Part shown: in pieces, positions 1 through 53,818 of the stretch
Layout of the letters: every line of letters starts with the position of its first letter
How positions within the stretch are numbered: position 1 is the stretch's first letter
DNA from: an uncultured Candidatus Saccharibacteria bacterium
GTDB lineage: Bacteria > Patescibacteriota > Minisyncoccia > Phycocordibacterales > Phycocordibacteraceae
Direction of reading: 5' to 3'
DNA: 53,818 nucleotides
Assembly (NCBI GenBank): GCA_964402535.1
Contig: CAYOCH010000004.1
Coordinates: 1 to 53,818 of the forward strand
The notes under the pieces: model-generated
What the model saw: only the letters and a program-made list of their open reading frames with translations
Databases searched by the model: none
What the model was told of the DNA's origin: nothing
Program-made: the position numbers and the translations under genes

Positions 1-583
1 AAGCGGTGGATTATGCGGCTTAATTCGTCGATAAACGAAGAACCTTACCAAGGTTAGAAATCCAACTGCATCCTTGTCGAAAGATGAGGAGCCTTCGAGG
101 GTGTTGGACAGGTGATGCATGGTCGTCGTCAGTTCGTGGTTTGAACTGTTCCCTTCAGTGGGGTAACGAACGCAACCCCCGTTGTCTGTTGCCTATATGG
201 CCAGGCGAGACTGCTCCCTCACGGGAGAGGAAGGTGGGGATGACGCCAGATCAGCATGTCCCTCTGATACCTTGGGCTGCACGCATAATACAATGGGCGG
301 TACAACGGGTTGCAATGCCGTAAGGCGGAGCTAATCCTTTAAAACCGCCCCCAGTACGGATTGAGGTCTGCAACCGACCTCATGAAGCCGGAATCGCTAG
401 TAATCGCAGGTCAGCCAAACTGCGGTGAATACGTTCTCGAGTCTTGTACTCACCGCCCGTCAACTCAAGGGAGCTGGGGGTGCCCGAAGGTCTGCCTCGC
501 GCAGGACTACGGCAAATTCAGTGACAAGGAGTAAGTCGTAACAAGGCACGGGTAGCGGAAGCTGTTCGTGGAACATATCCAAA
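1..583 (+). rRNA. rrs: 16S rRNA, 3' ~580 nt (the gene starts upstream of the window); divergent CPR-like sequence; 3' boundary approximate
   Basis: Universal 16S blocks are recognisable in order: AACGAAGAACCTTACC, GCATGGTCGTCGTCAG, AACGAACGCAACCC, GGAAGGTGGGGATGACG, GGAATCGCTAGTAATCG, GGTGAATACGTTC, CACCGCCCGTCA, AAGTCGTAACAAGG (533-546). Helix 45 with a GGAA loop follows (547-570). Several universal positions are substituted, e.g. GTACTCACCGCCCGTCAA. Confidence 0.9.
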
Positions 584-694
584 TTGGAATCGCTATCGCC
601 CGAAAGGCATAGCATGTCGATCATCTCTTCGGAGGTGGAGAGATAGCATTCGTCTCTAAACGATGCTCGGAAGCCGGATAACGTAACCCGGTGG

Positions 695-725
695 CGTTCG
701 AGAGCCGCATATGAGCTCTCGAACG
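695..725 (+). repeat. Perfect 11-bp stem hairpin in the post-16S spacer (possible processing stem)
   Basis: CGTTCGAGAGC (695-705) and GCTCTCGAACG (715-725) are exact reverse complements separated by a 9-nt loop. Confidence 0.5.
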
Positions 726-784
726 GGACAGAATAGGCGGAACAAAAGAGCGCATCACATCTTTCAACACACGATCACGTCAAC

Positions 785-806
785 AACGGCCGCAGGGCCG
801 TTTTTT
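785..806 (+). terminator. Intrinsic terminator downstream of 16S
   Basis: Stem CGGCC (787-791) / GGCCG (796-800) with loop GCAG, followed by TTTTTT (801-806). Confidence 0.7.
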
Positions 807-868
807 GACTTTTACGAGTTCAAGCTCTAAAGTCGTGCGCAGGCAGTTCTACTCGAGAGGAGATACTC

Positions 869-1390
869 ATGACCACTTTGGCACTGGAAATGAAAGCCGT
901 CTTGCGTTCGTCCCTTGACGATACATGGAAGAGGGAAGAAACAGACTTCAATTCGCATCTCGCGGCATGGAAAGAAAGACAAAAGAAGAAAGCGCTCGAC
1001 GCCATTGCCGTCTTGCCAATCAGCATTAAGGCAGCGGCCGAGAGCAACAAGTCGAGCCTGACAGTGCGTGTCGAGATCAGTCATCCCGATACGTATTCTG
1101 AAGCGTACAAAGTATTCCGGGTTCCACACGAGTTCGGGCAGCCGGTCGATCCCGGCACCTACCTCACGTTGAATAAGTGCAGGGAATTGCCCGACGTCAG
1201 TCGACCGATCGCGCGGTGGGCCTTACGGAATGGGTTCAGCGTTCAGGTCCGGAAGTGGAACGACAGGGATGAACAGCACGTACGTCGTCATGATGCCGTG
1301 CACGATGTCGATACCCATGTCGATTTTGTGGTGCCGACCGCAGGGCGTTATAAATGCCCTCTGCAGGAGGGGCTCTGCATCTCGTGGTAG
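869..1390 (+). CDS. Hypothetical protein (173 aa) inside the rRNA spacer island
   Basis: ORF-track ORF. GAGGAGA (857-863) lies 5 nt before ATG 869, and a terminator hairpin follows the stop. No family recognised. G+C is lower than the flanks (28 of 60 in line 901-960). Confidence 0.6.
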   Translation: MTTLALEMKAVLRSSLDDTWKREETDFNSHLAAWKERQKKKALDAIAVLPISIKAAAESNKSSLTVRVEISHPDTYSEAYKVFRVPHEFGQPVDPGTYLTLNKCRELPDVSRPIARWALRNGFSVQVRKWNDRDEQHVRRHDAVHDVDTHVDFVVPTAGRYKCPLQEGLCISW

Positions 1391-1404
1391 CAGAGTATTG
1401 AAAC

Positions 1405-1431
1405 GCCCCGGCTATGCCGGGGCTGCGTTTT
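1405..1431 (+). terminator. Intrinsic terminator after the 173-aa ORF
   Basis: GCCCCGGC (1405-1412) / GCCGGGGC (1416-1423) with loop TAT, then TGCGTTTT. Confidence 0.6.
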
Positions 1432-1631
1432 GCCCGAGATGGAGGAGCGCGAGACGCTCGACGGCACGCCGCCAGATCCGCCTCTTGTTCTTGTGCCGGC
1501 GGAGCTTCTCATCAGGCGTCGATACGCGGCTTTCGTGTATCCGCTTGCTTTCACGCATCCGGGCGTGCGGGTATACCATCGCTCCCTACAGTATAGGGCG
1601 CTCCATGAAGATTGCTGGAAGAGGGAGTGGA

Positions 1632-1640
1632 TTATCCACA
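1632..1640 (+). promoter_or_regulatory. Perfect DnaA-box consensus 9-mer TTATCCACA
   Basis: Exact TTATCCACA, 41 nt upstream of the TATACT hexamer at 1682. The motif is certain; its function is not. Confidence 0.35.
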
Positions 1641-1681
1641 ATAGAACTTACGTCTATTGTATTCGGCATATCGTAATCATA

Positions 1682-1687
1682 TATACT
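1682..1687 (+). promoter_or_regulatory. -10-like hexamer TATACT, 8 nt before ATG 1696 (leaderless-type promoter)
   Basis: TATACT-gaatatgc-ATG. Confidence 0.4.
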
Positions 1688-1695
1688 GAATATGC

Positions 1696-2385
1696 ATGAA
1701 AGCGATTGAACGAGAAGAAGCCGTCAGGCTCCGTAGGGTTGAAAAGCTCGGCTACGGCGAGATAGCAAAGAGATTGAACGTTGCCAAAAGCACGTTGTCC
1801 CGATGGCTGGAAGATTTGCCTCTTTCTGACGCGCGCATCCTAGAGCTGCGGCGACAGTCATGGGGCAAGGGTGAGGCCAAACGCGAGAGGTTTCGTCAAA
1901 CGATGCGCGTCAAGCGCGATCTCAAGGAACAGAAACTTTACGAAGAAGTGAAGTCACGTTTGTCACGCGTGACCGAACGCGATACGTATGTCGCCGGGTT
2001 GATGTTGTATGCGGCGGAGGGAGATAAGAAAAGTCGGTATGAAATAGCTTTCTCCAACACAGATGTCGCTCTGGTGAGATTCTTCTCACGATGGTTGACG
2101 CGATATCTCGGAATCGATGCACGTTCTCTCAAGATTCAGCTTCACCTCTATGAAAATATGGAGATACCGGCTGAGGAATCATATTGGCTCAAAGAACTTG
2201 GGTTCGGCCGGAGGCAGCTGTGCAAGAGTCAGATAAAGAAAGTGCATAAAAATGGCTTCAAGTATCAGGATGTTGTCCGACATGGGACGTGCAAATTGTA
2301 TATCGGTGGCGGTGCCGAGAAAGCTGAGCTCATGTTGTCTATACGAGCTTTTTTTGATACATATAGTAGGCAAATGCGTGTGTAG
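1696..2385 (+). CDS. LAGLIDADG-type homing endonuclease-like protein with N-terminal HTH (229 aa)
   Basis: N-terminal HTH LGYGEIAKRLNVAKSTLSRWL. LAGLIDADG-like block YVAGLMLYAAEGDKK, followed by an I-CreI-like alternation of basic and hydrophobic segments. It sits in an rRNA operon spacer, a typical niche for this family. Family call by eye only. Confidence 0.55.
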   Translation: MKAIEREEAVRLRRVEKLGYGEIAKRLNVAKSTLSRWLEDLPLSDARILELRRQSWGKGEAKRERFRQTMRVKRDLKEQKLYEEVKSRLSRVTERDTYVAGLMLYAAEGDKKSRYEIAFSNTDVALVRFFSRWLTRYLGIDARSLKIQLHLYENMEIPAEESYWLKELGFGRRQLCKSQIKKVHKNGFKYQDVVRHGTCKLYIGGGAEKAELMLSIRAFFDTYSRQMRV

Positions 2386-2451
2386 CTCAGTTGGTAGAGC
2401 ATCCGCCTGATACGCGGACGGTCCCAGGTTCAAGTCCTGGCACACGCACCA
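2376..2451 (+). tRNA. tRNA-Ile (anticodon GAU), CCA encoded
   Basis: The cloverleaf folds by hand: acceptor GCGTGTG/CACACGC, D stem GCTC/GAGC, anticodon stem TCCGC/GCGGA with loop CTGATAC (GAT), T stem CCAGG/CCTGG with loop TTCAAGT, discriminator A, then CCA. Confidence 0.95.
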
Positions 2452-2519
2452 AGTCGTTTGGCATTCCGCGTTATACCCACATCGCATCAAGAGCTGCACA
2501 CACGAGGAGCAGACAAGGC

Positions 2520-2525
2520 TATACT
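2520..2525 (+). promoter_or_regulatory. -10-like hexamer TATACT, 7 nt before ATG 2533
   Basis: ggcTATACT-gtagctc-ATG. Confidence 0.4.
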
Positions 2526-2532
2526 GTAGCTC

Positions 2533-3081
2533 ATGAAGAAGCGAGCGAAGCGCATCGCCGCTCTTGCGAGTGAGACGGAGACGCTCATCGTCGCCGGGCT
2601 GGCGCTCGTGCTTGTCGCCGGCGGCGTCTACTATTACCTCTCTTCCGCAGTGCAGCAGCAGGAGCGCGCACCGGTCGTCACGGAGGCTGCGCCCGCAGAG
2701 GTCGCGGTGCCCTTCACAGAGCTCGCGCGCGGTAGCAAGTCGACCGTGAAGACGCGCGTTAATTACTTGATCCGCACGCCTGAGGACTTGAAGAAGCTGT
2801 GGAAGATGGTCGACGCGACGAGCACGCCGCCCAAAGTAGACTTCACTCGCGAGACGGTCATCGCCGTCTTTGCCGGCAAGGCGCCGACCGCAGGTTACGC
2901 CATTTCCGTATCACAGATCACCGACGCTGAAGAGCGCATGGTCTCGATCACGGTCGCCAAGCCCGATCGCACCTGCATGACGGCCAATGTGCTCACCATG
3001 CCATACGAGGTGGTGAAGGTCCCGACCACGTCGCTCCCGCTCACGCACGAGGACGTTACGGTCGCGAAGAGCTGCCCCTAG
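2533..3081 (+). CDS. Membrane-anchored PrcB C-terminal-domain-like protein (182 aa)
   Basis: N-terminal TM LIVAGLALVLVAGGVYYYL. The C-terminal part (VIAVFAGKAPTAGYAISVSQI...MVSITVAKP...MTANVLTMPYEVVKVP) resembles the PrcB_C family pattern. Confidence 0.5.
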   Translation: MKKRAKRIAALASETETLIVAGLALVLVAGGVYYYLSSAVQQQERAPVVTEAAPAEVAVPFTELARGSKSTVKTRVNYLIRTPEDLKKLWKMVDATSTPPKVDFTRETVIAVFAGKAPTAGYAISVSQITDAEERMVSITVAKPDRTCMTANVLTMPYEVVKVPTTSLPLTHEDVTVAKSCP

Positions 3082-3101
3082 GCGCGCTCCAGTCGGCGCG
3101 G

Positions 3102-3107
3102 TAGAGT
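3102..3107 (+). promoter_or_regulatory. -10-like hexamer TAGAGT, 6 nt before ATG 3114
   Basis: TAGAGT-gagcgc-ATG. Confidence 0.3.
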
Positions 3108-3113
3108 GAGCGC

Positions 3114-4454
3114 ATGGATGCGCGCGCACATTTTGAGGGCAAGAAGATAACGCTCATGGGCCTCGGTCTCCTCGGCCGAGGCCTTGGCGATGCCCGCTAC
3201 CTTGCCGAGTGCGGCGCCGACCTCATAGTCACCGACCTGAAGATCCGTGACGAGCTCGCCGATTCTGTCGCCGAGCTCGAACGCTTTCCGAACATCACGT
3301 TCGTCCTTGGCGAGCACCGGCTCGAAGATTTTTCCGCCAAAGGCGGACCCGCCTCTGGCGGGCGCAAACCCGACCTGATACTTAAAGCCGCCGGCGTCCC
3401 GCTCGATTCGATCTATGTCACAGAGGCGAAGCAGCAGGGGATACCCGTGCGTATGAGCGCCGATCTCTTCGCAACGATCTCGGGGATTCCCTGTGTCGGC
3501 ATCACCGGCACGCGCGGCAAGTCCTCGGTCACGCACATGATCTATGAGATCGCGCAGGCGGCAGGCAAGAAGGTGCTCCTCGGCGGCAATATCCGCGGTG
3601 TTTCGACGCTCGCGCTATTGCAGGAGGTGACGCCCGAGCATATCGCGATCCTCGAGCTCGACTCGTGGCAGCTCCAGGGGTGGGGCGAGGCGAGAATAGG
3701 CCCGCACATCGCGGTCTTTACGACCTTCTATTCGGATCACCTGAACTACTATAAAAACGACTTAGGTGCGTATCTCGCCGACAAGGCAAATATCTTCTTG
3801 TTCCAGGGCGAAGAGGACACGCTCATCCTCGGCAAGCAGTGCGCACCGACCGTGATCGACACGTATGGCGAGCGCATCGAGGCTAAGACGCTCGTCGTCG
3901 ACGAGCTCAAGCTCCCCGACACATGGACGCTTCAAGTGCCCGGGCAGTACAACCGCTATAATGCGGCGCTCGCGCTCGCTGTCGCGCGCGAGCTCGGCAT
4001 CGCCGACGAGACGAGCCGCGATGCACTTGCAGGATTCAAGGGCGTGCCGGGACGGCTCGAGCTCGTGCGTGAAGTGAAGGGAATCTCTTTGTATAACGAC
4101 ACGACGGCGACGACGCCCGAGGCGACGCTCGTCGCGCTCGACGCGCTCGGCCCCGCACGCACCGTGCTCATCATGGGCGGCGCGGACAAGGGGCTCGACA
4201 TGCACGCGCTTCTCGCGCGGCTGCCGGAGGTTAAACAGGTCGTCCTGCTCGCGGGTAGCGGCACGACACAGGTAAAGACCGCACTCTCCGACCTGCAAAT
4301 ACAGGAGACGCTCGAAAGCGCAGTGGCGGCGGCGATGCAGGCGGCAGAGCCGGGCGACGCCGTACTCTTCTCGCCCGCGTTCGCCTCGTTCGGTATGTTT
4401 AAGAACGAGTTCGACCGCGGCGATCGGTTTAATGCTATCGTAAAGGCGTTATGA
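3114..4454 (+). CDS. murD: UDP-N-acetylmuramoyl-L-alanine--D-glutamate ligase
   Basis: N-terminal Rossmann KKITLMGLGLLGRGLGDARYLAECGADLIVTD. Mur ligase P-loop GITGTRGKSS. C-terminal GGADKGLD and FSPAFASFGMFKNEFDRGDRF. Confidence 0.9.
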   Translation: MDARAHFEGKKITLMGLGLLGRGLGDARYLAECGADLIVTDLKIRDELADSVAELERFPNITFVLGEHRLEDFSAKGGPASGGRKPDLILKAAGVPLDSIYVTEAKQQGIPVRMSADLFATISGIPCVGITGTRGKSSVTHMIYEIAQAAGKKVLLGGNIRGVSTLALLQEVTPEHIAILELDSWQLQGWGEARIGPHIAVFTTFYSDHLNYYKNDLGAYLADKANIFLFQGEEDTLILGKQCAPTVIDTYGERIEAKTLVVDELKLPDTWTLQVPGQYNRYNAALALAVARELGIADETSRDALAGFKGVPGRLELVREVKGISLYNDTTATTPEATLVALDALGPARTVLIMGGADKGLDMHALLARLPEVKQVVLLAGSGTTQVKTALSDLQIQETLESAVAAAMQAAEPGDAVLFSPAFASFGMFKNEFDRGDRFNAIVKAL

Positions 4455-5782
4455 CCGGCGTGAAGAAGGCCCACTTCATCGGCATCGGCGGCATCGGGAT
4501 GAGCGCGCTCGCGCAATATTTTCATGACCAGGGCGTCACGATTTCAGGTTCTGACCGGAGCGAGAGTCCGGTGACCGAACTCTTGGTCGGGAAGGGGATC
4601 ACAGTCACGATCGGCCAGGGGGCTGACAACGTCCCTGCCGACGCCGGCATAGTCGTCTACAGCGACGCTGTGCCCGAGGATAATCCGGAGCGCGTCTGCG
4701 CGCGCGGACTCGGCATCCCCGAGCTCTCGTACTTCAAGATGCTCGGCCAGGTTTCGATCGGCAAGCGGACGGTCGCGGTCGCCGGCACGCACGGCAAGAC
4801 GACGACGACCGGCATGCTCGCACGCATCTTGCGCGATGCTGGTGCATCGCCGACGGCGATCGTCGGCTCGCTCGTGAAGGACTTCGGCTCCAACTATCTG
4901 CACGGCGACCCCAATCTCTTCGTCGTCGAGGCATGCGAGTATCGCGACCACCTGCTCGAGCTCACGCCATCGATTCTCGTCATCACGAATCTCGAGTGGG
5001 ATCACACAGACTGGTTCCCCTCGCTCGAGCCGCTTCAGGCGACCTTCCGCCGTGCGATCGAGCGCGTGCCCGAGACGGGCGTCATCGTCACGAATGTGTC
5101 GAACCCGAACATCGCGCCCTTACTCGCGGCCGCGAAAGCGCCCGTCATCGACTACACCAAGGAGCCTGAGTACACGCTCGCGCTCCCAGGAGAGTTCAAC
5201 AAGATGAACGCTCGCGCCGCCGCAGCGGCGGCGCGAGCCGTGTTCCCGCAGGCGACCGACGAGACGATCCGCACCTCGCTTGCCGCCTTTCAGGGCACGT
5301 GGCGACGTTTTGAACACAAGGGTCAGACGATCCGCGGCGCAGACGTCTATGACGATTATGCGCACCACCCGACGGCGATCCGTGAGACATTGAAGGCGCT
5401 CCGCGCCACAACCAAAGGGCGCATCTTTGCGGCGTTCCATCCGCATCTCTACAGCCGTACCAAGGATCTCTTCGACGACTTCGCCCATGCCTTCGTCGAT
5501 GCCGACGAAGTGCTCATAGCACCCATCTACGCGGCACGGGAGGTTGATGACGGCTCAGTGTCGAGCGAGTCGCTCGCGGCCGCGATCATAGAGCAGGGCG
5601 GGACTGCTCGCGCAGCGACCTTCGACCAGATTGCGGCCTATGCGAGCGCGGCGGCAGCGCCCGGAGACGCGGTGATGACGATCGGCGCCGGCGACATCTA
5701 TAAGGTCGCCGACCGCATCGTGGTCAAAAAAGCAGCAGCCTCCGAAGAGGCTGCTAAGGATGTCGCCGTCGCCGTCAATTGA
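4451..5782 (+). CDS. murC: UDP-N-acetylmuramate--L-alanine ligase
   Basis: HFIGIGGIGMSALAQYFHDQGVTISGSD, P-loop VAGTHGKTTTTGML, EACEYRDH, DDYAHHPTAI. The start overlaps the murD stop (ATGA). Confidence 0.9.
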   Translation: MTGVKKAHFIGIGGIGMSALAQYFHDQGVTISGSDRSESPVTELLVGKGITVTIGQGADNVPADAGIVVYSDAVPEDNPERVCARGLGIPELSYFKMLGQVSIGKRTVAVAGTHGKTTTTGMLARILRDAGASPTAIVGSLVKDFGSNYLHGDPNLFVVEACEYRDHLLELTPSILVITNLEWDHTDWFPSLEPLQATFRRAIERVPETGVIVTNVSNPNIAPLLAAAKAPVIDYTKEPEYTLALPGEFNKMNARAAAAAARAVFPQATDETIRTSLAAFQGTWRRFEHKGQTIRGADVYDDYAHHPTAIRETLKALRATTKGRIFAAFHPHLYSRTKDLFDDFAHAFVDADEVLIAPIYAAREVDDGSVSSESLAAAIIEQGGTARAATFDQIAAYASAAAAPGDAVMTIGAGDIYKVADRIVVKKAAASEEAAKDVAVAVN

Positions 5783-6188
5783 ACCGGGTGACGGTGATGT
5801 GGCTCATCTGGCCGACGATCACGTGCTGCTGCGCGAAGAATTCGCCGATCGAGCAGACCGCCCAGACGTGGCGGAGGCCTGCCTGGAGCGCCCGTTCGAC
5901 GAAATAATCGCCGCGATACTGCGGTGCGAACATCTGGATGCTCATCGAGACCTCGGGGACCGGGACGCCCAAAGTGCGGAACATCGTCAAGATCGTGCTG
6001 ATCGTATGCGTATTCCGAGCGTGCGCGAGAATCGCCTCTGATCGGCCGGTGGCGACGATGAGCGGGTATCCGTCGCCGGCCATGGCGAGCATCTGTCCCG
6101 GCCTGATGCACATCCCGAACTCCGAGATGCTCCCGACGTTACGTTTCCGCACCTCGCGCGCGGTCATGACTCCTGGTGCTAGTTCCAT
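5775..6188 (-). CDS. Hypothetical protein (137 aa from ATG 6188; the track ORF begins at TTG 6203)
   Basis: Protein-like composition with G/C-rich third positions. The overlapping ORFs 5698..6111(-) and 5938..6285(+) are Arg/Ser-rich shadows. Convergent with murC, with an 8-nt overlap. No family recognised. Confidence 0.55.
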   Translation of the reverse strand: MELAPGVMTAREVRKRNVGSISEFGMCIRPGQMLAMAGDGYPLIVATGRSEAILAHARNTHTISTILTMFRTLGVPVPEVSMSIQMFAPQYRGDYFVERALQAGLRHVWAVCSIGEFFAQQHVIVGQMSHITVTRFN

Positions 6189-6252
6189 GCTCTCCTCACT
6201 CAAGATCGGTTACGATGTGCTGCTTCCGCGATCAAGTATACCGGCCACGGGA

Positions 6253-6282
6253 GAAAAAAGAACGGCTCCCGGAGGAGCCGTT
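6253..6282 (-). terminator. Intrinsic terminator (minus strand) after the frameshifted gene
   Basis: On the minus strand: AACGGCTCC-TCCG-GGAGCCGTT, followed by CTTTTTTCTC. Confidence 0.6.
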
Positions 6283-6297
6283 TGAGTCGCACGGAGA

Positions 6298-7111
6298 TCA
6301 TGAATTCCGCTTCACGATGAACAGGTTCCGGCGATCGGGATCCAGGCCGTCGTGCGTGTGCGCGAGGCCGGGGTGCTGGTCGAGCCGCTCGATCGCCTGG
6401 ACAGAGGTCACGTGTGCGCGCACCGCCTGCTCCATGAAGACGTATTCGAGGTTCAGGTACAGGCTCCCATCCTTCCGTTTCGTGCAGTCGTGCCAGTGCT
6501 CGTCGACGAACTCGCCCAGACGCCGGTTGTAGCGGCCGTGCACCGGGTGATCCAGGCGATGGTCGAATACGTCGGTCGGGATCGAGAAGTGCATGCACAT
6601 CTCGACTTCGCGCGCCGGAACGGCTCGTTTCGCGAACGCAGCGATGATGCTGCCCACCACGCTCACGTGCTCGCGCGTCGGTTCGCCCATGACCGCGCCG
6701 CGGTCGATGAGCGAGTCCCGTCCCGCGTGCGCGACGACAAGGTGCCTCCCTGATGAACGGGCAGCCCGCCGCGCTCATCATGAACGCGTCGCCGGGCTCG
6801 AGGAAGACGCCGTCGGCCGGCCGGTCATGGTTGCGGTACAGCTCCAGTCCGGCGAGGCCGATGGCCTCGGTCATCTCGAGCGTCTCCGCCACATAGCCGC
6901 TCGCCGCAGCGACGTTCGGCGCAAAGCACTTGCGTACGCCGAGGTTCATGAGCTGCAGCGAGAGCTCGCGCGCGAGATCCGTGTGTTTGTGCGTATCGCG
7001 TTTCGTCTGCAGCGGTTTGAGCGACCAATTCCTGATACCGCGCTTCTGCGCATCGTCCGGGCCGAGCGCGAGCACCGACACGTCCGGCCGGTCAAGCTGA
7101 TACGTATGCAT
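6298..7111 (-). pseudogene. Frameshifted gene; product possibly PgeF/YfiH (DUF152)-like
   Basis: A protein-like N-terminal part (MHTYQLDRPD...AFMMSAAGCPFI) lies in the frame of track ORF 6200..7234. A protein-like C-terminal part (HLVVAHAGRDSLIDRGAVMGEPTREH...RRNLFIVKRNS) lies in the frame of 6298..6690. The frames switch by one base near 6745-6760 (GGGAGG run). The C..P...HAG...RR arrangement recalls DUF152, but the family call is weak. Confidence 0.45.
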
Positions 7112-7206
7112 GTGAGTCTCCTCTGTCGGGGTTCTGGGATTCTTCCACAAGTGATTATAGGACAAAATCAGGATAAAGCAATGTATGCTCATGAAGCGCG
7201 GGCGTG

Positions 7207-7212
7207 TAAAGT
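7207..7212 (+). promoter_or_regulatory. -10-like hexamer TAAAGT, 6 nt before ATG 7219
   Basis: TAAAGT-gcagtg-ATG. Confidence 0.3.
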
Positions 7213-7218
7213 GCAGTG

Positions 7219-7908
7219 ATGGGAATCCTTTCAATCGTCGCGACGCCGATCGGCAACCTCGAGGACATCACGCTCCGCGCGCTCCGCACGCTTAAAGAGT
7301 GCGACGTGATCTACGCCGAAGACACACGTGTCACGGCAAAGCTGCTCGCAAAATATGAAATCAAGAAGCCGCGGGAGCGGCTCGACGCGGTGACAGAATC
7401 TAAGAAGGCGAGCGAGGTGCTCGCGCGGCTTGAAGCGGGTGAACATGTCGTGCTCGTCTCTGACGCCGGTACGCCGGGCATCTCTGACCCCGGACAGCGG
7501 CTTGTAGCCGCTGTCCGGTCCTGCGTAGCCTCTGGCGAAGCAGGACGGGGCATAACGATAGAGGCGATACCGGGACCGTCGGCGCTCACCGCAGCGCTGT
7601 CGATTGCGGGACTCACAGGTGATGCGTTCACCTTCCTCGGCTTCTTGCCGCACAAGAAGGGTCGGCAAACGGCGCTCAAGGGCATCGCCGCAAGCGAGAT
7701 CCCGGTCGTACTGTACGAGTCGCCGCATCGCGTAGTGAAGGCGTTCGAGGCGCTTCGTGACCTCGGCGTGTCGCAGGTCGCAGTCGCGCGTGAGCTCACC
7801 AAGCTCCACGAAGAGTTTGTCGCCGGCACGCCCTCCGAAGTGCTCGCGCATTTTGCTGCGCACCCCGACACTATCCGCGGCGAGTTTGTCGTCATCGTGA
7901 CTCCTTGA
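7219..7908 (+). CDS. rsmI: 16S rRNA (cytidine1402-2'-O)-methyltransferase
   Basis: LSIVATPIGNLEDITLRALRTLKECDVIYAEDTRVTAKLL, VSDAGTPGISDPG, ESPHR. GTG 7216 is an alternative start. Confidence 0.9.
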   Translation: MGILSIVATPIGNLEDITLRALRTLKECDVIYAEDTRVTAKLLAKYEIKKPRERLDAVTESKKASEVLARLEAGEHVVLVSDAGTPGISDPGQRLVAAVRSCVASGEAGRGITIEAIPGPSALTAALSIAGLTGDAFTFLGFLPHKKGRQTALKGIAASEIPVVLYESPHRVVKAFEALRDLGVSQVAVARELTKLHEEFVAGTPSEVLAHFAAHPDTIRGEFVVIVTP

Positions 7909-7911
7909 TAC

Positions 7912-7950
7912 AACCAGCACTCAACTTTGCATCAAAGTTGAGTGCTGGTT
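7912..7950. repeat. Perfect 18-bp-arm inverted repeat directly after the rsmI stop, abutting the next -10 hexamer
   Basis: AACCAGCACTCAACTTTG (7912-7929), loop CAT, CAAAGTTGAGTGCTGGTT (7933-7950). No U-tract follows. The last T is the first base of TATACT. Confidence 0.8.
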
Positions 7951-7955
7951 ATACT
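7950..7955 (+). promoter_or_regulatory. -10-like hexamer TATACT, 6 nt before ATG 7962
   Basis: ggtTATACT-gcccgc-ATG. Confidence 0.45.
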
Positions 7956-7961
7956 GCCCGC

Positions 7962-8201
7962 ATGTCACGCAACAGCACGATCATCTTGCTCGGTGCGCTC
8001 GTTATCCTCACGCCGTTCTCGGGCTTGCCGGTGGCGATCCGCTCGCTGCTCCTCGTCATCTTCGGCGCGACGGTGCTCGGCATCGGACTCTCGCAGCGCG
8101 CGCACGAGGCGCGCGCGAAGCAGTCTGCGCAGCCGGTTGAGCCCGCGCAACCTGCACCAGCATCTGACGCCACACCCCCGTCTGGCATCTCGCCGATTTA
8201 A
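7962..8201 (+). CDS. Small membrane protein (79 aa, two predicted TM segments, Pro/Ala-rich tail)
   Basis: MSRNSTIILLGALVILTPFSGLPVAIRSLLLVIFGATVLGIGL. The start is taken at internal ATG 7962, because the track start at 7905 lies inside the rsmI stop and the hairpin. Confidence 0.55.
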   Translation: MSRNSTIILLGALVILTPFSGLPVAIRSLLLVIFGATVLGIGLSQRAHEARAKQSAQPVEPAQPAPASDATPPSGISPI

Positions 8202-8220
8202 TATTGCGTTAAGAATGTTT

Positions 8221-8253
8221 GGACTTCGTAAGTCCCTGGGACTTACGAAGTCC
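8221..8253. repeat. Perfect 33-nt palindrome (16-bp arms, 1-nt centre) upstream of the ATPase gene promoter
   Basis: GGACTTCGTAAGTCCC-T-GGGACTTACGAAGTCC. It ends 17 nt before TATACT 8271, so it covers the -35 position. Confidence 0.8.
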
Positions 8254-8270
8254 TCGAATGCACGCTTTGC

Positions 8271-8276
8271 TATACT
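8271..8276 (+). promoter_or_regulatory. -10-like hexamer TATACT with TGc extension, 7 nt before ATG 8284
   Basis: tTGcTATACT-agcgtga-ATG. Confidence 0.45.
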
Positions 8277-8283
8277 AGCGTGA

Positions 8284-10146
8284 ATGGAGAATCCTGAGCG
8301 CGTCACCTACTTTGCGGCGACCGATTCGCGCGGGAAGCATGTCCCCTTCGGCATCAAGGCCAAGGATCGCGATCGCCACATGTACATCATCGGCAAGACC
8401 GGTATGGGCAAGTCGACCTTACTCGAGAACATGGCGATCCAGGATATCCGCAATGGCGAGGGGCTCGCCTTCCTCGACCCGCACGGCGCGACCGTCGAGC
8501 GGCTCCTCGACTACATCCCCGAGGAGAGGATCAAGGACGTGGTCTACTTCGCCCCGTTCGACCTCGAGCATCCGGTGGCCTTCAACGTGATGGAGGACGT
8601 CGGCTACGACAAGCGCCACCTCGTCGTCTCCGGCCTCATGGCCACCTTCAAGAAGCTGTGGGTCGACGCCTGGAGCGCGCGTATGGAGTACATCCTCACG
8701 AATACACTCCTCGCGCTCCTCGAATACCCTGACGCGACGCTGCTCGGCGTGAACCGCATGTACACCGACAAGGCGTACCGGCAGAAGGTGGTCGACAACG
8801 TGAAGGATCCGGTGGTGAAGGACTTCTGGACCAAGGAGTTCGCGAACTACGGCGACCGCTACACGCAAGAGGCGACACCCGCGATCCAGAACAAGGTCGG
8901 CCAGTTCACCGGGAACCCGCTGATCCGCAACATCATCGGGCAGTCCAAGTCATCGTTCGACATCCGCACGATGATGGACGAGCGCAAGATCCTCATCATC
9001 AACCTGTCGAAGGGGCGCGTTGGCGAGACCAACATGCGGCTCTTGGGCTCGATGCTCACGACGCGCATCTTCCTCGCTGCGATGAGCCGCGCCGACCTCT
9101 CGGCCGCCGAGATGGCCAAGAAGCCGCACTTCTACTTCTACGTCGACGAGTTCCAGAACTTCGCCAACGAGACGTTCGCCGAGATCCTCTCTGAGTCGCG
9201 CAAGTACAAGCTCAACCTGGTGATCACGAATCAGTACATGAACCAGATGGAGGAGCCGGTGCGCGACGCAGTCTTCGGCAACGTCGGCACGACCGCCTGC
9301 CTGCGGGTAGGGCCCTTCGACGCCGAGGTGCTCGAGACCGTCTTCACACCCAAGTTCACCGCCGAGGATCTCGTGAACCTCGACAAGTTTCAGATCTACC
9401 TCACGCTCATGATCGACGGCGTCGGGAGTGCGCCCTTCTCAGCGGTGACACTGCCGTCGATCGAACCGCCGCCCGTCTCCTTCCGCGACAAGATCATCGA
9501 GGCGTCGCGCGCACAGTTCGCCTCGCCGCGCGAGGGGATCGAAAAGTCGATCATCGCCGAGCTCATGGAGAGCGCGGAGTCCGAGGCCCCGGCCGACGCG
9601 CGTATGCGCCGCAAGCCGGTTCAACGCGCACCGAGAGATGAACCGCGTCGGGACGCACCGCCGGCGATGCAGCAGCGCGAACCGATGCGGCCGATACCGA
9701 TGCGCGAGCCTGAGCGTCATGAGCCGCCGCGCGATCGTGCGCCGGAGCTGCGCCGCGAACGACCTGAGAGGCAAGAGCGCCAGGAGCGGCCGGCACCGAT
9801 CGCTGCGGCAAAGAGCGCAGACGACCTGAAGGCGATCCTCCGCACCATGACGGCGAACCACGGCGCGCAGGTAGCCGAAAAGAAGTCGACCCATCAGGTG
9901 TCGCTCAAAGGGGCGCTCTCCCAGGTGCTGCAGAACCACGTTCCGGCACCGGCGGCAAAGCTCCAGCCGGCGCCAAAACTGGCCCCACAACCCGCCCCTA
10001 AGGCCCCAGAAGCCCCTAAGGCAGCGGCTCCAGAGCCGCCTCGGGTAGAGGAGCGGCTCCTACCGCCAGGGGATCCTGTGGCCGAGAAGAAGCCATTCGA
10101 GGTCCCCGAGAACGAGTTGCGGCAGGTGCTCAAGGGTGAGAAATAA
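8284..10146 (+). CDS. Soluble P-loop ATPase of the TraD/TraG/VirD4 coupling-protein type (type IV secretion system DNA-binding domain family), with a ~190-aa Pro/Arg/Glu-rich disordered C-terminus
   Basis: Walker A IIGKTGMGKSTLL, Walker B-like HFYFYVDEFQNF, SRKYKLNLVITNQY. No N-terminal TM. The tail carries REPERHEPPRDRAPELRRERPERQERQERP and PAPKLAPQPAPKAPEAPKAAAPEPP. Confidence 0.6.
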   Translation: MENPERVTYFAATDSRGKHVPFGIKAKDRDRHMYIIGKTGMGKSTLLENMAIQDIRNGEGLAFLDPHGATVERLLDYIPEERIKDVVYFAPFDLEHPVAFNVMEDVGYDKRHLVVSGLMATFKKLWVDAWSARMEYILTNTLLALLEYPDATLLGVNRMYTDKAYRQKVVDNVKDPVVKDFWTKEFANYGDRYTQEATPAIQNKVGQFTGNPLIRNIIGQSKSSFDIRTMMDERKILIINLSKGRVGETNMRLLGSMLTTRIFLAAMSRADLSAAEMAKKPHFYFYVDEFQNFANETFAEILSESRKYKLNLVITNQYMNQMEEPVRDAVFGNVGTTACLRVGPFDAEVLETVFTPKFTAEDLVNLDKFQIYLTLMIDGVGSAPFSAVTLPSIEPPPVSFRDKIIEASRAQFASPREGIEKSIIAELMESAESEAPADARMRRKPVQRAPRDEPRRDAPPAMQQREPMRPIPMREPERHEPPRDRAPELRRERPERQERQERPAPIAAAKSADDLKAILRTMTANHGAQVAEKKSTHQVSLKGALSQVLQNHVPAPAAKLQPAPKLAPQPAPKAPEAPKAAAPEPPRVEERLLPPGDPVAEKKPFEVPENELRQVLKGEK

Positions 10147-10152
10147 TCGCCC

Positions 10153-11298
10153 ATGAGACTTGCCGGATTCCTCGCGCTCGCGCTCTTCGCACCGGCACTC
10201 GCATTCGCGGCGGATCTCATCAATATCAATACGGCAGACGCGACGCTCCTCGACTCGCTGCCGCACATCGGCGCGGCGACCGCGCAGAAGATCATCGCCT
10301 ACCGCGAGGCGAACGGGCCATACACGACGATCGAGGACATCAAGAAGGCGAGCACGTATATCAGTGACAGTTATTACGCCGACATCGCACCCTTGATCAC
10401 CGTCGGTGATGCGGCCGCTCCGGCAGCGGCGGTCGCGTCGACGACAGAACCGCAGACGGCAGGCCGCGCCGCGGCCTACGTGCCGCCGCCCTCCGCGATC
10501 GCGATCGAGGTAACGGGTGACGATGCTGCAGTGCTGAACGTCCCGCTCAAGCTTGCGGCACGGGTGACGGGGAAGAGCGGTGCGGTCGACTCTGCGGCGC
10601 AGATCAGCTGGAGCTTCGGCGACGGGTCGCGCGGCGAGGGGACAGAGGTCGAGAAGGTCTATCGCTACGCGGGGACCTATCTCGTCACTGCGACAGCGCA
10701 AGACGGGAGCGCGAGGGCGCGTGATGAGATCGTCGTGACGGTCAAGGCCGCTGCGCCGCGGATCGCCTCGGTCACGGCTGAGGGGATCATGCTCGCGAAC
10801 GACGCTAGCGACCGGCTCGACCTCTCCGGCTGGCGGCTTCTCGCCGACACCGGCTCGTTCCGCATCCCCGAGGGGACGACGATCCTCCCGAATGCGAGCG
10901 TCCTCTTCCCGTTCACGATCATGAATTTGCCGGTCGCGTTCTCTGCCGTGCTCGCATATCCGGACGGCACGCTTGCGGCACTCTCTGCCGCTCCGGTCGT
11001 GCAGGCAGACACGCAGGTGCTGCAACCTCTCGCTCCGGAGCCTGGTTTGAATGAAGTACAGACGGTCGAGTCTGTAGTAGCTACCACGATAAGCGGTACG
11101 GCGCATGACGATCAAGCAGTTCGCGCCCCCGCGGCGGCGACAGAGCTCGCTGCCGCGGGGGCGGCATTGCCTCCTGTTCCGCCTGAAGCTACGCAGGACA
11201 CAGGGTCTCGCGGCACGAACGGGCTCCTCCGATCGCCCTGGACCCTGGGCTTCCTCGGCGTAGTGGCGCTCGCCGGCGGGGCGTTCATCCTGCTCTGA
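10153..11298 (+). CDS. Secreted ComEA-type helix-hairpin-helix DNA-binding protein fused to PKD-like and lamin-tail-like domains, with a C-terminal hydrophobic anchor
   Basis: Signal peptide MRLAGFLALALFAPALAFA. HhH INTADATLLDSLPHIGAATAQKIIAYREANGPYTTIEDI. PKD-like ISWSFGDGSRGEGTEVEKVYRYAGTYLVTATAQDG. LTD-like LDLSGWRLLADTGSFRIPEGTTILPNASVLF. C-terminus LGFLGVVALAGGAFILL. Confidence 0.65.
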   Translation: MRLAGFLALALFAPALAFAADLININTADATLLDSLPHIGAATAQKIIAYREANGPYTTIEDIKKASTYISDSYYADIAPLITVGDAAAPAAAVASTTEPQTAGRAAAYVPPPSAIAIEVTGDDAAVLNVPLKLAARVTGKSGAVDSAAQISWSFGDGSRGEGTEVEKVYRYAGTYLVTATAQDGSARARDEIVVTVKAAAPRIASVTAEGIMLANDASDRLDLSGWRLLADTGSFRIPEGTTILPNASVLFPFTIMNLPVAFSAVLAYPDGTLAALSAAPVVQADTQVLQPLAPEPGLNEVQTVESVVATTISGTAHDDQAVRAPAAATELAAAGAALPPVPPEATQDTGSRGTNGLLRSPWTLGFLGVVALAGGAFILL

Positions 11299-11316
11299 TT
11301 CTCGGCAGTCTTTTTG

Positions 11317-11322
11317 TATACT
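11317..11322 (+). promoter_or_regulatory. -10-like hexamer TATACT, 6 nt before ATG 11329
   Basis: tttttgTATACT-caaccc-ATG. Confidence 0.45.
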
Positions 11323-11328
11323 CAACCC

Positions 11329-12180
11329 ATGCAAGGCAAACTCATCCTTGTGACCGGCGGTGCCGGCTTCATCGGCTCGCACTTGTGCGAACGGCTCGTC
11401 GCGGAGGGGCACCGCGTCATTTCTCTCGATAACTACTTCACCGGCTCCCGCGACAATCACGTCGCGGGCGTCGACTATCGCGAGGGGCACACCAAGGACA
11501 TCGAGACGCATGTCCCCGAATCGCCCGACCTCATCTATCACCTCGGTGAATACTCGCGCGTCGAGAAGAGTCTCTCGGAGCCAGCAGTCGTCTGGGATTT
11601 GAACAAGGATGGGACGTTCGGCGTGCTTGAATATTGGCGCAAGCGCGGCTGCAAGCTCATCTATGCCGGCTCCTCGACCAAGTTCGGCGACGGCGGCCTC
11701 GGGCGCGATCAGAGCCCCTACGCGTGGACCAAAGCGACGAACACCGAGCTCGTCAAGAACTACAGCGCATGGTATGGCCTCCCGCACGCGATCACCTACT
11801 TCTATAACGTGTACGGCCCGGGCGAGCGTGCTGGCGCCTATGGCACGGTGATCGAGATCTTCCGGCAGAAGCGATTGGCCGGCGAACCTATCACGGTGAC
11901 GTCGCCCGGGACGCAGAAACGCAACTTCACCCACATCGACGACATCATCGACGGGCTTATGCTTGTCGGTGCGGACGGGACCGGAGACGACTTCGGTATC
12001 GGGAGCGAGCAGTCCTACACGATCCTGGACGTGGCCAAGATGTTCGGCGGCGAGATCGTCATGCTGCCCGAACGCCAGGGCAACCGTATGATATCCGACA
12101 TCGATACGTCGAAGATGAGATCGCTCGGCTGGACGCAAAAACGGAGCCTGACCGACTACGTCGCGGAGGCCGTGAAGTAG
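11329..12180 (+). CDS. NAD-dependent nucleotide-sugar epimerase/dehydratase (extended SDR, 283 aa)
   Basis: [39 protein letters not shown] and catalytic YAWTK. Start taken at ATG 11329 rather than TTG 11314. Confidence 0.8.
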
Positions 12181-12236
12181 TGGTAAGCTCCTCCCGGAGC
12201 TCTTTCCGCCAACCAACCTACTGAAAGGAGAACGAG

Positions 12237-13736
12237 ATGGCATACCCTGTATGCTTCGTCATACCGCCCTCGCCGTTCCTCCTGGACGAGCGGGTGTTCC
12301 CATTCCTCGGGCCGCTCAAGGTCGCGGCCGTGCTCGAAGAAGCCAAGTATCCCGTCGAGGTGCTCGATCTGTCCGGCATCGGCAATTTCACCGATGCGGC
12401 GACCGGTCATGCGCAGGCGACGGATGCGCGGCGCTTCGGCATCACGGCCACGACGCCGCAGTTCCCGGCAGCGGTGCAGATCGCGAAAGCGATCCGCGCC
12501 GCGCAGCCACGCTCGCGCATCATCATCGGCGGGACGCATGCGACGCTCGTCGTCGCCGCGCTCCGCTATGAGCGTGCGCATGGCGCAGCCGGCCGTGCGC
12601 ATGCGGCGTACCATCAGCTCGAGGAGCACTTCGACGTGATCGTCGCCGGGGACGGGGAGGAGACTATCTTCCGCGCCCTCGCTGACGACCCGCCGAAGCT
12701 CATCGACGCCGACGACCGTGCGTCGCCGCACTTCCTCTCGAGCGCCAAGCTCGACGCGACGCCGTTCCCGGCGCGGCACCTGATCGACCTCGCGAGCTAC
12801 CGCTACGCGATCGACGGCGTCCCGGCCGTGTCGCTCATCGCCCAGCTCGGCTGCCCGTATCGGTGCGGATTCTGCGCCGGGCGGGACTCGCCGATGCTGC
12901 GGCACATCCGCATGCGCAGCGACGAGCAGATCATCCGCGAGATGACGATGCTCTACCGCGCCTATGGCTACCGCGGCTTCATGTTCTACGACGACGAGCT
13001 CAACGTGAACCCGAAGATGGCCGGCCTGATGCAGAAGATCGCGCGGGCCGGCCGCGACCTCGGCGTTGCGTGGAAGCTGCGCGGCTTCGTCAAGTCGGAG
13101 CGCTTCACCGACGAGCAGGCCGAGGCGATGCATGAGGCGGGATTCCGGCAGATCCTGGTCGGGTTCGAGTCAGGCGCGTCGCGTATCCTGGAGAACATCC
13201 AGAAGAACGCGACCTGCGCTGACAACGTGCGCTGCATCGAGATCGCGCGCAAGCGCGGGCTCACGGTGAAGGCGCTCATGTCGCTCGGGCATCCGGGCGA
13301 GTCAGAGGCGACGATCCGCGAGACGGAGCGCTGGCTCATCAACGTCGCGCCGCACGATTTCGACGCGACCATCGTGACCCCGTATCCCGGTTCGCCGTAC
13401 TACGACCGGGCGCGGCTCTCCGGTTCTGAAGGAGACGGGACGCCGGTATGGGTGTACGCCGCAGAGAACGGCGACCGCATTTACGAGCGCGAGGTCGACT
13501 ACAGCCGGGAAGCGGACTATTACAAAGGCGCCCCGGATGACGGGTATGTGTCGCACGTGTGGACCGATCACGTCTCGTCGCGCGACCTCGTGTCGCTGCG
13601 CAACGAGCTCGAGACGCGCGTCCGTACGGCGCTTCGCATCCCGTTCTACGGCAGCCGCCCCGCGATGCTCTATGAGCATTCGATGGGTCAGGCGCCGCCG
13701 CCCCACATCTTGAGGCGTTCAAAGCCCCTCGTTTGA
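12237..13736 (+). CDS. B12-binding-domain radical SAM protein (499 aa)
   Basis: The N-terminal ~130 aa resemble a cobalamin-binding Rossmann domain (IIIGGTHATLV). Radical SAM cluster motif CPYRCGFC. AAGGAGA lies 5 nt before the ATG. Confidence 0.75.
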   Translation: MAYPVCFVIPPSPFLLDERVFPFLGPLKVAAVLEEAKYPVEVLDLSGIGNFTDAATGHAQATDARRFGITATTPQFPAAVQIAKAIRAAQPRSRIIIGGTHATLVVAALRYERAHGAAGRAHAAYHQLEEHFDVIVAGDGEETIFRALADDPPKLIDADDRASPHFLSSAKLDATPFPARHLIDLASYRYAIDGVPAVSLIAQLGCPYRCGFCAGRDSPMLRHIRMRSDEQIIREMTMLYRAYGYRGFMFYDDELNVNPKMAGLMQKIARAGRDLGVAWKLRGFVKSERFTDEQAEAMHEAGFRQILVGFESGASRILENIQKNATCADNVRCIEIARKRGLTVKALMSLGHPGESEATIRETERWLINVAPHDFDATIVTPYPGSPYYDRARLSGSEGDGTPVWVYAAENGDRIYEREVDYSREADYYKGAPDDGYVSHVWTDHVSSRDLVSLRNELETRVRTALRIPFYGSRPAMLYEHSMGQAPPPHILRRSKPLV

Positions 13737-13747
13737 GGGGCTTTTTT
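13723..13747 (+). terminator. Intrinsic terminator overlapping the radical SAM stop codon
   Basis: AGCCCCTC-GTTT-GAGGGGCT followed by TTTTT. The stop TGA is at 13734-13736. Confidence 0.8.
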
Positions 13748-13774
13748 ATGCTTACTTTCATGAATCCGGCGGGT

Positions 13775-13780
13775 TACTAT
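13775..13780 (+). promoter_or_regulatory. -10-like hexamer TACTAT, 4 nt before ATG 13785 (7 nt before ATG 13788)
   Basis: TACTAT-aggc-ATGATG. Confidence 0.35.
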
Positions 13781-13784
13781 AGGC

Positions 13785-14930
13785 ATGATGTCGGCCGCTC
13801 CGGCGAAGAAAATTCTTATATTCTCCCTCGCCTATTACCCGCATGTCGGCGGGGCGGAGGTCGCTATCAAAGAGATAACCGATCGGGTACCGGCCTCTGA
13901 TATCGAGTTCCATCTCGTCTGCCTGCGCTACGAGCGTACGGCGCCGCGACGCGAACGGATCGGCAACGTCGTCGTGCATCGCATCGGATTCGGGAACAAA
14001 GGGTGCTTCAATAAGCTGTACTACCAGTTCGCGGCCGCGTTCGCGGCGCTCTCGCTCGATCGCGAGCATCATTTCGACGCGACGTGGGCGATGATGGCGC
14101 ACTCGGCGGGCGTCCCGGCTGCGCTCTTCAAGCTGTTGCGCTCGCGCACGCCATACCTGCTCGTCTTGCAGGAGGGCGATCCGCCCGAGTATATCGAGCG
14201 GCTCATGCAGCCGACGTGGCCGCTCTTCTCGCGTGCGTTCACCTCGGCCGACTTCGTCGTGGGCGAGTCGAACTTCTTAGGCGCATGGGCGCGCCGGCGC
14301 GGCTATCGCGGCGCACTCGAGGTGATCCCGAACGGCGTCGAGGCCACGCGGTTCGTCGGAGCACCGGTGGCGCACGAGGGGACGACTCTCATCACGACCT
14401 CGCGGCTCGTGCACAAGAATGCGGTGGACGTGGTGATCCGCGCGCTCCCGCGCCTCCCGAGCGTGCGGTTCAAGGTTCTCGGTACCGGCCCCGAGGAGCG
14501 GGCGCTGCGCGCGCTTGCAGAGGAGCTCGGTGTTGCCGAACGCGTCGAATTCATGGGGCATGTCGATCACGCTGCAATCCCCGCGCTTCTCCACGCGGCA
14601 GACATATTCATCCGCCCGTCGCGGTCAGAAGGGATGGGCAACTCGTTCATCGAGGCGATGGCGGCCGGAGTTCCAGTCATCGCGACACAGGAGGGCGGCA
14701 TCGCCGACTTCCTCTTCGACGCGAAGCGCAACCCGGACAAGGAGACGACCGGCTGGGCGGTCGACGTCGACGCGCCTCTGCAGATTGCAGCAGCCGTTGA
14801 GGATATACTCGCGCACCCAGACACGACAGCGCGCGTGACGGCGACCGCACGGCGCATGGCGATCGAGCAGTATGACTGGGATCAGATCGCGAAGCGGATG
14901 CGGAGTGTGTTCGCTACACTGGGCGTATGA
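13785..14930 (+). CDS. Glycosyltransferase, GT4 family (GT-B)
   Basis: RPSRSEGMGNSFIEAMAAGVPVIATQEGGIADFL (E-x7-E type C-terminal motif). Confidence 0.8.
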   Translation: MMSAAPAKKILIFSLAYYPHVGGAEVAIKEITDRVPASDIEFHLVCLRYERTAPRRERIGNVVVHRIGFGNKGCFNKLYYQFAAAFAALSLDREHHFDATWAMMAHSAGVPAALFKLLRSRTPYLLVLQEGDPPEYIERLMQPTWPLFSRAFTSADFVVGESNFLGAWARRRGYRGALEVIPNGVEATRFVGAPVAHEGTTLITTSRLVHKNAVDVVIRALPRLPSVRFKVLGTGPEERALRALAEELGVAERVEFMGHVDHAAIPALLHAADIFIRPSRSEGMGNSFIEAMAAGVPVIATQEGGIADFLFDAKRNPDKETTGWAVDVDAPLQIAAAVEDILAHPDTTARVTATARRMAIEQYDWDQIAKRMRSVFATLGV

Positions 14931-15958
14931 AGCTCGTCCTTGCGACCCCGCTCTATCCGCCCGAGATCGGCGGCCCGGCGACCTATGCGAGCCTGCTTGC
15001 TGCGGGGCTTCCCGAGAAGGGTATCGAGGTTAGGCTCGTGAAGTTCTCTGATGTGCGCCGCTGGCCGAGGGTTATTCGGCACTACGCCTACTATCGCCGC
15101 GTGCTCGCGGCGGCGCGACTAGCTGATGCGGTACTGGCGCTCGACCCGGTCTCGGTCGGCCTGCCGGCTATGAAGGCGGCGAAGAAGGCGGGCAAGCCGT
15201 TTGTCGTGAAGATCGTCGGCGACTACGCGTGGGAGCAGGGGCGTCAGCGGTTCGGCATCACTGATGATCTGGATACATTCGTCACGAAGAAGAACGTGCC
15301 CGTTGCCGTGCGCATGCTCAGAGATGTGCAGCGCGAAGTCGCAAATGCAGCAGATCGCGTCATCGTGCCGAGCGAATATCTGAAGCGCATCGTCTCGGCA
15401 TGGGGCGTGCCGGCAGAAAAGATTACGGCCATCTATAACAGCGTCGAGATACCAGAACCGGTCGCGCCCGCGCATCGTCCTGAAGGGTTCCTCGTCGTCT
15501 CCTCGGGCCGCCGCGTGCCGTGGAAGGGGTTCGAGGCGATCGAGCATGTCGTCGCGCGCGAGAAGGGCTGGACGAGCTTCATCGCATCGGGGATGCCGCG
15601 CGCCGAGATGCTCGGCTGGGTAAAGAGCGCAGATGTCTTCGTTTTGAACTCCAGTTATGAAGGGTTTGCGCACGCGCTCCTCGAGGCGATGCTCGTGGGG
15701 ACGCCGGTCATCGCGACGGATGCGGGCGGCAACCGTGAACTCGTCGAAGACGGCGTCACCGGGCTCCTCGTCCCGGTGGGAGACGACGAGGCGCTCCACG
15801 TGGCGCTCAAGCGCATCGCCGACGATCCTGCTGCTGCGAGGGCACGAGCGGAGGTAGCGCAAGCTCGCGCGGGCGCATTCTCAAAGCCTGCTATGCTCTC
15901 CCGGACATCGGATGTCCTCCGCGGACTAGGACATCCGATGTCCCAACATTCCGTATGA
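14927..15958 (+). CDS. Glycosyltransferase, GT4 family
   Basis: VLNSSYEGFAHALLEAMLVGTPVIATDAGGNRELVEDGVTGLLV. 4-nt overlap with the previous gene. Confidence 0.8.
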   Translation: MKLVLATPLYPPEIGGPATYASLLAAGLPEKGIEVRLVKFSDVRRWPRVIRHYAYYRRVLAAARLADAVLALDPVSVGLPAMKAAKKAGKPFVVKIVGDYAWEQGRQRFGITDDLDTFVTKKNVPVAVRMLRDVQREVANAADRVIVPSEYLKRIVSAWGVPAEKITAIYNSVEIPEPVAPAHRPEGFLVVSSGRRVPWKGFEAIEHVVAREKGWTSFIASGMPRAEMLGWVKSADVFVLNSSYEGFAHALLEAMLVGTPVIATDAGGNRELVEDGVTGLLVPVGDDEALHVALKRIADDPAAARARAEVAQARAGAFSKPAMLSRTSDVLRGLGHPMSQHSV

Positions 15959-17091
15959 AAGTTTTATTTGTCTCAAACGACCCGACGATATTCGATGCCG
16001 CGAGCGCGGCGCGCGAACGCATGCGTTCATATGCTGCAGCAATCGGCGAGCTGCATATAGTCTCGAGCGCGCCAGCTGGCTTGCGCGATGAGCAAGAGGG
16101 GGATCTCTATCTGCACCCCGTGCACTCTTTGAAGATCTTCAGGGTTGGCGCCCTCACCAAGCGCGCACACGCGCTCATCCTCGAGTACGGCATCGAGGTC
16201 GTCTCTGCGCAGGATCCCTTCGAGCACGGGCTCGCCGCGCTCCGCGCGGTTGCGGGGACGAGCGTCAAGCTGCACGTGCAGGTGCACACCGACTTCCTCT
16301 CGCCGTGGTTCACGCGGAGCGGCAACTGGCGGAGCCCCTCGGTGCGCATGCCGATCTTGAACACATATCGTCAGACACTCGCAGACAAGGTGTTGCTGGC
16401 GGCAGCGGGTATCCGCGTCGTCTCTGAGCGCGTGAAGGCGTCGCTCGTGTCTCGCTACGGGTCACGTATCGTTGAACCATCTGTCATCCCAGTGCCGGTT
16501 GATGCGAACGTGCCTGCATCCGTCCGGCTGCCGCCGCATCCGTTCACCTTCGCGCTCATCACGGTTAGTCGGCTTGAGCCCGAGAAGCGCATCGAGGACA
16601 TCCTTGCGGCGTTGAAGCTCGTGGTCGCACATTACCCGATGATCGGGCTCTTCGTGGTCGGTGAGGGGAGCGAGCGCGCCGGGCTCGAACGGATGGCGAA
16701 GAAGCTCGGCCTCTCCGAGCACGTCGTATTTCTCGGCTCCCGGAGCGACGCGCGAGCGCTCATGGGCAGCGCTCAGGCGTTCATCCAGGCGAGCGCCTAT
16801 GAGGGCTACGGCCGCACGCTCATCGAGGCGGCGCTCGCGCAAGTGCCGATCATCACGACGGACGTCGGCATCGTCGGCGAAGTCTTCAAGGGCTACGAAG
16901 ACGTGCTCGCCGTGCCCGTGGCTGATCCGACCGCACTCTCGCTCTCTATCGTCGGTTTTATCGAAGACAACGCCGTGCGCCAGGATCTGCCGCGCCATGC
17001 CGTCGAGACGGTCCGCACGCATCTCATGGCCGCGGGCGACATCCCGGCGCGCATAGCTGAAGACCTCGCGCGCACGCTCGAACATCTATGA
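15955..17091 (+). CDS. Glycosyltransferase, GT4 family
   Basis: LITVSRLEPEKRIEDIL...QASAYEGYGRTLIEAALAQVPIITTDVGIVGEV. 4-nt overlap. Confidence 0.8.
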   Translation: MKVLFVSNDPTIFDAASAARERMRSYAAAIGELHIVSSAPAGLRDEQEGDLYLHPVHSLKIFRVGALTKRAHALILEYGIEVVSAQDPFEHGLAALRAVAGTSVKLHVQVHTDFLSPWFTRSGNWRSPSVRMPILNTYRQTLADKVLLAAAGIRVVSERVKASLVSRYGSRIVEPSVIPVPVDANVPASVRLPPHPFTFALITVSRLEPEKRIEDILAALKLVVAHYPMIGLFVVGEGSERAGLERMAKKLGLSEHVVFLGSRSDARALMGSAQAFIQASAYEGYGRTLIEAALAQVPIITTDVGIVGEVFKGYEDVLAVPVADPTALSLSIVGFIEDNAVRQDLPRHAVETVRTHLMAAGDIPARIAEDLARTLEHL

Positions 17092-18083
17092 AGCTTCTCA
17101 TTGTCACTCAAGCCGTCGACACTGAGCATCCGGTGCTCGGCTTCTTCACGCGCTGGATCGAGGAGCTCGCAAAGCGTGTAGAGAGCGTCGAGGTGATCTG
17201 CCTCCAAGAAGGGAAACATGCGTTCCCCAAGAACGTGCGCGTCTACTCGCTCGGCAAGGAGCGCGGCAACGCGAGTCGCGTGATATACGCACTGCGATTC
17301 CTTTCACTCGCGTGGCGCCTGCGTCACGACTACGACGCGGTGTTCGTGCACATGAATCAGGAGTACGTGCTGATCGCCGGTTGGCTCTGGAAGATTCTCG
17401 GCAAGCGCGTGTATCTCTGGCGCAATCACTATGCCGGGTCGCGCTGGACGGATATCGCGGCCGCATTTTGCACGAGAGTATTCTGCACCTCCAAGCGCTC
17501 CTACACCGCCCGCTTTAAGAAGACGAAGCTCATGCCGGTCGGCGTCGACACCGAGCGCTTCCATCCCGGCGGCGCGCACAAGCATCACTCGATCCTATTC
17601 TTGGCGCGCATGGCGCCCTCCAAACGGCCGGATATCCTGCTCGACGCGCTCGCGATGCTCGCCGAAGAGAAGGTCGCGTTCACGGCGACGTTCGTCGGCT
17701 CGCCGTCGAAGGCGGACGAACCGTACTATGCGGGGCTCAAGGCACGCGCAACAACGCTCGGCTTCGCCGATGCGATCAGCTTCAAGAGCGCGGTGCCGAA
17801 CCATGAGACTCCGGAGCTCTACCGGTCGCACGAGATATTCGTGAACACCTCGCCCTCGGGCATGCTCGACAAGACGATCTTCGAGGCAGCCGCTTGCGGC
17901 TGCACGGTCTTCGCTGCGAGCGCCGACTTCGCTGAGTTTGCGGGCGAAGACCGGCATTTCGATACCGCAACCGAGCTCGCCGAGCTCTTGCGTGGCGCGC
18001 TCGGACACTCGCACGGTGGTGTCGATGTGTCGGCGCACAGCCTGACCGCGCTCGCCGGCGCGCTTGTAAAGCAGATGTCATGA
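17088..18083 (+). CDS. Glycosyltransferase, GT4-like
   Basis: ILFLARMAPSKRPDILLDAL...VNTSPSGMLDKTIFEAAACGCTVFAAS. 4-nt overlap. Confidence 0.7.
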   Translation: MKLLIVTQAVDTEHPVLGFFTRWIEELAKRVESVEVICLQEGKHAFPKNVRVYSLGKERGNASRVIYALRFLSLAWRLRHDYDAVFVHMNQEYVLIAGWLWKILGKRVYLWRNHYAGSRWTDIAAAFCTRVFCTSKRSYTARFKKTKLMPVGVDTERFHPGGAHKHHSILFLARMAPSKRPDILLDALAMLAEEKVAFTATFVGSPSKADEPYYAGLKARATTLGFADAISFKSAVPNHETPELYRSHEIFVNTSPSGMLDKTIFEAAACGCTVFAASADFAEFAGEDRHFDTATELAELLRGALGHSHGGVDVSAHSLTALAGALVKQMS

Positions 18084-18886
18084 CAGAGAAGATCCCGTGC
18101 ACCATAGCGATCCTCACGAAGAACTCGGCAACAACTTTGCCACGGGCGCTCGAGAGCGTACGGGAGTTCGCTGACATCGTAGTTTGTGATGGGGGCTCCA
18201 CGGATGCGACGCACGCAATCGCCGCCGAGCACGGCGCGCGCATCATCGCCCAAGATACGACCTACTTGCGACCAGACGGTTATATCCGCGATTTCAGCGG
18301 CGTGCGGAATCAGACGCTCGAGGCAGCCCGCGAGCCGTGGTTCTTCTTTCTCGATTCGGACGAATATCTAAGCTCGGAGATCGTTGATGAGATGCGACAT
18401 GTTATCAGTCAGGGGAGCAAGGGTGCGTATTGGGTGCCGCGCAAGTACGTGCTTCATGGTAAAGTCATCGACTGCGCGACGACCTACCCGAACTACTCGA
18501 TGCGGTTCTTCGCGAAATCGTCTGTCGAAAGGTTCATAAAGGAAGTTCACGAACGGATCAAGGTGAAGGATGGCGTCGAACCCGGGCACTTGTTGCATGC
18601 GCTTCTCGTGCCCGTCGATCCCGTCATGCGCAACAGCTGGGCGAAGGATCGCCGCTACATTGCGATCGAGGTCGTGCGCTCACGGGAACGTACGACGCTT
18701 GATTTGCTGCGTGGGTCGCTCCATACCTGGGGTGTATCCGGGCTATATTTGATCCGCCTCATCCGGTGCCTGCTGTTCTGTCGCGGCACGCGTATGCCGA
18801 TACTCCTAGAGCTCGACCGGCACTGGTATCACGTCAAGCTCGAGTGGGCGATCTGGCGCGATAGGATCGGTCGCATGTTCGCATGA
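18080..18886 (+). CDS. Glycosyltransferase, GT2 family
   Basis: CTIAILTKNSATTLPRALESV...VVCDGGSTDAT...FFFLDSDEYL (DxD). 4-nt overlap. Confidence 0.8.
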   Translation: MTEKIPCTIAILTKNSATTLPRALESVREFADIVVCDGGSTDATHAIAAEHGARIIAQDTTYLRPDGYIRDFSGVRNQTLEAAREPWFFFLDSDEYLSSEIVDEMRHVISQGSKGAYWVPRKYVLHGKVIDCATTYPNYSMRFFAKSSVERFIKEVHERIKVKDGVEPGHLLHALLVPVDPVMRNSWAKDRRYIAIEVVRSRERTTLDLLRGSLHTWGVSGLYLIRLIRCLLFCRGTRMPILLELDRHWYHVKLEWAIWRDRIGRMFA

Positions 18887-19986
18887 AAGTCCTCATCTAT
18901 TTTTCTGGGAAGTTGAACGAACCGAAAGGGACGCCGATCCGGACGCACAACATGCTTGCGCAGCTTGCCGCCGGAGGGTTCGAGGTCTTCTATGCGGGTC
19001 ACGACGATCCGGCTGGGATGGATGCGTCGCATATCCTCTCTCTCGCCTCGCCAGTCGTACGTGTTGCACAGCTCATACGCTTCGTTCGAGAAAACAGGAT
19101 TGATATCGTCTATTTTCAGACGAGTGCCGGCCTCTACTTTGCCGTCGCTCTACGTTTGTTCACGCGAGCGAAGATCGGCATCGACTTCCATAGCCGCCGC
19201 TATCAGGAGGAGCACGCCTATCACGACCGCACAGCCGTGGTGACAGAGTTCCTTGAGTTCACAGAACGGCTCGCATGCCGGCTCCTCCACTTCGGCACGT
19301 CGGTCTCATACAAGCTGCAGGAGTACTACGGCGCCGTCGTCCCCGCATTCCTCGTCTTACCGGTCGGTGTCGACACGGTGCTCTTCTCTCCATCGATCGA
19401 AGCGCTGCCGTCCGTCCTCGCATGGAAAGGGAGCGCGGTTGTCATCGGATATGCGGGCAACGCTAAGTGGTATCAAGGCGTCGGGACGATTCTCGAGGCG
19501 TTCCGTTCGTGCGAAGAACAGCATCCGGGTGCCTTCAAGCTCCTGATAGTGAGCAGCTCTGCGACGGACGAGCTGCGCGAATATGCGAAGAAGCATGGTC
19601 TCGAGCGGCAGGTGATGATCGTCGACAAACAGCCGCATGACGACGTGCCGAAGTTCTTAGCGGCTGCAGATATCCTGACTGTCGTCCGGCCATCGACGCT
19701 CCTGACCGAATACGCGTTCCCTTCGAAACTGTCCGAGTATGCTGCGCTCGGCAAAGCACTCGTCGTCGGCAAAGTGGGCGACGTCGAGCACTATCTCGTG
19801 GACGGACTAAACGCGTGCATCGTCCCGCCGGACGATGCTGCTGCGACCGCGACCGCGTTCGAGAAGCTCTCGGAGCCGCCCTACCGCAACAAATTGTCCC
19901 AGAATGCTCGTGCGCTCGCGCTCTCCGATTTCGACCTCAACGCCGTCGGACGAAAGATGGTACAGTTCCTCCTGTCTCTCAACTGA
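18883..19986 (+). CDS. Glycosyltransferase, GT4/GT1-like (GT-B)
   Basis: VIGYAGNAKWYQGVGTILEAF...FPSKLSEYAALGKALVVGKVGDVEHYLVDG. 4-nt overlap. Confidence 0.7.
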   Translation: MKVLIYFSGKLNEPKGTPIRTHNMLAQLAAGGFEVFYAGHDDPAGMDASHILSLASPVVRVAQLIRFVRENRIDIVYFQTSAGLYFAVALRLFTRAKIGIDFHSRRYQEEHAYHDRTAVVTEFLEFTERLACRLLHFGTSVSYKLQEYYGAVVPAFLVLPVGVDTVLFSPSIEALPSVLAWKGSAVVIGYAGNAKWYQGVGTILEAFRSCEEQHPGAFKLLIVSSSATDELREYAKKHGLERQVMIVDKQPHDDVPKFLAAADILTVVRPSTLLTEYAFPSKLSEYAALGKALVVGKVGDVEHYLVDGLNACIVPPDDAAATATAFEKLSEPPYRNKLSQNARALALSDFDLNAVGRKMVQFLLSLN

Positions 19987-19988
19987 TC

Positions 19989-20819
19989 ATGGAACAGGAA
20001 ACCGATGCATATGTCTCGATGTGGGAAGCGTTCGCAAAACGCAAGTCCGGCTCGTATCTCCGCGACAAATACTCGCTCGACAATATCGTCGGGCTTGTCG
20101 GCATGGCGCGTGAGCACCAGATTCTGCGTCTCCTCGACCTGAAGAAGGACGACGCATTGATAGATGTCGGGTGTGCGTCCGGACACCAGGTATTCTCCGC
20201 GGCATCGCGTGTCGCGCGCGCGGTTGGCGTCGACGTCGCAGAGAACTTTATCCAGACTGCGAAAGAGTTTGCGGTGGAGCATTACGTGTCGAACGTCGAA
20301 TTCTTGCAGACGGACGGCGACGCCATACCATTCCCCGATCAGACCTTCACGAAAGCGATCTGCTCTGAAGTGATCGAGCACCTCATCGACCCGTTGCCGC
20401 TTCTCACAGAGATCAAGCGTGTGATGAAGCCGGGCGGGGTCGTCGTCTTCACTGTCCCGAACCTCAATTCCCGCGGGACCCTCTGGCAACGCATGCGGTA
20501 CGGGTTTAAGGAACCGCCGTTTACGCCCATGACCGAATTCTCGATGAATGCGCTCACGTCGCACGGCGACGCTCACGTGCGGCAGTTTACGCTCAAGACA
20601 TTCGCGGATGTGATCCGCAGCGCCGGACTCGTCCCGGAGTACGTCGGAGGTGCGGGGTATATCGACGGACCGTACAGCGGACGGGCCATCAGCATCACGA
20701 ACAGGTTCGCCTTCTTCCGGTGGCTGACATTTGCGATAGAGCGCGGCCTCCCTCAGGTGCCGCTTTTCAAGGCACTAAGCCGCCACGTCGTCCTCAAGGC
20801 ACGTGTGCCGTCCTTGTAA
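19989..20819 (+). CDS. Class I SAM-dependent methyltransferase (276 aa)
   Basis: SAM motif I LIDVGCASGHQV and motif post-II VMKPGGVVVFTVPN. Start taken at ATG 19989, 2 nt after the previous stop. The track start 19815 would overlap the upstream GT by 172 nt. Confidence 0.8.
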   Translation: MEQETDAYVSMWEAFAKRKSGSYLRDKYSLDNIVGLVGMAREHQILRLLDLKKDDALIDVGCASGHQVFSAASRVARAVGVDVAENFIQTAKEFAVEHYVSNVEFLQTDGDAIPFPDQTFTKAICSEVIEHLIDPLPLLTEIKRVMKPGGVVVFTVPNLNSRGTLWQRMRYGFKEPPFTPMTEFSMNALTSHGDAHVRQFTLKTFADVIRSAGLVPEYVGGAGYIDGPYSGRAISITNRFAFFRWLTFAIERGLPQVPLFKALSRHVVLKARVPSL

Positions 20820-20850
20820 CCCCCTGAGGGCTTTGCTAGTTTAAAGAAAT

Positions 20851-21906
20851 ATGGCACAAAAAGACCCGTTTTCCCGGTATGCCGCGAAGATCCGCGGTAA
20901 GACTATTCTCATCACTGGCGGTACCGGCTCGTTCGGCTCGACGGTGACAGAGACGCTGTTGCGCCTTAACCCGAAGAAGGTGATCGTCTTCAGTCGCGAC
21001 GAGAAGAAACAGTTCGACCTCGGCAACCGGCTGAACGACAAACGCGTCGCGTTCGTGATCGGCGACGTGCGTGATCGCGAGACCGTCGACCACGCGATGG
21101 CAGGCGTCGACTACGTCTTTCATGCCGCAGCGCTGAAGCAGGTCCCGACAGGCGAATTCTTCCCGATCGAGCTCGTCAAGACGAACGTCATGGGAAGTCA
21201 CAACGTCATCCATAGCGCCATCGACCACGGCGTGAAGCGCGTCGTCATCCTCTCGACCGACAAAGCCTGTCAGCCGATCAACGTCATGGGCATGTCGAAG
21301 GCGCTCATGGAGCGTGTGATGATTGCGGCAGCGCGCCGCGGTGATGGCAAGACAGTCGTTTGTGGCACGCGCTACGGCAATGTGTTATACACGCGCGCTT
21401 CGGTCGTGCCGTATCTCATCGAACGCATCAAGGCAGGGAAGACCATTACTGTCACCGACCCGCGCATGACGCGCTTCGTCATGACGCTTACCGAATCGAT
21501 CGACCTCGTTCTTTTCGCTCTCACGAGCGGTCAGCCCGGCGAGATCTACGTGCGCAAGGCGCCGGCCTCGACGGTCGGGGATCTGGCGGCCGCCGTCGCG
21601 GAGCTCTTCGGCTACAAGAAGCCGATCGAGACGATCGGAATCCGCCCGGGAGAGAAGATCGACGAATTCCTCATCTCTCGAGAAGAGCGCATGCGCGTCG
21701 CTGATCGAGGCGACTACTACAGTATCCACCCCGAAACGCTCGGCGAAGACTATCGCGAGTATTACTTCAAGGGTCACAAGCAGGCGACGATCCCCGACGA
21801 GGGCTACGGTTCCGGCAACACGAAGCGTCTGTCTCGCGCACAGGTGAAGGAACTCTTGCTCTCGCTGCCGGAGTTCGAGGCTGAACTCGCGGCTTATCGC
21901 AGATGA
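20851..21906 (+). CDS. UDP-N-acetylglucosamine 4,6-dehydratase/5-epimerase, CapE/FnlA/WbjB-like
   Basis: ILITGGTGSFGSTV. The M-x3-K catalytic variant (MGMSKALMERV) typical of CapE/FnlA occurs in place of Y-x3-K. Followed by CapF- and CapG-like genes. Confidence 0.75.
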   Translation: MAQKDPFSRYAAKIRGKTILITGGTGSFGSTVTETLLRLNPKKVIVFSRDEKKQFDLGNRLNDKRVAFVIGDVRDRETVDHAMAGVDYVFHAAALKQVPTGEFFPIELVKTNVMGSHNVIHSAIDHGVKRVVILSTDKACQPINVMGMSKALMERVMIAAARRGDGKTVVCGTRYGNVLYTRASVVPYLIERIKAGKTITVTDPRMTRFVMTLTESIDLVLFALTSGQPGEIYVRKAPASTVGDLAAAVAELFGYKKPIETIGIRPGEKIDEFLISREERMRVADRGDYYSIHPETLGEDYREYYFKGHKQATIPDEGYGSGNTKRLSRAQVKELLLSLPEFEAELAAYRR

Positions 21907-23012
21907 AGAACATCGTCATCACCGGAGCGGAAGGGTTCATCGGCGCGCATGCCCGATACTTCTTTCACGAGCTGGAGCGTCAAGGCGTCGCGCGTGCGAT
22001 CCCGCTTGACCATGCAGCGTTCAATGACGATGCGATTCTCGCTGCCGCGCTCGCCAACGCTGATGCCGTCTTCCATCTCGCAGGAGTGAATCGCGGGAGC
22101 GACGAGGACGTCGAGCAGGAGAATGTGAAGATAATGCGACGTCTTCTCGCTGCAGCAGAGCGTGCCGGGGTCGCACCGCGCATCGTTTTCGCATCGTCGG
22201 TGCACGAGACGCGCGACACGCCCTACGGCCGCGGCAAGAGGAAGGCCGGAGGGCTACTCGACGTATTTGCGGCGAAACATGCGTCGCGCGCAACGACATT
22301 CGTATTTCCGCATGTCTTCGGCGAGTTCGCGCGACCGAACTACAACTCCGCAGTCGCGACGTTCTGTGCCGATCTCGCGTCCGACAAGACCTCCGAGGTG
22401 CACGCCGAAGGGAACGTAGAGCTGCTCTATGTGCGCGATGCGATCGCACGGATGTGGGAGGCAGTCGAGCAAGGCACGACAGGATCAGTACGCGTCGCGG
22501 GGACACCCTTCGCGGTACCTGATCTATACGCGCTCCTCACCACGTACCGTGATTCGTATAAGGAGGGGACGCATCCATCGATCGCTTCTCGGCTCGAGCT
22601 GCACCTGTTCAATACGCTCCATTCGGTGATGTTCGACGCCGTATTCCCACTCACGCTTGCTCCGAAGGCAGATGAACGCGGCACGCTTTACGAGCTGGTC
22701 CGGAGCGGGCACGCGGACCAGGTATTCTTCTCGACGACGAAGCCGGGCAAGAGCCGCGGCAACCACTATCACACGCGCAAAATGGAGCGCTTTTGCGTCA
22801 TCGAGGGCGAAGGTGAGATCGTGATCCGTCGCCTGCTCGATGGCGCGGTGAAGACGTACGCCGTGTCTGGTGCCTCGCCGGTTGCGATCGACATGCCGAC
22901 GTACCACACGCACGCGCTCAAGAATGTCGGCGACAAGGATCTCCGCGCCATCTTCTGGATCAGCGAGCAGTACGACCCGAACGATCCGGATACGTATTCG
23001 GAAGCCGTATAA
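21903..23012 (+). CDS. CapF/FnlB/WbjC-like bifunctional reductase/epimerase (N-terminal SDR plus C-terminal cupin, 369 aa)
   Basis: IVITGAEGFIGAH at the N-terminus. Cupin-like C-terminus GKSRGNHYHTRKMERFCVIEGEGEIVIR...MPTYHTHALKNVG. Position between the CapE- and CapG-like genes. Confidence 0.7.
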   Translation: MKNIVITGAEGFIGAHARYFFHELERQGVARAIPLDHAAFNDDAILAAALANADAVFHLAGVNRGSDEDVEQENVKIMRRLLAAAERAGVAPRIVFASSVHETRDTPYGRGKRKAGGLLDVFAAKHASRATTFVFPHVFGEFARPNYNSAVATFCADLASDKTSEVHAEGNVELLYVRDAIARMWEAVEQGTTGSVRVAGTPFAVPDLYALLTTYRDSYKEGTHPSIASRLELHLFNTLHSVMFDAVFPLTLAPKADERGTLYELVRSGHADQVFFSTTKPGKSRGNHYHTRKMERFCVIEGEGEIVIRRLLDGAVKTYAVSGASPVAIDMPTYHTHALKNVGDKDLRAIFWISEQYDPNDPDTYSEAV

Positions 23013-23013
23013 T
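23008..23013 (+). promoter_or_regulatory. Consensus -10 hexamer TATAAT spanning the CapF-like stop, 6 nt before ATG 23020
   Basis: gTATAAT-caacgt-ATG. Confidence 0.4.
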
Positions 23014-23019
23014 CAACGT

Positions 23020-24159
23020 ATGGCTGACTCTGAAAAAACCAAGGTGCTCACGATCGTCGGTACGCGGCCCGAGATCATCAGGCTCTCTGAGGTGATCAAA
23101 GAGCTCGATAAGCGTATCGATCACGTGCTCGTCCATACGGGACAGAACTATGACTACGAATTGAGCGAGGTGTTCTTCAAGGATCTGGGGCTGCGCAAGC
23201 CGGATCACTTCCTCGGTGCGGCGGGCAACTCTGCGGTCGAGACGATCGCGGCGATCCTCGTGAAAATCGACGACGTGCTCGCTAAGGAGCAACCGGATGC
23301 GGTGCTCGTGCTCGGAGATACCAATTCAGCGCTCGCGGTCTACGCCGCGAAGCGGCGCAAGATCCCCGTCTTCCATATGGAGGCCGGCAACCGCTGCTTC
23401 GACGAGCGCGTCCCTGAAGAGATCAATCGGCGGGTCGTCGACAGCCTCTCCGACATCAATCTCGTGTACAGCGAGCGCGCCCGAGAGCACCTCGTGCGCG
23501 AAGCGTTCCCATCGGACCGGATCATCAAGACCGGCTCACCGATGTTCGAGGTATTGTCGGCGCATCGCGATCAGATCGATTCATCCGACGTGCTGAAGCG
23601 GCTCGGCGTCGAGAATGGGCGCTATCTGGTTGCGAGCTTCCATCGCGAGGAGAATGTCGGGACAGAAGAGGATGCGCGGCGGATCGCGAAGATCCTCGAG
23701 CTGGTGACTGAGCAGTTCGGCCTCCCGGTCATCTTGTCGACGCACCCGCGCACCGCAAAGATGTTCGCGACGGCGGGGATAGAGCTGCCCGCATCGGTGA
23801 CCGCGATGAAACCGCTCGGCTTCATCGACTATGTGCATCTCCAATCGCATGCCGCCTGCGTGCTCTCAGACAGCGGTACGATCAATGAAGAATCGTCCAT
23901 CTTGGGATTTCCGGCGGTGAATGTTCGCGAGTCGCACGAACGGCCCGAGGCATCTGACGAGGCAGTGACCACCCTGACGGGTCGTGAGCCGGAGCGTGTC
24001 GTCGAGGCGGTAGCGCTTGCGATGGCGTATGCGAAGGAGGGGAAGCGTCCCGAGCCGGTCGCTGACTACATGAGCCCTGATGTCTCGATGAAAGTCGTGA
24101 AGACGATCATCGGCTATATCGGCTATGTTCGCCGCCGCGTGTGGCAGCAGCATGGCTAA
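23020..24159 (+). CDS. UDP-N-acetylglucosamine 2-epimerase (non-hydrolysing), CapG/FnlC/WecB-like
   Basis: KVLTIVGTRPEIIRLSEVI, HTGQNYDYELSEVFF, VLGDTNSAL, HMEAGNRCFDERVPEEINRRVVD. Start taken at ATG 23020, not track start 22870, which lies inside the upstream gene. Confidence 0.85.
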   Translation: MADSEKTKVLTIVGTRPEIIRLSEVIKELDKRIDHVLVHTGQNYDYELSEVFFKDLGLRKPDHFLGAAGNSAVETIAAILVKIDDVLAKEQPDAVLVLGDTNSALAVYAAKRRKIPVFHMEAGNRCFDERVPEEINRRVVDSLSDINLVYSERAREHLVREAFPSDRIIKTGSPMFEVLSAHRDQIDSSDVLKRLGVENGRYLVASFHREENVGTEEDARRIAKILELVTEQFGLPVILSTHPRTAKMFATAGIELPASVTAMKPLGFIDYVHLQSHAACVLSDSGTINEESSILGFPAVNVRESHERPEASDEAVTTLTGREPERVVEAVALAMAYAKEGKRPEPVADYMSPDVSMKVVKTIIGYIGYVRRRVWQQHG

Positions 24160-25108
24160 GTATTGTCTCTATTACGCTGGTCTAGATTCGCCGGACAGCG
24201 TTGAACAGATAGGACTCGCGATTTCTGACGATCTCCGGCAATGGAGCCAGGTTCAGAATAGTCCGGTGATCCCAGTCGGGTCCGCTGGAGCGGCAGATGC
24301 GGCGCAGACGAGCAATCCGTGCGTCATCAAGCGCGACGGCCGCTACCGCATGTGGTACCAAGGCAAGTCTGTCGATGGACGAACGTCTGTCTGTTATGCA
24401 GAATCGCCGGACGGTATCGTTTGGACCGCGGATCATGAACCAGTGCTCTCTCCCGACCAAGCGGAACGTGGGGTGTACCGTGCCGGCTTCCAGCATCCGC
24501 ATGTCGTGTTTGATACCGCGAGAAACGTGTACCGCATGTGGTATGTGCGTCAGACCGAAGAAAAGTCGGTGATCGGCTATGCCGAATCGTCCGACGGCCG
24601 TCATTGGCTGGTGGTGAACGGGAACGTCCTTACTCCGGAGCAGCAGTGGGAAGGTTCGCATGTCTACTATCCGTTCGTACGCGCGCTTGCAGACGACTCC
24701 TACGAACTCTGGTACACCGGTCGCTCGCCGGGTCGGACGTGGCAGACCGGCCGAGCCACATCGAAGGATGGTCTCGTGTGGGCGAAAGATCGCGCAAACC
24801 CGATCCTTCCTCCTACCATGCGCGGCCGACGTGTGCGCCGCATCCTCGATATCATTCTCGGGTCGCTTCGCTTCACTGTTGTGAAATCGCTGAACGGCGT
24901 CGCAAGTCCGTTTTTCTTTGCAGCCGATGGCCGCGAGTTGTTACTGACGCATGACGCCGGCATCCGTGGCCGTCTCTCCATCTCGCTCTATGAACGCAGT
25001 TCGGATGCGTGGCATCTGAAGGAACATGATGTACTCGCATCCGGTGCGCGCCAGTGGGACGCATATTTTCAAGCGGATCCGTTCTTGCTAGATGTCTCAA
25101 CATCATGA
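24152..25108 (+). CDS. Beta-propeller glycoside-hydrolase-like protein (GH43/GH130/DUF377-type repeats)
   Basis: Three blade signatures: YRMWYQGKSVDGRTSVCYAESPDGIVW, YRMWYVRQTEEKSVIGYAESSDGRHW, YELWYTGRSPGRTWQTGRATSKDGLVW. ATG 24125 is an alternative start. Confidence 0.5.
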   Translation: MAKYCLYYAGLDSPDSVEQIGLAISDDLRQWSQVQNSPVIPVGSAGAADAAQTSNPCVIKRDGRYRMWYQGKSVDGRTSVCYAESPDGIVWTADHEPVLSPDQAERGVYRAGFQHPHVVFDTARNVYRMWYVRQTEEKSVIGYAESSDGRHWLVVNGNVLTPEQQWEGSHVYYPFVRALADDSYELWYTGRSPGRTWQTGRATSKDGLVWAKDRANPILPPTMRGRRVRRILDIILGSLRFTVVKSLNGVASPFFFAADGRELLLTHDAGIRGRLSISLYERSSDAWHLKEHDVLASGARQWDAYFQADPFLLDVSTS

Positions 25109-25872
25109 TGGTGAAGGCGACAAGTGATTGGGACGTCCGCTATTCGACCTGTGACATTGAGATTGACTTGCGCTTGTCTGCCGTGCTAGCAGGAAGACTT
25201 GGAGAAGAGACGATTTCTCGGGTCTCCGCACGTCTAAAAAAAGGAGACTCTGTCCTCGAGATCGGGTGCGGGACCGGGCAGTTGTCGGTCGGCCTCGCGC
25301 TCCGGCGTCCTGATGTCCCAGTGTTCGCGGTGGATCGTTCGAGCGGCGCTGTCGAAGCAGCGGAGGCGCTTGCGCGTAAGGCGGGAATCACGATGAATTC
25401 GTGCGTCGCGGCAGCGGAATCTCTGCCATATGCGGATGGATCGTTTAACGTCGTATTCGCGGACCATGTTATCAGCTTCGTCACGGATATAGATGCGGCA
25501 TTCCGAGAGATGAGGAGAGTGCTTGCCCCCGGCGGGTATATTATCGTCGATGCACCCAATGCATTACGCCCGGACGGCTGGCCGCTATATCAGAAAGTAA
25601 CGAAAAAACCATATCAAGAGCGGAATTTTTTCCCATGGGAGCTTGCGGCAGTCTGCAGGCGTCACTCGTTCAACGTTGTCGACACCTTCGGATCATTATT
25701 GTTGTTGCGCCGAGGATGGAAACTGCTGTTATCCAGGACGCTTGCGACTGCAGGCCAACGCTCGTCACCGACGACGGAGGACTATGGAGGCACGAGTCGG
25801 CTCGCTCCGTTAGAGCCATTCGTCCCTTCATGGCTTAAGATTAAGTACGGCGTCATCGCTCAAAAGATATGA
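25105..25872 (+). CDS. Class I SAM-dependent methyltransferase
   Basis: VLEIGCGTGQLSVGLA, FNVVFADHVISFV, LAPGGYIIVDAPN. ATGA overlap with the upstream stop. The track start is 25054. Confidence 0.75.
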   Translation: MMVKATSDWDVRYSTCDIEIDLRLSAVLAGRLGEETISRVSARLKKGDSVLEIGCGTGQLSVGLALRRPDVPVFAVDRSSGAVEAAEALARKAGITMNSCVAAAESLPYADGSFNVVFADHVISFVTDIDAAFREMRRVLAPGGYIIVDAPNALRPDGWPLYQKVTKKPYQERNFFPWELAAVCRRHSFNVVDTFGSLLLLRRGWKLLLSRTLATAGQRSSPTTEDYGGTSRLAPLEPFVPSWLKIKYGVIAQKI

Positions 25873-26987
25873 ATCTCGTCTATGTCGCTAACGCGAGGAT
25901 GCCGACCGAACGCGCGCATGGGATACAGATCGCCCGGATGTGCGAGTCGTTCGCGCGTGCGGGCGCGGCGGTGACGCTCGTCGTCCCGCGTCGTCGCAAT
26001 GACCGCAGCGACGACGTTTTCACGGCGTATGGCGGCGAGCGTAACTTCGCGGTTGAATATCTCCCGACGCTCGAACTGCCGCTCTGGATACCGGGCGCGT
26101 TCAAGCTCCAGACGCTCGCGTTCGCACGATCTGCTGTCCGGTATCTGAAGGCGCTGAGAGAGGAGCCCGATGTCGTCTATACGCGCGGCGAGATGATACT
26201 GCTCTTGTCGCGACTCTTGCCGCAAACCATCCCGCTCGTGTGGGAGACACATATCAAGCCGTCGAATCCGGGTCGGTACCGTGCGGCGGTAGTGCGCGCA
26301 GCGGGCATCGTGGCGATCACGAAATATTTCGCCGCGGAGATACCGACGTTGTGGAGGATAAGCGACAGCAACGTCTTTTATGCACCGGACGGCGTCGCAC
26401 TCGGCGCATTTGCATCTCCCTTGTCGAAGGATGATGCGCGTGCTCGCCTCGGTCTCCCGGAGGACAAACATATTGTTGTGTATACGGGTTCCGACTTGCC
26501 GTGGAAGGGGCTCTCACAGCTGCGTGACGCTGGGGCGAGGTTGCCTGACGGGTTTGTCACGGCGTTCGTCGGCCCGATCGCTGCCAAGGGTGCAGCCTCG
26601 AACCAGCTTTTCCCGGGCATCCGGCCGCATCACGAGATCCCGCTGTGGCTCGCAGCAGCTGACGTCCTTGTCCTCACGGGCGACCCATCCTCAGAGACGG
26701 CTCAGCGATACACGTCGCCGATGAAGCTTTTCGAGTATATGGCGGCTGGGCGGCCGATCGTGGCTGTGGATTTGCCGTCATACCGTGATGTGCTCGACGA
26801 ACAGGTCGCCTATTTCGCACGGCCAAACGATGCGGCAGACTTGGCGGCGGTCATACGGCATGCCGCGGGCGATACTTCGCAGGAGGGGAAGAGCGCCGCG
26901 GCAAAGATGCTCGCCAAGCAGTATTCCTGGGATGCTCGCGCGGCGCGTATCCTCGATTTCATACGGAAGCGGCTCGCTTCTGGATAA
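25869..26987 (+). CDS. Glycosyltransferase, GT4 family
   Basis: N-terminus MNLVYVANARMPTERAHGIQIARMCESFA. C-terminus SPMKLFEYMAAGRPIVAVDLPSYRDVL. 4-nt overlap with the upstream gene. Confidence 0.75.
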   Translation: MNLVYVANARMPTERAHGIQIARMCESFARAGAAVTLVVPRRRNDRSDDVFTAYGGERNFAVEYLPTLELPLWIPGAFKLQTLAFARSAVRYLKALREEPDVVYTRGEMILLLSRLLPQTIPLVWETHIKPSNPGRYRAAVVRAAGIVAITKYFAAEIPTLWRISDSNVFYAPDGVALGAFASPLSKDDARARLGLPEDKHIVVYTGSDLPWKGLSQLRDAGARLPDGFVTAFVGPIAAKGAASNQLFPGIRPHHEIPLWLAAADVLVLTGDPSSETAQRYTSPMKLFEYMAAGRPIVAVDLPSYRDVLDEQVAYFARPNDAADLAAVIRHAAGDTSQEGKSAAAKMLAKQYSWDARAARILDFIRKRLASG

Positions 26988-26989
26988 CG

Positions 26990-26995
26990 TATACT
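26990..26995 (+). promoter_or_regulatory. -10-like hexamer TATACT, 9 nt before ATG 27005
   Basis: TATACT-tcgcctcat-ATG. Confidence 0.35.
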
Positions 26996-27004
26996 TCGCC
27001 TCAT

Positions 27005-27604
27005 ATGGCGGGAACACCCTGGACTGAGCGTCTGTATACGCGTCATGGGTTCGTCCGCACGGATATTCTGGACGGCAAGCGGGCGCTCGACCTCGGCTGC
27101 GGAGGCCGGAAGCTCCCCGGCGCGGTCGGCGTCGATTCTCTCGCTCTCCCGGGTGTCGACGTCGTGCATAATCTCGGGTCATTTCCGTGGCCGTTTGCGG
27201 ATGGGTCGTTCGATCTCGTCATCTCGAATCATTATCTTGAGCACGCTAACGACGTGCTCGCGACGCTCGGCGAGATCCACCGGATCCTCGCGCCCGGGGG
27301 GCGAGTGGTGCTGCAGGTGCCGTATTTCAGATCCGTCGATGCGATGTCTGATCCGACGCATCGGCATTTCTTCACCGCAGCGTCGCTCGACTACGTCATC
27401 GCCGGCACCAAGCTCGCGCAGTATTCATATACGCCGTTCCGTTTCAAGAAAGTCGGGTTCTGGTACGGTTGGCCTCAACCGTCCAGGAATCCGGTGGCCC
27501 GTCTCATCAAGACGTACATGCGTGCGCACCCTGCGCACTATGACCAGTACTGGTCGCTGCTCGTGCCGGTCGATTGCCTGACCTGGGAGCTCGAAAAGGC
27601 ATGA
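27005..27604 (+). CDS. Class I SAM-dependent methyltransferase (type 11-like, 199 aa); paralogue of 34283..34864
   Basis: ALDLGCGGRKLPGAVGVD, DVVHNLGSFPWPFADGSFDLVISNHYLEH, RILAPGGRVVLQVPYF. Confidence 0.75.
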   Translation: MAGTPWTERLYTRHGFVRTDILDGKRALDLGCGGRKLPGAVGVDSLALPGVDVVHNLGSFPWPFADGSFDLVISNHYLEHANDVLATLGEIHRILAPGGRVVLQVPYFRSVDAMSDPTHRHFFTAASLDYVIAGTKLAQYSYTPFRFKKVGFWYGWPQPSRNPVARLIKTYMRAHPAHYDQYWSLLVPVDCLTWELEKA

Positions 27605-28695
27605 CGATCGGCATCGTGACAGGGTTCTCTCTCAAGGATTCTGCCGGCTTGGAACAGTTCCTCATCGGTGTCCTCGAGGGTCTGCAACAAGTGCAGCAGG
27701 AGGGTGTCGAATACGTAATCTACACGGGCAAGAATAGCGATCTCGATGATGTTCTTGTGGAACGTCGATTGACGAAATTTCGCGTGGTAAAGGTAGGTTT
27801 CGGACCGTTGTGGAAGCATCTCGGCCTCATGTTCGCGCCGCGTGCCGACCGGTACCTCTTTAACGGGCCGCTTGCACCGCTGCTGTTCATGCCGCACCAC
27901 TCGACGGTTCTGGTCTATGACTTCGCCTATCGCCATGAGCGGGCGTCGAATATTCGCAGCCGGCTGCGTCACTGGGCTATGGATCTGCTGACAATACTGT
28001 CGTGCAAACGCGCGTCACGCGTCATGGCGATCTCCGAGGCGACGAAAAGAGAGACGGCGGCAGTCTGCGGCATCCCTGAGAGCAAGATTTCTGTCGTGTA
28101 TCCGGGGTACAAGGACTTGTCGACGTGGGATACGCGCGCTGTCGACGTCCCAGATCGCTACTTCCTTTTCGTCGGGACGGCGAAGGCACGCAAGAATCTC
28201 TTGAATCTCGTCCGCGGCTATATCGAAGCGGTTCGTACGCACGGCATCGCTGAACACTTGCTTGTCGCCGGCAGGATCGACGCACGTTCGGCATATGGTT
28301 ATCAAATCTTCGCGACTATCCGAGAAGCGCAGATGGAGGATAGGATCCGCATCCTCGGCCGGATCGACGATGGTGAACTGCGGTATCTCTATGAACACGC
28401 GGTCGCGTTCACGTTCCCCTCTGCGCTCGAGGGGTTCGGCATGCCGGTTGTCGAGGCGATGAAGCTCGGAACGCCTGTTCTCACCTCGTCGGTGAGTTCG
28501 CTACCTGAAGCGGCAGGGGATGCCGCGCTTCTCGTCGCACCGGATGATATTAGAGGCATGGCCGCTGCGCTCTCCCGCCTGTCTCGGGATCCGTCGCTTC
28601 GGTCCGAACTCGTTCGCAAAGGGCACGATAATACGAAACGGTTCTCTTGGCAACTCTGCGCGAAGGGCATCCTTGCGGTAGTATGTGACTCATAA
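27601..28695 (+). CDS. Glycosyltransferase, GT4 family
   Basis: YFLFVGTAKARKNLLNL...FPSALEGFGMPVVEAMKLGTPVLTSSVSSLPEAAGDAALLV. ATG 27601 overlaps the upstream stop (ATGA). Confidence 0.8.
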   Translation: MTIGIVTGFSLKDSAGLEQFLIGVLEGLQQVQQEGVEYVIYTGKNSDLDDVLVERRLTKFRVVKVGFGPLWKHLGLMFAPRADRYLFNGPLAPLLFMPHHSTVLVYDFAYRHERASNIRSRLRHWAMDLLTILSCKRASRVMAISEATKRETAAVCGIPESKISVVYPGYKDLSTWDTRAVDVPDRYFLFVGTAKARKNLLNLVRGYIEAVRTHGIAEHLLVAGRIDARSAYGYQIFATIREAQMEDRIRILGRIDDGELRYLYEHAVAFTFPSALEGFGMPVVEAMKLGTPVLTSSVSSLPEAAGDAALLVAPDDIRGMAAALSRLSRDPSLRSELVRKGHDNTKRFSWQLCAKGILAVVCDS

Positions 28696-28699
28696 CGCC

Positions 28700-29740
28700 A
28701 TGGCTCGTCGCGCGCTTATCACCGGCCTCACCGGCCAAGACGGTTCCTACCTCGCGGAGCTGCTCCTCAGCAAGGGCTACGAGGTCCACGGGCTCGTGCG
28801 CCGTTCGAGCCGCGATCCGCTCGTCCGACTCGCTCCCCATAAGCAGAAGATCATCCTGCACTACGGAGACCTGCGGGACCTGGGCGCGCTCGAACGCGCG
28901 ATTGCAGCGAGCGATCCCGACGAGATATACAATCTTGCGGCGCAATCGGACGTCGGAGTTTCATTCAAGGTGCCCGAGGAGACATACGAGATCGACTACG
29001 CGGGCGTAGGGCGGCTCGTCGATGCTGCGATGCGTCACAATCCAAAGACGCGCATCTATCAGGCATCCACGTCAGAGATGTTCGGTTCGACGCCGCCGAC
29101 CCAGAACGAGCAGTCATCGTTCAATCCCGTGTCTCCGTACGGTATGGCGAAGCTCAAAGCACACGACGATTACGTGAAGGGGTACCGGGAGAAGCACGGG
29201 CTCTATATCTGCTCCGGCATCCTCTTCAATCACGAGAGTCCGCGGCGCGGCGAACATTTCGTGACGCGGAAGATAACGATATCGCTTTCGAAGATCAAGC
29301 ATGGACTGCAAGAGACGGTCTCGCTCGGCAATCTCGACGCGAAGCGCGATTGGGGCTTTGCAGGCGATTACGTCGAGGCGATGTGGATGATGCTCCAACA
29401 GGAGCATCCAGAGGACTTCGTCATCGCGAGCGGCCGGCAACACTCGGTGCGCGATTTCGTTAATGCGGCCGCAACTGCACTCGGTCTGAGTCTCTCGTGG
29501 GAAGGACGCGGTCTTGAAGAGGTCGCCAAGGACGACAAGGGGATCGTTCGCGTGAACGTCAATCCCGCATACTATCGGCCGAACGAGGTGCACAGCCTGC
29601 TCGGCGATCCTGCGAAAGCGAAGCGCATCCTCAAATGGAATCCGAAGGTTTCTTTCGAACAGCTCGTCGCGATAATGGCCGAAGCTGATGACAAGCTATT
29701 CTCGCACGGTAGGGAAAGTGCTGAACACATCGCTTCCTGA
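28700..29740 (+). CDS. gmd: GDP-mannose 4,6-dehydratase
   Basis: ALITGLTGQDGSYLAELLLSKGYEVHGLVRRSS, IYNLAAQSDVGVSF, YQASTSEMFG, SPYGMAKL, GILFNHESPRRGEHFVTRKIT. Confidence 0.9.
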   Translation: MARRALITGLTGQDGSYLAELLLSKGYEVHGLVRRSSRDPLVRLAPHKQKIILHYGDLRDLGALERAIAASDPDEIYNLAAQSDVGVSFKVPEETYEIDYAGVGRLVDAAMRHNPKTRIYQASTSEMFGSTPPTQNEQSSFNPVSPYGMAKLKAHDDYVKGYREKHGLYICSGILFNHESPRRGEHFVTRKITISLSKIKHGLQETVSLGNLDAKRDWGFAGDYVEAMWMMLQQEHPEDFVIASGRQHSVRDFVNAAATALGLSLSWEGRGLEEVAKDDKGIVRVNVNPAYYRPNEVHSLLGDPAKAKRILKWNPKVSFEQLVAIMAEADDKLFSHGRESAEHIAS

Positions 29741-29746
29741 GCCAGC

Positions 29747-31468
29747 ATGAGCCGGATACGAAAGCATTGGGCCGCAATTGTGCTTGCCTGTATCGCGGGT
29801 GCGCTTACGGCGCTCCCGCCGATCGTTGCGGAGCAGTGGATGGGGCAGACGTATCAAGGCGTGCATCCGCTCGTCGTCGACGACCAGCTTGCGTACGAGG
29901 CGCGGGCTCGCGAGACGCTCGACGGCCATCCGACGCTCGGGAATCCGTATCTCCTCGAAGACAAGGATGTGCCGGCTGTCGGATTCTGGCTGCCTGATTA
30001 TCTGCGAGCGAAGGCGAGCCAGGTGCTGTTCGGGGATCTACATACGGGCGAGGTTGTATTCAATGTTGTCCTGCCATTCGTTGCAGTGCTCGTCACCTAC
30101 GCGATCTTGTTTCTTATCACTGGGAGCGTTCTGTGGTCGGTCGTCCTCACGGGGTATCTGAATCTCGGGTTGTTCTTCTTGCAGTACAGCCGGTATCCCA
30201 ATCCGCAGCTTACGTCGGTCTTCCTCTTCTCGTTTCTCGCGCAGCTTATGGCGTTACGAACGCGGCGGATCGGATGGATCGCGGCGGCTATCCTCACCAC
30301 CGCAGCGCTCTTCTATCTCTATCCGTTCTATTGGACCTATGCCGTTGTGCTCCTAGTGCTCGGCATCTTCGGGTCGTGGCTGCTCGCTCGAGAAAGTGGT
30401 GCGCATAAAACGCTGTCAATCATCTTCGTCGCTTCTGTAGCACTCGGACTGCCGTATCTCGCGAACACCTATGCGCAGACCAAGCTCCCGTTCTATCGTG
30501 AGACGCTGATGAGGATCGGCTTTATTCCGACGCGTTTTCCATCAGGCATCACGGTCGTTGCGCTCGCTGCGGTCACTGGCGCATTTCTCGCTTGGGCGTG
30601 GCACCGACGCATCGTCCCCCGGACGAGCGAGACAGTGTTCGTCGCAGCGGCATCGCTCGCCGGCGCGGTCGTGATGAACCAGCACGTCATCACAGGCAGC
30701 AACTTCCAATTCACGGTGCACTATACGATGCCGGCGGTCATCATGAGCGTCTTTGCGCTCGCGTATGCCGGTGTCCGACTGGTCGAGCGCGCGCCGGAGA
30801 AGTGGAAAGATTATCGGACGATCGGCAAGATAGCGCTTGTCGCGGTCCTTGTCATAATCTCGATCTCTTCAGTCGCAAAGACGGTCACGCGCATGGCGAC
30901 GCCGCAGCCGTCTGACATCGCCGCGCAGCGCTATGCGCCGGTGCTCCGTTGGCTCGACGCGAACACGGCGACGGATGCTGTCGTGTATGCCGACCAGACG
31001 CTCGCACCCTATATCCCCGCGTACACGCGTGACAACGTCTACTTCTCGCCGTGGGCAGGGGTCGCGTATCTCTCGCAAGACGAAGTGAATACGCGATACC
31101 TCGGTGCGCATTATTTTGATGCATCGTTTTCGACGTCGACCGTCATCGCAAACGAGAACGACGTGTTCGGCGCCTATTATGTCGGCCGGTATCAGCACGC
31201 GGCGACCGAGAATTCGCTCCGTCGCCTCCTGCATCTGCCGCCGGTAACGGTCGCGCGGTATCCCGAAGATGCGATCGCTGCGCTCGTCGCCAAAAAGAAG
31301 CAGCTGCAGCAAGGCAGCTTTAGGGCAGCGCTTGGCGGTTATCGCGTCGACTATCTCGTGTGGGACTCGACTCTCCATCCGGAGTGGAAGATCACCCGCG
31401 TCCCGGGGCTCGCGGCCGTCTATGAAGCGAACGGCATAAAGGTGTATGCTGTCTCCGACAAGCCGTAG
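29747..31468 (+). CDS. Polytopic membrane protein (573 aa) with a ~200-aa extracytoplasmic C-terminal domain; possible GT-C-type glycosyltransferase
   Basis: About 9-10 hydrophobic segments in the first ~370 aa, then a soluble C-terminal region. It lies immediately upstream of a GtrB-like polyprenyl-phosphate glycosyltransferase. The functional call is by context only. Confidence 0.4.
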   Translation: MSRIRKHWAAIVLACIAGALTALPPIVAEQWMGQTYQGVHPLVVDDQLAYEARARETLDGHPTLGNPYLLEDKDVPAVGFWLPDYLRAKASQVLFGDLHTGEVVFNVVLPFVAVLVTYAILFLITGSVLWSVVLTGYLNLGLFFLQYSRYPNPQLTSVFLFSFLAQLMALRTRRIGWIAAAILTTAALFYLYPFYWTYAVVLLVLGIFGSWLLARESGAHKTLSIIFVASVALGLPYLANTYAQTKLPFYRETLMRIGFIPTRFPSGITVVALAAVTGAFLAWAWHRRIVPRTSETVFVAAASLAGAVVMNQHVITGSNFQFTVHYTMPAVIMSVFALAYAGVRLVERAPEKWKDYRTIGKIALVAVLVIISISSVAKTVTRMATPQPSDIAAQRYAPVLRWLDANTATDAVVYADQTLAPYIPAYTRDNVYFSPWAGVAYLSQDEVNTRYLGAHYFDASFSTSTVIANENDVFGAYYVGRYQHAATENSLRRLLHLPPVTVARYPEDAIAALVAKKKQLQQGSFRAALGGYRVDYLVWDSTLHPEWKITRVPGLAAVYEANGIKVYAVSDKP

Positions 31469-31471
31469 CCC

Positions 31472-32419
31472 ATGAGACTGACCGTCGTCACGCCTATCTA
31501 CAACGAAGCGAAGAGCCTCCCGCGCCTCCACGAGCGGCTGACCGCCGTGCTCTCGGCTATGGAGGGCAGCTACGAGATCATCGCCGTCGACGACGGCTCG
31601 ACCGACGGGACGGCCGCCGTGCTTGAGGAGCTCGCACAGGGCGATACGCGCTTCAAGGTCGTGAGCTTCCGCGCGAATCGCGGCCAGACGGCCGCGCTCG
31701 CTGCCGGCATCAAGCATGCGTCGGGCGAGGTGATTGTCACGATCGACAGCGATCTCGAGAACGACCCGGCAGACATTCCGCGCCTCCTCACGAAGCTCGA
31801 TGAAGGCTTCGACGTCGTCTCTGGCTGGCGCAAGGCGCGCTGGCAGGGCGCGTTCTTCTCACGCAAGCTGCCGTCAATGGTGGCGAACAAGCTCATCTCG
31901 CTCCTCTCGGGCGTGTCGCTTCACGACTACGGCTGCACGCTCAAGGCGTATCGCGCCGACCTCATCAAGGGCGTCGACCTCTACGGCGACATGCACCGCT
32001 TCTTGCCGGCCTACGCTGCGTGGCAGGGCGGCAAGGTTGCCGAGGTGCCGGTCGCGTACGCGCCGCGCGTGCACGGCACGAGCAACTACGGCATGGGTCG
32101 CGTCGTTCGCGTCCTCCTCGACCTCGTGGTCGTCGTCTTCATGCACCGCTACCTGAACCGCCCGATGCACTTCTTCGGCGGTTGGGGGCTCCTGAGCTTC
32201 CTTTTCGGCCTCCTCTTCGGCGCTATCGCCGTCGCGCTCAAGCTCTTCGAGATCCGCGACTTCGTCGCGACGCCGCTTCCGCTCTGGAGCGCGCTCTTCG
32301 TCATCGTCGGCGTGCAGCTCGTGATGTTCGGCGTCGTCGGCGAGATGCTGATGCGCACCTATTATGAGTCGCAGGGCAAGGCCACCTATCTCGTGAAGCG
32401 CACGGTGAACCTCGACTGA
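31472..32419 (+). CDS. GT2 polyprenyl-phosphate glycosyltransferase (GtrB/ArnC/Dpm1-like) with two C-terminal TM helices
   Basis: LTVVTPIYNEAKSLPRL, IIAVDDGSTDGT, VTIDSDLENDP, and C-terminal TM segments FFGGWGLLSFLFGLLFGAIAVAL and LWSALFVIVGVQLVMFGVVGE. Confidence 0.8.
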   Translation: MRLTVVTPIYNEAKSLPRLHERLTAVLSAMEGSYEIIAVDDGSTDGTAAVLEELAQGDTRFKVVSFRANRGQTAALAAGIKHASGEVIVTIDSDLENDPADIPRLLTKLDEGFDVVSGWRKARWQGAFFSRKLPSMVANKLISLLSGVSLHDYGCTLKAYRADLIKGVDLYGDMHRFLPAYAAWQGGKVAEVPVAYAPRVHGTSNYGMGRVVRVLLDLVVVVFMHRYLNRPMHFFGGWGLLSFLFGLLFGAIAVALKLFEIRDFVATPLPLWSALFVIVGVQLVMFGVVGEMLMRTYYESQGKATYLVKRTVNLD

Positions 32420-32420
32420 T

Positions 32421-34286
32421 ATGTGCGGCATCGCCGGCTTCATCGGGCAAGGCGGCGAGCAGGATGCGCGCCGGATGATCGAGACGCTGCGGCACCGCGG
32501 GCCGGACGATACGGGCGTCTATGCGGAGCCCGGCGTCGCGCTCGCGCACGCGCGGCTCTCGATCATCGACACGTCTGCTGCCGGCCACGAGCCGATGTGG
32601 AACGCCTCCCACACCGCCGTACTCGTCTTCAACGGCGAGATCTATAACTTTGAGGAATTGCGCAAGCGTGAGGTGCCCGACTATCCGTATCACGGTCACT
32701 CTGATGCCGAGGTGATCCTTGCGCTCTACGACAAGCTCGGCGTGCGCTGCCTCGGACTCTTGAACGGCATGTTCGCCATCGCGCTCTACGATACGCGCGC
32801 GAAGACGCTCTATCTCGCGCGCGATCGGATGGGCAAGAAGCCGCTCTATATCGGCCGCTTCGACTCGACGCTCGCCTTCGCCTCAGAGCCGAAGGCGCTC
32901 TTCGCCCACACACGCGCCCGCAAAGAGATCGATATACGTTCGGTGAACGAGTTCCTCGCGCTCGATTATGTCCCGACCCCGCACTCGATCTGGCGCGACG
33001 TCGAGAAGCTCCCTCCGGCAACCGTCCTCACGTACAAAGCAGGGCAGGCGACGGTTGAGACGTACTGGCGCCCTGACGCGACGCAGAGCGATATTTCAGT
33101 CGCTGAAGCAGAACGCGAGCTCGACGCCACTCTCTCTCGCGCGGTCGCCTCGCGCCTCGTCTCAGACGTACCGCTCGGGGTGCTGCTCTCGGGCGGGCTC
33201 GACAGTAGCGCTATCGCGTATTACGCACAGCAGTCGAACAGAGAGCCGCTGCACACCTTCTCGATCGGGTTCGAGGAGGCGAGCTTCGATGAGTCGCGCT
33301 ATGCGCGCGAGGTTGCGGAGCACCTCGGCACGCTGCATCACCACGAGGTTGCGAGCGCTGAAGACGCGCTCGACGCGCTGCCGCGCATCACCGCAACCTT
33401 GGATGAGCCGCTTGCGGACGCCTCGATCATCCCGACCTATCTTTTGTCACAGTTCGTGCGTCGCGATGTCACGGTAGCGCTTGGCGGCGACGGCGGCGAT
33501 GAGCTATTTGCCGGCTACCCGACGTTCCAGGCCGATGCTCCCGCACGCCTGTATCGCGCGATGCCCGGACTCGTGCAGTCTGCGGCTACTTCGCTCGCGC
33601 GGCTCGTGCCGGAGTCTCGCGGCTATGCGAGCCTCAAGTTCCGGCTCGATAAGTTCCTCGAGGGCGCGCGCGCGAGCGACCCGGTCGAGCGGCACCTGCG
33701 CTGGCTCGGCACGTTCTCGCACGACGAACGCGCGCAGCTCTTCTCGAGAGATGCGTACCGTGAGATAGTGAGTGAGGACGCGTATGCAGGGGCGCGCGCA
33801 GCATTCGATGCATCAGCTGCGCCGGATCCGCGCAACAAGCTGCTCGCGGCATACGAGCGCTCCTATCTGATGGATCAGGTGCTGGTGAAGGTCGACCGCG
33901 CGAGCATGGCGAACGCGCTCGAGGTGCGGGCGCCCTTCCTCGACTACGAGCTGGTCGAGTTCGCGCATCGGCTGCCGTACCGCTACAAGCTCCACGGCCT
34001 CACGACGAAATATCTCTTGAAGCGGCTCATGCGCGGCAAGCTCCCGCGCCGCATCATCCATCGCAAGAAGCAAGGCTTCGCCGTCCCTGTCGGCGAGTGG
34101 ATGAACGGCCCGCTCCGCGAGCTCACCGACCGGCTGCTCGCGCCCGAGGCACTCGCGGCGACCGGCCTCTTCAAGCCCGACTATGTGCAGCAGCTGCTCG
34201 CTGAACACCGTTCCGGCGCGCGCGACCACCGCAAACGGCTCTGGAATCTCCTGTCGTTCATGATGTGGTACGATGCCTGGGCATGA
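32421..34286 (+). CDS. asnB: Asparagine synthase (glutamine-hydrolysing) family amidotransferase
   Basis: N-terminal nucleophile MCGIAGFIG, HRGPDD, and PP-loop LLSGGLDSS. Confidence 0.85.
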   Translation: MCGIAGFIGQGGEQDARRMIETLRHRGPDDTGVYAEPGVALAHARLSIIDTSAAGHEPMWNASHTAVLVFNGEIYNFEELRKREVPDYPYHGHSDAEVILALYDKLGVRCLGLLNGMFAIALYDTRAKTLYLARDRMGKKPLYIGRFDSTLAFASEPKALFAHTRARKEIDIRSVNEFLALDYVPTPHSIWRDVEKLPPATVLTYKAGQATVETYWRPDATQSDISVAEAERELDATLSRAVASRLVSDVPLGVLLSGGLDSSAIAYYAQQSNREPLHTFSIGFEEASFDESRYAREVAEHLGTLHHHEVASAEDALDALPRITATLDEPLADASIIPTYLLSQFVRRDVTVALGGDGGDELFAGYPTFQADAPARLYRAMPGLVQSAATSLARLVPESRGYASLKFRLDKFLEGARASDPVERHLRWLGTFSHDERAQLFSRDAYREIVSEDAYAGARAAFDASAAPDPRNKLLAAYERSYLMDQVLVKVDRASMANALEVRAPFLDYELVEFAHRLPYRYKLHGLTTKYLLKRLMRGKLPRRIIHRKKQGFAVPVGEWMNGPLRELTDRLLAPEALAATGLFKPDYVQQLLAEHRSGARDHRKRLWNLLSFMMWYDAWA

Positions 34287-34864
34287 GCACGACCGCGCCT
34301 AAAAAGCTGAATCTAGGCGCCGGTGAACTACGCCGGGAGGGGTATCTTAATATCGACTGGTCGCCGCTTGGCAACCCGGATGTCGTCCACGATCTGAACG
34401 TCTTCCCGTACCCGTTCGCGGATTCGAGCATCGAAGAGGTGTACGCGTCACACGTACTCGAACATCTCGATCGGCCGTTCGACGTGATGCGCGAGTTACA
34501 CCGCATCCTCGTCCCGGGCGGGCGTCTCATCGTCAAAGTGCCGCATTTCAGCCGCGGCTTTACGCACGCGGAGCACGCGCACGGCTTTGACGTCACATTC
34601 CCGCTCTATTTCAATCCGACATTCACCAAGTCAGGCTACATCGGCGTTTCATTCGTGCACCGCTCGACGCGGCTGTCATGGCTCGCATTCTTCCATCTCA
34701 TGCCGCACATGGGGTACGGTCCCGTGACTATCGGCGTGCTTCGCGTCGTGAACGCCTTCATCTCGTTGTTTGCGAACCTATCACCCGCCTTTGCGAGCCG
34801 CATCTGGTGCTTCTGGGTAGGTGGGCTCGATGAGATAGCGTTCGAGTTCGTCTGCGAGAAATAA
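34283..34864 (+). CDS. Class I SAM-dependent methyltransferase (type 11-like, 193 aa); paralogue of 27005..27604
   Basis: LNLGAGELRREGYLNIDWSP, DVVHDLNVFPYPFADSSIEEVYASHVLEH, RILVPGGRLIVKVPHF. ATGA overlap with the asnB stop. Confidence 0.7.
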   Translation: MSTTAPKKLNLGAGELRREGYLNIDWSPLGNPDVVHDLNVFPYPFADSSIEEVYASHVLEHLDRPFDVMRELHRILVPGGRLIVKVPHFSRGFTHAEHAHGFDVTFPLYFNPTFTKSGYIGVSFVHRSTRLSWLAFFHLMPHMGYGPVTIGVLRVVNAFISLFANLSPAFASRIWCFWVGGLDEIAFEFVCEK

Positions 34865-34865
34865 T

Positions 34866-35630
34866 ATGGCGTCCGAAGAGCGGTTCGGATACGAGTGGGA
34901 TACATACAGTGCGCTCGATGCGCAGTACGAGGGACAATTTTTGAATTGGACGAAGCCGCTCGCTAAAGAAGATTGGGAAGGGAAGGATGTACTTGATGGC
35001 GGCTGCGGGATGGGGCGCAACAGCTACTGGCCGCTCCGCTATGGCGCGCGATCCGTCGTCGCCTTCGACAACGATGACCGCTCGGTCGCGGCGGCACGCG
35101 CGACGCTCGCGCCCTTTAAGAATGCCGAGGTCGTGAAGCGCGACTTCTCTGACATCGATTGGCGCGAGCAGTTCGACATCGCGTTCTCGATCGGCGTCAT
35201 CCATCACCTGCGGCGCCCGGAGCTCGCGCTCAAGAATCTCGTTATGGCGCTCCGGCCGGGCGGCAAGCTCGTCGTGTGGGTCTACAGCCGCGAGGGCAAT
35301 GAGTGGATCGTCCGCTACGTGAACCCGATCCGGTTGCACATCACATCGAAGCTGCCGCTGCCGCTCGTTCACTTCATCTCGTATGTCTGCTCGATACCGC
35401 TCTACCTATTCGTGCGCCTGTTCCGCGGCCCGACGCCGTACCTGAAGCAGCTCTCGCAGTTCAAGTTCTGGCACGTGCACAGCATCGTCTTCGATCAGCT
35501 CATCCCAGCGGTGGCGAACTATTGGTCGAGAGAGGAGGTCGAGTCTCTCGCGCGGGCGCTCGCGCTCTCCTCGTTCGACGTTCATGCGCCCGATAACAAG
35601 ATGGGGTGGATCCTCTGCGGGACGAAGTGA
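34866..35630 (+). CDS. Class I SAM-dependent methyltransferase
   Basis: VLDGGCGMGRNSYWPLRYGARSVVAFDND and LRPGGKLVVWVYS. Confidence 0.75.
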   Translation: MASEERFGYEWDTYSALDAQYEGQFLNWTKPLAKEDWEGKDVLDGGCGMGRNSYWPLRYGARSVVAFDNDDRSVAAARATLAPFKNAEVVKRDFSDIDWREQFDIAFSIGVIHHLRRPELALKNLVMALRPGGKLVVWVYSREGNEWIVRYVNPIRLHITSKLPLPLVHFISYVCSIPLYLFVRLFRGPTPYLKQLSQFKFWHVHSIVFDQLIPAVANYWSREEVESLARALALSSFDVHAPDNKMGWILCGTK

Positions 35631-36344
35631 TTACCGTTTCTTTGCCAGTGCGATGACGCTGGTGCCGAAAGGGAGGGACAGCGTCGGGATGACGGAATCT
35701 TCGCCGGCGACGATTCCGTAGAAGAGTCGGTCGAGCCATCGCGGCAGCTGTGTGGCGCTCTCACCGCTCTTGCCTGCGAGCCGCACCAGTGCGGCAGGGA
35801 TGAAAAGGAGCATGTTCCAATAGCTCGCGTAGCTCACGTCGAAACCGTTCTCTTCGAGCGCCTGGACGAGCGTACGGCACGTATAGCGGCGGAAATGCAG
35901 CGCTGCCTCATCGAACTTCGTCCACAAGAATTGGTATGCCGGCACGTTCACGATGAGTCGGCCGCCTGGCGCGAGCAGCTTCGAGAGCGACGCAAGGAAC
36001 GGGCGCTCATCCGCGACGTGTTCAAGCACGTCAAAGAGGGCGATGAGGTCGAACTGCCCGGCGCGTTCGTCGGCGAGCACGCCTATATCGGTCGCGTCAG
36101 ACACCTCTGCGTATCCGCGAGCGTGGCACGATTCGCGCGCGAGCGTATTAGGCTCAAAGGCGGTCACGTGGCCGTAGCGCGAGAGCAAAGGTAACTGCGC
36201 GCCGAGGCCGGCGCCGACATCGAGTATCCGCAGGTCGCGTCCCGCGCCGAAGGAGTCGAGGATCTTCTTCGCCGTGTGCGATCGCCCGTCGTGCCACCAG
36301 CTCCCCTCGGCCTCGTGCATGATGGTATAGGCTTCCTGCCGCAT
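35631..36344 (-). CDS. Class I SAM-dependent methyltransferase
   Basis: ILDVGAGLGAQLPLLSRYGHVTAFEPN, FDLIALFDVLEHV, LAPGGRLIVNVPA. Convergent with the preceding gene, with zero spacing. Confidence 0.8.
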   Translation of the reverse strand: MRQEAYTIMHEAEGSWWHDGRSHTAKKILDSFGAGRDLRILDVGAGLGAQLPLLSRYGHVTAFEPNTLARESCHARGYAEVSDATDIGVLADERAGQFDLIALFDVLEHVADERPFLASLSKLLAPGGRLIVNVPAYQFLWTKFDEAALHFRRYTCRTLVQALEENGFDVSYASYWNMLLFIPAALVRLAGKSGESATQLPRWLDRLFYGIVAGEDSVIPTLSLPFGTSVIALAKKR

Positions 36345-36352
36345 TGCTCCGC

Positions 36353-36358
36353 AGTATA
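36353..36358 (-). promoter_or_regulatory. -10-like hexamer TATACT (minus strand), 8 nt before ATG 36344
   Basis: Minus strand reads gggTATACT-gcggagca-ATG. Confidence 0.4.
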
Positions 36359-36370
36359 CCCCGGGCGTAG

Positions 36371-36376
36371 TAGAAT
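36371..36376 (+). promoter_or_regulatory. -10-like hexamer TAGAAT, 6 nt before GTG 36383
   Basis: TAGAAT-aggccg-GTG. It lies back-to-back with the minus-strand hexamer inside a 38-bp divergent spacer. Confidence 0.35.
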
Positions 36377-36382
36377 AGGCCG

Positions 36383-36799
36383 GTGGCGCTTACGCTCATC
36401 CGATATGCGATATCCGGCGGCCTCGGGGCCGTCGTGCAGTCGGCGTTCCTCTATGTCTGGGTCTCCGTGCTCGGGCTTGAGCGCGATTATCTCTGGGGCG
36501 CGGTGCTCGGCTTCTGCATCGCACTTGCCGTGAGCTTCTCGCTGCAGAAGTATTGGACATTCCGCAACCGCATGCCGGGCACGGTCAGGCGACAGTTCAC
36601 GACCTACGGGATGATCGCCGTCCTGAACCTCGTGCTCATCACGCTCTCGCTCGAGATCGCACGGAACATCTTCACGGCGCGCGGCCTCGATTTCTTCGAC
36701 GGCTGGTACCTGCTCGTGCAGCTCGTCGTAATCGCGGCCGTCTCGGTGATGAGTTTTTATCTCAACTCCCTCTTTACATTCAAGAACGACGCGGTATGA
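36383..36799 (+). CDS. GtrA-family membrane protein (138 aa)
   Basis: Four hydrophobic segments. Family-like motifs YAISGGLGAVVQSAFLYVWV and SLQKYWTFRN. GTG start. Confidence 0.7.
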   Translation: MALTLIRYAISGGLGAVVQSAFLYVWVSVLGLERDYLWGAVLGFCIALAVSFSLQKYWTFRNRMPGTVRRQFTTYGMIAVLNLVLITLSLEIARNIFTARGLDFFDGWYLLVQLVVIAAVSVMSFYLNSLFTFKNDAV

Positions 36800-37380
36800 A
36801 CTTCTTTAGCAGGCTCAAGCTCAACTGGTACGACGATCGCACGACGCGGCGCGAAGTGAATTCTGGGGAGTACGATTTTTCATCAGAACCGACACGCATC
36901 CTCGACCTCGGCGCTCATAAGGGCTTTGCGTCCGAGTATTTCGCGAGACGTTACCCTCAAGCGATTATTCATGCATACGAACCGAACCCTGCACTGTACC
37001 GAACACTGGTACAGCGTGCACAAAAGCTCCGGAACGTTCGAACGTATAACGAAGCGATATCTGACCATGACGGTGTTGTTCAGTTTTCAATCTCTGATAG
37101 GAACGTTTCTTCGCACATTGCTGATGACGGCGAGGAGGTACCTTGTGTGTCCGTTCAGACCGCGGTGGATCGGATTGGCGGCAAAGTAGCCATCAAATCG
37201 GACATTGAGGGTGCAGAATTTGACGCCTACAAGATCATTCCTGCAAACGTCGTCGAAATAGTCGGAGAGGTTCACCCAGAGAAATCCGGCCGCGATAGCT
37301 CGGATCTCGAAAAGGATCTCCGGGCGCGATTCTTAGACGTGAGTGTGCCGCGCTCGAAAGGGATATTCAGAGCGCGATAA
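36796..37380 (+). CDS. FkbM-family methyltransferase (194 aa)
   Basis: ILDLGAHKGFASEYFARRYPQAIIHAYEPNP and AIKSDIEGAEF. ATGA overlap with the GtrA-like stop. Somewhat lower G+C than its neighbours (31 of 60 in line 36961-37020). Confidence 0.7.
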   Translation: MNFFSRLKLNWYDDRTTRREVNSGEYDFSSEPTRILDLGAHKGFASEYFARRYPQAIIHAYEPNPALYRTLVQRAQKLRNVRTYNEAISDHDGVVQFSISDRNVSSHIADDGEEVPCVSVQTAVDRIGGKVAIKSDIEGAEFDAYKIIPANVVEIVGEVHPEKSGRDSSDLEKDLRARFLDVSVPRSKGIFRAR

Positions 37381-38646
37381 CTATACGCTGCGCGCAGCGT
37401 AGCGGCGGACGAGGTAGGTGCTGTAGGCGAGATTGAAGAGGCGCGACGCGGCGCGGGCGATGATGAGGCCGAGGAGGCCGTACCACAAGATGCCGATAAA
37501 GAGCGTTGCGATCTGGACGAGCGACGAGCCGATGTTGAAGAGGTACAGCTCGCGCTTCGCGGCGTGCGCTTGGAGCACGGTCGCCGGGATCATGCTGCCC
37601 ATCGTGATGAGGGAGAAAGCGTAGATCTGCGAATAGAAGATCGATGCGCCGTAGGCGGGGAAGAAGAGGTTGAAGAACAGCGGCGCGATGATGACGTACG
37701 CGATGATACCGACCAAGAAGACGAGCGTCACGGTCATGATTCGGTAGCCCATCATCGCCTGGATCTCCTTGATCGGGCGCTGGACGAACTTGGGGAAGGC
37801 GATGTTCGCGAGGTTCGTCGCCATGCTCTTCAGCTGGTCAGGGAGCGCGGTCGCGAAGGCGTAGATGGCGAGCTCTGCTGCCCCGAGATAATGGAAGACG
37901 AGCAGCTGGTCGAGTTGGTTCGCGATCGTCCCGAGAATATTGATCGCGCTCATGTGCCAGCCGAGGTTTTTCAGCTCCGGGCTTCGGATCTCATTCGGTC
38001 TGTTGATGGTGAATACAACTGCGGATAGGATGAGGGCGATCGTGACGTTACTCGCGAGATAGGTGATGAAGAATGCGAGCGGGGACATGCCGAACGGCAT
38101 GAGAGCAAGCAGCGAGAGCGCCGGGACGAGATTCAGCGCGAGGCTGTAGAGCGCTGCGCGCCTGAACTCCTTACGGCCCTCGAGGAATGCACCATAGAGG
38201 TAGCCGGCTTGGAAGAATGGCGCGAGGAGCGCGATCGCGAGCGAGCCGTAGCCGAGCGTCGTGTTGCCAGCCGCGAAATAGTAGAAGGAAATGCCGCCAG
38301 CGATGACCGACATCGGCAAGGCGCCGAGGAGCGAGAACGGGATCGCCTCTCGGTAAGCGCCCTCTTCGCCTCTCGCGACTGCACGCGAGAGCGCCGTCGC
38401 GATGCCGGTGAGCGAGAAGGCCGAGAGCGTCCAGAAGAGCGATACCAGGAAGCGGTAGGTGCCGTATGTCTCCGGCGAGACATAGCGTGCGAAGGCCATC
38501 GACACGACGAGCGCCAGGGCGCCCAAGAAGATCTGCTCAGACGTGAGCCAGAAGCCGCCTTTGGCGAGATAGACCATGTCGGTCTTGGTGAAGCGCTCAG
38601 TCGCCCGCAAGAGCGAGACGAAGCGGGAAGAAATACGGGAGCGCAT
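37381..38646 (-). CDS. Oligosaccharide/polysaccharide flippase (Wzx, MOP superfamily, 421 aa)
   Basis: About 12 hydrophobic segments. N-terminus KGGFWLTSEQIFLGALALVVSMAFARYVSPETYGTYRFLVSL is typical of polysaccharide biosynthesis (Wzx) proteins. Confidence 0.75.
   Translation of the reverse strand: MRSRISSRFVSLLRATERFTKTDMVYLAKGGFWLTSEQIFLGALALVVSMAFARYVSPETYGTYRFLVSLFWTLSAFSLTGIATALSRAVARGEEGAYREAIPFSLLGALPMSVIAGGISFYYFAAGNTTLGYGSLAIALLAPFFQAGYLYGAFLEGRKEFRRAALYSLALNLVPALSLLALMPFGMSPLAFFITYLASNVTIALILSAVVFTINRPNEIRSPELKNLGWHMSAINILGTIANQLDQLLVFHYLGAAELAIYAFATALPDQLKSMATNLANIAFPKFVQRPIKEIQAMMGYRIMTVTLVFLVGIIAYVIIAPLFFNLFFPAYGASIFYSQIYAFSLITMGSMIPATVLQAHAAKRELYLFNIGSSLVQIATLFIGILWYGLLGLIIARAASRLFNLAYSTYLVRRYAARSV
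37384..37401. repeat. Perfect 18-nt palindrome at the convergent FkbM/Wzx junction (possible bidirectional terminator stem)
   Basis: TACGCTGCGCGCAGCGTA, 3 nt after the FkbM stop and inside the last codons of the minus-strand flippase gene. Confidence 0.5.
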
Positions 38647-38726
38647 GGATAGTCGTATCGTAGCATTTATGAGAACCGACCGATGGCCGCAGGGGTCGCA
38701 CGCGATGGTATGCTGTCCGTACCTAT

Positions 38727-39356
38727 ATGTTCGACATCTTGAAGACGACAGCGAAGCTTCTCCTCAGGCGGGGGACATTCCGCTCGTACAGCCAGTTCGG
38801 CGAGGATGCGATCGTCGCGCCCCTGTTCCGCAACAAGACGGACGGCGTCTATGTCGATATCGGCGCATACCATCCGCACCTCTATTCCAATACGTTTGCG
38901 TTCTATCGGCGCGGGTGGCGCGGAGTCGTCGTCGATCCGAATGCGAGTCTTGCGATGCTGTACCGCGTCTTCCGGCCGCGCGACACGTTCGTACATGCAG
39001 GCGTCGGCGCGAGCGCGACGAAGACGTACCACCAGTATGCCGACGGCGCGTACAACGGATTCGAGGATCGACAGGTGCCCTCGCGGCTGGTCCGCACCTA
39101 TGATGTGCCGATACTGCCGCTCGCGGACATCGTGAGGCAGAACAAGTTGTCGCGCATCGACCTGCTGTCGATCGATACGGAGGGGATGGAGGAGGAAGTG
39201 CTCGGCTCGTACGACTGGTCGGTGGAGCCGACGGTCATCGTAATCGAGTCGGAGCGCGGGTCGCCTGCGGCGCATCTGCTCGAGAGCCGCGGCTACGCGC
39301 TCGTCGCGCAGACAGGCCTCTCGCTCGTGTTCAAGAAGGCTGGCGCAGCCGTGTAA
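38727..39356 (+). CDS. FkbM-family methyltransferase (209 aa)
   Basis: YSQFGEDAIVAPLF, GVYVDIGAYHPHLYSNTFAFYRRGWRGVVVDPN, IDLLSIDTEGMEEEVL. Confidence 0.75.
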   Translation: MFDILKTTAKLLLRRGTFRSYSQFGEDAIVAPLFRNKTDGVYVDIGAYHPHLYSNTFAFYRRGWRGVVVDPNASLAMLYRVFRPRDTFVHAGVGASATKTYHQYADGAYNGFEDRQVPSRLVRTYDVPILPLADIVRQNKLSRIDLLSIDTEGMEEEVLGSYDWSVEPTVIVIESERGSPAAHLLESRGYALVAQTGLSLVFKKAGAAV

Positions 39357-39413
39357 GTTTCCGGTTGATGAAGCGTATAATGAAGGAAGGGAATCACACT
39401 TAATAATCACGTC

Positions 39414-40268
39414 ATGAACAAATACAAGTATGTTGCAGGTGTTTCGGCGTTGGCGCTCGTCATCGGCGCGATGCCGCTTGCGGCGCTCGCCGAGCGCGGC
39501 GGGGGCGAGGACGGGCAGGGCGACTCGCCGGTCGCGATCACGGCCGTGAGCGCGCAGGTCGGCTCGACGACCTCGGGTGAGCGCGTCCGTCCCTCGATCA
39601 AGGGCGGCGAGCAGGAGGATGGGGTCGAGAGCGAGGGCAATGCCTCTTCGACCGAAGGGATCAGGCACGCGTATGAGCAGGCGAACGAGAATGCGAAGCA
39701 CGCGATCGAGAAGGCGATGGAGCTCGCGAAGGAAGGGTTCCCGTTCTTCCTCGAGGGGACGACGACGCCCGTGACCTCGCTTGAGGCCTTGAAGAAGTCG
39801 ATCGAGGAGCGCAAGCAGGAGCTCGACGACGAAGAGGCGAGCTCGACGCCGGACGCGCAGGAGGTCGCAAAGAACGCGAACCCGGTCCGTCTCGCGGTGC
39901 ACGCGCTCCTCGCGTCGAAGGACATCCTCGGCGGTATCGGAGGACAGGTCTCGCAGATCGCGCAGCAGATGAACGACTCGATCGCGACGACGACCGCAGC
40001 GCAGGCCGACATCCAGTCGCGCGGGTTCCTCACGCGCCTCTTCTTCGGCGGCGACAAGGCGTCGGCGAATGCGCTTAACGAGGCGATCTCGCAGAACGCC
40101 GAGCGCATCGCGTCGCTCACGACTCTCTTGAACCAGGCGAGCACGACCGCCGACGTCAAGGCGACGATCGAGGCGCAGATCGCGGCCTTCCAGACCGCGC
40201 AGACGAATCTCCAGGCGCTTGCCGCAAAGGAGCAGAGCCAGTGGGGGATCTTCAGCTGGCGGTTCTAG
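39414..40268 (+). CDS. Secreted alpha-helical protein of unknown function (284 aa)
   Basis: Signal peptide MNKYKYVAGVSALALVIGAMPLAALA. The rest is Ala/Glu/Gln/Thr-rich and helical-looking. TAATAAT ends 6 nt before the ATG, and a GC-rich hairpin follows the stop. Confidence 0.6.
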   Translation: MNKYKYVAGVSALALVIGAMPLAALAERGGGEDGQGDSPVAITAVSAQVGSTTSGERVRPSIKGGEQEDGVESEGNASSTEGIRHAYEQANENAKHAIEKAMELAKEGFPFFLEGTTTPVTSLEALKKSIEERKQELDDEEASSTPDAQEVAKNANPVRLAVHALLASKDILGGIGGQVSQIAQQMNDSIATTTAAQADIQSRGFLTRLFFGGDKASANALNEAISQNAERIASLTTLLNQASTTADVKATIEAQIAAFQTAQTNLQALAAKEQSQWGIFSWRF

Positions 40269-40296
40269 TGCGATAGGCAGACGAGCGTGAGCAGCA

Positions 40297-40324
40297 GCGC
40301 GGCCGCCCCGGAGGGCGGCCGCGC
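40297..40324 (+). terminator. GC-rich hairpin after the secreted-protein gene (terminator-like, weak U-tract)
   Basis: GCGCGGCCGCC (40297-40307) / GGCGGCCGCGC (40314-40324), followed by TCCCGTTT. Confidence 0.5.
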
Positions 40325-40358
40325 TCCCGTTTAGGCCATGTGGTATGATTGCCCCATC

Positions 40359-42527
40359 ATGGCGAGCGGCGGTACGGCGAAGCAGGTCGCGCGGTGGGTC
40401 GCGCTTTCGGCATTGTTCCTGATCCCGTTCACGCCGCTCCTCGTCGCGAACAGCTACTTCTTCCCGTTCATTACGGGCAAGGCGTTCTACTTCCGCGTCC
40501 TGGTCGAGATCCTGTTCAGCTCCTGGATCGTCCTCGCGGCGCTTGACCGCGAGTATCGCCCGCGCTTCTCCTGGATCGGCGCCGCGGCCGTCGCGTTCGT
40601 CCTGTGGATGCTCGTCGCCGACTCGTTCGCGCCGAACGCCGCCAAGGCCTTTTGGAGCAACTTCGAGCGCATGGAGGGCTGGGTGCTCCTTATCCACCTG
40701 CTCGGCTTCTTCTATGCCGCTGGCGCGATACTCCGCACAGAAAAGAAGTGGCGCGCCTGGTTCACGACCTCGCTCGTCGCCTCGCTCCTTGTCTCGGGCT
40801 ATGCGCTCCTGCAGCTCGCCGGTACGCTCGCGATCCATCAGGGCTCGACGCGCATCGACGCCACCTTCGGCAACTCGGCCTACCTCGCGATCTACTTCCT
40901 CTTCAATGTCTTCATCGCGCTGTGGCTCGCGCTCACCGAGCGCGCGGCGTGGCTCAAGCGGAGCCTCATCGTCCTCGCCGTCCTCGAGGCGATCCTCATC
41001 TTCTTCACAGAGACGCGCGGCACGGTGATCGGGCTTGTGCTCGCACTCGCACTCGCCGCGTTCCTCACGGCGCTCACTGCAGGGCAGAAGGCGCGCGGCT
41101 ACGCGCTCGCAGCGCTCGCACTCATCGTCCTCGTCTCCGGCAGTCTCTATCTTGCACGTGACTCTGTGTTTGTGAAGGGCAACCACGTCCTCGAGCGCGT
41201 CACCTCGATCTCGGCCGCCGACGGCGTGACGCGCTTCACGATCTGGGGCATGGCGCTCCAGGGTGTCGCGGAGCGGCCGCTCCTCGGTTGGGGGCAAGAG
41301 GGCTTCAACTACATCTTCAATACATACTACGACCCGTCGCTCCACGCGCAGGAGCCGTGGTTCGACCGCGCGCACAACGCGTTCATCGACTGGCTCACGG
41401 CGGGCGGCGTCCCGGCGTTCCTCCTCTACGTCTCGCTCTTCGGTACGGCGCTCTTCTACCTCTGGCGCCGCTCCGAGCTCTCGCGCCCCGAGCGCATCGC
41501 GCTCACGGGTGCCTTGGTCGGCTATGCCGTGCACAATCTGTTCGTCTTCGACAACCTCTACTCCTACGTCTACTTCTTCGCGATACTCGCGATGATCGAC
41601 TCGCAGGTCGCGCGGCCGATCGAGCGGCTCGAAGCTGCGCCCGAGCTTGGTGCGGACGAGGGGATCACCTACGCGCTCCCGATCGGGGCTGTCGCCGCCT
41701 TCGCGCTTATCTGGTTCGTGAACGTGCCGGGGATGACGGTTGCGAACAAGCTCATCACCGCGCTCACGCCGACCGCCTCGAGCCCCGACTCGAATCTCGC
41801 CGTCTTCGAGGATCTCGCGACGCGTCCGGCGTTCGCCGCACAGGAGGTGCGCGAGCAGATCGTCTCCTTCGCCGCATCCGTCGCGCAGAGCCAGCAGGCG
41901 AGTACGGAGCAGAAGCAGAAGGCGCTGGTCCTTGCCGTCACCGAGATGAGCAAGCAGGTCGCCGCGTATCCGCAGGACGCGCGCGAGCGGCTCGAGCTCT
42001 CCTATGCCTACCGCGCGGGAGGCGACTCGGCCGACGCATTGAAGCAAATCAAGGCGGCGCACGAGCTTTCGCCCAAGAAGGAGGACATCCTGATCGAGAT
42101 GGGCGCGACCGAGTGGGACATGGGCAACGTGCAGGGCGCCAAGGACGATTTCAACCAGGCATATCTGCTCGGCCCCCAATTCCAAGACCTGGCGGCGTAC
42201 GCGGCAGCAGGCGACATCGCGGTCGGCGACACGACTGCAGGCGACGCGATTCTCCTGAAGAGCTATGGCACGACGACCGTCGACAGCGACATCCTCGCCG
42301 TCGCCTACTACCGCGCCAAGATGTGGCCGCGCCTCATCGCGCTCTGGCAGCTCCGCGCCAGTAAGCCCGACGCGCCGGTCGAGACGTGGTTCTCGCTTGC
42401 GGCTGCCTATTACACCTCGGGCGACAAGGCGACCGCGATCGCCACGATCAAGAAGGCCGTGCAGCTCTTCCCGTCGGCGGCGACTGCCGGCCAGGCGGCG
42501 ATCCAGCAGATTCAGTCAGGGAAATGA
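40359..42527 (+). CDS. O-antigen ligase/polymerase (Wzy_C) family membrane protein with a C-terminal TPR-like domain (722 aa)
   Basis: Ten or more TM segments, including the Wzy_C-like loop FFTETRGTVIGLVLALALAAFL. The soluble C-terminal ~230 aa have TPR-like repeats (LELSYAYRAGGDSADALKQIKAAHELSP..., WFSLAAAYYTSGDKATAIATIKKAVQLFP). Start taken at ATG 40359, 9 nt after TATGAT. The track start is 40338. Confidence 0.7.
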   Translation: MASGGTAKQVARWVALSALFLIPFTPLLVANSYFFPFITGKAFYFRVLVEILFSSWIVLAALDREYRPRFSWIGAAAVAFVLWMLVADSFAPNAAKAFWSNFERMEGWVLLIHLLGFFYAAGAILRTEKKWRAWFTTSLVASLLVSGYALLQLAGTLAIHQGSTRIDATFGNSAYLAIYFLFNVFIALWLALTERAAWLKRSLIVLAVLEAILIFFTETRGTVIGLVLALALAAFLTALTAGQKARGYALAALALIVLVSGSLYLARDSVFVKGNHVLERVTSISAADGVTRFTIWGMALQGVAERPLLGWGQEGFNYIFNTYYDPSLHAQEPWFDRAHNAFIDWLTAGGVPAFLLYVSLFGTALFYLWRRSELSRPERIALTGALVGYAVHNLFVFDNLYSYVYFFAILAMIDSQVARPIERLEAAPELGADEGITYALPIGAVAAFALIWFVNVPGMTVANKLITALTPTASSPDSNLAVFEDLATRPAFAAQEVREQIVSFAASVAQSQQASTEQKQKALVLAVTEMSKQVAAYPQDARERLELSYAYRAGGDSADALKQIKAAHELSPKKEDILIEMGATEWDMGNVQGAKDDFNQAYLLGPQFQDLAAYAAAGDIAVGDTTAGDAILLKSYGTTTVDSDILAVAYYRAKMWPRLIALWQLRASKPDAPVETWFSLAAAYYTSGDKATAIATIKKAVQLFPSAATAGQAAIQQIQSGK

Positions 42528-43615
42528 CGATCCGTGAACACGAGCCGCTTGCTCCCTGTACGACGTTCGGTGTCGGGGGAGCGGCGAGATATTTTGTAGA
42601 AGCACAGACAGTTGATGAAGTGCAGGAGGCGCTCGCGTTCGCGCGCGAGCGCGGGCTCAAGCTGTTCGTGCTCGGCGGCGGGTCGAACATCGTCGTCGCC
42701 GACAGCGGCTTCGACGGGCTCGTGCTCCTGATGCGCATCACTGACATCGAGACGACAGCGCCCAGAGAACGGACGAATGTGACGGTTGGTGCCGGGCTCG
42801 CGTGGGACGCGTTCGTCGTGTGGGCGATCGAGCAGGGTTTCGCGGGACTCGAGTGCCTCTCGGGCATCCCGGGCACGGTGGGCGGTGCAGTGGTCGGCAA
42901 CGCGGGCGCCTATGGCGCGCAAGTGAGCGACACCTTTATATATACGACCGTGCTCGACACGCTTGATGGCGAAATGAAAGAGATCAAGCGCGACGACTGC
43001 ACGTTCGGCTATCACGACAGTATGTTCACGCACGTCGACGGGCGATACATCGTGCTCTCTGCGACATTTGGATTGACGAGAGATCCGGCCGCACAGCCGT
43101 CATATCGCGACAACCGGTTCGACATGAAGAAGCTCGCAGAGAATCTCCGCCGCGCGCCGACGACAATGGAGGTGCGCGAGGCGGTGCTCGACATGCGCGA
43201 GCAGAAGGGCTCTCTTATCATGAGCGACCGTGTCTCATACAAGTGCGCCGGGTCGTTCTTTCATATGCCGTTCGTCTCGAGCGACAAGCTTGCCGAGGTG
43301 ACTGAGATGGTGCGCTCGCTCGATGCGGCGAAGGAGGAGCATCTGCGCCCCTGGTGGTGGCTCCAAGGGGACGGCAGCTACAAGGTTGCGCCCGGGTTCC
43401 TGCTCGAATACACGCCGTTTGTGCGCGGCTATGTGCAGAACGGCGCTGGCGTCTCGCCGCGGCACACGCTCTCGATCATCAATGCCGATAACGCGCGCGC
43501 CGCAGACATCGCTGCGCTCGCGCGTGACATGCAGCGCGCGGTCGCCGAGCGGTTCGGCATCGAACTCGAGAGAGAAGTGGAGTATGTGGGCGATGTCGAA
43601 CACGCGAATTCGTGA
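42524..43615 (+). CDS. murB: UDP-N-acetylenolpyruvoylglucosamine reductase
   Basis: LAPCTTFGVGGAARYFVEAQTVDEVQEALAFARERGLKLFVLGGGSNIVV (FAD-binding domain) and GIPGTVGGAVVGNAGAYG. ATG 42524 overlaps the upstream stop (ATGA). The track start 42386 lies inside the upstream gene. Confidence 0.9.
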   Translation: MTIREHEPLAPCTTFGVGGAARYFVEAQTVDEVQEALAFARERGLKLFVLGGGSNIVVADSGFDGLVLLMRITDIETTAPRERTNVTVGAGLAWDAFVVWAIEQGFAGLECLSGIPGTVGGAVVGNAGAYGAQVSDTFIYTTVLDTLDGEMKEIKRDDCTFGYHDSMFTHVDGRYIVLSATFGLTRDPAAQPSYRDNRFDMKKLAENLRRAPTTMEVREAVLDMREQKGSLIMSDRVSYKCAGSFFHMPFVSSDKLAEVTEMVRSLDAAKEEHLRPWWWLQGDGSYKVAPGFLLEYTPFVRGYVQNGAGVSPRHTLSIINADNARAADIAALARDMQRAVAERFGIELEREVEYVGDVEHANS

Positions 43616-43658
43616 TGCGAGCGCAAAGAATTTTTTCTCAAAGCATCACGCACATGAC

Positions 43659-43667
43659 TTATCCACA
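43659..43667 (+). promoter_or_regulatory. Perfect DnaA-box consensus 9-mer TTATCCACA
   Basis: Exact TTATCCACA in the AT-rich murB-secA spacer, flanked by the 10-nt direct repeats TTTTTTCTCA (43631-43640 and 43676-43685). Confidence 0.35.
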
Positions 43668-43792
43668 CTTCAAGATTTTTTCTCACACAAATATTTTTAT
43701 TTAGCGCAATAATAGTAATTGAAACGTTTGTCCTGAACGTAGTTGAAGGACAGACGGGTCGACATACCAACCAACTCTCATTCGCAACCACC

Positions 43793-43873
43793 ATGGCAAA
43801 GAAGCGCAAGGCAGCGAAGAAGACAGCCAAGAAGGCGACGAAGAAGCGCAAGGCTGCAAAGAAGCGCGCATAG
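43793..43873 (+). CDS. 26-codon Lys/Ala-rich micro-ORF (MAKKRKAAKKTAKKATKKRKAAKKRA)
   Basis: ATG start, G/C-rich third positions, and a TAG stop 13 nt before a strong intrinsic terminator. It is below the ORF-track length cut-off. The competing frame (43743..43964) would read through the terminator, the secA promoter and the secA start. Confidence 0.45.
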   Translation: MAKKRKAAKKTAKKATKKRKAAKKRA

Positions 43874-43886
43874 TCGTTTCAAGAAA

Positions 43887-43910
43887 GATCCCGCTCCGGC
43901 GGGATTTTTC
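43887..43910 (+). terminator. Intrinsic terminator after the micro-ORF
   Basis: GATCCCGC-TCCG-GCGGGATT, followed by TTTTCTTATTTT. Confidence 0.75.
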
Positions 43911-43919
43911 TTATTTTGC

Positions 43920-43925
43920 TATACT
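43920..43925 (+). promoter_or_regulatory. -10-like hexamer TATACT with TGc extension, 10 nt before ATG 43936
   Basis: tTGcTATACT-gcaacacacg-ATG. Confidence 0.45.
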
Positions 43926-43935
43926 GCAACACACG

Positions 43936-46443
43936 ATGTTCAGCCTTTCCCGCATCTTCTCTAAGAATCAGTCCGCGGCCTTCGTCAAGGGCGCGGCCTC
44001 CCGCGTCGAGGAGATAAACCGCATTTCGGCGACCCTCACGGGCCTCTCTGACGAGGCGATCCGCGAGCGGGTGGCGCAGGTGCGCGAGCGCGCTCGTGCG
44101 GCAGGCGCGACCGCCGAGGCCGACCTGCCGCTTACCTTCGCACTCACGCGCGAGGCCTCGCGCCGGACGCTCAAGCAGCCGCACTTCGACGTGCAGATGA
44201 TCGGCGGCCTCGCACTCGCGAGCGGCAAGATCGCCGAGATGCGCACCGGCGAGGGCAAGACGCTCGTCGCCACATTGCCCGCGAGCTTCCACGCGCTTGC
44301 GGGCAAGGGCGTGCAGGTCGTGACGGTGAACGACTACCTCGCGCGCCGCGATGGCGCGTGGATGGGGCAGGTCTACGACTATCTCGGGCTTTCGGTCGGC
44401 GTCGTCACGAGCGCGGGCGCGTATCGCTACGACTCGTCGCATGTGCAGAGAGCAGAGGACGCAGTGCGCGACGAGGCAGGCTCCTTCCGCGTCTTCTACG
44501 ATTACCTGCGGCCGGTCACGAAGCACGAGGCCTACGCCGCCGACATCACCTACGTCACCAACAACGAGCTCGGGTTCGACTACTTGCGTGACAACACCGC
44601 CTACGACGCATCGCAGATCGTGCAGCGCGGGTTCCATTTCGCAATCGTCGACGAGGTGGACTCGATCTTGATCGATGAGGCGCGTACGCCCCTCATCATC
44701 AGCGGGCCGGCGGGCGACTCGCAGAACTTGTATGAGCGCTTCGCCACTATCGTGCGCGGCTTCGCGCCAGAGACCGACTACACGGTCGACGAGAAGCAGA
44801 AGGCGATCCAGATCACCGAGGAGGGGATGCAGAAGGCCGAGCGCGCGCTCGGGCTCGACAACCTCTACACCGAGGGCGGCGTGAAGTACGCGCATCACCT
44901 CGAGACGGCAGTGCGCGCCAAGGCGCTCTTTAATAAGGATAAAGAATATGTGGTGCGCGAGGGAGAGATAGTCATCGTCGACGAGTTCACCGGCCGTCTG
45001 CAGCCCGGGCGCCGCTGGTCAGAGGGACTCCACCAGGCGATCGAGGCCAAGGAGGGCGTGAAGGTGCAGGAGGAGACACGCACCTATGCGACCGTCACCT
45101 TCCAGAATCTCTTCCGCATGTACGAGCGGCTCGCCGGCATGACAGGCACCGCGCTCTCCTCGGAGGAGGAGTTTTATACCGTGTATGCGCTCGAGGTGGT
45201 GGTCGTCCCGACCAACAAGCCGGTCGCCCGCAAGGATTATGACGACCTCATCTTCCAGACCGCAGCGGGCAAGTATCGGGCCGTCGCGCGCGAGGTGAAG
45301 AAGCGGCACGAGAAGGGACAGCCGATCCTCGTGGGCACCGTCTCGATCGAGGACAACGAGGCGGTGAGTTCGTATCTCGCCGCAGAGAGCATTCCGCACG
45401 AGGTGCTGAACGCCAAGAACCACGAGCGCGAGGGCGAGATCATCGCGAACGCGGGCGAGGAGGGGCGCGTGACGGTGGCGACGAACCTCGCCGGCCGCGG
45501 CGTCGATATCAAGCTCGGCGGCGCGCTCGCCACTCTCGAGGCACGCGCTCGCGTGCTCGAGAAGGGCGGCCTCATGGTGATCGGCACCGAGCGCCACGAC
45601 GCGCGCCGCATCGACAACCAGCTGCGCGGCCGCTCCGGCCGCCAGGGCGACCCCGGCGAGACGCGCTTCTATGTGTCGCTCGAGGACAAGCTCATGCGCG
45701 TCTTCGCCTCCGAGACGCTGAAGCGGGTGATGGGCCGGTTCGGCATCCCCGAGGACGAGCCGATCGAGAGCGGCATGATCACCAAATCGCTTGAGACCGC
45801 GCAGGGGCGGATCGAGGGATTCAACTTCGACTCGCGCAAGCAGGTGCTCGCCTACGACGATGTGATGAACACGCAGCGTCTCGCGATCTACGCGCGCCGC
45901 CGTGCCGCGCTCCTCGGCTCTGACGAGGAGGTGATCGCGCTCATCCGCGAGCTCATGAGCGAGAACGCCGCAGCGCTCGACGCCAAGGTCGCGGAGTTCG
46001 GCACCGCCTTCGCCGCGCATGCGCGCCGGCTTCTCTTGCAGGTGATCGACACCTTCTGGCTCGAGCACTTGGAGACGATGGACTACCTGCGCCGCTCGGT
46101 ATCGCTCCGTGCCTACGGCCAGCGCGACCCGCTCATCGAGTATCGTCGCGAGGGATTGATGCGCTTCCGTTCGCTCGAGGCGAACATCCGCGCCGCGATC
46201 ACCGAGGCGATCCCGCGCATGCAGAACGTCGACGACGCCCGTATCCGCGCGGAGGAGGAGAAGACGCGCGCCGTGATTGAGGCGGCGGGGAAGGAGGGTG
46301 CCGCCGGCACTACCGTCGTGCACGGGAGCACCCACGGCCGCAACGACTTCGTCACGATCAAGAAGGGCGAGGAGACGCAGACGATCAAATATAAGAAGGC
46401 CGAGCCGCTTCTCTCCCAGGGCTGGGAGATCGTACCCGACTAG
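43936..46443 (+). CDS. secA: Preprotein translocase ATPase SecA (835 aa)
   Basis: HFDVQMIGGLALASGKIAEMRTGEGKTLVATL, VTVNDYLARRD, AIVDEVDSILIDEARTPLIISG, GMTGTA, ATNLAGRGVDIKLGG, RIDNQLRGRSGRQGDPGE. Confidence 0.95.
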   Translation: MFSLSRIFSKNQSAAFVKGAASRVEEINRISATLTGLSDEAIRERVAQVRERARAAGATAEADLPLTFALTREASRRTLKQPHFDVQMIGGLALASGKIAEMRTGEGKTLVATLPASFHALAGKGVQVVTVNDYLARRDGAWMGQVYDYLGLSVGVVTSAGAYRYDSSHVQRAEDAVRDEAGSFRVFYDYLRPVTKHEAYAADITYVTNNELGFDYLRDNTAYDASQIVQRGFHFAIVDEVDSILIDEARTPLIISGPAGDSQNLYERFATIVRGFAPETDYTVDEKQKAIQITEEGMQKAERALGLDNLYTEGGVKYAHHLETAVRAKALFNKDKEYVVREGEIVIVDEFTGRLQPGRRWSEGLHQAIEAKEGVKVQEETRTYATVTFQNLFRMYERLAGMTGTALSSEEEFYTVYALEVVVVPTNKPVARKDYDDLIFQTAAGKYRAVAREVKKRHEKGQPILVGTVSIEDNEAVSSYLAAESIPHEVLNAKNHEREGEIIANAGEEGRVTVATNLAGRGVDIKLGGALATLEARARVLEKGGLMVIGTERHDARRIDNQLRGRSGRQGDPGETRFYVSLEDKLMRVFASETLKRVMGRFGIPEDEPIESGMITKSLETAQGRIEGFNFDSRKQVLAYDDVMNTQRLAIYARRRAALLGSDEEVIALIRELMSENAAALDAKVAEFGTAFAAHARRLLLQVIDTFWLEHLETMDYLRRSVSLRAYGQRDPLIEYRREGLMRFRSLEANIRAAITEAIPRMQNVDDARIRAEEEKTRAVIEAAGKEGAAGTTVVHGSTHGRNDFVTIKKGEETQTIKYKKAEPLLSQGWEIVPD

Positions 46444-46454
46444 CGTTTTCGTGC

Positions 46455-46460
46455 TAAGGT
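46455..46460 (+). promoter_or_regulatory. -10-like hexamer TAAGGT, 6 nt before ATG 46467
   Basis: TAAGGT-gcggct-ATG. Confidence 0.3.
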
Positions 46461-46466
46461 GCGGCT

Positions 46467-47441
46467 ATGGCATTTACTGACCACGTCATCATCACGGCGT
46501 CTTCGGGCAAGGGCGGCGACGGCGTCATCCGTTGGTTGCGGACCAAGGAGACGGCGCGCGGCGGACCCTCGGGCGGCGACGGCGGCACGGGCGGCGCGGT
46601 CGTGCTCCTCGGCGTGCGCGATCTCGCGGCGCTCGCGACCTATCGCTACGAGAAGAAGTTCAAGGCCGAGGACGGCGAGGCCGGCAAGAACGAGCTCAAG
46701 ACCGGCAAGAACGGCGAGGACGCGATCCTTAAGGTGCCGGTCGGTACGGTCGCGCGCGTCATCGAGACGGGCGACGAGTTCGAGGTGACTAAGGAGGACG
46801 AGCAGATCATCGTCTTCAAGGGCGGGCGGGGCGGTCTCGGCAACGCGCGATTCAAGAGTTCGACCAATCAGAACCCCTTTCAGCAGACCTCGGGCAAGCC
46901 GGGGAAGAGCGGCCAGCTCGAGCTCACGCTCAAGATCATCGCTGACGCCGGTCTCGTCGGGCTCCCGAACGCGGGCAAATCGTCGCTCGTCAACGCGCTC
47001 ACGCGCGCTAAGTCTAAGGTCGGCGCCTATCCCTTCACCACGCTCGAGCCGCATCTCGGCGAATTCCACGGCTACGTGCTCGCCGACATTCCCGGGCTTA
47101 TCGAGGGCGCATCATCGGGGAAGGGGCTCGGGACGAAATTCCTCCGGCACGTCGAGCGCACCGGGATCCTGCTGCATCTCGTCTCGGCTGACCAAGATGA
47201 CCCGGTCGCGGCCTATAGGGAAGTGCGTCACGAGCTCGAGAGCTTCGGCCGCGGCCTCGCCGAGAAGCGCGAGATCATCGTCCTCTCTAAGATTGACCTC
47301 ATCACGAGTGAAGAGGCAGCGGTGAAGGCGCAGCTCCTTGCGCGCGAGACCGGCAGAGAGGTCTTCGGCGTGACGGTTGAGGACAAGGCATCCCTCAAAG
47401 CGTTCTCAGACAGCCTTTCAAAAATACTCACGAACAGGTAA
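46467..47441 (+). CDS. obg: GTPase Obg/CgtA
   Basis: Obg fold GKGGDGVIRWLRTKETARGGPSGGDGGTGGAVVL. G domain GLVGLPNAGKSSL, DIPGLIEGAS, SKIDL. Confidence 0.9.
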   Translation: MAFTDHVIITASSGKGGDGVIRWLRTKETARGGPSGGDGGTGGAVVLLGVRDLAALATYRYEKKFKAEDGEAGKNELKTGKNGEDAILKVPVGTVARVIETGDEFEVTKEDEQIIVFKGGRGGLGNARFKSSTNQNPFQQTSGKPGKSGQLELTLKIIADAGLVGLPNAGKSSLVNALTRAKSKVGAYPFTTLEPHLGEFHGYVLADIPGLIEGASSGKGLGTKFLRHVERTGILLHLVSADQDDPVAAYREVRHELESFGRGLAEKREIIVLSKIDLITSEEAAVKAQLLARETGREVFGVTVEDKASLKAFSDSLSKILTNR

Positions 47442-47450
47442 CCTGTGGGC

Positions 47451-48863
47451 ATGTATCGCCCCACGATCGGCCTCGAGATCCATGCAGAGCTTGCGACGCA
47501 GACTAAGATGTTCTGCGACTGCAAGAATGACCCGGACGAGACGCGGCCCAACGTGAATGTCTGCCCGGTGTGCCTTGCGCACCCCGGGACGCTCCCGGTC
47601 GCTAATCGGGAGGCCGTGCGGCAGATCCTGCGCATCGGCACTGCGGTGGGCGGCACGCTCGCCGACTTCACCGAGTTCGATCGCAAGAGCTACTTCTATC
47701 CCGACATCCCCAAGGGCTATCAGATCAGCCAGTACGAGCACCCGCTCGTCTCGGGCGGCACGCTCGCCGGTGTCGCGATCACGCGTGTGCATTTGGAGGA
47801 GGACACTGCGCGCTCGTCGCATGAGGGAGGGAAGAGCCTTGTCGACTTCAATCGCGCAGGCGTCCCTCTGATGGAGCTCGTCACCGAGCCGGTGATCCAC
47901 GACGCAGAGACCGCCGGCCGTTTCGCACGCGAGCTGCAGCTCCTCTTGCGCACGCTCGGTTCGGGCGAGGCCAACCTTGAGAAGGGGGAGATGCGCATCG
48001 AGGCGAACATCTCCGTCTCTGCCGATGACTCGTTCGGTACGAAAGTCGAGGTCAAGAACCTGAACTCGTTCCGCTCGGTGGAGCGCGCGATCGCCTACGA
48101 GATCGAGCGGCAGTCAGCGCTCATCGAGTCGGGCGGCAAGGTGAGCCAAGAGACGCGTGGGTGGGACGAGACAGGACAGAAGACGTTCCATCAGCGGTTC
48201 AAGGAGGGGAGTGCGGACTACCGCTACTTCCCGGAGCCGGATCTGCCCAAGCTCTATATCTCTGAGATCGCAGAGTTCGCACCGGAGGTGATCAAGGCAT
48301 CGCTGCCGGAGTTGCCGTGGGAGCGGCGCGAACGGTATGTCGCGACCTACGGACTCAAAGAGAGCGACGTCGCGTATCTCGGTGCTTCATGCGAGCGTGC
48401 AAACTTTTTTGATGCAGTCGCACTCGCACTCGAGCAGAAGAAGGAGTTGGTCGCGCTCGCGACGAACTACATCATCTCTGACCTCGCAGGCATCTTTGCG
48501 AAGAAGGGCGCTGAAGGTTTTACATCGATCGATGCAGCAGCATTTTCAATACTCATCCGGCTCGTCGCAGCGGGCGACCTCTCCTCGCGCGGCGCCAAGG
48601 ACACGCTCGCGATATTTGCAGAGACTGGCGGCGACCCGGAGACGATTGCGAAAGAAAGGGGGCTGATCCAGGTCCACGACGCGAGTGCGCTCCTCGGCGC
48701 GGTCAAGGAGGTCATCGCTGCCGAGGCGAAGGCCGTCGAGGAGTACCGCGCGGGCAAGGAGGCTGCGCTCCAGTACCTGATAGGGAAGAGCATGAAGGCG
48801 ACCAAGGGCGCCGGCAACCCAGCCGTCCTTAAGGAGCTCATCACGGCAGAACTGGGCAAATAG
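47451..48863 (+). CDS. gatB: Asp-tRNA(Asn)/Glu-tRNA(Gln) amidotransferase subunit B
   Basis: YRPTIGLEIHAELATQTKMFCDC, NVCPVCLAHPGTLPV, YFYPDIPKGYQISQYEHP, HLEEDTA, NRAGVPLMELVTEP. GTG 47445 is an alternative start. Confidence 0.9.
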   Translation: MYRPTIGLEIHAELATQTKMFCDCKNDPDETRPNVNVCPVCLAHPGTLPVANREAVRQILRIGTAVGGTLADFTEFDRKSYFYPDIPKGYQISQYEHPLVSGGTLAGVAITRVHLEEDTARSSHEGGKSLVDFNRAGVPLMELVTEPVIHDAETAGRFARELQLLLRTLGSGEANLEKGEMRIEANISVSADDSFGTKVEVKNLNSFRSVERAIAYEIERQSALIESGGKVSQETRGWDETGQKTFHQRFKEGSADYRYFPEPDLPKLYISEIAEFAPEVIKASLPELPWERRERYVATYGLKESDVAYLGASCERANFFDAVALALEQKKELVALATNYIISDLAGIFAKKGAEGFTSIDAAAFSILIRLVAAGDLSSRGAKDTLAIFAETGGDPETIAKERGLIQVHDASALLGAVKEVIAAEAKAVEEYRAGKEAALQYLIGKSMKATKGAGNPAVLKELITAELGK

Positions 48864-48929
48864 CCCCCTCTCGTACCTCCCCCAGAGGGGAGCGTGTGCA
48901 CATCTCTTCCATACCAGCCGAGATGTGGC

Positions 48930-48935
48930 TATACT
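48930..48935 (+). promoter_or_regulatory. -10-like hexamer TATACT, 6 nt before ATG 48942
   Basis: ggcTATACT-ggtcgc-ATG. Confidence 0.45.
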
Positions 48936-48941
48936 GGTCGC

Positions 48942-49700
48942 ATGGATGAGCTCACCATCGGCGACAAGAAGTACGTATCGTCTAAGCGAGCCGCAAAACT
49001 CACTGGGTACGCCAAGGATTATGTCGGCCAATTGTGTCGAGAGGGTCGTGTCCCGGCACGGCTCGTTGGTCGCGCGTGGTACGTGCTCGAGTCGGCGATC
49101 CAGGATCATCGCTTCGGCGATGACAACGGCTCGAAAGAGGAGGCCGCAAGCATCGCCGGCGAGAGCGAGGTGTGGGAGTCGCCGAAGTATGAGGCTGACG
49201 CCGTCGAGTCGCTGCCGAGCGTGAACCGCATACATGATGTCGAGCCGGTGAAGCACGAGAGCGAGAATCTCTCACAGCACCTGCAGGACTCGTGGAAGGC
49301 GTGGTTCGATCGCGTTGCTGCCCCGACATCTGAAGTCGGGGTCGCGACCGAGAGCGTCAGGAAGGCAGAGGAGCCGGCGGCAAAGCCGCTACGCGAAGAC
49401 ATCGTGCCGATCAGGGCGATCCATCATGCGCCGATCGAACCGCTCCCAGACGAGCTTCTGCCGCGCAGGGTAGCGAGCCGCATACCGACACGGCCTGAGG
49501 CTCTCGAGGCCTCCTACGCACCTGTGGCGCCTCGCAGGGGCACCAGCAAGGGTGTGCGCTATAGCCTCCAGTTCGCTGGTGCTCTAGTTGCGCTCATCAT
49601 GGCCTCACTCGCCATCGCAGGCACAGGCTATTTTGATACGTTCGCCGTCTCGCATACACAAGTCGGCGCAGCAGCAGGAGTATATCTCTACAATAGATAG
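48942..49700 (+). CDS. Tail-anchored protein with an N-terminal excisionase/MerR-type HTH (HTH_17-like) (252 aa)
   Basis: HTH KYVSSKRAAKLTGYAKDYVGQLCREGRVPARLVGRAWYVLESAI, an acidic linker, and a C-terminal TM LQFAGALVALIMASLAIAGTGYF. Start taken at ATG 48942. The track start is GTG 48894. Confidence 0.65.
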   Translation: MDELTIGDKKYVSSKRAAKLTGYAKDYVGQLCREGRVPARLVGRAWYVLESAIQDHRFGDDNGSKEEAASIAGESEVWESPKYEADAVESLPSVNRIHDVEPVKHESENLSQHLQDSWKAWFDRVAAPTSEVGVATESVRKAEEPAAKPLREDIVPIRAIHHAPIEPLPDELLPRRVASRIPTRPEALEASYAPVAPRRGTSKGVRYSLQFAGALVALIMASLAIAGTGYFDTFAVSHTQVGAAAGVYLYNR

Positions 49701-49749
49701 CGTATAGCTTAGATATCTCGTCTCGTATAGGCAATATATATGAGTGATG

Positions 49750-49770
49750 CTTGTAAGTTAAACTTACAAG
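49750..49770. repeat. Perfect 21-nt palindrome in the AT-rich island (candidate operator)
   Basis: CTTGTAAGTT-A-AACTTACAAG. Confidence 0.7.
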
Positions 49771-50077
49771 ATAAATGCAACATTATATTACTTGTAGAGA
49801 GGAAGATTTTCGGTTAAAGAGGATCAATATTTTAATTTCGTTTTATACAGAGGAATATTGTTCGCACAACGTGTTTGAGTGAATATTTTGCGTAGAACAA
49901 GCGATCACAAGCCGGAATTTTCGCTGGAACGCGCGATGTGTTGAGGCTGATCACGATGTGAGGACGAAATTGAGGGCGTATATGTTCATACGCGTGATGA
50001 GTCGAATTTTTTGAACGACCGGCGACAAATTCGCCTAACATTTTTGTAATGCGCAGTCACAAAATGTTTTTCGAAAT

Positions 50078-50086
50078 TTATCCACA
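50078..50086 (+). promoter_or_regulatory. Perfect DnaA-box consensus 9-mer TTATCCACA
   Basis: Exact TTATCCACA, 69 nt upstream of ATG 50156 and ~35 nt upstream of the TACTAAGAT -10-like stretch (50120-50128). Confidence 0.35.
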
Positions 50087-50100
50087 CATGAATTCTTCAT

Positions 50101-50157
50101 ATGTCGGATGAAGCCGAAATACTAAGATAAAATGTAGTTAATTCGGATATCCGACAT
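50101..50157 (+). promoter_or_regulatory. Inverted repeat that would pair the giant ORF's start codon into a stem
   Basis: ATGTCGGAT (50101-50109) is the exact reverse complement of ATCCGACAT (50149-50157), which includes the AT of ATG 50156. An inner CCGAA (50114-50118) / TTCGG (50142-50146) extends the stem. Confidence 0.45.
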
Positions 50158-53100
50158 GACCTCGCTCCTTAACGATCATCTAATATCGACAAGCGAAGCG
50201 AGTAGCATTTCGGGCTGCCACGCAGACTACATCGCGCGACTTGCTCGCGCGAAAAAAATTTCAGGCCGCCGCATCGGCCGCAACTGGTTCGTCGACCGGC
50301 AGTCGCTGCTCGCCTTCATCGAGGAGCAGGGCGGACGCAAGAGTGATTACGCACGCGCGCTCGCGCACGCGCGCGCGAAGGAGTTCGAGGCGCACCAAGC
50401 GCCGGTAGCGCGCGTAATCCGCGCAGTCGAGAAGCCGGTCGTACGCCTGACTGCGCGGGCGAGTGAGCCGGAGTTTGACATCCCGGGTGCCTCGATGTCT
50501 TCGCATTTCATGGCTATTGCGGCGGCATTCCTCGTCGTCGGTGCGGGCGCCATCATGGCGCAGTCGAGCGTGATCCCGCAAGCAGCAGAGCGCGTAGCGC
50601 TTGTGGCGACGCAGGCGTCGATCGGATTCGCCGTCGCGTTCGGCGAGGTCCCGTCGCGCCTCAATAGCGATATGAATGCGGCGACATCGCACGTCGCGAC
50701 GGTGGTTGATCGTGTCGCGAGTGGTGAAGCCTCGACGACGCATGCAATCGCGCCGACGATAGCGATCGACCTCTCAGCGTTGCCTGCGCCGGCTGTCGCG
50801 ACGATCGACGTACGTGCGCATCGCGTCCCGATGCCGGTCGTGCCGGCTGACGAGCAGGTGCTCACCGTCGAAGAGCTCAAGACGTCTGCGGTTGCTGCAG
50901 TCGGTACGTTCGCGTCGCCCACGCGCGCGATCGGCGCTGCACACGATGCGTATGTAGCGCTCGGCACTGCCGGCTATCGCGCGATCGTCGAGTCGCTCCT
51001 CGCGTATCGCGCGCTCCTCGCGCACGCGGGCGACCGCGCGCTCGCGCTCGGCTCGGTGACGCGCGATACGATCGCCGCCTCGCCGCGGATGATCGCCAGC
51101 ATGAACCTCGCGCTCGGTGAGCTCGCGGTCGGCGCGTCGCGCGCGGCGATCCGCGCCGACGTCTCGCTCGCCTACGGCACGGCCGCTGCGGCCCCGGCCA
51201 CCGCGCGCGCGACGGTCGCCCTTATCGGCAACACGGGCGACGCGATCGAGCTCGCTACCGCCCGCCTCGCCTATGGCGCGCCAGAACGCATCGCGCAGGC
51301 GGTCTTCGACACAGAGGTCGCGATCGCGCGCCCGATCGTCGCCCTGAACGAGGAGCTAGAGGGCGCGTACATAGCCGCCGTCTATCACACCGGCTACGCG
51401 ACCGAGAGCACGGCCTCGGGCGCGCTCGCGCTCGCAGACCGGGCCGCGCAGGCGCTGCCCGGGCAGGTCAGGCCGTCAGAGATGCTCGCGAGCGCCGGCG
51501 CAGCGGCGCGTGACGCGTATCTCGGCGCGCTCGGCAAGAGCGCCGTCGCGCTAGAGTCTCTCACGCGCTCATCCGGCCTCGCCGCCGCGCTCTCGGCAGG
51601 CGAGCAGGTCGCGCTCGCGACGTATGAGTCGATTAACGGCTTCTTCTCTACCACGAGCCGCGCGATCGCGTCGCTCTTTGGTTCGACCTCCTCCGTGACA
51701 AGTAGCCCGCTGGTGCCGGTCACTGCTGCAAATTCGCCTCGTGTCGCTGTCGCTCCGGTCGCGTCCTCTACTCCTCGGGCGGCTGCTCCTGCTCGTGCTC
51801 CTGCTCCTATCATCAATTCCTATCCCTCCTACGTGACTACCGTCAACGGCGTCTCGCAGAGCTACGTCGACAGCGCGGTCATGAACATGCGTAACGGGAT
51901 CCTCGCGACCGTCTCGGGCATGGTGCAGCCGATCGCCACGCAGACCGTCATCAACCAGAACACGATCCAGCAGGTCAACATGATCCAGCGCTTGGGCGGG
52001 CTCATCGTCGACAACGGCGTCTTCAACGGCGGCACGTTCGACAAAGGGAACATAACGAACGGCATCGCAGTCACATCGGCAAACGGCACGTTCACCAATC
52101 TCGCCGCTGGAGCCACGACTCTCGCCACTACGACCGTCTCGGGCGACCTCACCCTCTCCGGCATCCTCACCGCCAACACCAAGGCCGTCGCCCCCTACTT
52201 CGTCGCCACCGCATCTAACGCGACCAGCACTTTCGCGGGCGCCGTCGGCATTGGCACCACCTCGCCCGCCGGGTTGTTGCATCTGGCGAGCACGGCACAG
52301 CGGAATATCCTCGTCGCCGATGGAACGGCCGGCAGGGTGTATTTCGGTACCTCGACGAACCCGTTCATGCGCGTGGACGAAATCGGCGGCGGAGGGATGG
52401 TGAGTATCGCAGCATCCGGCGCCATGGAGGGGCTCTCGATCATCGGGAGCACCTGGCCGAACAGCGCGCTTTCGTTCAGCGGCATCGATTATCAGGGATT
52501 GAATTACCGCGACCGCGGCGCGCTCTACTACGAGGCGGCGCAAGGCGGCCAGTATGGGTCATTGGTTCTCACGACCTCTCGTACGGACATCCCGCTTCAA
52601 CTGCAATCGAACGGCGGCAACGTCGGCATCGGGACCACCTCGCCCGACGCTCTCCTCGCCCTGCAGCAGACAGTGAACGGCGTGCCCTTCATCTCTGCGT
52701 ACCGCGCGACGGACGCCGCGCCTGCAGGCGACTTTATCAACTACAAGACCAAGAGCGGCACGACGCTCTTCCGCGTCGACAACTCGGGCAACCTGATGGC
52801 CGGCGGCATCATCAACACCGGCAGCCAGACCATCACCTCGGTCACGTCGCCGCAGTTCAGAGTGCAGTACGACGCATCTCATGAAATCACTACCTCGGTG
52901 AGTTCGACCGGAACGACGACTCTCGGGGTCACGAACGGACTCGTCTTCACGCCGACGAACAACGGCGTGAACACCTTCAACTTCACCAACGCGCTCGGCA
53001 CGAACTCGATCCTCTCCGTCGACACGCTTAACAAACGTGTCGGGATCGGGACCACGAGCCCGATGTCTCTGCAGACCATCGCGCTCGCCGACGGCGGCGC

Positions 53101-53818
53101 TATCTCGAGCAACAATCCGATGCTGACCGTGAGCCACACGGCGAACGCCGCGTACCCCTATGCCGGCATCCAGCTGAATCACTTCACGACCTTCGGCAAT
53201 CAGGGAGGCGCGGACATCTCGTTTGCGAATAACGGCGTGACCGAGGGGTTGATCCAATTCGATTCGGACCTCGGCATCCCGAACAACTTCAGGATCGAGA
53301 ACCAGACCGCGACCGGCCCGATCACGTTCGCGACTAACGGCGCTTCGCCGACCGAACGGATGAGGATAACCAGTGGAGGAAATATCGGCATCGGCACCAC
53401 TTCTCCTGCGGGTCGACTTTCGATTAACACGCCGGGGTCGGGGTCAGGGCAGGCGTTCATTGTCGATACATCGACGGCGAGCGACGGCCGATATAGCTTC
53501 GTCGTGCAAGATAACGGCAACGTCGGTATCGGCGTGCGGAATCCGTCACAAGCGCTCCAGCTCGGCAACTGGTCAGGCAATTTCACGCCGAAGCTTGAAC
53601 TTGACTATAGCTATGCGACGTATGGTTCGACATACGCTGGCACGCTCTTCCATGCAGGGAATAGCGCCGGTGTGCAGGGAACCGGTGGCTTGCAGATACA
53701 GTCAATCGGGAACAGCTCGATCGTATTCTCAAACGGAACGACCGTCCGCCAAATCATCGACCAGAACGGCAACGTCGGCATCGGGACGACGAGTCCGGAT
53801 CGGCCACTGACGGTCGTC
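50156..53818 (+). CDS. Giant membrane-anchored surface fibre-like protein, 5' partial (1,221 codons in the window, no stop): HTH_17-like N-terminus, one TM, an Ala-rich stalk and a tail-fibre-like repeat region
   Basis: I translated the frame by hand from ATG 50156 (in-frame TAG at 50135-50137 upstream) to base 53818 and found no stop. HTH STSEASSISGCHADYIARLARAKKISGRRIGRNWFVDRQSLLAFI. TM FMAIAAAFLVVGAGAIMA (50507-50560). Six copies of N-[VI]-GIG-TTSP. The third codon position is strongly G/C. The ORF is not in the supplied track. Confidence 0.85.
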   Translation, partial: MTSLLNDHLISTSEASSISGCHADYIARLARAKKISGRRIGRNWFVDRQSLLAFIEEQGGRKSDYARALAHARAKEFEAHQAPVARVIRAVEKPVVRLTARASEPEFDIPGASMSSHFMAIAAAFLVVGAGAIMAQSSVIPQAAERVALVATQASIGFAVAFGEVPSRLNSDMNAATSHVATVVDRVASGEASTTHAIAPTIAIDLSALPAPAVATIDVRAHRVPMPVVPADEQVLTVEELKTSAVAAVGTFASPTRAIGAAHDAYVALGTAGYRAIVESLLAYRALLAHAGDRALALGSVTRDTIAASPRMIASMNLALGELAVGASRAAIRADVSLAYGTAAAAPATARATVALIGNTGDAIELATARLAYGAPERIAQAVFDTEVAIARPIVALNEELEGAYIAAVYHTGYATESTASGALALADRAAQALPGQVRPSEMLASAGAAARDAYLGALGKSAVALESLTRSSGLAAALSAGEQVALATYESINGFFSTTSRAIASLFGSTSSVTSSPLVPVTAANSPRVAVAPVASSTPRAAAPARAPAPIINSYPSYVTTVNGVSQSYVDSAVMNMRNGILATVSGMVQPIATQTVINQNTIQQVNMIQRLGGLIVDNGVFNGGTFDKGNITNGIAVTSANGTFTNLAAGATTLATTTVSGDLTLSGILTANTKAVAPYFVATASNATSTFAGAVGIGTTSPAGLLHLASTAQRNILVADGTAGRVYFGTSTNPFMRVDEIGGGGMVSIAASGAMEGLSIIGSTWPNSALSFSGIDYQGLNYRDRGALYYEAAQGGQYGSLVLTTSRTDIPLQLQSNGGNVGIGTTSPDALLALQQTVNGVPFISAYRATDAAPAGDFINYKTKSGTTLFRVDNSGNLMAGGIINTGSQTITSVTSPQFRVQYDASHEITTSVSSTGTTTLGVTNGLVFTPTNNGVNTFNFTNALGTNSILSVDTLNKRVGIGTTSPMSLQTIALADGGAISSNNPMLTVSHTANAAYPYAGIQLNHFTTFGNQGGADISFANNGVTEGLIQFDSDLGIPNNFRIENQTATGPITFATNGASPTERMRITSGGNIGIGTTSPAGRLSINTPGSGSGQAFIVDTSTASDGRYSFVVQDNGNVGIGVRNPSQALQLGNWSGNFTPKLELDYSYATYGSTYAGTLFHAGNSAGVQGTGGLQIQSIGNSSIVFSNGTTVRQIIDQNGNVGIGTTSPDRPLTVV

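Follow-up and report, generated by a model that had tools for sequence, protein, structure and literature searches.

Loss of the anti-Shine-Dalgarno core from the 16S rRNA of a Paceibacteria genome and of much of its class, with a structured 16S trailer and signs of leaderless starts

In a member of the Paceibacteria (Parcubacteria, within the candidate phyla radiation) with a 0.70-Mb genome, the 16S rRNA ends in a tail devoid of CCUCC, and comparison of related sequences indicates that this core of the anti-Shine-Dalgarno (anti-SD) sequence was truly lost through evolution in the host's whole order and in many other families of its class. Pairing between Shine-Dalgarno (SD) and anti-SD sequences is the textbook way of finding start codons, and the CCUCC tail ranks among the most conserved bases of 16S rRNA. 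We give a probability of about 0.8 to a joint reading, in which the anti-SD was lost in evolution, translation starts are SD-free and mostly leaderless, and the trailer that follows the tail is a pre-rRNA element.

The window, i.e., the whole stretch of 53,818 nucleotides that was analysed, carries the 3' part of the 16S rRNA gene (rrs) at positions 1-583 of the plus strand (RF00177, model positions 927-1533, score 487.9 bits at a threshold of 50 bits). A different contig carries the 5' part (C17:9969-10818, 768.1 bits with RF00177), and rrs is thus split over C17 and C4, with the break between model positions 902 and 927. A search of the host's own genome, which is rated 100% complete, found no second rrs. 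Two features define the 3' end:

547-570, plus strand: helix 45, with arms CACGGGTAGC (547-556) and GCTGTTCGTG (561-570) and a GGAA loop (557-560).
571-583, plus strand: 16S rRNA 3' tail, GAACAUAUCCAAA replacing GAUCACCUCCUUA.

Helix 45 is intact: all 10 pairs are kept in 29/29 genus sequences (100% of cells), two of them with compensatory change. Positions 571-583 read GAACATATCCAAA and are aligned by the Rfam bacterial SSU model to GAUcACCUCCUUu, i.e., to the canonical tail, and UAUCC (576-580) occupies the place of CCUCC within the 13 bases of this alignment. CCTCC is absent from the plus strand between 541 and 810. An intact helix 45 followed by a tail without canonical anti-SD was the starting observation of the sequence-only reading, and all its statements on this sequence hold.

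The same type of tail, again without CCTCC, was found in 27/27 readable tails of relatives. It is likewise common to all 119 public records with the same helix 45 variant (titles: Paceibacteria, Parcubacteria, Kaiser-, Nomura- and Taylorbacteria), none of which has CCTCC at the tail position; these records comprise 58 different tail 13-mers, and the tail is therefore variable across the class. A draw of 301 genomes from the class yielded 177 with the rrs 3' word, of which 71 have CCTCC at the canonical distance and 106 lack it. Retention differs by family, as the motif is kept in 7/8 genomes of family f27 and in 11/12 of f176, compared to 0/12 of f163, 0/12 of f175 and 0/5 of f18. In a draw from the phylum the canonical pattern occurred in 213/401 genomes, a figure that lacks the denominator of rrs ends and hence is no loss rate.

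Loss of the anti-SD in a subgroup of the Parcubacteria is already published: only 48% of the 16S rRNA genes from Parcubacteria contained a detectable CCTCCT, and the lineages without anti-SD overlap the group that lacks ribosomal protein uL1 (Tsurumaki et al. 2022, RNA 28:1041, PMC9297842). The host shares with this subgroup the organism group, the absence of the anti-SD and the lack of a uL1 gene; a search for uL1 (PF00687) gave 0 candidates in the host genome (100% complete) and was positive in 14/14 control genomes. That article, in the passages drawn on here, reports a detection rate rather than the sequence of the altered tail, and it nowhere uses the term "leaderless"; its supplements may list lineages. 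The present analysis adds the consensus of the tail, a covarying precursor hairpin, the absence of both an SD and a new SD, a -10 box, and the structure of the trailer. Our literature search found neither the link to leaderless starts nor the trailer structure in print.

The DNA downstream of the tail encodes an elaborate RNA:

592-613, plus strand: trailer hairpin 2, GAAA loop and variable stem; both innermost pairs (those counted) are compensatory.
616-621, plus strand: single-stranded trailer motif GUCGAU, invariant in 29/29 genus sequences.
622-637, plus strand: trailer hairpin 3 (CAUCUC-UUCG-GAGGUG), 7/7 pairs compensatory, 95.3% of cells paired; it contains the look-alike of an anti-SD discussed below.
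638-667, plus strand: pseudoknot, GAGA (638-641) with UCUC (653-656) in the loop of hairpin 4 (645-652/661-667).
673-692, plus strand: trailer hairpin 5 with the conserved loop AUAACGUAAC, 100% of cells paired, 3/5 pairs compensatory.
698-722, plus strand: trailer hairpin 6, with 5/7 pairs of the outer helix compensatory.
731-765, plus strand: 3' strand of the pre-16S processing stem, pairing with leader L001 1461-1494 (C17:9929-9962).
785-808, plus strand: intrinsic terminator of the rrs transcription unit, a 7-pair stem (785-802) followed by a T run, as the sequence-only reading had proposed.

Over the trailer as a whole, 97.8% of cells are paired, compared to 35-40% when the helices are slid, and 30 of the 47 pairs show compensatory change. 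These include all seven pairs of hairpin 4. The pseudoknot helix is paired in 98.3% of cells, and one of its pairs is AU in 15 sequences and GC in the other 14, while hairpin 3 varies in length, up to approximately 100 nt in one relative. No Rfam family matched the trailer at gathering thresholds, and E values up to 10 yielded one chance hit of 9.2 bits. The motif G[TG]CG[AG]T recurs in 108/138 trailers of the wider group and in 10 of 12 relatives with a retained CCTCC; the extent of the genus-type trailer was assessed by eye and from such motif counts. The strong covariation and the pseudoknot exceed the needs of a plain spacer.

E. coli and other bacteria enclose their 16S rRNA by a pair of leader and trailer strands, which is processed by RNase III. 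The stem of the host likewise encloses the 16S rRNA, and the genome encodes RNase III. The leader strand of the stem stops some 6 nt short of the 16S 5' end, and the inverted match is 87% over 38 nt; the same arrangement is seen in eight relatives. In contrast to the E. coli-type stem, the 3' strand does not follow until about 147 nt after the tail, and six covarying helices plus the pseudoknot lie in between. The genome further codes for an RNB-family (RNase R-like) exonuclease, YbeY and a KsgA/RsmA family protein, while Era and RbfA were not found in it.

A technical origin of the unusual tail around 570-585, such as a misassembled or chimeric contig or a pseudogene copy cut short, might be suspected from the break of rrs between two contigs, from a window that begins inside the gene and from the low GC content of 800-2400. 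Yet the identical junction of helix 45, tail and trailer recurs over 245 nt in 28 other, independent genus assemblies, the end of the trailer pairs with a leader on the other contig, and there is no second rrs, which leaves an artefact extremely improbable. The proposal that the low-GC island truncated this rrs copy fails as well, as in-genus homology continues to about 765 and the 731-765 strand finds its partner on C17.

It is also quite unlikely that the mature 16S rRNA is longer, with 589-730 staying on as a 3' extension, or being released as a small RNA, that is involved in mRNA recruitment. In favour of this possibility, the region is enclosed together with the 16S rRNA by the processing stem, its pairing, compensatory changes, pseudoknot and conserved loops attest to selection on a structure that belongs to no Rfam family, and, since stable RNA structure hinders 3' exonucleases, this one would be expected to do so. 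However, conservation relative to the window falls right after 582 (0.98 for 573-582, 0.77 for 583-592 and 0.55 for 593-602), and the genome has genes for both YbeY and an RNase R-like enzyme. Furthermore, in relatives keeping GGATCACCTCC a homologous element of GTCGAT plus stem sits 3' of the canonical end, which marks the trailer element as spacer; the full succession of hairpin, GTCGAT and stem follows the canonical GGATCACCTCCTTTCTA tail in 10/12 of these relatives.

RNA data were compared as well. Among the 24 RNA runs listed, the share of sampled words never exceeded 0.12, and none reached half. Runs X1, X2, X3 and X7 were compared as assembled contigs at 90% likeness, and such contigs cannot show RNA ends. 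Their cover, mostly conserved 16S rRNA of other organisms, extends up to the bin 573-593 and is absent from 594-635; X3 contributes a single contig of 160 nt at 640-741 (depth 4.3, 10 differing letters), and six loose contig ends of X1 diverge from the window after 572.

The boundary between tail and trailer is itself part of a small structure:

578-588, plus strand: mini hairpin UCCA-AAU-UGGA, formed by the old anti-SD positions and the initial bases of the trailer.

In 100 of the 133 distinct tails, a perfect complement of the 5' arm follows after 3-6 nt, compared to a mean of 59.6 and a maximum of 71 in 1000 permutations; this test, which permutes each arm's own complement, replaced a looser first one (122/142 against a shuffle mean of 69.2). 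The two arms change together, as TCC is matched by GGA in 39/40 cases, TTC by GAA in 53/64, CTC by GAG in 6/7 and GTC by GAC in 2/2. In relatives that keep CCUCC, the corresponding stretch is paired with the trailer in 11/12 minimum free energy (MFE) folds. Most likely, the mini hairpin exists only in the precursor, and the mature end would lie in or near its loop. Since mini hairpin, GUCGAU motif and leader-trailer stem also occur in relatives whose tail is canonical, the mature 16S 3' end is most likely located near 583. The remaining constraint on the old anti-SD positions would then be RNA-RNA pairing inside the precursor, as suggested by the covariation of the arms. Of the explanations considered by the sequence-only reading, which overall is partly supported, a non-canonical mature 3' end is the one in line with these results, with the conservation of a tail without CCUCC in the order and much of the class, and with the lack of an SD signal described below.

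An anti-SD might instead have been displaced into the trailer. The look-alike GATCATCTCTTC at 619-630 and the AGAGAT at 639-644 are both present, and purine boxes occur at a 5-nt gap before three start codons:

857-863, plus strand: purine box GAGGAGA, 5 nt before ATG 869; the ORF 869-1390 is doubtful or foreign.
7117-7123, minus strand: purine box GAGGAGA, followed by CTCAC and ATG 7111.
12225-12231, plus strand: purine box AAGGAGA, 5 nt before ATG 12237 of a B12-binding radical SAM gene.

The boxes lie where they had been reported; of the three proposed genes behind them, only the one at 12237 has family support and a good coding score. ORF 869-1390, situated in the low-GC stretch 800-2400, has no Pfam match, a coding score of 0.02 (typical 0.39) and a GC3 of 0.66. 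ORF 6200-7111 on the minus strand likewise has no Pfam match, scores -0.21 and was not predicted by our home-made gene caller. Orthologues of gene 12237, the sole SD-like gene traced in relatives, occur in 2/24 genus genomes, and their boxes read AAGGAT, not GGAG.

UCUCUUC (624-630), or another stretch of the trailer, could pair with GAGGAGA boxes, over seven positions in the case noted by the sequence-only reading, and such boxes are over-represented at the 5-nt gap: RAGGAGA-N5-ATG occurs 19 times genome-wide compared to 0-10 times at other gaps, a small but real excess, and GGAG is found 16 times at -11/-10. Yet UCUCUUC forms the 5' arm and loop of hairpin 3, where all seven pairs change by compensation among the 29 sequences, so that the look-alike sequence is not conserved; genus versions read CATCGATC, CATTTTC, CTGATTC and the like. 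The alignment contains no conserved pyrimidine stretch at a fixed single-stranded place across the genus, nor does a CCUCC follow further on. The hairpin postulated for the look-alike (623-628/639-644) is without covariation support; the pairs supported are 622-627/632-637, closed by the UUCG loop, and 638-641/653-656. On these grounds, the idea of an expansion segment with a displaced tail finds no support, its pairing with GAGGAGA is rejected, and a displaced anti-SD appears highly improbable, the more so as SD words are not enriched overall and the orthologues of 12237 lack GGAG. Genes with a box have a lower codon fit than typical (0.30 compared to 0.39, p = 2e-4), although low-scoring ORFs may include miscalls. 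The preferred view is that the SD-like boxes came along with atypical genes, probably acquired ones, which loosely explains their excess.

Genome-wide, start regions were tallied in 494-505 genes (76% of the genome) predicted by the home-made caller from ORFs of at least 300 nt, with starts chosen by coding score; this set must include some wrong starts and leaves out short genes. SD 4-mers occur at -18 to -5 of 49/494 host genes, compared to 58 in a control stretch, while the same script applied to 100 kb of E. coli found them in 37/73 genes compared to 5 in the control. Duplexes of the canonical tail with positions -22 to -3 have a mean energy of -4.04 kcal/mol (controls, -4.27 and -4.44). 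The tally in 494 genes thus reveals no SD signal and, as far as the new tail is concerned, no enriched complementary motif. Nor is SD use detectable in three sampled class-mates that keep CCTCC (G601, 32/305 compared to 24 in the control; G666, 20/153 compared to 24; G503, 5/73 compared to 4), which suggests that the anti-SD was probably idle before it was lost.

A new SD might have co-evolved with the new tail, GGAUAU-like boxes on the mRNA pairing with AUAUCC, and AAGGATAT indeed lies upstream of the start of one relative's 12237 orthologue. Against such a pair, duplexes of the own tail with -22 to -3 are no stronger than controls (mean -2.68 kcal/mol compared to -2.74 and -2.73), GGATAT is found twice at -20 to -4 compared to four times at -40 to -21, and the tail varies across the class. 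Moreover, Amin et al. detected no such pair among 128 anti-SD-less organisms (PMC6107228). Duplex energies and GGATAT counts led us to reject this candidate, which has hardly any probability left.

The signal that does precede host genes is a promoter element. TANNNT stands at -15 to -12 in 171/494 genes, most often at -12 (79 genes), whereas controls gave 17 and 24, and an extended -10 box TGnTAnnnT ends 6-9 nt before the start codon in about a third of the genes. Four examples are:

2520-2525, plus strand: -10 box TATACT, 7 nt before ATG 2533.
8271-8276, plus strand: extended -10 box TGcTATACT, 7 nt before ATG 8284.
11317-11322, plus strand: extended -10 box TGtATACT, 6 nt before ATG 11329.
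48930-48935, plus strand: -10 box TATACT, 6 nt before ATG 48942.

TATACT and TGCTAT are the most enriched upstream 6-mers. The box is present in 48/118 genes with a divergent neighbour, and 323/494 genes are without it. Anchored on the box, G at -2 reaches 0.67 and T at -3 reaches 0.47; a pyrimidine stands at -1 in 73% of genes. A -10 box 6-9 nt before the start codon is a mark of leaderless mRNAs, and its position suggests that transcription begins at or adjacent to the start codon and that most first genes are leaderless.

Seven other Patescibacteria genomes, which are kin and not independent of each other, were compared with the host. Among those without CCTCC, the box precedes 71/182 genes of G629 (controls, 25 and 19), 30/87 of G505 (4 and 12) and 44/173 of G507 (27 and 13). 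Of those keeping CCUCC, G666 (12/153) and G503 (11/73) have little of it, yet G601 has the box before 74/305 genes. The association of anti-SD loss with leaderless starts is therefore loose.

In our preferred reading, leaderless mRNAs would be made for most first genes and render SD pairing unneeded, while the remaining genes would initiate without SD help. The anti-SD, probably already idle, would then have decayed under relaxed selection. The structured, pseudoknotted trailer (589-730) would be a pre-rRNA element that is removed by RNase III, YbeY and RNase R.

Bacteria lacking the anti-SD were reportedly described by Lim et al. in 2012, and the "leaderless" class of GeneMarkS-2 is said to include Actinobacteria, Deinococcus and others. 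Like the host, Actinobacteria and Deinococcus have a -10 box at a fixed short distance before many start codons. They keep the anti-SD and use SD sequences on leadered genes, whereas the host has neither the anti-SD nor SD use. In Bacteroidetes-type initiation, which is SD-independent, CCUCC is kept but masked by proteins. Little or no SD use is common to this type and the host, but in the latter CCUCC is gone rather than masked; a bS21-like ORF of the host scores 22.3 bits, below the cut-off of 27.

Mammalian mitochondrial mRNAs are leaderless. The mammalian mitochondrial small-subunit rRNA is without an anti-SD (PMC10582724); this ribosome, of an organelle and with added proteins, parallels the host in working, not in descent. 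Organisms without the anti-SD generally also lack SD motifs, as set out by Amin et al. 2018 (PMC6107228), in whose article the Parcubacteria have 0 occurrences. According to the same article, some Bacteroidetes genera, Mycoplasma, Carsonella and Hodgkinia resemble the host in a 13-base tail without CCUCCU, in loss by family, not sporadically, and in having neither SD nor a complementary variant SD before their genes. These are scattered genera and endosymbionts, whereas the loss in the host's class spans many families of a large group.

A bolder reading is rather unlikely, namely that Paceibacteria without the anti-SD are wholly SD-independent and mostly leaderless, and that in addition the trailer RNA of about 145 nt is functional, either as a 3' extension near the mRNA exit and platform or as a small RNA. 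If it were true, a large free-standing bacterial lineage would resemble mitochondria in translation start, and a 3' extension would be placed where the SD helix normally sits.

A diverse and abundant uncultured class is thus largely without CCUCC and apparently relies on leaderless starts. As the basic loss is published for Parcubacteria, the added value lies in the mechanism and in the structured trailer as a new study target. In such genomes, gene prediction that relies on SD motifs will put starts in the wrong place, and 16S rRNA 3' ends will be misannotated. Attempts to express genes of this class in hosts that use SD sequences, or vice versa, may be unsuccessful. The findings also link anti-SD loss to the missing Era, RbfA and uL1. 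With regard to evolution, they suggest that an anti-SD can decay once SD use is gone, and that its bases may then be held by a precursor hairpin.

The genome to which the window belongs (G000) comprises 703,545 bases in 19 contigs with a completeness rating of 100%, and the window is its contig C4. Window positions 1-583 align to positions 927-1533 of the Rfam bacterial SSU model with a score of 487.9 bits. The 5' portion of the 16S rRNA gene (rrs) lies at the end of contig C17 (G000:C17:9969-10818, model positions 9-902), and hence the genome has a single rrs, split by an assembly gap; the gap removes about 24 model positions, since C17 ends at 902 and the window begins at 927. The following features mark the 3' end and its surroundings:

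547-570, plus strand: helix 45, intact, with a GGAA loop
U578-A581 with U585-A588, plus strand: mini hairpin, predicted
638-641 with 653-656, plus strand: predicted pseudoknot, its second strand in the loop of 645-652/661-667
785-808, plus strand: terminator downstream of rrs
800-2451: low-GC stretch between the rrs terminator and tRNA-Ile(GAT) (2376-2451), with two ORFs of poor coding score

The 13 bases 3' of helix 45 read GAACAUAUCCAAA, where the Rfam consensus has GAUcACCUCCUUu. The sequence-only reading, whose coordinates were all correct when re-read on the window, held that no CCUCC core of the anti-Shine-Dalgarno (anti-SD) sequence lies between helix 45 and the terminator; the Rfam SSU alignment and the absence of CCTCC from the plus strand at 541-810 bear this out. 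No 23S rRNA gene occurs anywhere in the 53.8-kb window, and therefore rrs is unlinked to rrl here. A likely rrs promoter, TTGACA - 17 nt - TAGTAT, lies on C17 (G000:C17:9829-9898, positions 1361-1430 of the extracted leader locus L001); the leader 3' of it contains a GC-rich hairpin with a U run, resembling a terminator or antitermination element.

Three explanations had been offered for such a tail: a non-canonical mature 3' end, an expansion segment or a truncated gene copy, and it is the first that is supported. Window 300-800 found a match in 31 of 40 relatives, and 29 loci were read at the 3' end, one being the window itself and one ending before the tail; all 27 remaining readable relatives lack CCTCC. 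The tail of the genus is GGAACAT(A/T)TCC, and eleven other families of the same order carry GGAATATTTCA, GGATTAATTCA and similar tails. A scan for the helix 45 variant in one genome per species yielded at least 119 records, with titles such as Candidatus Paceibacteria/Paceibacterota, Parcubacteria group, and Kaiser-, Nomura-, Taylor-, Lloyd-, Staskawicz- and Zambryskiibacteria; many of those listed are labelled “uncultured Candidatus Saccharibacteria”, all by one submitter. Among the matches listed, CCTCC stands at the tail position in 0 of 119, and 20-35 nt further downstream, within hairpins, in three of 119.

Among 301 genomes drawn evenly from the class, the word AAGTCGTAACAAGG, by which the rrs 3' end was recognised, occurs in 177 and is followed by CCTCC at 27-32 nt in 71; the canonical core is thus missing in 106 of the 177. 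Presence and loss split along families: CCTCC is kept in 7/8, 11/12 and 3/3 genomes of families f27, f176 and f168, and occurs in no genome of f163, f175, f18 and f165, where the rrs word is present in 7, 6, 4 and 4 genomes, respectively. A draw across the phylum gave the canonical pattern in 213 of 401 genomes, a figure that counts genomes drawn rather than carriers of the rrs word and hence is not a loss rate. The CCUCC-less tail is a feature of the clade, not an error.

Some rrs loci showed peculiarities of their own. In G024, a genome of the genus, a small contig (G024:C6:12-305) carries another rrs 3' fragment, this one with the canonical tail GGATCACCTCC; it is probably a contaminant because its helix 45 is of the ordinary bacterial type. 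A 1.1-Mb genome of another class of the phylum (G402) matches the pattern of rrs 3' end plus CCTCC 31 times (forward 11, reverse 20) and has 23,294 withheld bases, which is a repeat or an assembly oddity. Insertions in rRNA genes are typical of the candidate phyla radiation, and in several genomes of the genus the 3' domain of rrs is interrupted by insertions of about 0.9-1 kb, at sites matching window 451/452 and 539/540, the latter immediately 5' of AACAAGG. The loci concerned are:

G007:C1:348-1764
G006:C6:11312-12719
G017:C1:905131-906518
G023:C4:82631-83904
G016:C35:11421-12019

Gene starts were analysed with a home-made caller (ORFs of at least 300 nt, codon model learned from long ORFs of the same genome), which chooses starts by coding score and a start-codon prior only and leaves upstream sequence unused. 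About 500 genes were called, covering 76% of G000. No purine peak precedes their starts, and the tally of upstream motifs proposed by the sequence-only reading gave no SD enrichment: 49 of 494 genes have an SD 4-mer at -18..-5 vs 58 in the control stretch -58..-45. The same script found SD 4-mers in 37 of 73 genes vs 5 in 100 kb of E. coli K-12, and therefore detects SD motifs where they are present.

The signal that does precede the starts is a -10 promoter-like box, TANNNT, which lies at -15..-12 in 171 of 494 genes vs 17 and 24 in two control stretches (by start position, 79 genes at -12, 36 at -13, 41 at -14 and 21 at -15; other positions have about 5 each). TATACT and TGCTAT lead the enriched 6-mers; when cases are aligned on the box, 67% have G at -2 and 47% have T at -3, and this TGn is the extended -10 element of sigma-70 promoters. 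A -35 signal is faint. In 73% of genes a pyrimidine (C or T) immediately precedes the start codon, consistent with a pyrimidine-purine transcription start, and the box is found in 48 of 118 genes with a divergent upstream neighbour. Transcription thus appears to begin at or beside the start codon, which would yield leaderless mRNAs. Examples in the window are:

before ATG 8284, plus strand: TGcTATACT
before ATG 11329, plus strand: TGtATACT
before ATG 2533 and ATG 48942, plus strand: TATACT

At 36330-36390, divergent starts lie 39 nt apart (ATG 36344, minus strand; GTG 36383, plus strand), and within the 38-nt gap each gene has its own -10-like box.

The identically spaced purine boxes, (G/A)AGGAGA + 5 nt + ATG, noted earlier before ATG 869, ATG 12237 and ATG 7111 (minus strand), belong to a small excess and not to a genome-wide SD signal. 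RAGGAGA with a gap of 5 nt occurs 19 times in the genome vs 0-10 times for gaps of 0-4 and 6-14, and 16 of 494 genes have a GGAG beginning at -11 or -10 vs 2-3 per position elsewhere; this small excess is real. A well-placed SD-like 5-mer precedes 26 of 499 called genes, which fit the codon model less well (0.30 vs 0.39 per codon, Mann-Whitney p = 2e-4) and have a lower GC3 (0.79 vs 0.82, p = 0.003). Of 24 genomes of the genus, only 2 have an orthologue of gene 12237, which encodes a B12-binding radical SAM protein; the boxes of these orthologues read AAGGAT. The ORFs behind ATG 869 and ATG 7111 (minus strand) match no Pfam family, their coding scores are 0.02 and -0.21, and the former lies within a 1.6-kb stretch with a GC content of 0.48-0.55 (genome 0.61). 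One ORF of the low-GC stretch 800-2451 has a weak HTH_23 match (25.2 bits). We take the purine boxes to have been brought in with atypical, probably acquired genes, which is the weakest part of our account.

A new pairing between tail and mRNA in place of SD was ruled out, since duplex energies were no better than in controls: the window tail against -22..-3 averages -2.68 kcal/mol vs -2.74 and -2.73 in two control stretches (backwards tail, -2.63), and the canonical tail -4.04 vs -4.27 and -4.44. GGATAT occurs twice at -20..-4.

Box and SD 4-mer counts in Patescibacteria genomes (box at -15..-12)
G629; no CCTCC; box 71/182, controls 25, 19; SD 11, control 15
G505; no CCTCC; box 30/87, controls 4, 12; SD 12, control 8
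G507; no CCTCC; box 44/173, controls 27, 13; SD 16, control 19
G601 (class-mate); keeps CCTCC; box 74/305, controls 11, 21; SD 32/305, control 24
G666 (class-mate); keeps CCTCC; box 12/153, controls 6, 3; SD 20/153, control 24
G503 (class-mate); keeps CCTCC; box 11/73, controls 8, 9; SD 5/73, control 4
G091 (other class); keeps CCTCC; box 26/151, controls 19, 16; SD 20/151, control 9
G276 (other class); keeps CCTCC; box 49/185, controls 25, 24; SD 7/185, control 12

The box is strongest in genomes without CCTCC, and SD use is low in all eight Patescibacteria genomes compared, G000 among them. Since this holds even for genomes that keep CCTCC, the anti-SD had probably fallen out of use before it decayed; with eight related genomes, both observations provide a lead rather than a test.

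The bases of the former anti-SD appear to take part in a precursor hairpin. For 133 distinct tails, an exact complement of the 3-mer ending at the tail's last C was sought 3-6 nt further on; it is present in 100, compared with 59.6 +/- 3.5 (maximum 71) in 1000 permutations of the downstream parts. The arms vary in type (TCC-GGA 39/40, TTC-GAA 53/64, CTC-GAG 6/7, GTC-GAC 2/2). Among 12 relatives with a retained GGATCACCTCCTTTCTA, minimum-energy folding of the first 110 nt places at least two of the five CCUCC bases in pairs with the downstream trailer in 11, and 10 of the 12 have a GTCGAT-like word with a later stem; the word is found in 108 of 138 trailers of the CCTCC-less group. The presence of both hairpin and GUCGAU element in CCUCC keepers argues that they are ancestral precursor parts around and after the canonical mature end. 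From homology we infer that the mature 16S rRNA of the window ends near 583, in or beside the hairpin loop, in agreement with in-genus identity, which is 0.98 at 573-582 and then drops to 0.77 and 0.55.

Homology within the genus extends to about 765. Positions 731-765 are the reverse complement of the leader that, on C17, stops about 6 nt short of the 16S 5' end; together they form a processing stem, and G000 encodes RNase III. Between the 16S tail and this stem, six helices were recognised. RNAalifold predicted 51 pairs from 29 genus sequences, 27 with compensatory change. In a manual structure that adds the pseudoknot and is somewhat favoured by deriving partly from the same 29 sequences, themselves kin, 97.8% of cells are paired vs 35.5-39.8% with partners slid by 1-3 columns; compensatory change occurs in 30 of 47 pairs, and any of five measures was reached in 0 of 500 shuffles. 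At one pair of the pseudoknot, 15 sequences have AU and 14 have GC. Conserved loops of the trailer (589-730) are GUCGAU, UCUCUAAACG and AUAACGUAAC, and a search of Rfam gave no matching family. The stretch 619-630, previously noted as a displaced anti-SD look-alike, is the 5' arm and UUCG loop of hairpin 3 (622-637), the sequence of which is not conserved because all 7/7 pairs vary by compensation. This hairpin is expanded to about 100 nt in one relative (locus L031), and hairpin 6 in another (L015).

YbeY and RNB-family exonucleases function in rRNA trailer removal. G000 encodes both, its RNB-family enzyme carrying an S1 domain, so removal of the structured trailer is feasible. The covarying, pseudoknotted trailer is most likely a processing or assembly element of the precursor, and it is unlikely to be retained, or set free, as a functional RNA. 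Era was not found in G000 (best match 25.2 bits vs a cut-off of 116), nor were RbfA and uL1; KsgA and a four-domain S1 protein are present. A 90-aa ORF just 5' of the YbeY gene (G000:C1:82186-82767) may be a divergent bS21 (22.3 bits, under the cut-off of 27). The KH domain of Era recognises GAUCACCUCC (PMC10582724), and a 2025 survey reports era mostly missing from Paceibacteria (PMC12641178).

Loss of the anti-SD is of a known kind, already noted for Parcubacteria, and the bare finding is not new. Tsurumaki et al. 2022 (PMC9297842) reports the anti-SD motif in 48% of Parcubacteria, with lineages lacking it overlapping the uL1-lacking group, and does not mention leaderless mRNAs; Amin et al. 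2018 (PMC6107228) likewise lists 128 organisms without anti-SD and also without SD motifs, with no mention of Parcubacteria. Open papers and bioRxiv yielded no link between Parcubacteria, Patescibacteria, CPR, Paceibacteria or Saccharibacteria and leaderless starts, which is not proof of absence; those matching papers that were read contain the word only in reference lists or one legend. The proposed mechanism exceeds what was found in print, and as a whole it builds on sequence statistics with a working positive control (E. coli). In these bacteria, gene starts would be SD-free and largely leaderless, the anti-SD, already idle, would decay, and its old bases would be retained by the precursor hairpin.

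Follow-up and report, generated by a model that had tools for sequence, protein, structure and literature searches.

Homing endonuclease genes that stand alone and spread by intronless homing are known from the seg and mob genes of phage T4, and SegB is located in the tRNA gene cluster of this phage. The enzymes are phage-borne and of the GIY-YIG or HNH type. The bacterial transcription factor WhiA (DUF199), encoded by a single-copy core gene, combines two degenerate LAGLIDADG domains with an HTH at the C-terminus and has lost the metal-binding Glu and the neighbouring Lys. Within the CPR, homing endonuclease genes have been described in rRNA genes and in the spacers of rRNA operons (Lui et al. 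2021, PMC8172020; Tsurumaki et al. 2024, PMC11270868). For the rRNA spacers of the CPR, Lui et al. 2021 (PMC8172020) state that the protein genes found there are 'not unusual[ly]' homing endonucleases, and tRNA is never mentioned by Tsurumaki et al. 2024 (PMC11270868).

The window analysed here, a stretch of 53,818 nucleotides from an uncultured, ultra-small Candidatus Saccharibacteria bacterium, starts within a 16S rRNA gene that is followed by tRNA-Ile(GAT) after a spacer of 1.8 kb. A sequence-only reading had regarded this spacer as one mobile island, associated with a homing endonuclease, that had separated 16S from its tRNA. We consider it likely that the 1.8 kb are instead a mosaic of the 16S tail and three independent genes, among them ORF2, a predicted free-standing homing-endonuclease gene that splits the tRNA-Ile promoter.

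The 3' part of the 16S rRNA gene covers positions 1-583 (+ strand), with the 3' end of the rRNA at 583 (Rfam RF00177, 488 bits, model 927-1533). Its 5' part lies on another contig (C17:9969-10818), which continues into the window start with an exact overlap of 55 nt. The 16S 3' tail reads ...ACAUAUCC... in place of ...CACCUCC..., therefore the canonical anti-SD is absent; in a crude Shine-Dalgarno survey, the enrichment of GGAGG/AGGAG among 869 long ORFs was weak. Alignment of relatives, cofolding and covariation assign positions 584-775 (+ strand) to the 16S 3' trailer (external transcribed spacer) with its conserved hairpins, which is 82-84% identical to that of the relative G006 and 75-90% to those of approx. 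20 genomes of the genus. The dense hairpins already noticed at 593-614, 623-644 and 695-725 were reproduced by folding, and two trailer hairpins, including the one at 695-725, covary with compensatory changes at 14 of the 26 consensus pairs among 13 relatives. A 38-nt strand of the trailer (727-764) pairs with the leader that immediately precedes the 16S gene and is predicted to form the 16S processing stem with it (20/20 exact complement to L039:1944-1963, cofold -155.8 kcal/mol). The 16S transcription unit is closed by an intrinsic terminator at 785-806 (+ strand) with a 7-bp GC-rich stem (785-802) and a T-run, and a terminator is found at the equivalent place in relatives without inserted genes. 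Positions 584-806 represent the normal end of a 16S transcription unit that stands alone and lie outside any island, so that the proposed island start at 584 is not tenable. The rRNA genes are indeed unlinked, as had been stated: the 23S gene is on a separate contig with no tRNA beside it. The suggested Infernal search for introns or other Rfam RNAs gave no match in 584-2375; cmscan over 1-2600 with E up to 10 returned 16S, tRNA and chance-level matches only.

Between the 16S terminator and the tRNA-Ile promoter lies a slot that forms a small hot spot and gathers unrelated genes. It is empty in at least 15 genomes of the same genus, in which trailer, terminator, promoter and tRNA-Ile(GAT) follow each other with a gap of 84-150 nt after the trailer. 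The empty-site promoter reads TGGAAA-N17-(TGn)TAGAAT-N8-tRNA with an extended -10 (general form TGGAAA-N17-TGnTAnnAT), the promoter boxes at the slot being consensus readings only. Since these genomes have the terminator and an own promoter for the tRNA, 16S and tRNA-Ile were transcribed as separate units beforehand, and the separation cannot be attributed to the insertion of ORF2, which these relatives lack. ORF2 occupies the rrs-tRNA-Ile locus in five of approx. 27 loci of the genus (G000, G006, G010, G478, G471). An ORF2-type gene is also present at the tRNA-Ile site of G054, which belongs to another family.

Two open reading frames had been reported between 16S and tRNA-Ile(GAT), and both were recovered on the + strand at 869-1390 (ORF1, 173 aa) and 1696-2385 (ORF2, 229 aa). 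ORF1 is part of a cassette (805-1390, + strand) with a promoter-like TTGACT-N17-TAAAGT (805-833) and a purine box GAGAGGAGA (855-863). It represents a rare, fast-evolving family that was found in 3 of 222 genus genomes, each time in this slot; four further homologues sit on short contigs. Pfam, NCBIfam and PHROGs returned nothing for ORF1, a word-based search recovered only ORF1 itself, phage records gave no match and two metagenome scans found no relatives, while matches in the ESM Atlas had scores below 0.9 and were unnamed. The ORF1 alignment was too variable for a pattern search.

Downstream of ORF1, a GC-rich hairpin with eight GC pairs (1405-1432, stem 1405-1423) carries a U-tract on the + strand, and with the hairpin at 785-802 and its T-run both terminators of the sequence-only reading were found again as terminator-like structures. 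The hairpin at 1405-1432 is placed as a two-way terminator that could serve ORF1 (+) and a small ORF (-), whose stop codon (1412-1414) lies inside it. A single terminator is found at the equivalent place in G471. The small ORF, a conserved gene that had been missed before, encodes a basic protein of 55 aa with the core RRHKNKRRIWRR at 1415-1579 on the minus strand and reads away from the tRNA, with a TATACT -10 box 10 nt upstream of its ATG. It is open, with a conserved start, in seven genus genomes at an identity of 50-60%; differences by codon position amount to 401/380/690, and 301 codon pairs are synonymous. Three called proteins in a public collection are related to it, and Pfam gave no match for the 55 aa. 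An 89-aa + strand ORF at 1430-1699 was rejected, as G471 has stops in all + frames at this place and the conserved frame is that of the minus strand.

ORF1 and the small basic ORF reside in the same slot as ORF2 but are independent of it. A single composite island at 584-2375, in which ORF1 and the endonuclease move as a unit and which broke an rRNA-tRNA operon, would agree with the adjacency of the two genes on the same strand and with their G+C, which is lower than in the flanks: 0.548 for ORF1 and 0.491 for ORF2 (1.8th percentile of 690-nt windows) compared to 0.61 for the genome. GC3 follows with 0.66 and 0.55, respectively, and 0.78-0.83 for the neighbour genes. The low G+C reported for the spacer is not uniform, as it reaches 0.57-0.61 over 1051-1650. 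ORF1 is moreover absent from the four other genus loci with an ORF2 orthologue (G006, G010, G478, G471), and its homologue sits in the same slot in G544 and G610 without any ORF2-family gene, which argues against its assignment as partner of the endonuclease. The conserved minus-strand gene and a terminator lie between the two ORFs, the beginning of the supposed island is conserved trailer and terminator, and terminator and promoter are already present in the empty sites. A composite island is therefore very improbable. The notion of an insertion survives for ORF2, which is present or absent at one exact site among the genus relatives, but not for the spacer as a whole.

The tRNA-Ile(GAT) gene was located at 2376-2451 (+ strand) by ARAGORN and Rfam and is single-copy, with one tRNA-Ile(gat) among the 45 tRNAs of the genome. 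Upstream of ORF2, a candidate left remnant of the tRNA-Ile promoter (1615-1633, + strand) comprises a -35-like TGGAAG (1616-1621) and 12 nt of spacer; its alignment to positions -39..-20 of the empty-site promoter in G459 scores 23, and 300 shuffles reach 20 at most. The left flanks of G006, G010 and G478 show no clear -35 remnant. On the other side, TATAGT (2362-2367, + strand) lies 8 nt before the tRNA and doubles as ORF2 codons 223-224. The spacing TATAGT-N8-tRNA equals TAGAAT-N8-tRNA of the empty site in G034, and CAAATG directly before the tRNA is common to both. We infer from this sequence that TATAGT is the retained -10-like box and would function in the tRNA-Ile promoter.

The inserted endonuclease segment of ~728 nt extends between the -35-like and -10-like boxes from ~1634 to 2361 (+ strand). 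It begins with the block TTATCCACAAnAGAAC (1632-1647) and an 8-bp inverted repeat at 1638-1660, followed by its own promoter, which reads by consensus TTGTAT (1657-1662)-N17-TATATA/TATACT (1680-1687). The 5' block and the -10 of the segment are kept in all five occupied genus loci. Read from 1696, the ORF2 mRNA is predicted to be nearly leaderless. The stop codon TAG of ORF2 coincides with positions 8-10 of tRNA-Ile. No + strand terminator was found inside the segment or ORF2. Alignments of 1580-1700, 806-870 and 1391-1600 to tRNA-Ile stayed within shuffles and revealed no fossil tRNA fragment upstream of ORF2.

ORF2 (1696-2385, + strand) has an N-terminal HTH (residues 1-42; HTH_23 match, E 1e-5), a long helix (45-89) and a predicted single-motif LAGLIDADG domain (91-229). 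Its motif G101-L-M-L-Y-A-A-E108-G-D-K111 aligns with motif 2 of I-DmoI including the catalytic Glu (profile, E 1e-4). In the AF2 model (pLDDT 92.8), the C-terminal domain has an alpha-beta-beta-alpha-beta-beta-alpha core fold, and VIA-align matched ORF2 to the structures 7qsu, 2vs8, 1mow, 8dy9, 3e54 and 3hyj. All of the 120 orthologues share E108, K111, N121 and D123 without exception, and E108 is retained in at least 90% of 34 family paralogues. The LAGLIDADG-like character that had been proposed is thus backed by profile and fold model, but not by domain databases or by Foldseek, which found no LAGLIDADG structure in the PDB with the whole ORF2 model. Its OmpA/MotB-like rows had low TM and were discarded as noise from the long helix. 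Pfam LAGLIDADG_1, _2 and _3 did not match any of 34 family members at E up to 0.1, Pfam, NCBIfam and PHROGs gave HTH matches only for ORF2, and hhalign detected no similarity between the family and a canonical LAGLIDADG_1 ORF of G006 (probability 0.1). As no curated LAGLIDADG model matches, ORF2 belongs to an outlying branch outside those Pfam families. One motif per chain implies a dimer, and from its sequence ORF2 is best read as a putative LAGLIDADG enzyme with a single motif that would act as a homodimer and has an additional HTH at its N-terminus. It is located between genes without intron or intein (no intron model in 584-2600, E up to 10).

The HTH also produced weak matches to the N-terminal regions of IS3, IS630 and IS21, and the public labels of the family comprise 'transposase-like' besides 'hypothetical' and 'XRE regulator'. 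A small insertion sequence with ORF2 as its transposase is hardly conceivable, as a DDE or other transposase catalytic domain is missing, the C-terminal two thirds are LAGLIDADG-like, neither terminal inverted repeats nor a target-site duplication were found around 1634-2361, and the copies are confined to one type of site, the tRNA 5' flank.

The family to which ORF2 belongs is linked to tRNA genes and not to rRNA, contrary to what had been assumed from this one locus. At a large distance from rRNA, paralogues occupy the 5' flank of tRNA genes for Gly, Arg, Gln, Phe, Trp, Val and Ile(TAT). Among 33 paralogues inspected, the end of 25 is -14 to +94 nt away from a co-oriented tRNA, one extends into a tRNA, five have a divergent tRNA at a distance of ~100 nt and two sit at contig ends. 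Each tRNA identity forms one well-supported clade in the family tree, with the Ile(GAT) and Ile(TAT) clades as sisters. Genomes contain 0 to 5 copies with different tRNAs patchily occupied, and occupancy varies within a conserved Arg-Gly-Pro-Gly tRNA cluster. The ORF2 branch alone comprises more than 450 protein clusters, and a literature search found no paper describing the family. The locus illustrates a habit other than insertion into rRNA genes: the members of a large unannotated family each settle beside one given tRNA gene, in its promoter or 5' flank.

Such constancy could also be expected of domesticated WhiA-like DNA-binding regulators that control the adjacent tRNA promoter and are no longer mobile nucleases. 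The XRE-type annotation and a conserved inverted repeat upstream of the ORF2 promoter point in the same direction, as does the divergence of ORF2, with 70% nucleotide identity to G006 compared to 66% for the flanking murD, which was counted against homing. A MurD tree of 17 loci, built to test multiple gains, was a polytomy, and one old gain of ORF2 with subsequent losses is compatible with it. However, tRNA-Ile is managed without ORF2 in most genus genomes, copy number and tRNA occupancy are patchy, G+C and GC3 of ORF2 are atypical, and the metal-binding Glu and the neighbouring Lys are invariant in the 120 orthologues. We therefore consider a role as regulator unlikely and favour a homing endonuclease.

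From the observed anatomy, fold and motif, presence or absence at one site and one clade per tRNA, we infer cleavage, homing and promoter use as follows. The ORF2 enzyme would cut the intact promoter or 5' flank of tRNA-Ile alleles without the gene, and repair off the occupied allele would insert a copy of the gene (intronless homing). The split target site is proposed to make the occupied allele immune. Insertion would have left the -35-like box 740 nt upstream, with the -10-like box ending inside the last codons of ORF2. With an own promoter and no terminator before the tRNA, read-through of the segment probably supplies much of the transcription of the essential, single-copy tRNA-Ile, and ORF2 would borrow its stop codon from tRNA-Ile. 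It is conceivable, though a rather doubtful proposal, that this capture of tRNA-Ile expression makes ORF2 hard to lose and that non-stop mRNA at the same time keeps the nuclease low and self-limited. The sole tRNA-Ile(GAT) promoter would then have been split and replaced by that of ORF2, and the host would depend on transcription through a selfish gene. The RNase P cut at the tRNA 5' end would strip the last three codons and the stop from ORF2, each processed message would be a non-stop mRNA, and it would be handled by tmRNA, which the genome encodes. The same logic might hold for the whole tRNA-anchored family in Patescibacteria.

Provided that the enzymes are active, tRNA promoters would be homing sites and the elements would influence how tRNA genes are expressed in genomes of only ~0.7 Mb. 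The family would also be a source of new long-target nucleases, with probable targets readable from empty alleles. The locus further corrects the idea of an element that uncoupled an rRNA operon.

Among known enzymes, the predicted endonuclease ORF2 resembles I-DmoI (PDB 2vs8, 1b24) in motif 2 (GLYVAEGDK versus GLMLYAAEGDK), with a helix ending in the conserved acidic residue, and the single-motif homodimers of the I-CreI type in having one motif per chain, with a predicted alpha-beta-beta-alpha-beta-beta-alpha type core. It differs from these enzymes by the N-terminal HTH and the 45-residue helix, by the missing Pfam LAGLIDADG match and by its location outside introns and inteins. In contrast to WhiA, it has a single motif with the catalytic residues kept, an N-terminal HTH and a patchy, multi-copy distribution. 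Like T4 seg and mob, the ORF2 gene is intergenic, stand-alone, beside a tRNA and present or absent at the same spot between relatives; unlike these, it is LAGLIDADG-type, on a bacterial chromosome and within a tRNA promoter, and its ORF ends inside the tRNA. The host group is shared with the described CPR insertions (PMC8172020, PMC11270868), and the relative G006 has a classic LAGLIDADG_1 insertion in its 16S. While those insertions lie within or between rRNA genes, ORF2 is of a different family with an added HTH and is anchored at a tRNA promoter.

The genome carrying the window comprises 703 kb in 19 contigs with a G+C content of 61%, and the window is its contig C4. The names given publicly to closely related proteins suggest Candidatus Kaiserbacteria / Paceibacterota, members of the CPR (Patescibacteria). 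Positions 1-583 are the 583-nt 3' part of the 16S gene (Rfam), while the 5' part is located at the end of contig C17. C17 and the start of the window share an exact 55-nt overlap; thus, the 16S gene is intact and was divided only by the assembly. tRNA-Ile(GAT) was placed at 2376-2451 by ARAGORN, with an Rfam call of a tRNA at 2376-2448. Contig C9 carries the 23S gene, without a neighbouring tRNA, and the genome also encodes RNase P RNA and tmRNA. Two ORFs, two terminator-like hairpins and a lower G+C content, described for the 16S-tRNA-Ile spacer in the sequence-only reading, were all found again. The search for a group I/II intron that it had proposed was run with Rfam models, and the spacer matched neither an intron nor any other Rfam family, even with E relaxed to 10.

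The region 584-806 had been regarded as part of an unusual island, but proved to be an ordinary 16S tail conserved across the genus. Window 452-771 shares 84% identity with the relative G006 and 75-90% with some 20 further genus members. The hairpins proposed for this trailer were reproduced by folding, and an alignment of 13 trailers showed compensatory changes at 14 of 26 consensus pairs. The stretch 727-764 can pair with the leader that immediately precedes the 16S of the same genome (core exact, 20/20; cofold -155.8 kcal/mol), giving the leader-trailer stem typical of rRNA processing. The 16S unit is closed by the predicted terminator at 785-806, a hairpin plus T-run.

The 16S 3' tail (570-583) is GGAACAUAUCCAAA, without the CCUCC anti-Shine-Dalgarno (anti-SD) motif, and the tail of G006 is identical. 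Loss of this motif in part of the Parcubacteria has been published (PMC9297842). Upstream of the long ORFs of the genome, GGAGG/AGGAG is only weakly enriched and TAAT somewhat so near -11, a hint of leaderless starts. Despite the anti-SD-less tail, GAGAGGAGA is found 6 nt before the ATG of ORF1. The 16S of G006 carries a 936-nt insertion (L037:2166-3101) at the equivalent of window 451/452, with a classic LAGLIDADG_1 ORF of 192 aa and a group-II-D1D4-1 Rfam match; it was masked by Rfam's end-to-end 16S call. Another relative, G034, has an insertion of ∼765 nt (L042:404-1168) at the equivalent of 539/540. The window 16S has neither.

The tRNA-Ile(GAT) locus was retrieved for 60 genus members. 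At least 15 of these loci show the order intrinsic terminator, promoter, tRNA-Ile within 84-150 nt of the trailer. The promoter has the form TGGAAA-N17-(TGn)TAGAAT, with tRNA-Ile at least 8 nt downstream, and the endonuclease gene is missing from these loci. Therefore, 16S and tRNA-Ile are separate units in the genus with or without the insertion, and the idea that the insertion uncoupled them had to be abandoned.

Comparison of the relatives' spacers showed that ORF2 is present or absent by genome, as expected for an insertion; still, the residents are independent of each other and do not form one island. The slot between the 16S terminator and the tRNA-Ile promoter is a small hot spot. It holds nothing in most genomes of the genus, a small minus-strand ORF in seven, an ORF2 orthologue in five (G000, which carries the window, G006, G010, G478 and G471), a PaaX-like regulator gene with a Cas2-like middle domain in G465 (L043:842-1426), an APH-family phosphotransferase-like gene (L071:2393-3115) with an ORF1 homologue in G544, and an ORF1 homologue only in G610. 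Slot lengths of 570-1050 nt were observed in G476, G030 and G020. In G610, tRNA-Ile(GAT) (L073:942-1017) is inverted relative to 16S as well as to the ORF1 homologue, the prcB-like gene and murD. In the window, a membrane-anchored PrcB_C-domain protein of 182 aa (2533-3081) is encoded between tRNA-Ile and a murD-like gene. Its gene is also found in G544, G610, G007, G475 and G464 and is absent from G006, where murD starts 10 nt past tRNA-Ile.

ORF1 (869-1390, plus strand, 173 aa) had no match in Pfam, NCBIfam or PHROG. Among 1.8 billion representatives scanned in full with HMMER, five full-length homologues with 38-43% identity were recovered, so the family is real but rare. It occurs in 3 of 222 genus genomes, every time between 16S and tRNA-Ile(GAT), and was not found among 400 sampled genomes of the class. 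A partnership with the endonuclease is contradicted by G610, with the ORF1 homologue alone, and by G471, with ORF2 but without ORF1. The order in G471 is trailer, terminator, a 265-nt segment with 66% identity to window 1442-1662, ORF2 orthologue and tRNA, which marks the ORF1 cassette (∼805-1404, plus one more terminator) as an extra piece in the window genome. The small minus-strand ORF (1415-1579) encodes a very basic protein of 55 aa with the core RRHKNKRRIWRR and lies antisense in the spacer. Its frame is open with a conserved start in seven genomes, with a TATACT box upstream, and it has no match to known families. Differences by codon position (401/380/690) are distributed as in a genuine gene, and the 265-nt segment is no mere regulatory filler.

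ORF2 (1696-2385, plus strand, 229 aa) had been called LAGLIDADG-like, and this is upheld by a profile match to I-DmoI and by structural matches. When 34 family members were combined into a profile, it aligned to LAGLIDADG motif 2 of I-DmoI, catalytic Glu included (E 1e-4), and AF2 modelled ORF2 with high confidence (pLDDT 92.8). In an all-against-all structural search, LAGLIDADG proteins ranked top for residues 91-227 with moderate scores (intein endonuclease domain, I-DmoI, E-DreI, WhiA and I-Vdi141I), and HTH proteins for residues 1-42. Pfam matched the N-terminal HTH alone, none of its LAGLIDADG models fits any family member, and Foldseek with the ORF2 model did not recover the LAGLIDADG matches. 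Together with the moderate scores, this places the family on an outlying branch of the superfamily. The main rival reading is a WhiA-like domesticated regulator. ORF2 has diverged from its G006 orthologue about as far as murD, and the host tree (MurD, 17 loci) is a polytomy, both of which count against recent mobility. On the other side, G101, L102, L104, Y105, E108, G109, K111, N121 and D123 are invariant in 120 orthologues, consistent with a working active site.

The junctions give further evidence for an insertion. On the left, 1615-1633 (CTGGAAG...GTGGATT) aligns with the upstream half of the promoter found at empty sites, scoring 23 against that of the relative G459, above all 300 shuffles. 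On the right, TATAGT (2362-2367) is separated from the tRNA by 8 nt, exactly the spacing of TAGAAT in G034, and CAAATG before the tRNA is common to both. These matches delimit an inserted segment of ∼1634-2361, which would separate the -35-like from the -10-like box of the tRNA-Ile promoter. Its 5' end is a block conserved in 5/5 occupied genus loci; terminal repeats, a target duplication or a tRNA fragment copy were not found. The segment's own -10 is only 8 nt upstream of the ORF2 ATG, suggesting a nearly leaderless message. The ORF2 stop codon coincides with tRNA positions 8-10, and no plus-strand terminator was found before tRNA-Ile. The boxes are putative promoters, and tRNA-Ile would depend on read-through from the endonuclease segment.

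Of 61 sampled relatives, 41 have homologues of ORF2, at most five per genome. Among 33 family ORFs examined, 24 end between -14 and +38 nt relative to nucleotide 1 of a tRNA in the same orientation and one at +94 nt; one reaches 64 nt into tRNA-Gln, five start ∼100 nt from a divergent tRNA and two are at contig ends. In four of the five divergent cases (L028, L030, L033 and L035, around 2050-2500; one clade), the tRNA is split in the anticodon loop by a group I intron of 214-252 nt, recognised by ARAGORN's intron mode in 4/4 and by Rfam RF00028 in two loci. The endonuclease of this clade may serve the ORF-less intron in trans. The protein tree has one well-supported clade per tRNA identity, with Ile(GAT) and Ile(TAT) as sisters. 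Since related genomes share tRNA labels, this reflects long-standing site fidelity and not independent events. Within a conserved Arg-Gly-Pro-Gly tRNA cluster, the gene occupies different gaps in different genomes. The second copy of the window genome (G000:C16:9032-9697, minus strand; L034; ∼30% identity to ORF2) lies between tRNA-Arg(TCG) and tRNA-Gly(GCC), ending 8 nt before the latter; in the same cluster, tRNA-Pro and tRNA-Gly(TCC) are 1.2 kb apart. As tRNA-Ile(TAT) is present in this genome with only two tRNA(CAT) genes, AUA codons may be decoded through a UAU anticodon instead of a lysidine-modified CAU tRNA. In relatives, a separate clade of the endonuclease family is attached to the tRNA-Ile(TAT) gene.

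The anatomy of the locus, the fold and motif of the protein, its presence or absence at one site, the fidelity of each clade to its tRNA and the atypical composition are observed, and would be explained most simply by a free-standing homing endonuclease gene with the tRNA-Ile promoter/5' flank as its site. The enzyme would cleave this site and gene conversion would follow. No paper on tRNA-anchored HTH-LAGLIDADG genes was found in the literature. Insertions within CPR rRNA genes have been catalogued with tRNA never mentioned (Tsurumaki et al. 2024, PMC11270868), and where CPR rRNA spacers contain protein genes, these are often homing endonucleases (Lui et al. 2021, PMC8172020).

What the first reader, a model, noticed from the sequence alone, without database searches (positions are those of the whole stretch)
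50156..53818. A plus-strand ORF of at least 1,221 codons is absent from the supplied ORF track
The track lists only minus-strand or off-frame ORFs for 50.2-53.8 kb (for example 50347..50967-, 51569..52543-, 52559..53257-, 53373..53810+). These have the Arg/Asp/Gly-rich look of shadow frames. The frame starting at ATG 50156 is open to the last base of the window. I translated every codon, and the only in-frame stop is upstream at 50135-50137. The track presumably drops it because it never reaches a stop. Its architecture, in order, is as follows. A cytoplasmic HTH (~aa 8-55). A TM helix (50507-50560). About 400 aa of Ala-rich, probably helical stalk. A Pro/Ala linker (SSTPRAAAPARAPAPI, ~51763-51810). 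More than 660 aa of Thr/Gly/Asn/Ser-rich beta-type sequence with tail-fibre-like repeats. A protein this large in a small-genome organism, preceded by an elaborate control region, is a prime candidate for a host-attachment or contact fibre.
Basis: seen in the sequence. Interest (0 to 1): 0.8.

Follow-up and report, generated by a model that had tools for sequence, protein, structure and literature searches.

The report
Giant surface fibre with cytoplasmic HTH
The unlisted reading frame is a real gene: it encodes the first 1,221 residues of a giant, membrane-anchored, tail-fibre-like surface protein of a small-genome Patescibacteria bacterium, and it carries a DNA-binding domain on its cytoplasmic end, which hints at a direct link between the cell surface and the genome.

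Summary
The + frame from ATG 50156 is open to base 53818: 1,221 codons with 0 stops (chance about 3e-14), and GC3 matches the neighbouring genes. The protein is the truncated N-terminus of a family with 259 representative clusters at E<=1e-30. Every hit that carries a source name, and all 50 genome loci found, are Patescibacteria (mostly labelled Kaiserbacteria or Paceibacterota). Complete members are 2,470-7,214 aa and end in Peptidase_S74 plus two Ig-like domains. In about 50 genomes the gene sits at a fixed locus (murB-secA-obg-gatB-small HTH_17/TM partner-giant gene). It is absent from viral contigs. About 45 nt before the ATG is conserved (77% vs 27% control) and co-varies with the HTH. 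Best reading: an N-in/C-out surface fibre, probably for contact or attachment, whose cytoplasmic HTH binds DNA at its own promoter. Surface location, trimerisation, adhesion and DNA binding are inferred, not shown. No DGR signal was found. I found no published description. The C-terminus of this copy could not be recovered.

The parts
48942..49700 (+). Small partner gene (252 aa): N-terminal HTH_17, an acidic/Pro-rich linker, and a C-terminal TM helix (aa 207-232), i.e. tail-anchored. The true start is ATG 48942, not the GTG 48894 of the mechanical ORF list.
   Evidence: Pfam HTH_17 E=1.4e-4, below the family cutoff. Sequence and TM segment. A homologue sits directly upstream of the giant gene in all ~50 loci. 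Its first 58 aa are 87% identical on average across 42 genomes, and its promoter region is conserved up to a TATACT box 6 nt before the ATG.
49701..50155 (+). AT-rich spacer of 455 nt holding the control region of the giant gene.
   Evidence: Sequence. Equivalent spacers in relatives are mostly ~300-790 nt and have about 15-20% lower GC than their loci. Conserved blocks appear in a 3-way alignment. No credible Rfam match.
50078..50086 (+). TTATCCACA box, identical to the DnaA-box consensus, about 40 nt upstream of a -10-like box. It is a general promoter-upstream element of this clade, not specific to this gene.
   Evidence: There are three perfect copies in the window (1632, 43659, 50078), all intergenic and all on the + strand. 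The same 9-mer lies before secA and before the giant gene in nearly every related locus.
50111..50155 (+). Gene-specific conserved element abutting the start codon (consensus atgcCGaAAtaataAGtTATTATTTAGtTAATTCGgtTATCCGAC-ATG). It includes GCCGAAAT (50113-50120) and the palindrome TCGGATATCCGA (50143-50154). It is the candidate promoter, 5'UTR and operator.
   Evidence: Mean pairwise identity is 77% across 39 genomes, against 27% for a control stretch 200 nt upstream. It occurs once in the window. Its divergence co-varies with the giant's HTH. The inverted repeats are not kept by compensatory changes, so the conservation looks DNA-level (my reading).
50156..53818 (+). Giant-protein gene, 5' part only (1,221 codons, open to the end of the window).
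   Evidence: open frame and coding signal; homologues; synteny.
50177..50329 (+). HTH_17 (excisionase/MerR-like winged helix), aa 8-58, cytoplasmic.
   Evidence: Pfam PF12728: 29.3 bits against a cutoff of 27, E=1e-6. AF2 pLDDT ~95. Foldseek matches Pukovnik Xis, TraN, BldC, RacA and Tn916 Xis. It is the best-conserved segment of the N-terminal core over 111 members.
50330..50431 (+). Conserved basic helix following the HTH (aa 59-92; RK.DYARALA.AR..E[YF]...).
   Evidence: AF2 predicts a continuous helix over aa 48-92. K62, R73, E76 and Y/F77 are nearly invariant.
50498..50566 (+). Single transmembrane helix (aa ~115-137), acting as a signal-anchor.
   Evidence: Kyte-Doolittle peak of 2.06. 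AF2 helix over aa 112-136. It is the only hydrophobic segment in each of the nine complete giants checked. The N-terminal flank has net charge +3 and the C-terminal flank -1.
50567..51760 (+). Family-defining Ala-rich helical ectodomain (aa 138-535), a putative stalk.
   Evidence: Ala content 25%. AF2 predicts long helices at 255-344, 376-432, 440-472 and 481-508, with pLDDT of only 50-72. No Pfam, PDB or Foldseek match. Conserved in 259 representative clusters.
51761..51820 (+). Pro/Ala linker (aa 536-555), variable and predicted disordered.
51821..52075 (+). Conserved 'neck' (aa 556-640; YPxYxTxVxGVS...ILATVxGMxQP...TIQQVNMIQ), at the base of the fibre.
   Evidence: Alignments. Top-residue frequency 0.60.
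52076..53818 (+). Tail-fibre-like region (aa 641-1221) with six GxVGIGTTSP motifs and a conserved inserted module (aa ~833-960). It is cut off by the window end.
   Evidence: PHROG tail-fibre families phrog_9942 (E=2.9e-8) and phrog_18345 (E=1.4e-3). 1,402 homologues, many ending in PF13884 Peptidase_S74. Motif positions.

Best explanation
The ORF is the 5' part of a real gene for a giant, single-pass cell-surface fibre with its N-terminus inside the cell and its C-terminus outside. The fibre is a vertically inherited fixture of a Kaiserbacteria/Paceibacteria clade of Patescibacteria.

Shown:
- The frame is coding.
- The protein has a cytoplasm-side HTH_17 of the excisionase/MerR-like DNA-binding fold and one TM helix.
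- It then has a ~400-aa helical Ala-rich domain with no known relatives, a linker, a conserved neck and tail-fibre-like repeats.
- Complete relatives run to 2,470-7,214 aa and end in one or two Peptidase_S74 domains followed by two bacterial-surface Ig-like domains.
- The gene always follows a small tail-anchored HTH_17 partner at the locus murB-secA-obg-gatB.
- A ~45-nt DNA element abutting the ATG is conserved and co-varies with the giant's HTH.

Inferred:
- The ectodomain is exported by Sec.
- It trimerises with the help of the S74 intramolecular chaperone, as phage fibres do.
- It projects a wall-spanning helical stalk and a long beta-fibre whose Ig-like tip contacts a host cell or a substrate.
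- The HTH binds DNA, making the protein a transmembrane transcription regulator in architecture. Alone or with the small partner, it binds the conserved element or the GCCGARAT motif at the pair's own promoters.
- The simplest consequence is autoregulation and/or tethering of the locus to the membrane, so that this very long secreted protein is transcribed, translated and exported in one place (transertion).

My confidence by step: real gene and family membership ~0.98; extracellular fibre ~0.75; HTH acting on DNA at its own promoter ~0.4.
For: Coding: 0 stops in 1,221 codons against 13-61 in the other frames, GC3 0.79, P=2.7e-14.

Domains:
- HTH_17 above the Pfam cutoff, with AF2 pLDDT ~95.
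- The closest folds are all dsDNA binders: Pukovnik Xis (TM 0.70, rmsd 1.5 A), TraN, BldC, RacA and Tn916 Xis.
- There is a single TM segment in the target and in each of nine complete relatives.
- The ectodomain is predicted helical.
- PHROG tail-fibre hits, and 1,402 fibre homologues, many with PF13884.

Family:
- 259 representative clusters at E<=1e-30, most matching the whole 641-position core from residue 1. Lengths reach 7,214 aa.
- Pfam on complete members gives HTH_17, then Peptidase_S74, then 2x Bact_surface_Ig-like.
- The C-terminal module lies at the very end of all complete members.
- The S-D-x-R-x-K catalytic-type motif is intact in P0141 and P0153.

Cellular, not mobile:
- The order murB-secA-obg-gatB-small HTH-giant holds in ~50 species-level genomes.
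- There are 0 relatives in 2.9 M viral contigs, and no tblastn hit in GenBank phages.

HTH importance: it is the best-conserved segment of the core (0.72 against 0.45 for the Ala-rich core), and the partner's HTH is 87% identical across genomes.

DNA element:
- 77% against 27% identity, and unique in the window.
- GCCGARAT lies before the -10-like box of both promoters.
- Divergent 'type-2' giants differ in both the HTH and the element.
- Mantel r=0.82-0.83. Partial r is 0.66-0.68 given GatB, and 0.63 given the protein's own Ala-rich core (p~3e-4). Other segments of the protein give 0.24-0.49.

Precedents: transmembrane transcription regulators are widespread, and 56% are single-pass (PMC10269533). 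Membrane transcription factors have been linked to transertion of a secretion system (abstract of PMC9977878).
Against: - The C-terminus of this copy lies outside the window. It could not be recovered: no closer relative than 47% identity was found, and the metagenome scan gave at most 43%. So S74 and the Ig-like tip are inferred from relatives only.
- Nothing here shows surface exposure, trimerisation, adhesion or expression.
- The fibre label rests on profile-level similarity. tblastn against GenBank phages finds nothing.
- The stalk model has low confidence (pLDDT 50-72, pTM 0.24).
- DNA binding is not shown. An HTH can be a protein-docking module, as in RodZ (my own knowledge).
- The element and the HTH-coding DNA are adjacent, so shared local history can inflate Mantel correlations. 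Partial Mantel tests are also liberal on related sequences.
- The count of GCCGARAT matches is not above chance (2 found, 1.6 expected).
- Whether this clade is episymbiotic is not known from these data.
Confidence: 0.58

Rival explanations
1. Contact-sensing signal transducer. The fibre is primarily a sensor. Binding or pulling at its tip changes the oligomeric state of the membrane-bound HTH, or releases it (ToxR/CadC-like, or by regulated proteolysis), and this switches a wider regulon for the attached lifestyle.
For: The architecture is the same as in the best explanation: a DNA-binding domain, a single TM helix and a large ectodomain. The HTH is the best-conserved segment. Some members carry two tandem HTHs. 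There is a co-conserved membrane partner, which recalls the ToxR/TcpP and VtrA/VtrC pairs.
Against: No cleavage site and no site-2 protease context was seen. The conserved element occurs only at the gene's own promoter within the 53.8 kb examined, so no regulon is visible. An ectodomain of 2,000-7,000 aa is far larger than a sensor needs.
Confidence: 0.2
2. Structural surface fibre or coat protein in which the HTH is not a DNA binder. Instead it is a cytoplasmic docking module, as the HTH of RodZ docks to MreB. It would tie the fibre base to the small partner or to another cytoplasmic protein.
For: There is a precedent for an HTH-TM protein whose HTH binds a protein (RodZ, my own knowledge). 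The partner has the same kind of HTH and is membrane-anchored beside it. The gene is present at a fixed core locus in every genome of the clade examined, as expected for a structural component.
Against: The nearest folds are all dsDNA-binding proteins. The conserved DNA element abuts the gene and co-varies with the HTH more than with other segments of the protein.
Confidence: 0.15
3. A phage or prophage tail-fibre gene, or a tailocin component, carried in the bacterial contig.
For: PHROG tail-fibre hits. S74-bearing relatives of the repeat region, one of them named 'tail fiber domain-containing protein' by its source. HTH_17 is also the excisionase fold.
Against: The locus sits between housekeeping genes in a fixed order in ~50 genomes. 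No phage genes flank it in the window. There are 0 relatives of the N-terminal core in viral contigs and no tblastn hit in GenBank phages. An N-terminal signal-anchor TM fits a cell protein better than a virion protein.
Confidence: 0.03
4. A non-coding or chimeric frame: a chance open frame, a shadow of minus-strand genes, or an HTH gene fused to a fibre gene by misassembly.
For: High-GC DNA gives long spurious ORFs, and the minus-strand ORFs of 206-324 aa overlap the frame.
Against: P=2.7e-14 for chance. The codon-position GC is typical of coding sequence. Hundreds of independent assemblies encode the same continuous HTH-TM-core-fibre protein.
Confidence: 0.01

Closest known systems
Transmembrane transcription regulators (TTRs: ToxR, TcpP, CadC, VtrA), as surveyed by Demey et al. 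2023, PMC10269533
   Same: An N-terminal cytoplasmic DNA-binding domain, a single TM helix and an extracytoplasmic C-terminal domain. A second membrane protein is encoded next to it, as with ToxR/ToxS, TcpP/TcpH and VtrA/VtrC.
   Different: The DNA-binding domain is HTH_17 (excisionase/MerR-like), not the OmpR/PhoB-type winged helix of ToxR/CadC. The ectodomain is a fibre of 1,100 to more than 7,000 aa instead of a small sensor domain. The partner itself carries an HTH. A term search of that paper's main text finds neither Patescibacteria nor HTH_17. Regulation of transcription has not been tested.
Phage tail fibres and tailspikes with a C-terminal Peptidase_S74 intramolecular chaperone (e.g. 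K1F endosialidase, T5 L-shaped fibre); function from my own knowledge
   Same: G/T/S/N-rich repeat sequence that hits tail-fibre PHROGs. Complete relatives carry S74 with an intact S-D-x-R-x-K motif near the C-terminus. The polarity is the same, with the N-terminus attached to the carrier and the C-terminus distal.
   Different: The protein is anchored to a cell membrane by its own TM helix, not to a virion. It has a cytoplasmic HTH and a ~400-aa helical domain unknown in phages. About 450 aa of further conserved domains (a second S74-like domain, a coiled coil, a beta domain and 2x Ig-like) follow S74. It is not in a phage or prophage context, and it has no tblastn-level similarity to GenBank phages.
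MYRF (eukaryotic myelin regulatory factor); my own knowledge
   Same: To my knowledge, the only well-known protein that combines a DNA-binding domain, a TM helix and a phage-type S74 (ICA) domain in one chain. It is a membrane-tethered transcription factor.
   Different: In MYRF the S74 domain lies between the DNA-binding domain and the TM helix on the cytoplasmic side, and its self-cleavage frees the DNA-binding trimer. Here S74 lies more than 2,000 aa beyond the TM helix on the outside, so its cleavage could not free the HTH. The DNA-binding domains are unrelated (Ndt80-like in MYRF, HTH_17 here).
RacA (B. subtilis) and BldC (Streptomyces): small MerR/excisionase-like winged-helix DNA binders
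   Same: They are among the closest structural matches to the HTH (TM 0.59-0.68). RacA tethers chromosomal DNA to the membrane-associated pole (my own knowledge), which is a precedent for this fold linking DNA to the envelope.
   Different: They are soluble proteins with no TM helix and no ectodomain. Sequence identity is only 10-22%.
RodZ; my own knowledge
   Same: Cytoplasmic N-terminal HTH, a single TM helix and an extracytoplasmic C-terminal part. It is conserved as a core gene.
   Different: RodZ has an XRE-type HTH that binds MreB and a small periplasmic domain. No RodZ-type domains were detected here.

Membership tests
Pfam HTH_17 (PF12728) / excisionase-family DNA-binding domain | Sequence match above the curated threshold | tested here: met
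   29.3 bits against a gathering score of 27, E=1e-6, aa 10-58. NCBIfam TIGR01764 'excise' scores only 21 bits against a cutoff of 28.8.
Pfam HTH_17 (PF12728) / excisionase-family DNA-binding domain | Winged-helix fold of the Xis/MerR-N type | tested here: met
   AF2 gives strand-helix-helix-strand-strand at pLDDT ~95. Foldseek matches Pukovnik Xis at TM 0.70 and rmsd 1.5 A, and also BldC, Tn916 Xis and RacA.
Pfam HTH_17 (PF12728) / excisionase-family DNA-binding domain | Binds double-stranded DNA | not testable with these tools
   Only indirect evidence: a conserved adjacent DNA element that co-varies with the HTH.
Transmembrane transcription regulators (operational class of PMC10269533) | A recognised DNA-binding domain in the same chain as at least one TM region | tested here: met
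   HTH_17 plus one TM helix. The definition is read.
Transmembrane transcription regulators (operational class of PMC10269533) | Controls transcription while in the membrane | not testable with these tools
   No expression or binding data are available.
ToxR/CadC family proper | OmpR/PhoB-type winged-helix domain (Trans_reg_C) | tested here: not met
   The Pfam scan finds only HTH_17.
Phage tail fibre/tailspike with S74 chaperone | C-terminal Peptidase_S74 domain | tested here: inconclusive
   The window ends before any C-terminus. S74 is present in complete family members P0141, P0153 and P0147 and in P0004.
Phage tail fibre/tailspike with S74 chaperone | Encoded in a phage or prophage as a virion component | tested here: not met
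   Fixed housekeeping synteny in ~50 genomes. No relatives in viral contigs. No hit in GenBank phages.
Phage tail fibre/tailspike with S74 chaperone | Homotrimeric beta-fibre | not testable with these tools
   No multimer modelling was available. The monomer model of the N-terminal core says nothing about the fibre.
DGR (diversity-generating retroelement) target gene | A template/variable repeat pair and a nearby reverse transcriptase | tested here: not met
   There are no repeats of 45 nt or more involving the gene, except two chance-level matches at 72-76% identity. No RT domain was found in the ORFs scanned across the window. The missing 3' part of the gene was not examined.
MYRF-like membrane transcription factors | S74/ICA domain between the DNA-binding domain and the TM helix, so that self-cleavage releases the DNA-binding part | tested here: not met
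   In complete relatives S74 lies about 1,800-3,000 aa after the only TM helix.
Sortase-anchored (LPXTG) surface adhesins | C-terminal sorting signal with a hydrophobic segment | tested here: not met
   Complete relatives have a single hydrophobic segment, at the N-terminus. They end in Ig-like domains plus a Ser/Thr/Pro-rich tail.

The most novel reading that the evidence does not exclude
A one-protein wire from the cell surface to the genome in ultra-small symbiotic bacteria. The tip of a giant tail-fibre-like adhesin would touch a host, and its own cytoplasmic HTH would convert that contact into a transcriptional or chromosome-tethering response, together with a near-invariant tail-anchored HTH partner. 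This would be a bacterial counterpart of Notch/MYRF-type membrane-tethered transcription factors, built from phage-fibre parts and conserved as a core locus next to secA.
Probability: 0.15. Interest if true: 0.9.

Novelty: new variant of a known kind. Interest (0 to 1): 0.66.

Why it matters
From my own knowledge, Patescibacteria are a large share of bacterial diversity, most are thought to live attached to other cells, and almost nothing is known about how the Paceibacteria lineages make or sense contact. This work identifies a conserved two-gene module that is probably among the largest genes in these roughly 1-Mb genomes. Public records I saw name it only 'helix-turn-helix domain-containing protein, partial', and it is usually broken by assembly. 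The module joins a phage-fibre-like surface structure to a DNA-binding domain across the membrane. If the fibre is the attachment organelle, it is a direct handle on host recognition. If the HTH is active, it is a very compact route from the surface to gene control, or an example of a gene that anchors itself to the membrane for export. There is also a practical lesson: ORF tracks that drop frames lacking a stop codon will systematically miss these genes at contig ends.

Tried and rejected
1. Extending the contig. A genome-contig scan with the single protein found nothing. With the alignment as query it found 50 loci, but none closer than ~47% identity. The metagenome scan gave 8 loci at 43% identity or less. 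So the C-terminus of this copy remains unknown. P0002 looked complete at 1,039 aa, but it is frameshifted and its fibre continues to the contig end.

2. Fold of the Ala-rich ectodomain. AF2 with 10 sequences was unusable (mean pLDDT 38). With 40 sequences it predicts long helices at pLDDT 50-72. Foldseek matched only the HTH.

3. PDB by sequence. No hit with the single protein. With the profile, only AM32/TraN-like hits at E=0.38.

4. RNA element in the spacer. There is no credible Rfam hit. The two inverted repeats near the ATG are not maintained by compensatory changes (my reading). I rejected an RNA structure in favour of DNA-level conservation.

5. oriC. The perfect DnaA-box 9-mer suggested an origin of replication. 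I rejected this because there is one box per spacer and the same box sits before secA and another gene with promoter-like geometry.

6. DGR. No TR/VR repeats and no RT.

7. Regulon. The gene-specific element is unique in the window, and GCCGARAT occurs only at the pair's own two promoters, a count not above chance.

8. Prophage origin.

9. Literature. Seven searches found no description of this family. The giant-gene preprint 10.1101/2023.11.21.568195 mentions CPR only in passing.

10. The last word-indexed homologue search, run with the profile, added only four proteins.

Full report
OBSERVATION. Translating 50135-53818 on the + strand gives a stop at 50135-50137, Met at 50156, and then 1,221 sense codons up to the last base of the window. 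The other five frames of the same 3,663 nt carry 13-61 stops. GC at codon positions 1/2/3 is 0.59/0.54/0.79, which matches neighbouring genes (GC3 0.73-0.89). With the region's own base composition, the chance of no stop in 1,221 codons is 2.7e-14.

ORGANISM AND CONTEXT. The window starts inside the 3' half of a bacterial 16S rRNA gene (1-583) and holds one tRNA-Ile but no 23S. Its genes are cellular:
- Mur ligases, a T4SS-coupling-protein-like ATPase and a ComEA-like protein.
- A glycosyltransferase/polysaccharide cluster of about 30 kb.
- MurB, SecA, Obg and GatB.

All homologues of the target that carry a source name, and all 50 genome loci found, are from Patescibacteria. They are labelled Kaiserbacteria, Paceibacterota, Minisyncoccia, Parcubacteria and the like. 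One relative lies on a closed 993-kb Kaiserbacteria chromosome (L028). The contig begins in an rRNA gene and ends in a repetitive giant gene. Both are typical assembly break points (my inference).

ANATOMY OF THE 1,221 RESIDUES.
- aa 8-58: HTH_17. Pfam gives 29.3 bits against a cutoff of 27. AF2 pLDDT is ~95 with a 40-sequence alignment. Foldseek matches only this part. All good matches are dsDNA-binding winged helices of the excisionase/MerR-like kind: mycobacteriophage Pukovnik Xis (TM 0.70, rmsd 1.5 A), enterococcal TraN, BldC, RacA and Tn916 Xis.
- aa 59-92: a conserved basic helix that continues from the HTH.
- aa ~115-137: the only hydrophobic helix. The positive N-flank, together with the nature of what follows, argues for an N-in/C-out topology (inference).
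- aa 138-535: 25% Ala, predicted as very long helices at modest confidence (pLDDT 50-72). It has no Pfam, PDB or Foldseek relative.
- aa 536-555: a variable Pro/Ala linker.
- aa 556-640: a conserved neck.
- aa 641-1221: a G/T/S/N-rich region with six GxVGIGTTSP motifs. It hits tail-fibre PHROGs at E=2.9e-8 and 1.4e-3. It has 1,402 homologues, many ending in Peptidase_S74 and one named 'tail fiber domain-containing protein' by its source.

THE FAMILY. The word-indexed search found only nine relatives, most of them marked 'partial'. An exhaustive profile search of 1.84 billion representatives with the N-terminal core (alignment A1) found 6,254 hits at E<=1e-3 and 259 at E<=1e-30. Most of the latter match all 641 profile positions from residue 1, and many are giant proteins of 2,470 to 7,214 aa.

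Pfam on three complete members gives HTH_17 in two of them (P0153, P0147). All three have Peptidase_S74 (two matched stretches in P0141 and P0153, one in P0147) and two Bact_surface_Ig-like domains at the extreme C-terminus. This C-terminal module closes every complete member, including four of the five genome loci where a stop codon is reached. Each of nine complete giants has exactly one hydrophobic segment, near residue 105-140, or 230-252 where the HTH is duplicated. An S-D-x-R-x-K motif, which is the S74 catalytic signature from my own knowledge, is intact in P0141 and P0153.

The apparently complete 1,039-aa P0002 is frameshifted, and its fibre continues to the contig end. So the window's protein is very probably a third to a half of the full protein. 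Truncation at contig ends is the rule for this family: most loci run off the contig or locus end.

A FIXED LOCUS WITH A PARTNER. The gene just upstream (true start ATG 48942, 252 aa) encodes a second HTH_17, an acidic/Pro-rich linker and a C-terminal TM helix. In essentially all 50 genome loci the order is murB-secA-obg-gatB-small HTH-giant HTH. The module is therefore vertically inherited and not mobile. In agreement with this, no relative of the core was found among 2.9 million viral contigs, and neither half of the protein finds any GenBank phage by tblastn.

The partner's first 58 residues are 87% identical on average across 42 genomes. That is more than SecA or GatB, at about 63-83%. Within the giant's N-terminal core, the HTH is the best-conserved segment over 111 members: top-residue frequency 0.72, against 0.45 for the Ala-rich core and 0.27 for the juxtamembrane stretch.

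CONTROL REGION. The pair is separated by an AT-rich spacer of 455 nt here, and mostly ~300-790 nt elsewhere. About 80 nt before the ATG is conserved at the DNA level in ~45 genomes whose proteins are 30-47% identical.

The distal box, TTATCCACA (50078-50086), equals the DnaA-box consensus (my own knowledge). However, it also precedes secA and a third gene with the same spacing to a -10-like box, in this window and in nearly all related loci. So it is a general promoter-upstream element of the clade. It is neither gene-specific nor evidence of an origin.

The proximal 45 nt (50111-50155) are gene-specific. Their mean pairwise identity is 77%, against 27% for a control stretch, and the core motif occurs once in the window. 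The partner's promoter is conserved too, and it ends in TATACT 6 nt before its ATG, which suggests a leaderless mRNA. Both promoters carry GCCGA(A/G)AT just before the -10-like box. Inverted repeats in the element are not kept by compensatory substitutions (my reading), and Rfam finds nothing. This points to protein-DNA recognition rather than RNA structure.

A divergent 'type-2' subfamily (P0004/L001, and the second giant in L027) differs in both the HTH recognition region and the element. Quantitatively, distances between HTHs and between elements correlate at r=0.82-0.83. The partial r is 0.66-0.68 after controlling for GatB, and 0.63 after controlling for the same protein's Ala-rich core (p about 3e-4). 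Other segments of the protein give only 0.24-0.49. The caveats are that the two segments are adjacent and that Mantel tests are liberal on related sequences.

MECHANISM.

Shown: a real gene, its domain order, family size, fixed locus, partner, conserved element and co-variation.

Inferred:
1. Sec-dependent export of the C-terminal part, leaving the HTH in the cytoplasm.
2. Trimerisation with the help of S74, by analogy with phage fibres (my own knowledge of S74).
3. A helical stalk that crosses the wall and a long beta-fibre whose Ig-like tip binds a host or a surface.
4. DNA binding by the HTH at the pair's own promoters, giving autoregulation and/or membrane tethering of the locus for coupled transcription, translation and export.

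Transmembrane transcription regulators are widespread, and 56% are single-pass (PMC10269533). A link between membrane transcription factors and transertion has been reported for a Vibrio T3SS (abstract of PMC9977878). The rivals are a true contact-sensing transducer with a wider regulon, a RodZ-like protein-docking HTH, a prophage fibre (contradicted), and a spurious frame (refuted).

COMPARISON AND NOVELTY. By the operational definition the protein is a transmembrane transcription regulator. It fails the ToxR-family test because its DNA-binding domain is of a different type. It resembles S74 tail fibres but is not a phage component. It shares the set of parts with MYRF, but the domain order rules out the MYRF release mechanism.

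I found no paper describing this architecture in seven searches and two papers read. The source names I saw say only 'helix-turn-helix domain-containing protein' or 'hypothetical protein'. I rate it a new variant of known kinds: a TTR-type membrane protein whose ectodomain is a giant tail-fibre-like adhesin, paired with a tail-anchored HTH.

LIMITS. The C-terminus of this copy could not be recovered. No DGR repeats or reverse transcriptase are present in the part of the genome that I could see. Trimer modelling, expression data and binding assays were not available.

Noticed in passing
window 1632-1640, 43659-43667, 50078-50086; also L003-L030 (before secA and before the giant gene): The perfect 9-mer TTATCCACA, identical to the DnaA-box consensus, lies ~40 nt upstream of -10-like boxes of several unrelated genes: the ORF at 1696, secA and the giant gene. 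It is conserved at those places in dozens of related genomes. It looks like a clade-wide promoter-upstream element, either DnaA acting as a global regulator or a different factor.
   Followed up: partly
window 48894-48941: The conserved promoter of the small partner gene (TGTGCACA...AGCCGAGATGTGGCTATACT) ends 6 nt before ATG 48942, which suggests a leaderless mRNA. The mechanical ORF start at GTG 48894 is upstream of the true start.
   Followed up: partly
window 584-2451: The spacer between the 16S gene and tRNA-Ile is unusually long, about 1.8 kb. It holds two ORFs: 869-1390 with no Pfam hit, and 1696-2385 with an N-terminal HTH_23 and what looks to me like a LAGLIDADG-type motif (GLMLYAAEGDK), so possibly a homing-endonuclease-like gene. 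No 23S rRNA gene follows in the window, so the rRNA genes appear unlinked.
   Followed up: no
L027 1510-9708 and 9965 onward: One Paceibacterota genome carries two giant genes in tandem. The first is a complete type-1 copy of 2,732 aa. The second is a divergent 'type-2' copy with a different HTH and a different upstream element. Some members (P0201, L043, L031) have two HTH_17 domains in tandem.
   Followed up: partly
L001 2304-8123 (P0004) and downstream to ~14.3 kb: The fibre of P0004 is interrupted by an intein (Hint/Intein_splicing) that encloses a NYN nuclease-like domain, and the protein ends in the start of another Hint domain. Downstream lie NYN, PemK-toxin and Bro-N genes, a further intein/S74/Ig-like fragment and a Y1 transposase. 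Mobile elements have invaded the 3' part of this giant gene.
   Followed up: no
window 38667-42185 (-) versus 40338-42527 (+): A 1,172-aa minus-strand ORF with no Pfam hit overlaps a plus-strand Wzy_C/TPR (O-antigen-ligase-like) gene. It is most likely a high-GC shadow ORF.
   Followed up: partly
window 8284-11298: A TrwB/TraG-like coupling-protein ATPase (8284-10146) lies next to a ComEA-like HHH_3 + PKD protein (10153-11298). This may be a DNA-uptake or DNA-transfer pair.
   Followed up: no
window ~11.3-43.6 kb: A very large block of glycosyltransferases, sugar epimerases/dehydratases, methyltransferases, flippase-like genes and a Wzy-like gene occupies more than half of the contig, a few kb upstream of a Ser/Thr-rich surface fibre. 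Whether it glycosylates the fibre is an open question.
   Followed up: no
complete relatives P0141 (aa ~2500-3115), P0153, P0147, P0129, P0130, P0133, P0135: About 450 aa of conserved sequence follow the first S74 domain: a second S74-like stretch, a coiled-coil-like segment (LYKLATF...LE.R..ALE), a 'GSWWVSDK' domain and 2x Ig-like domains. In known fibres S74 is the terminal, cleaved-off domain (my own knowledge). So either cleavage releases a large module here, or S74 is not cleaved.
   Followed up: partly
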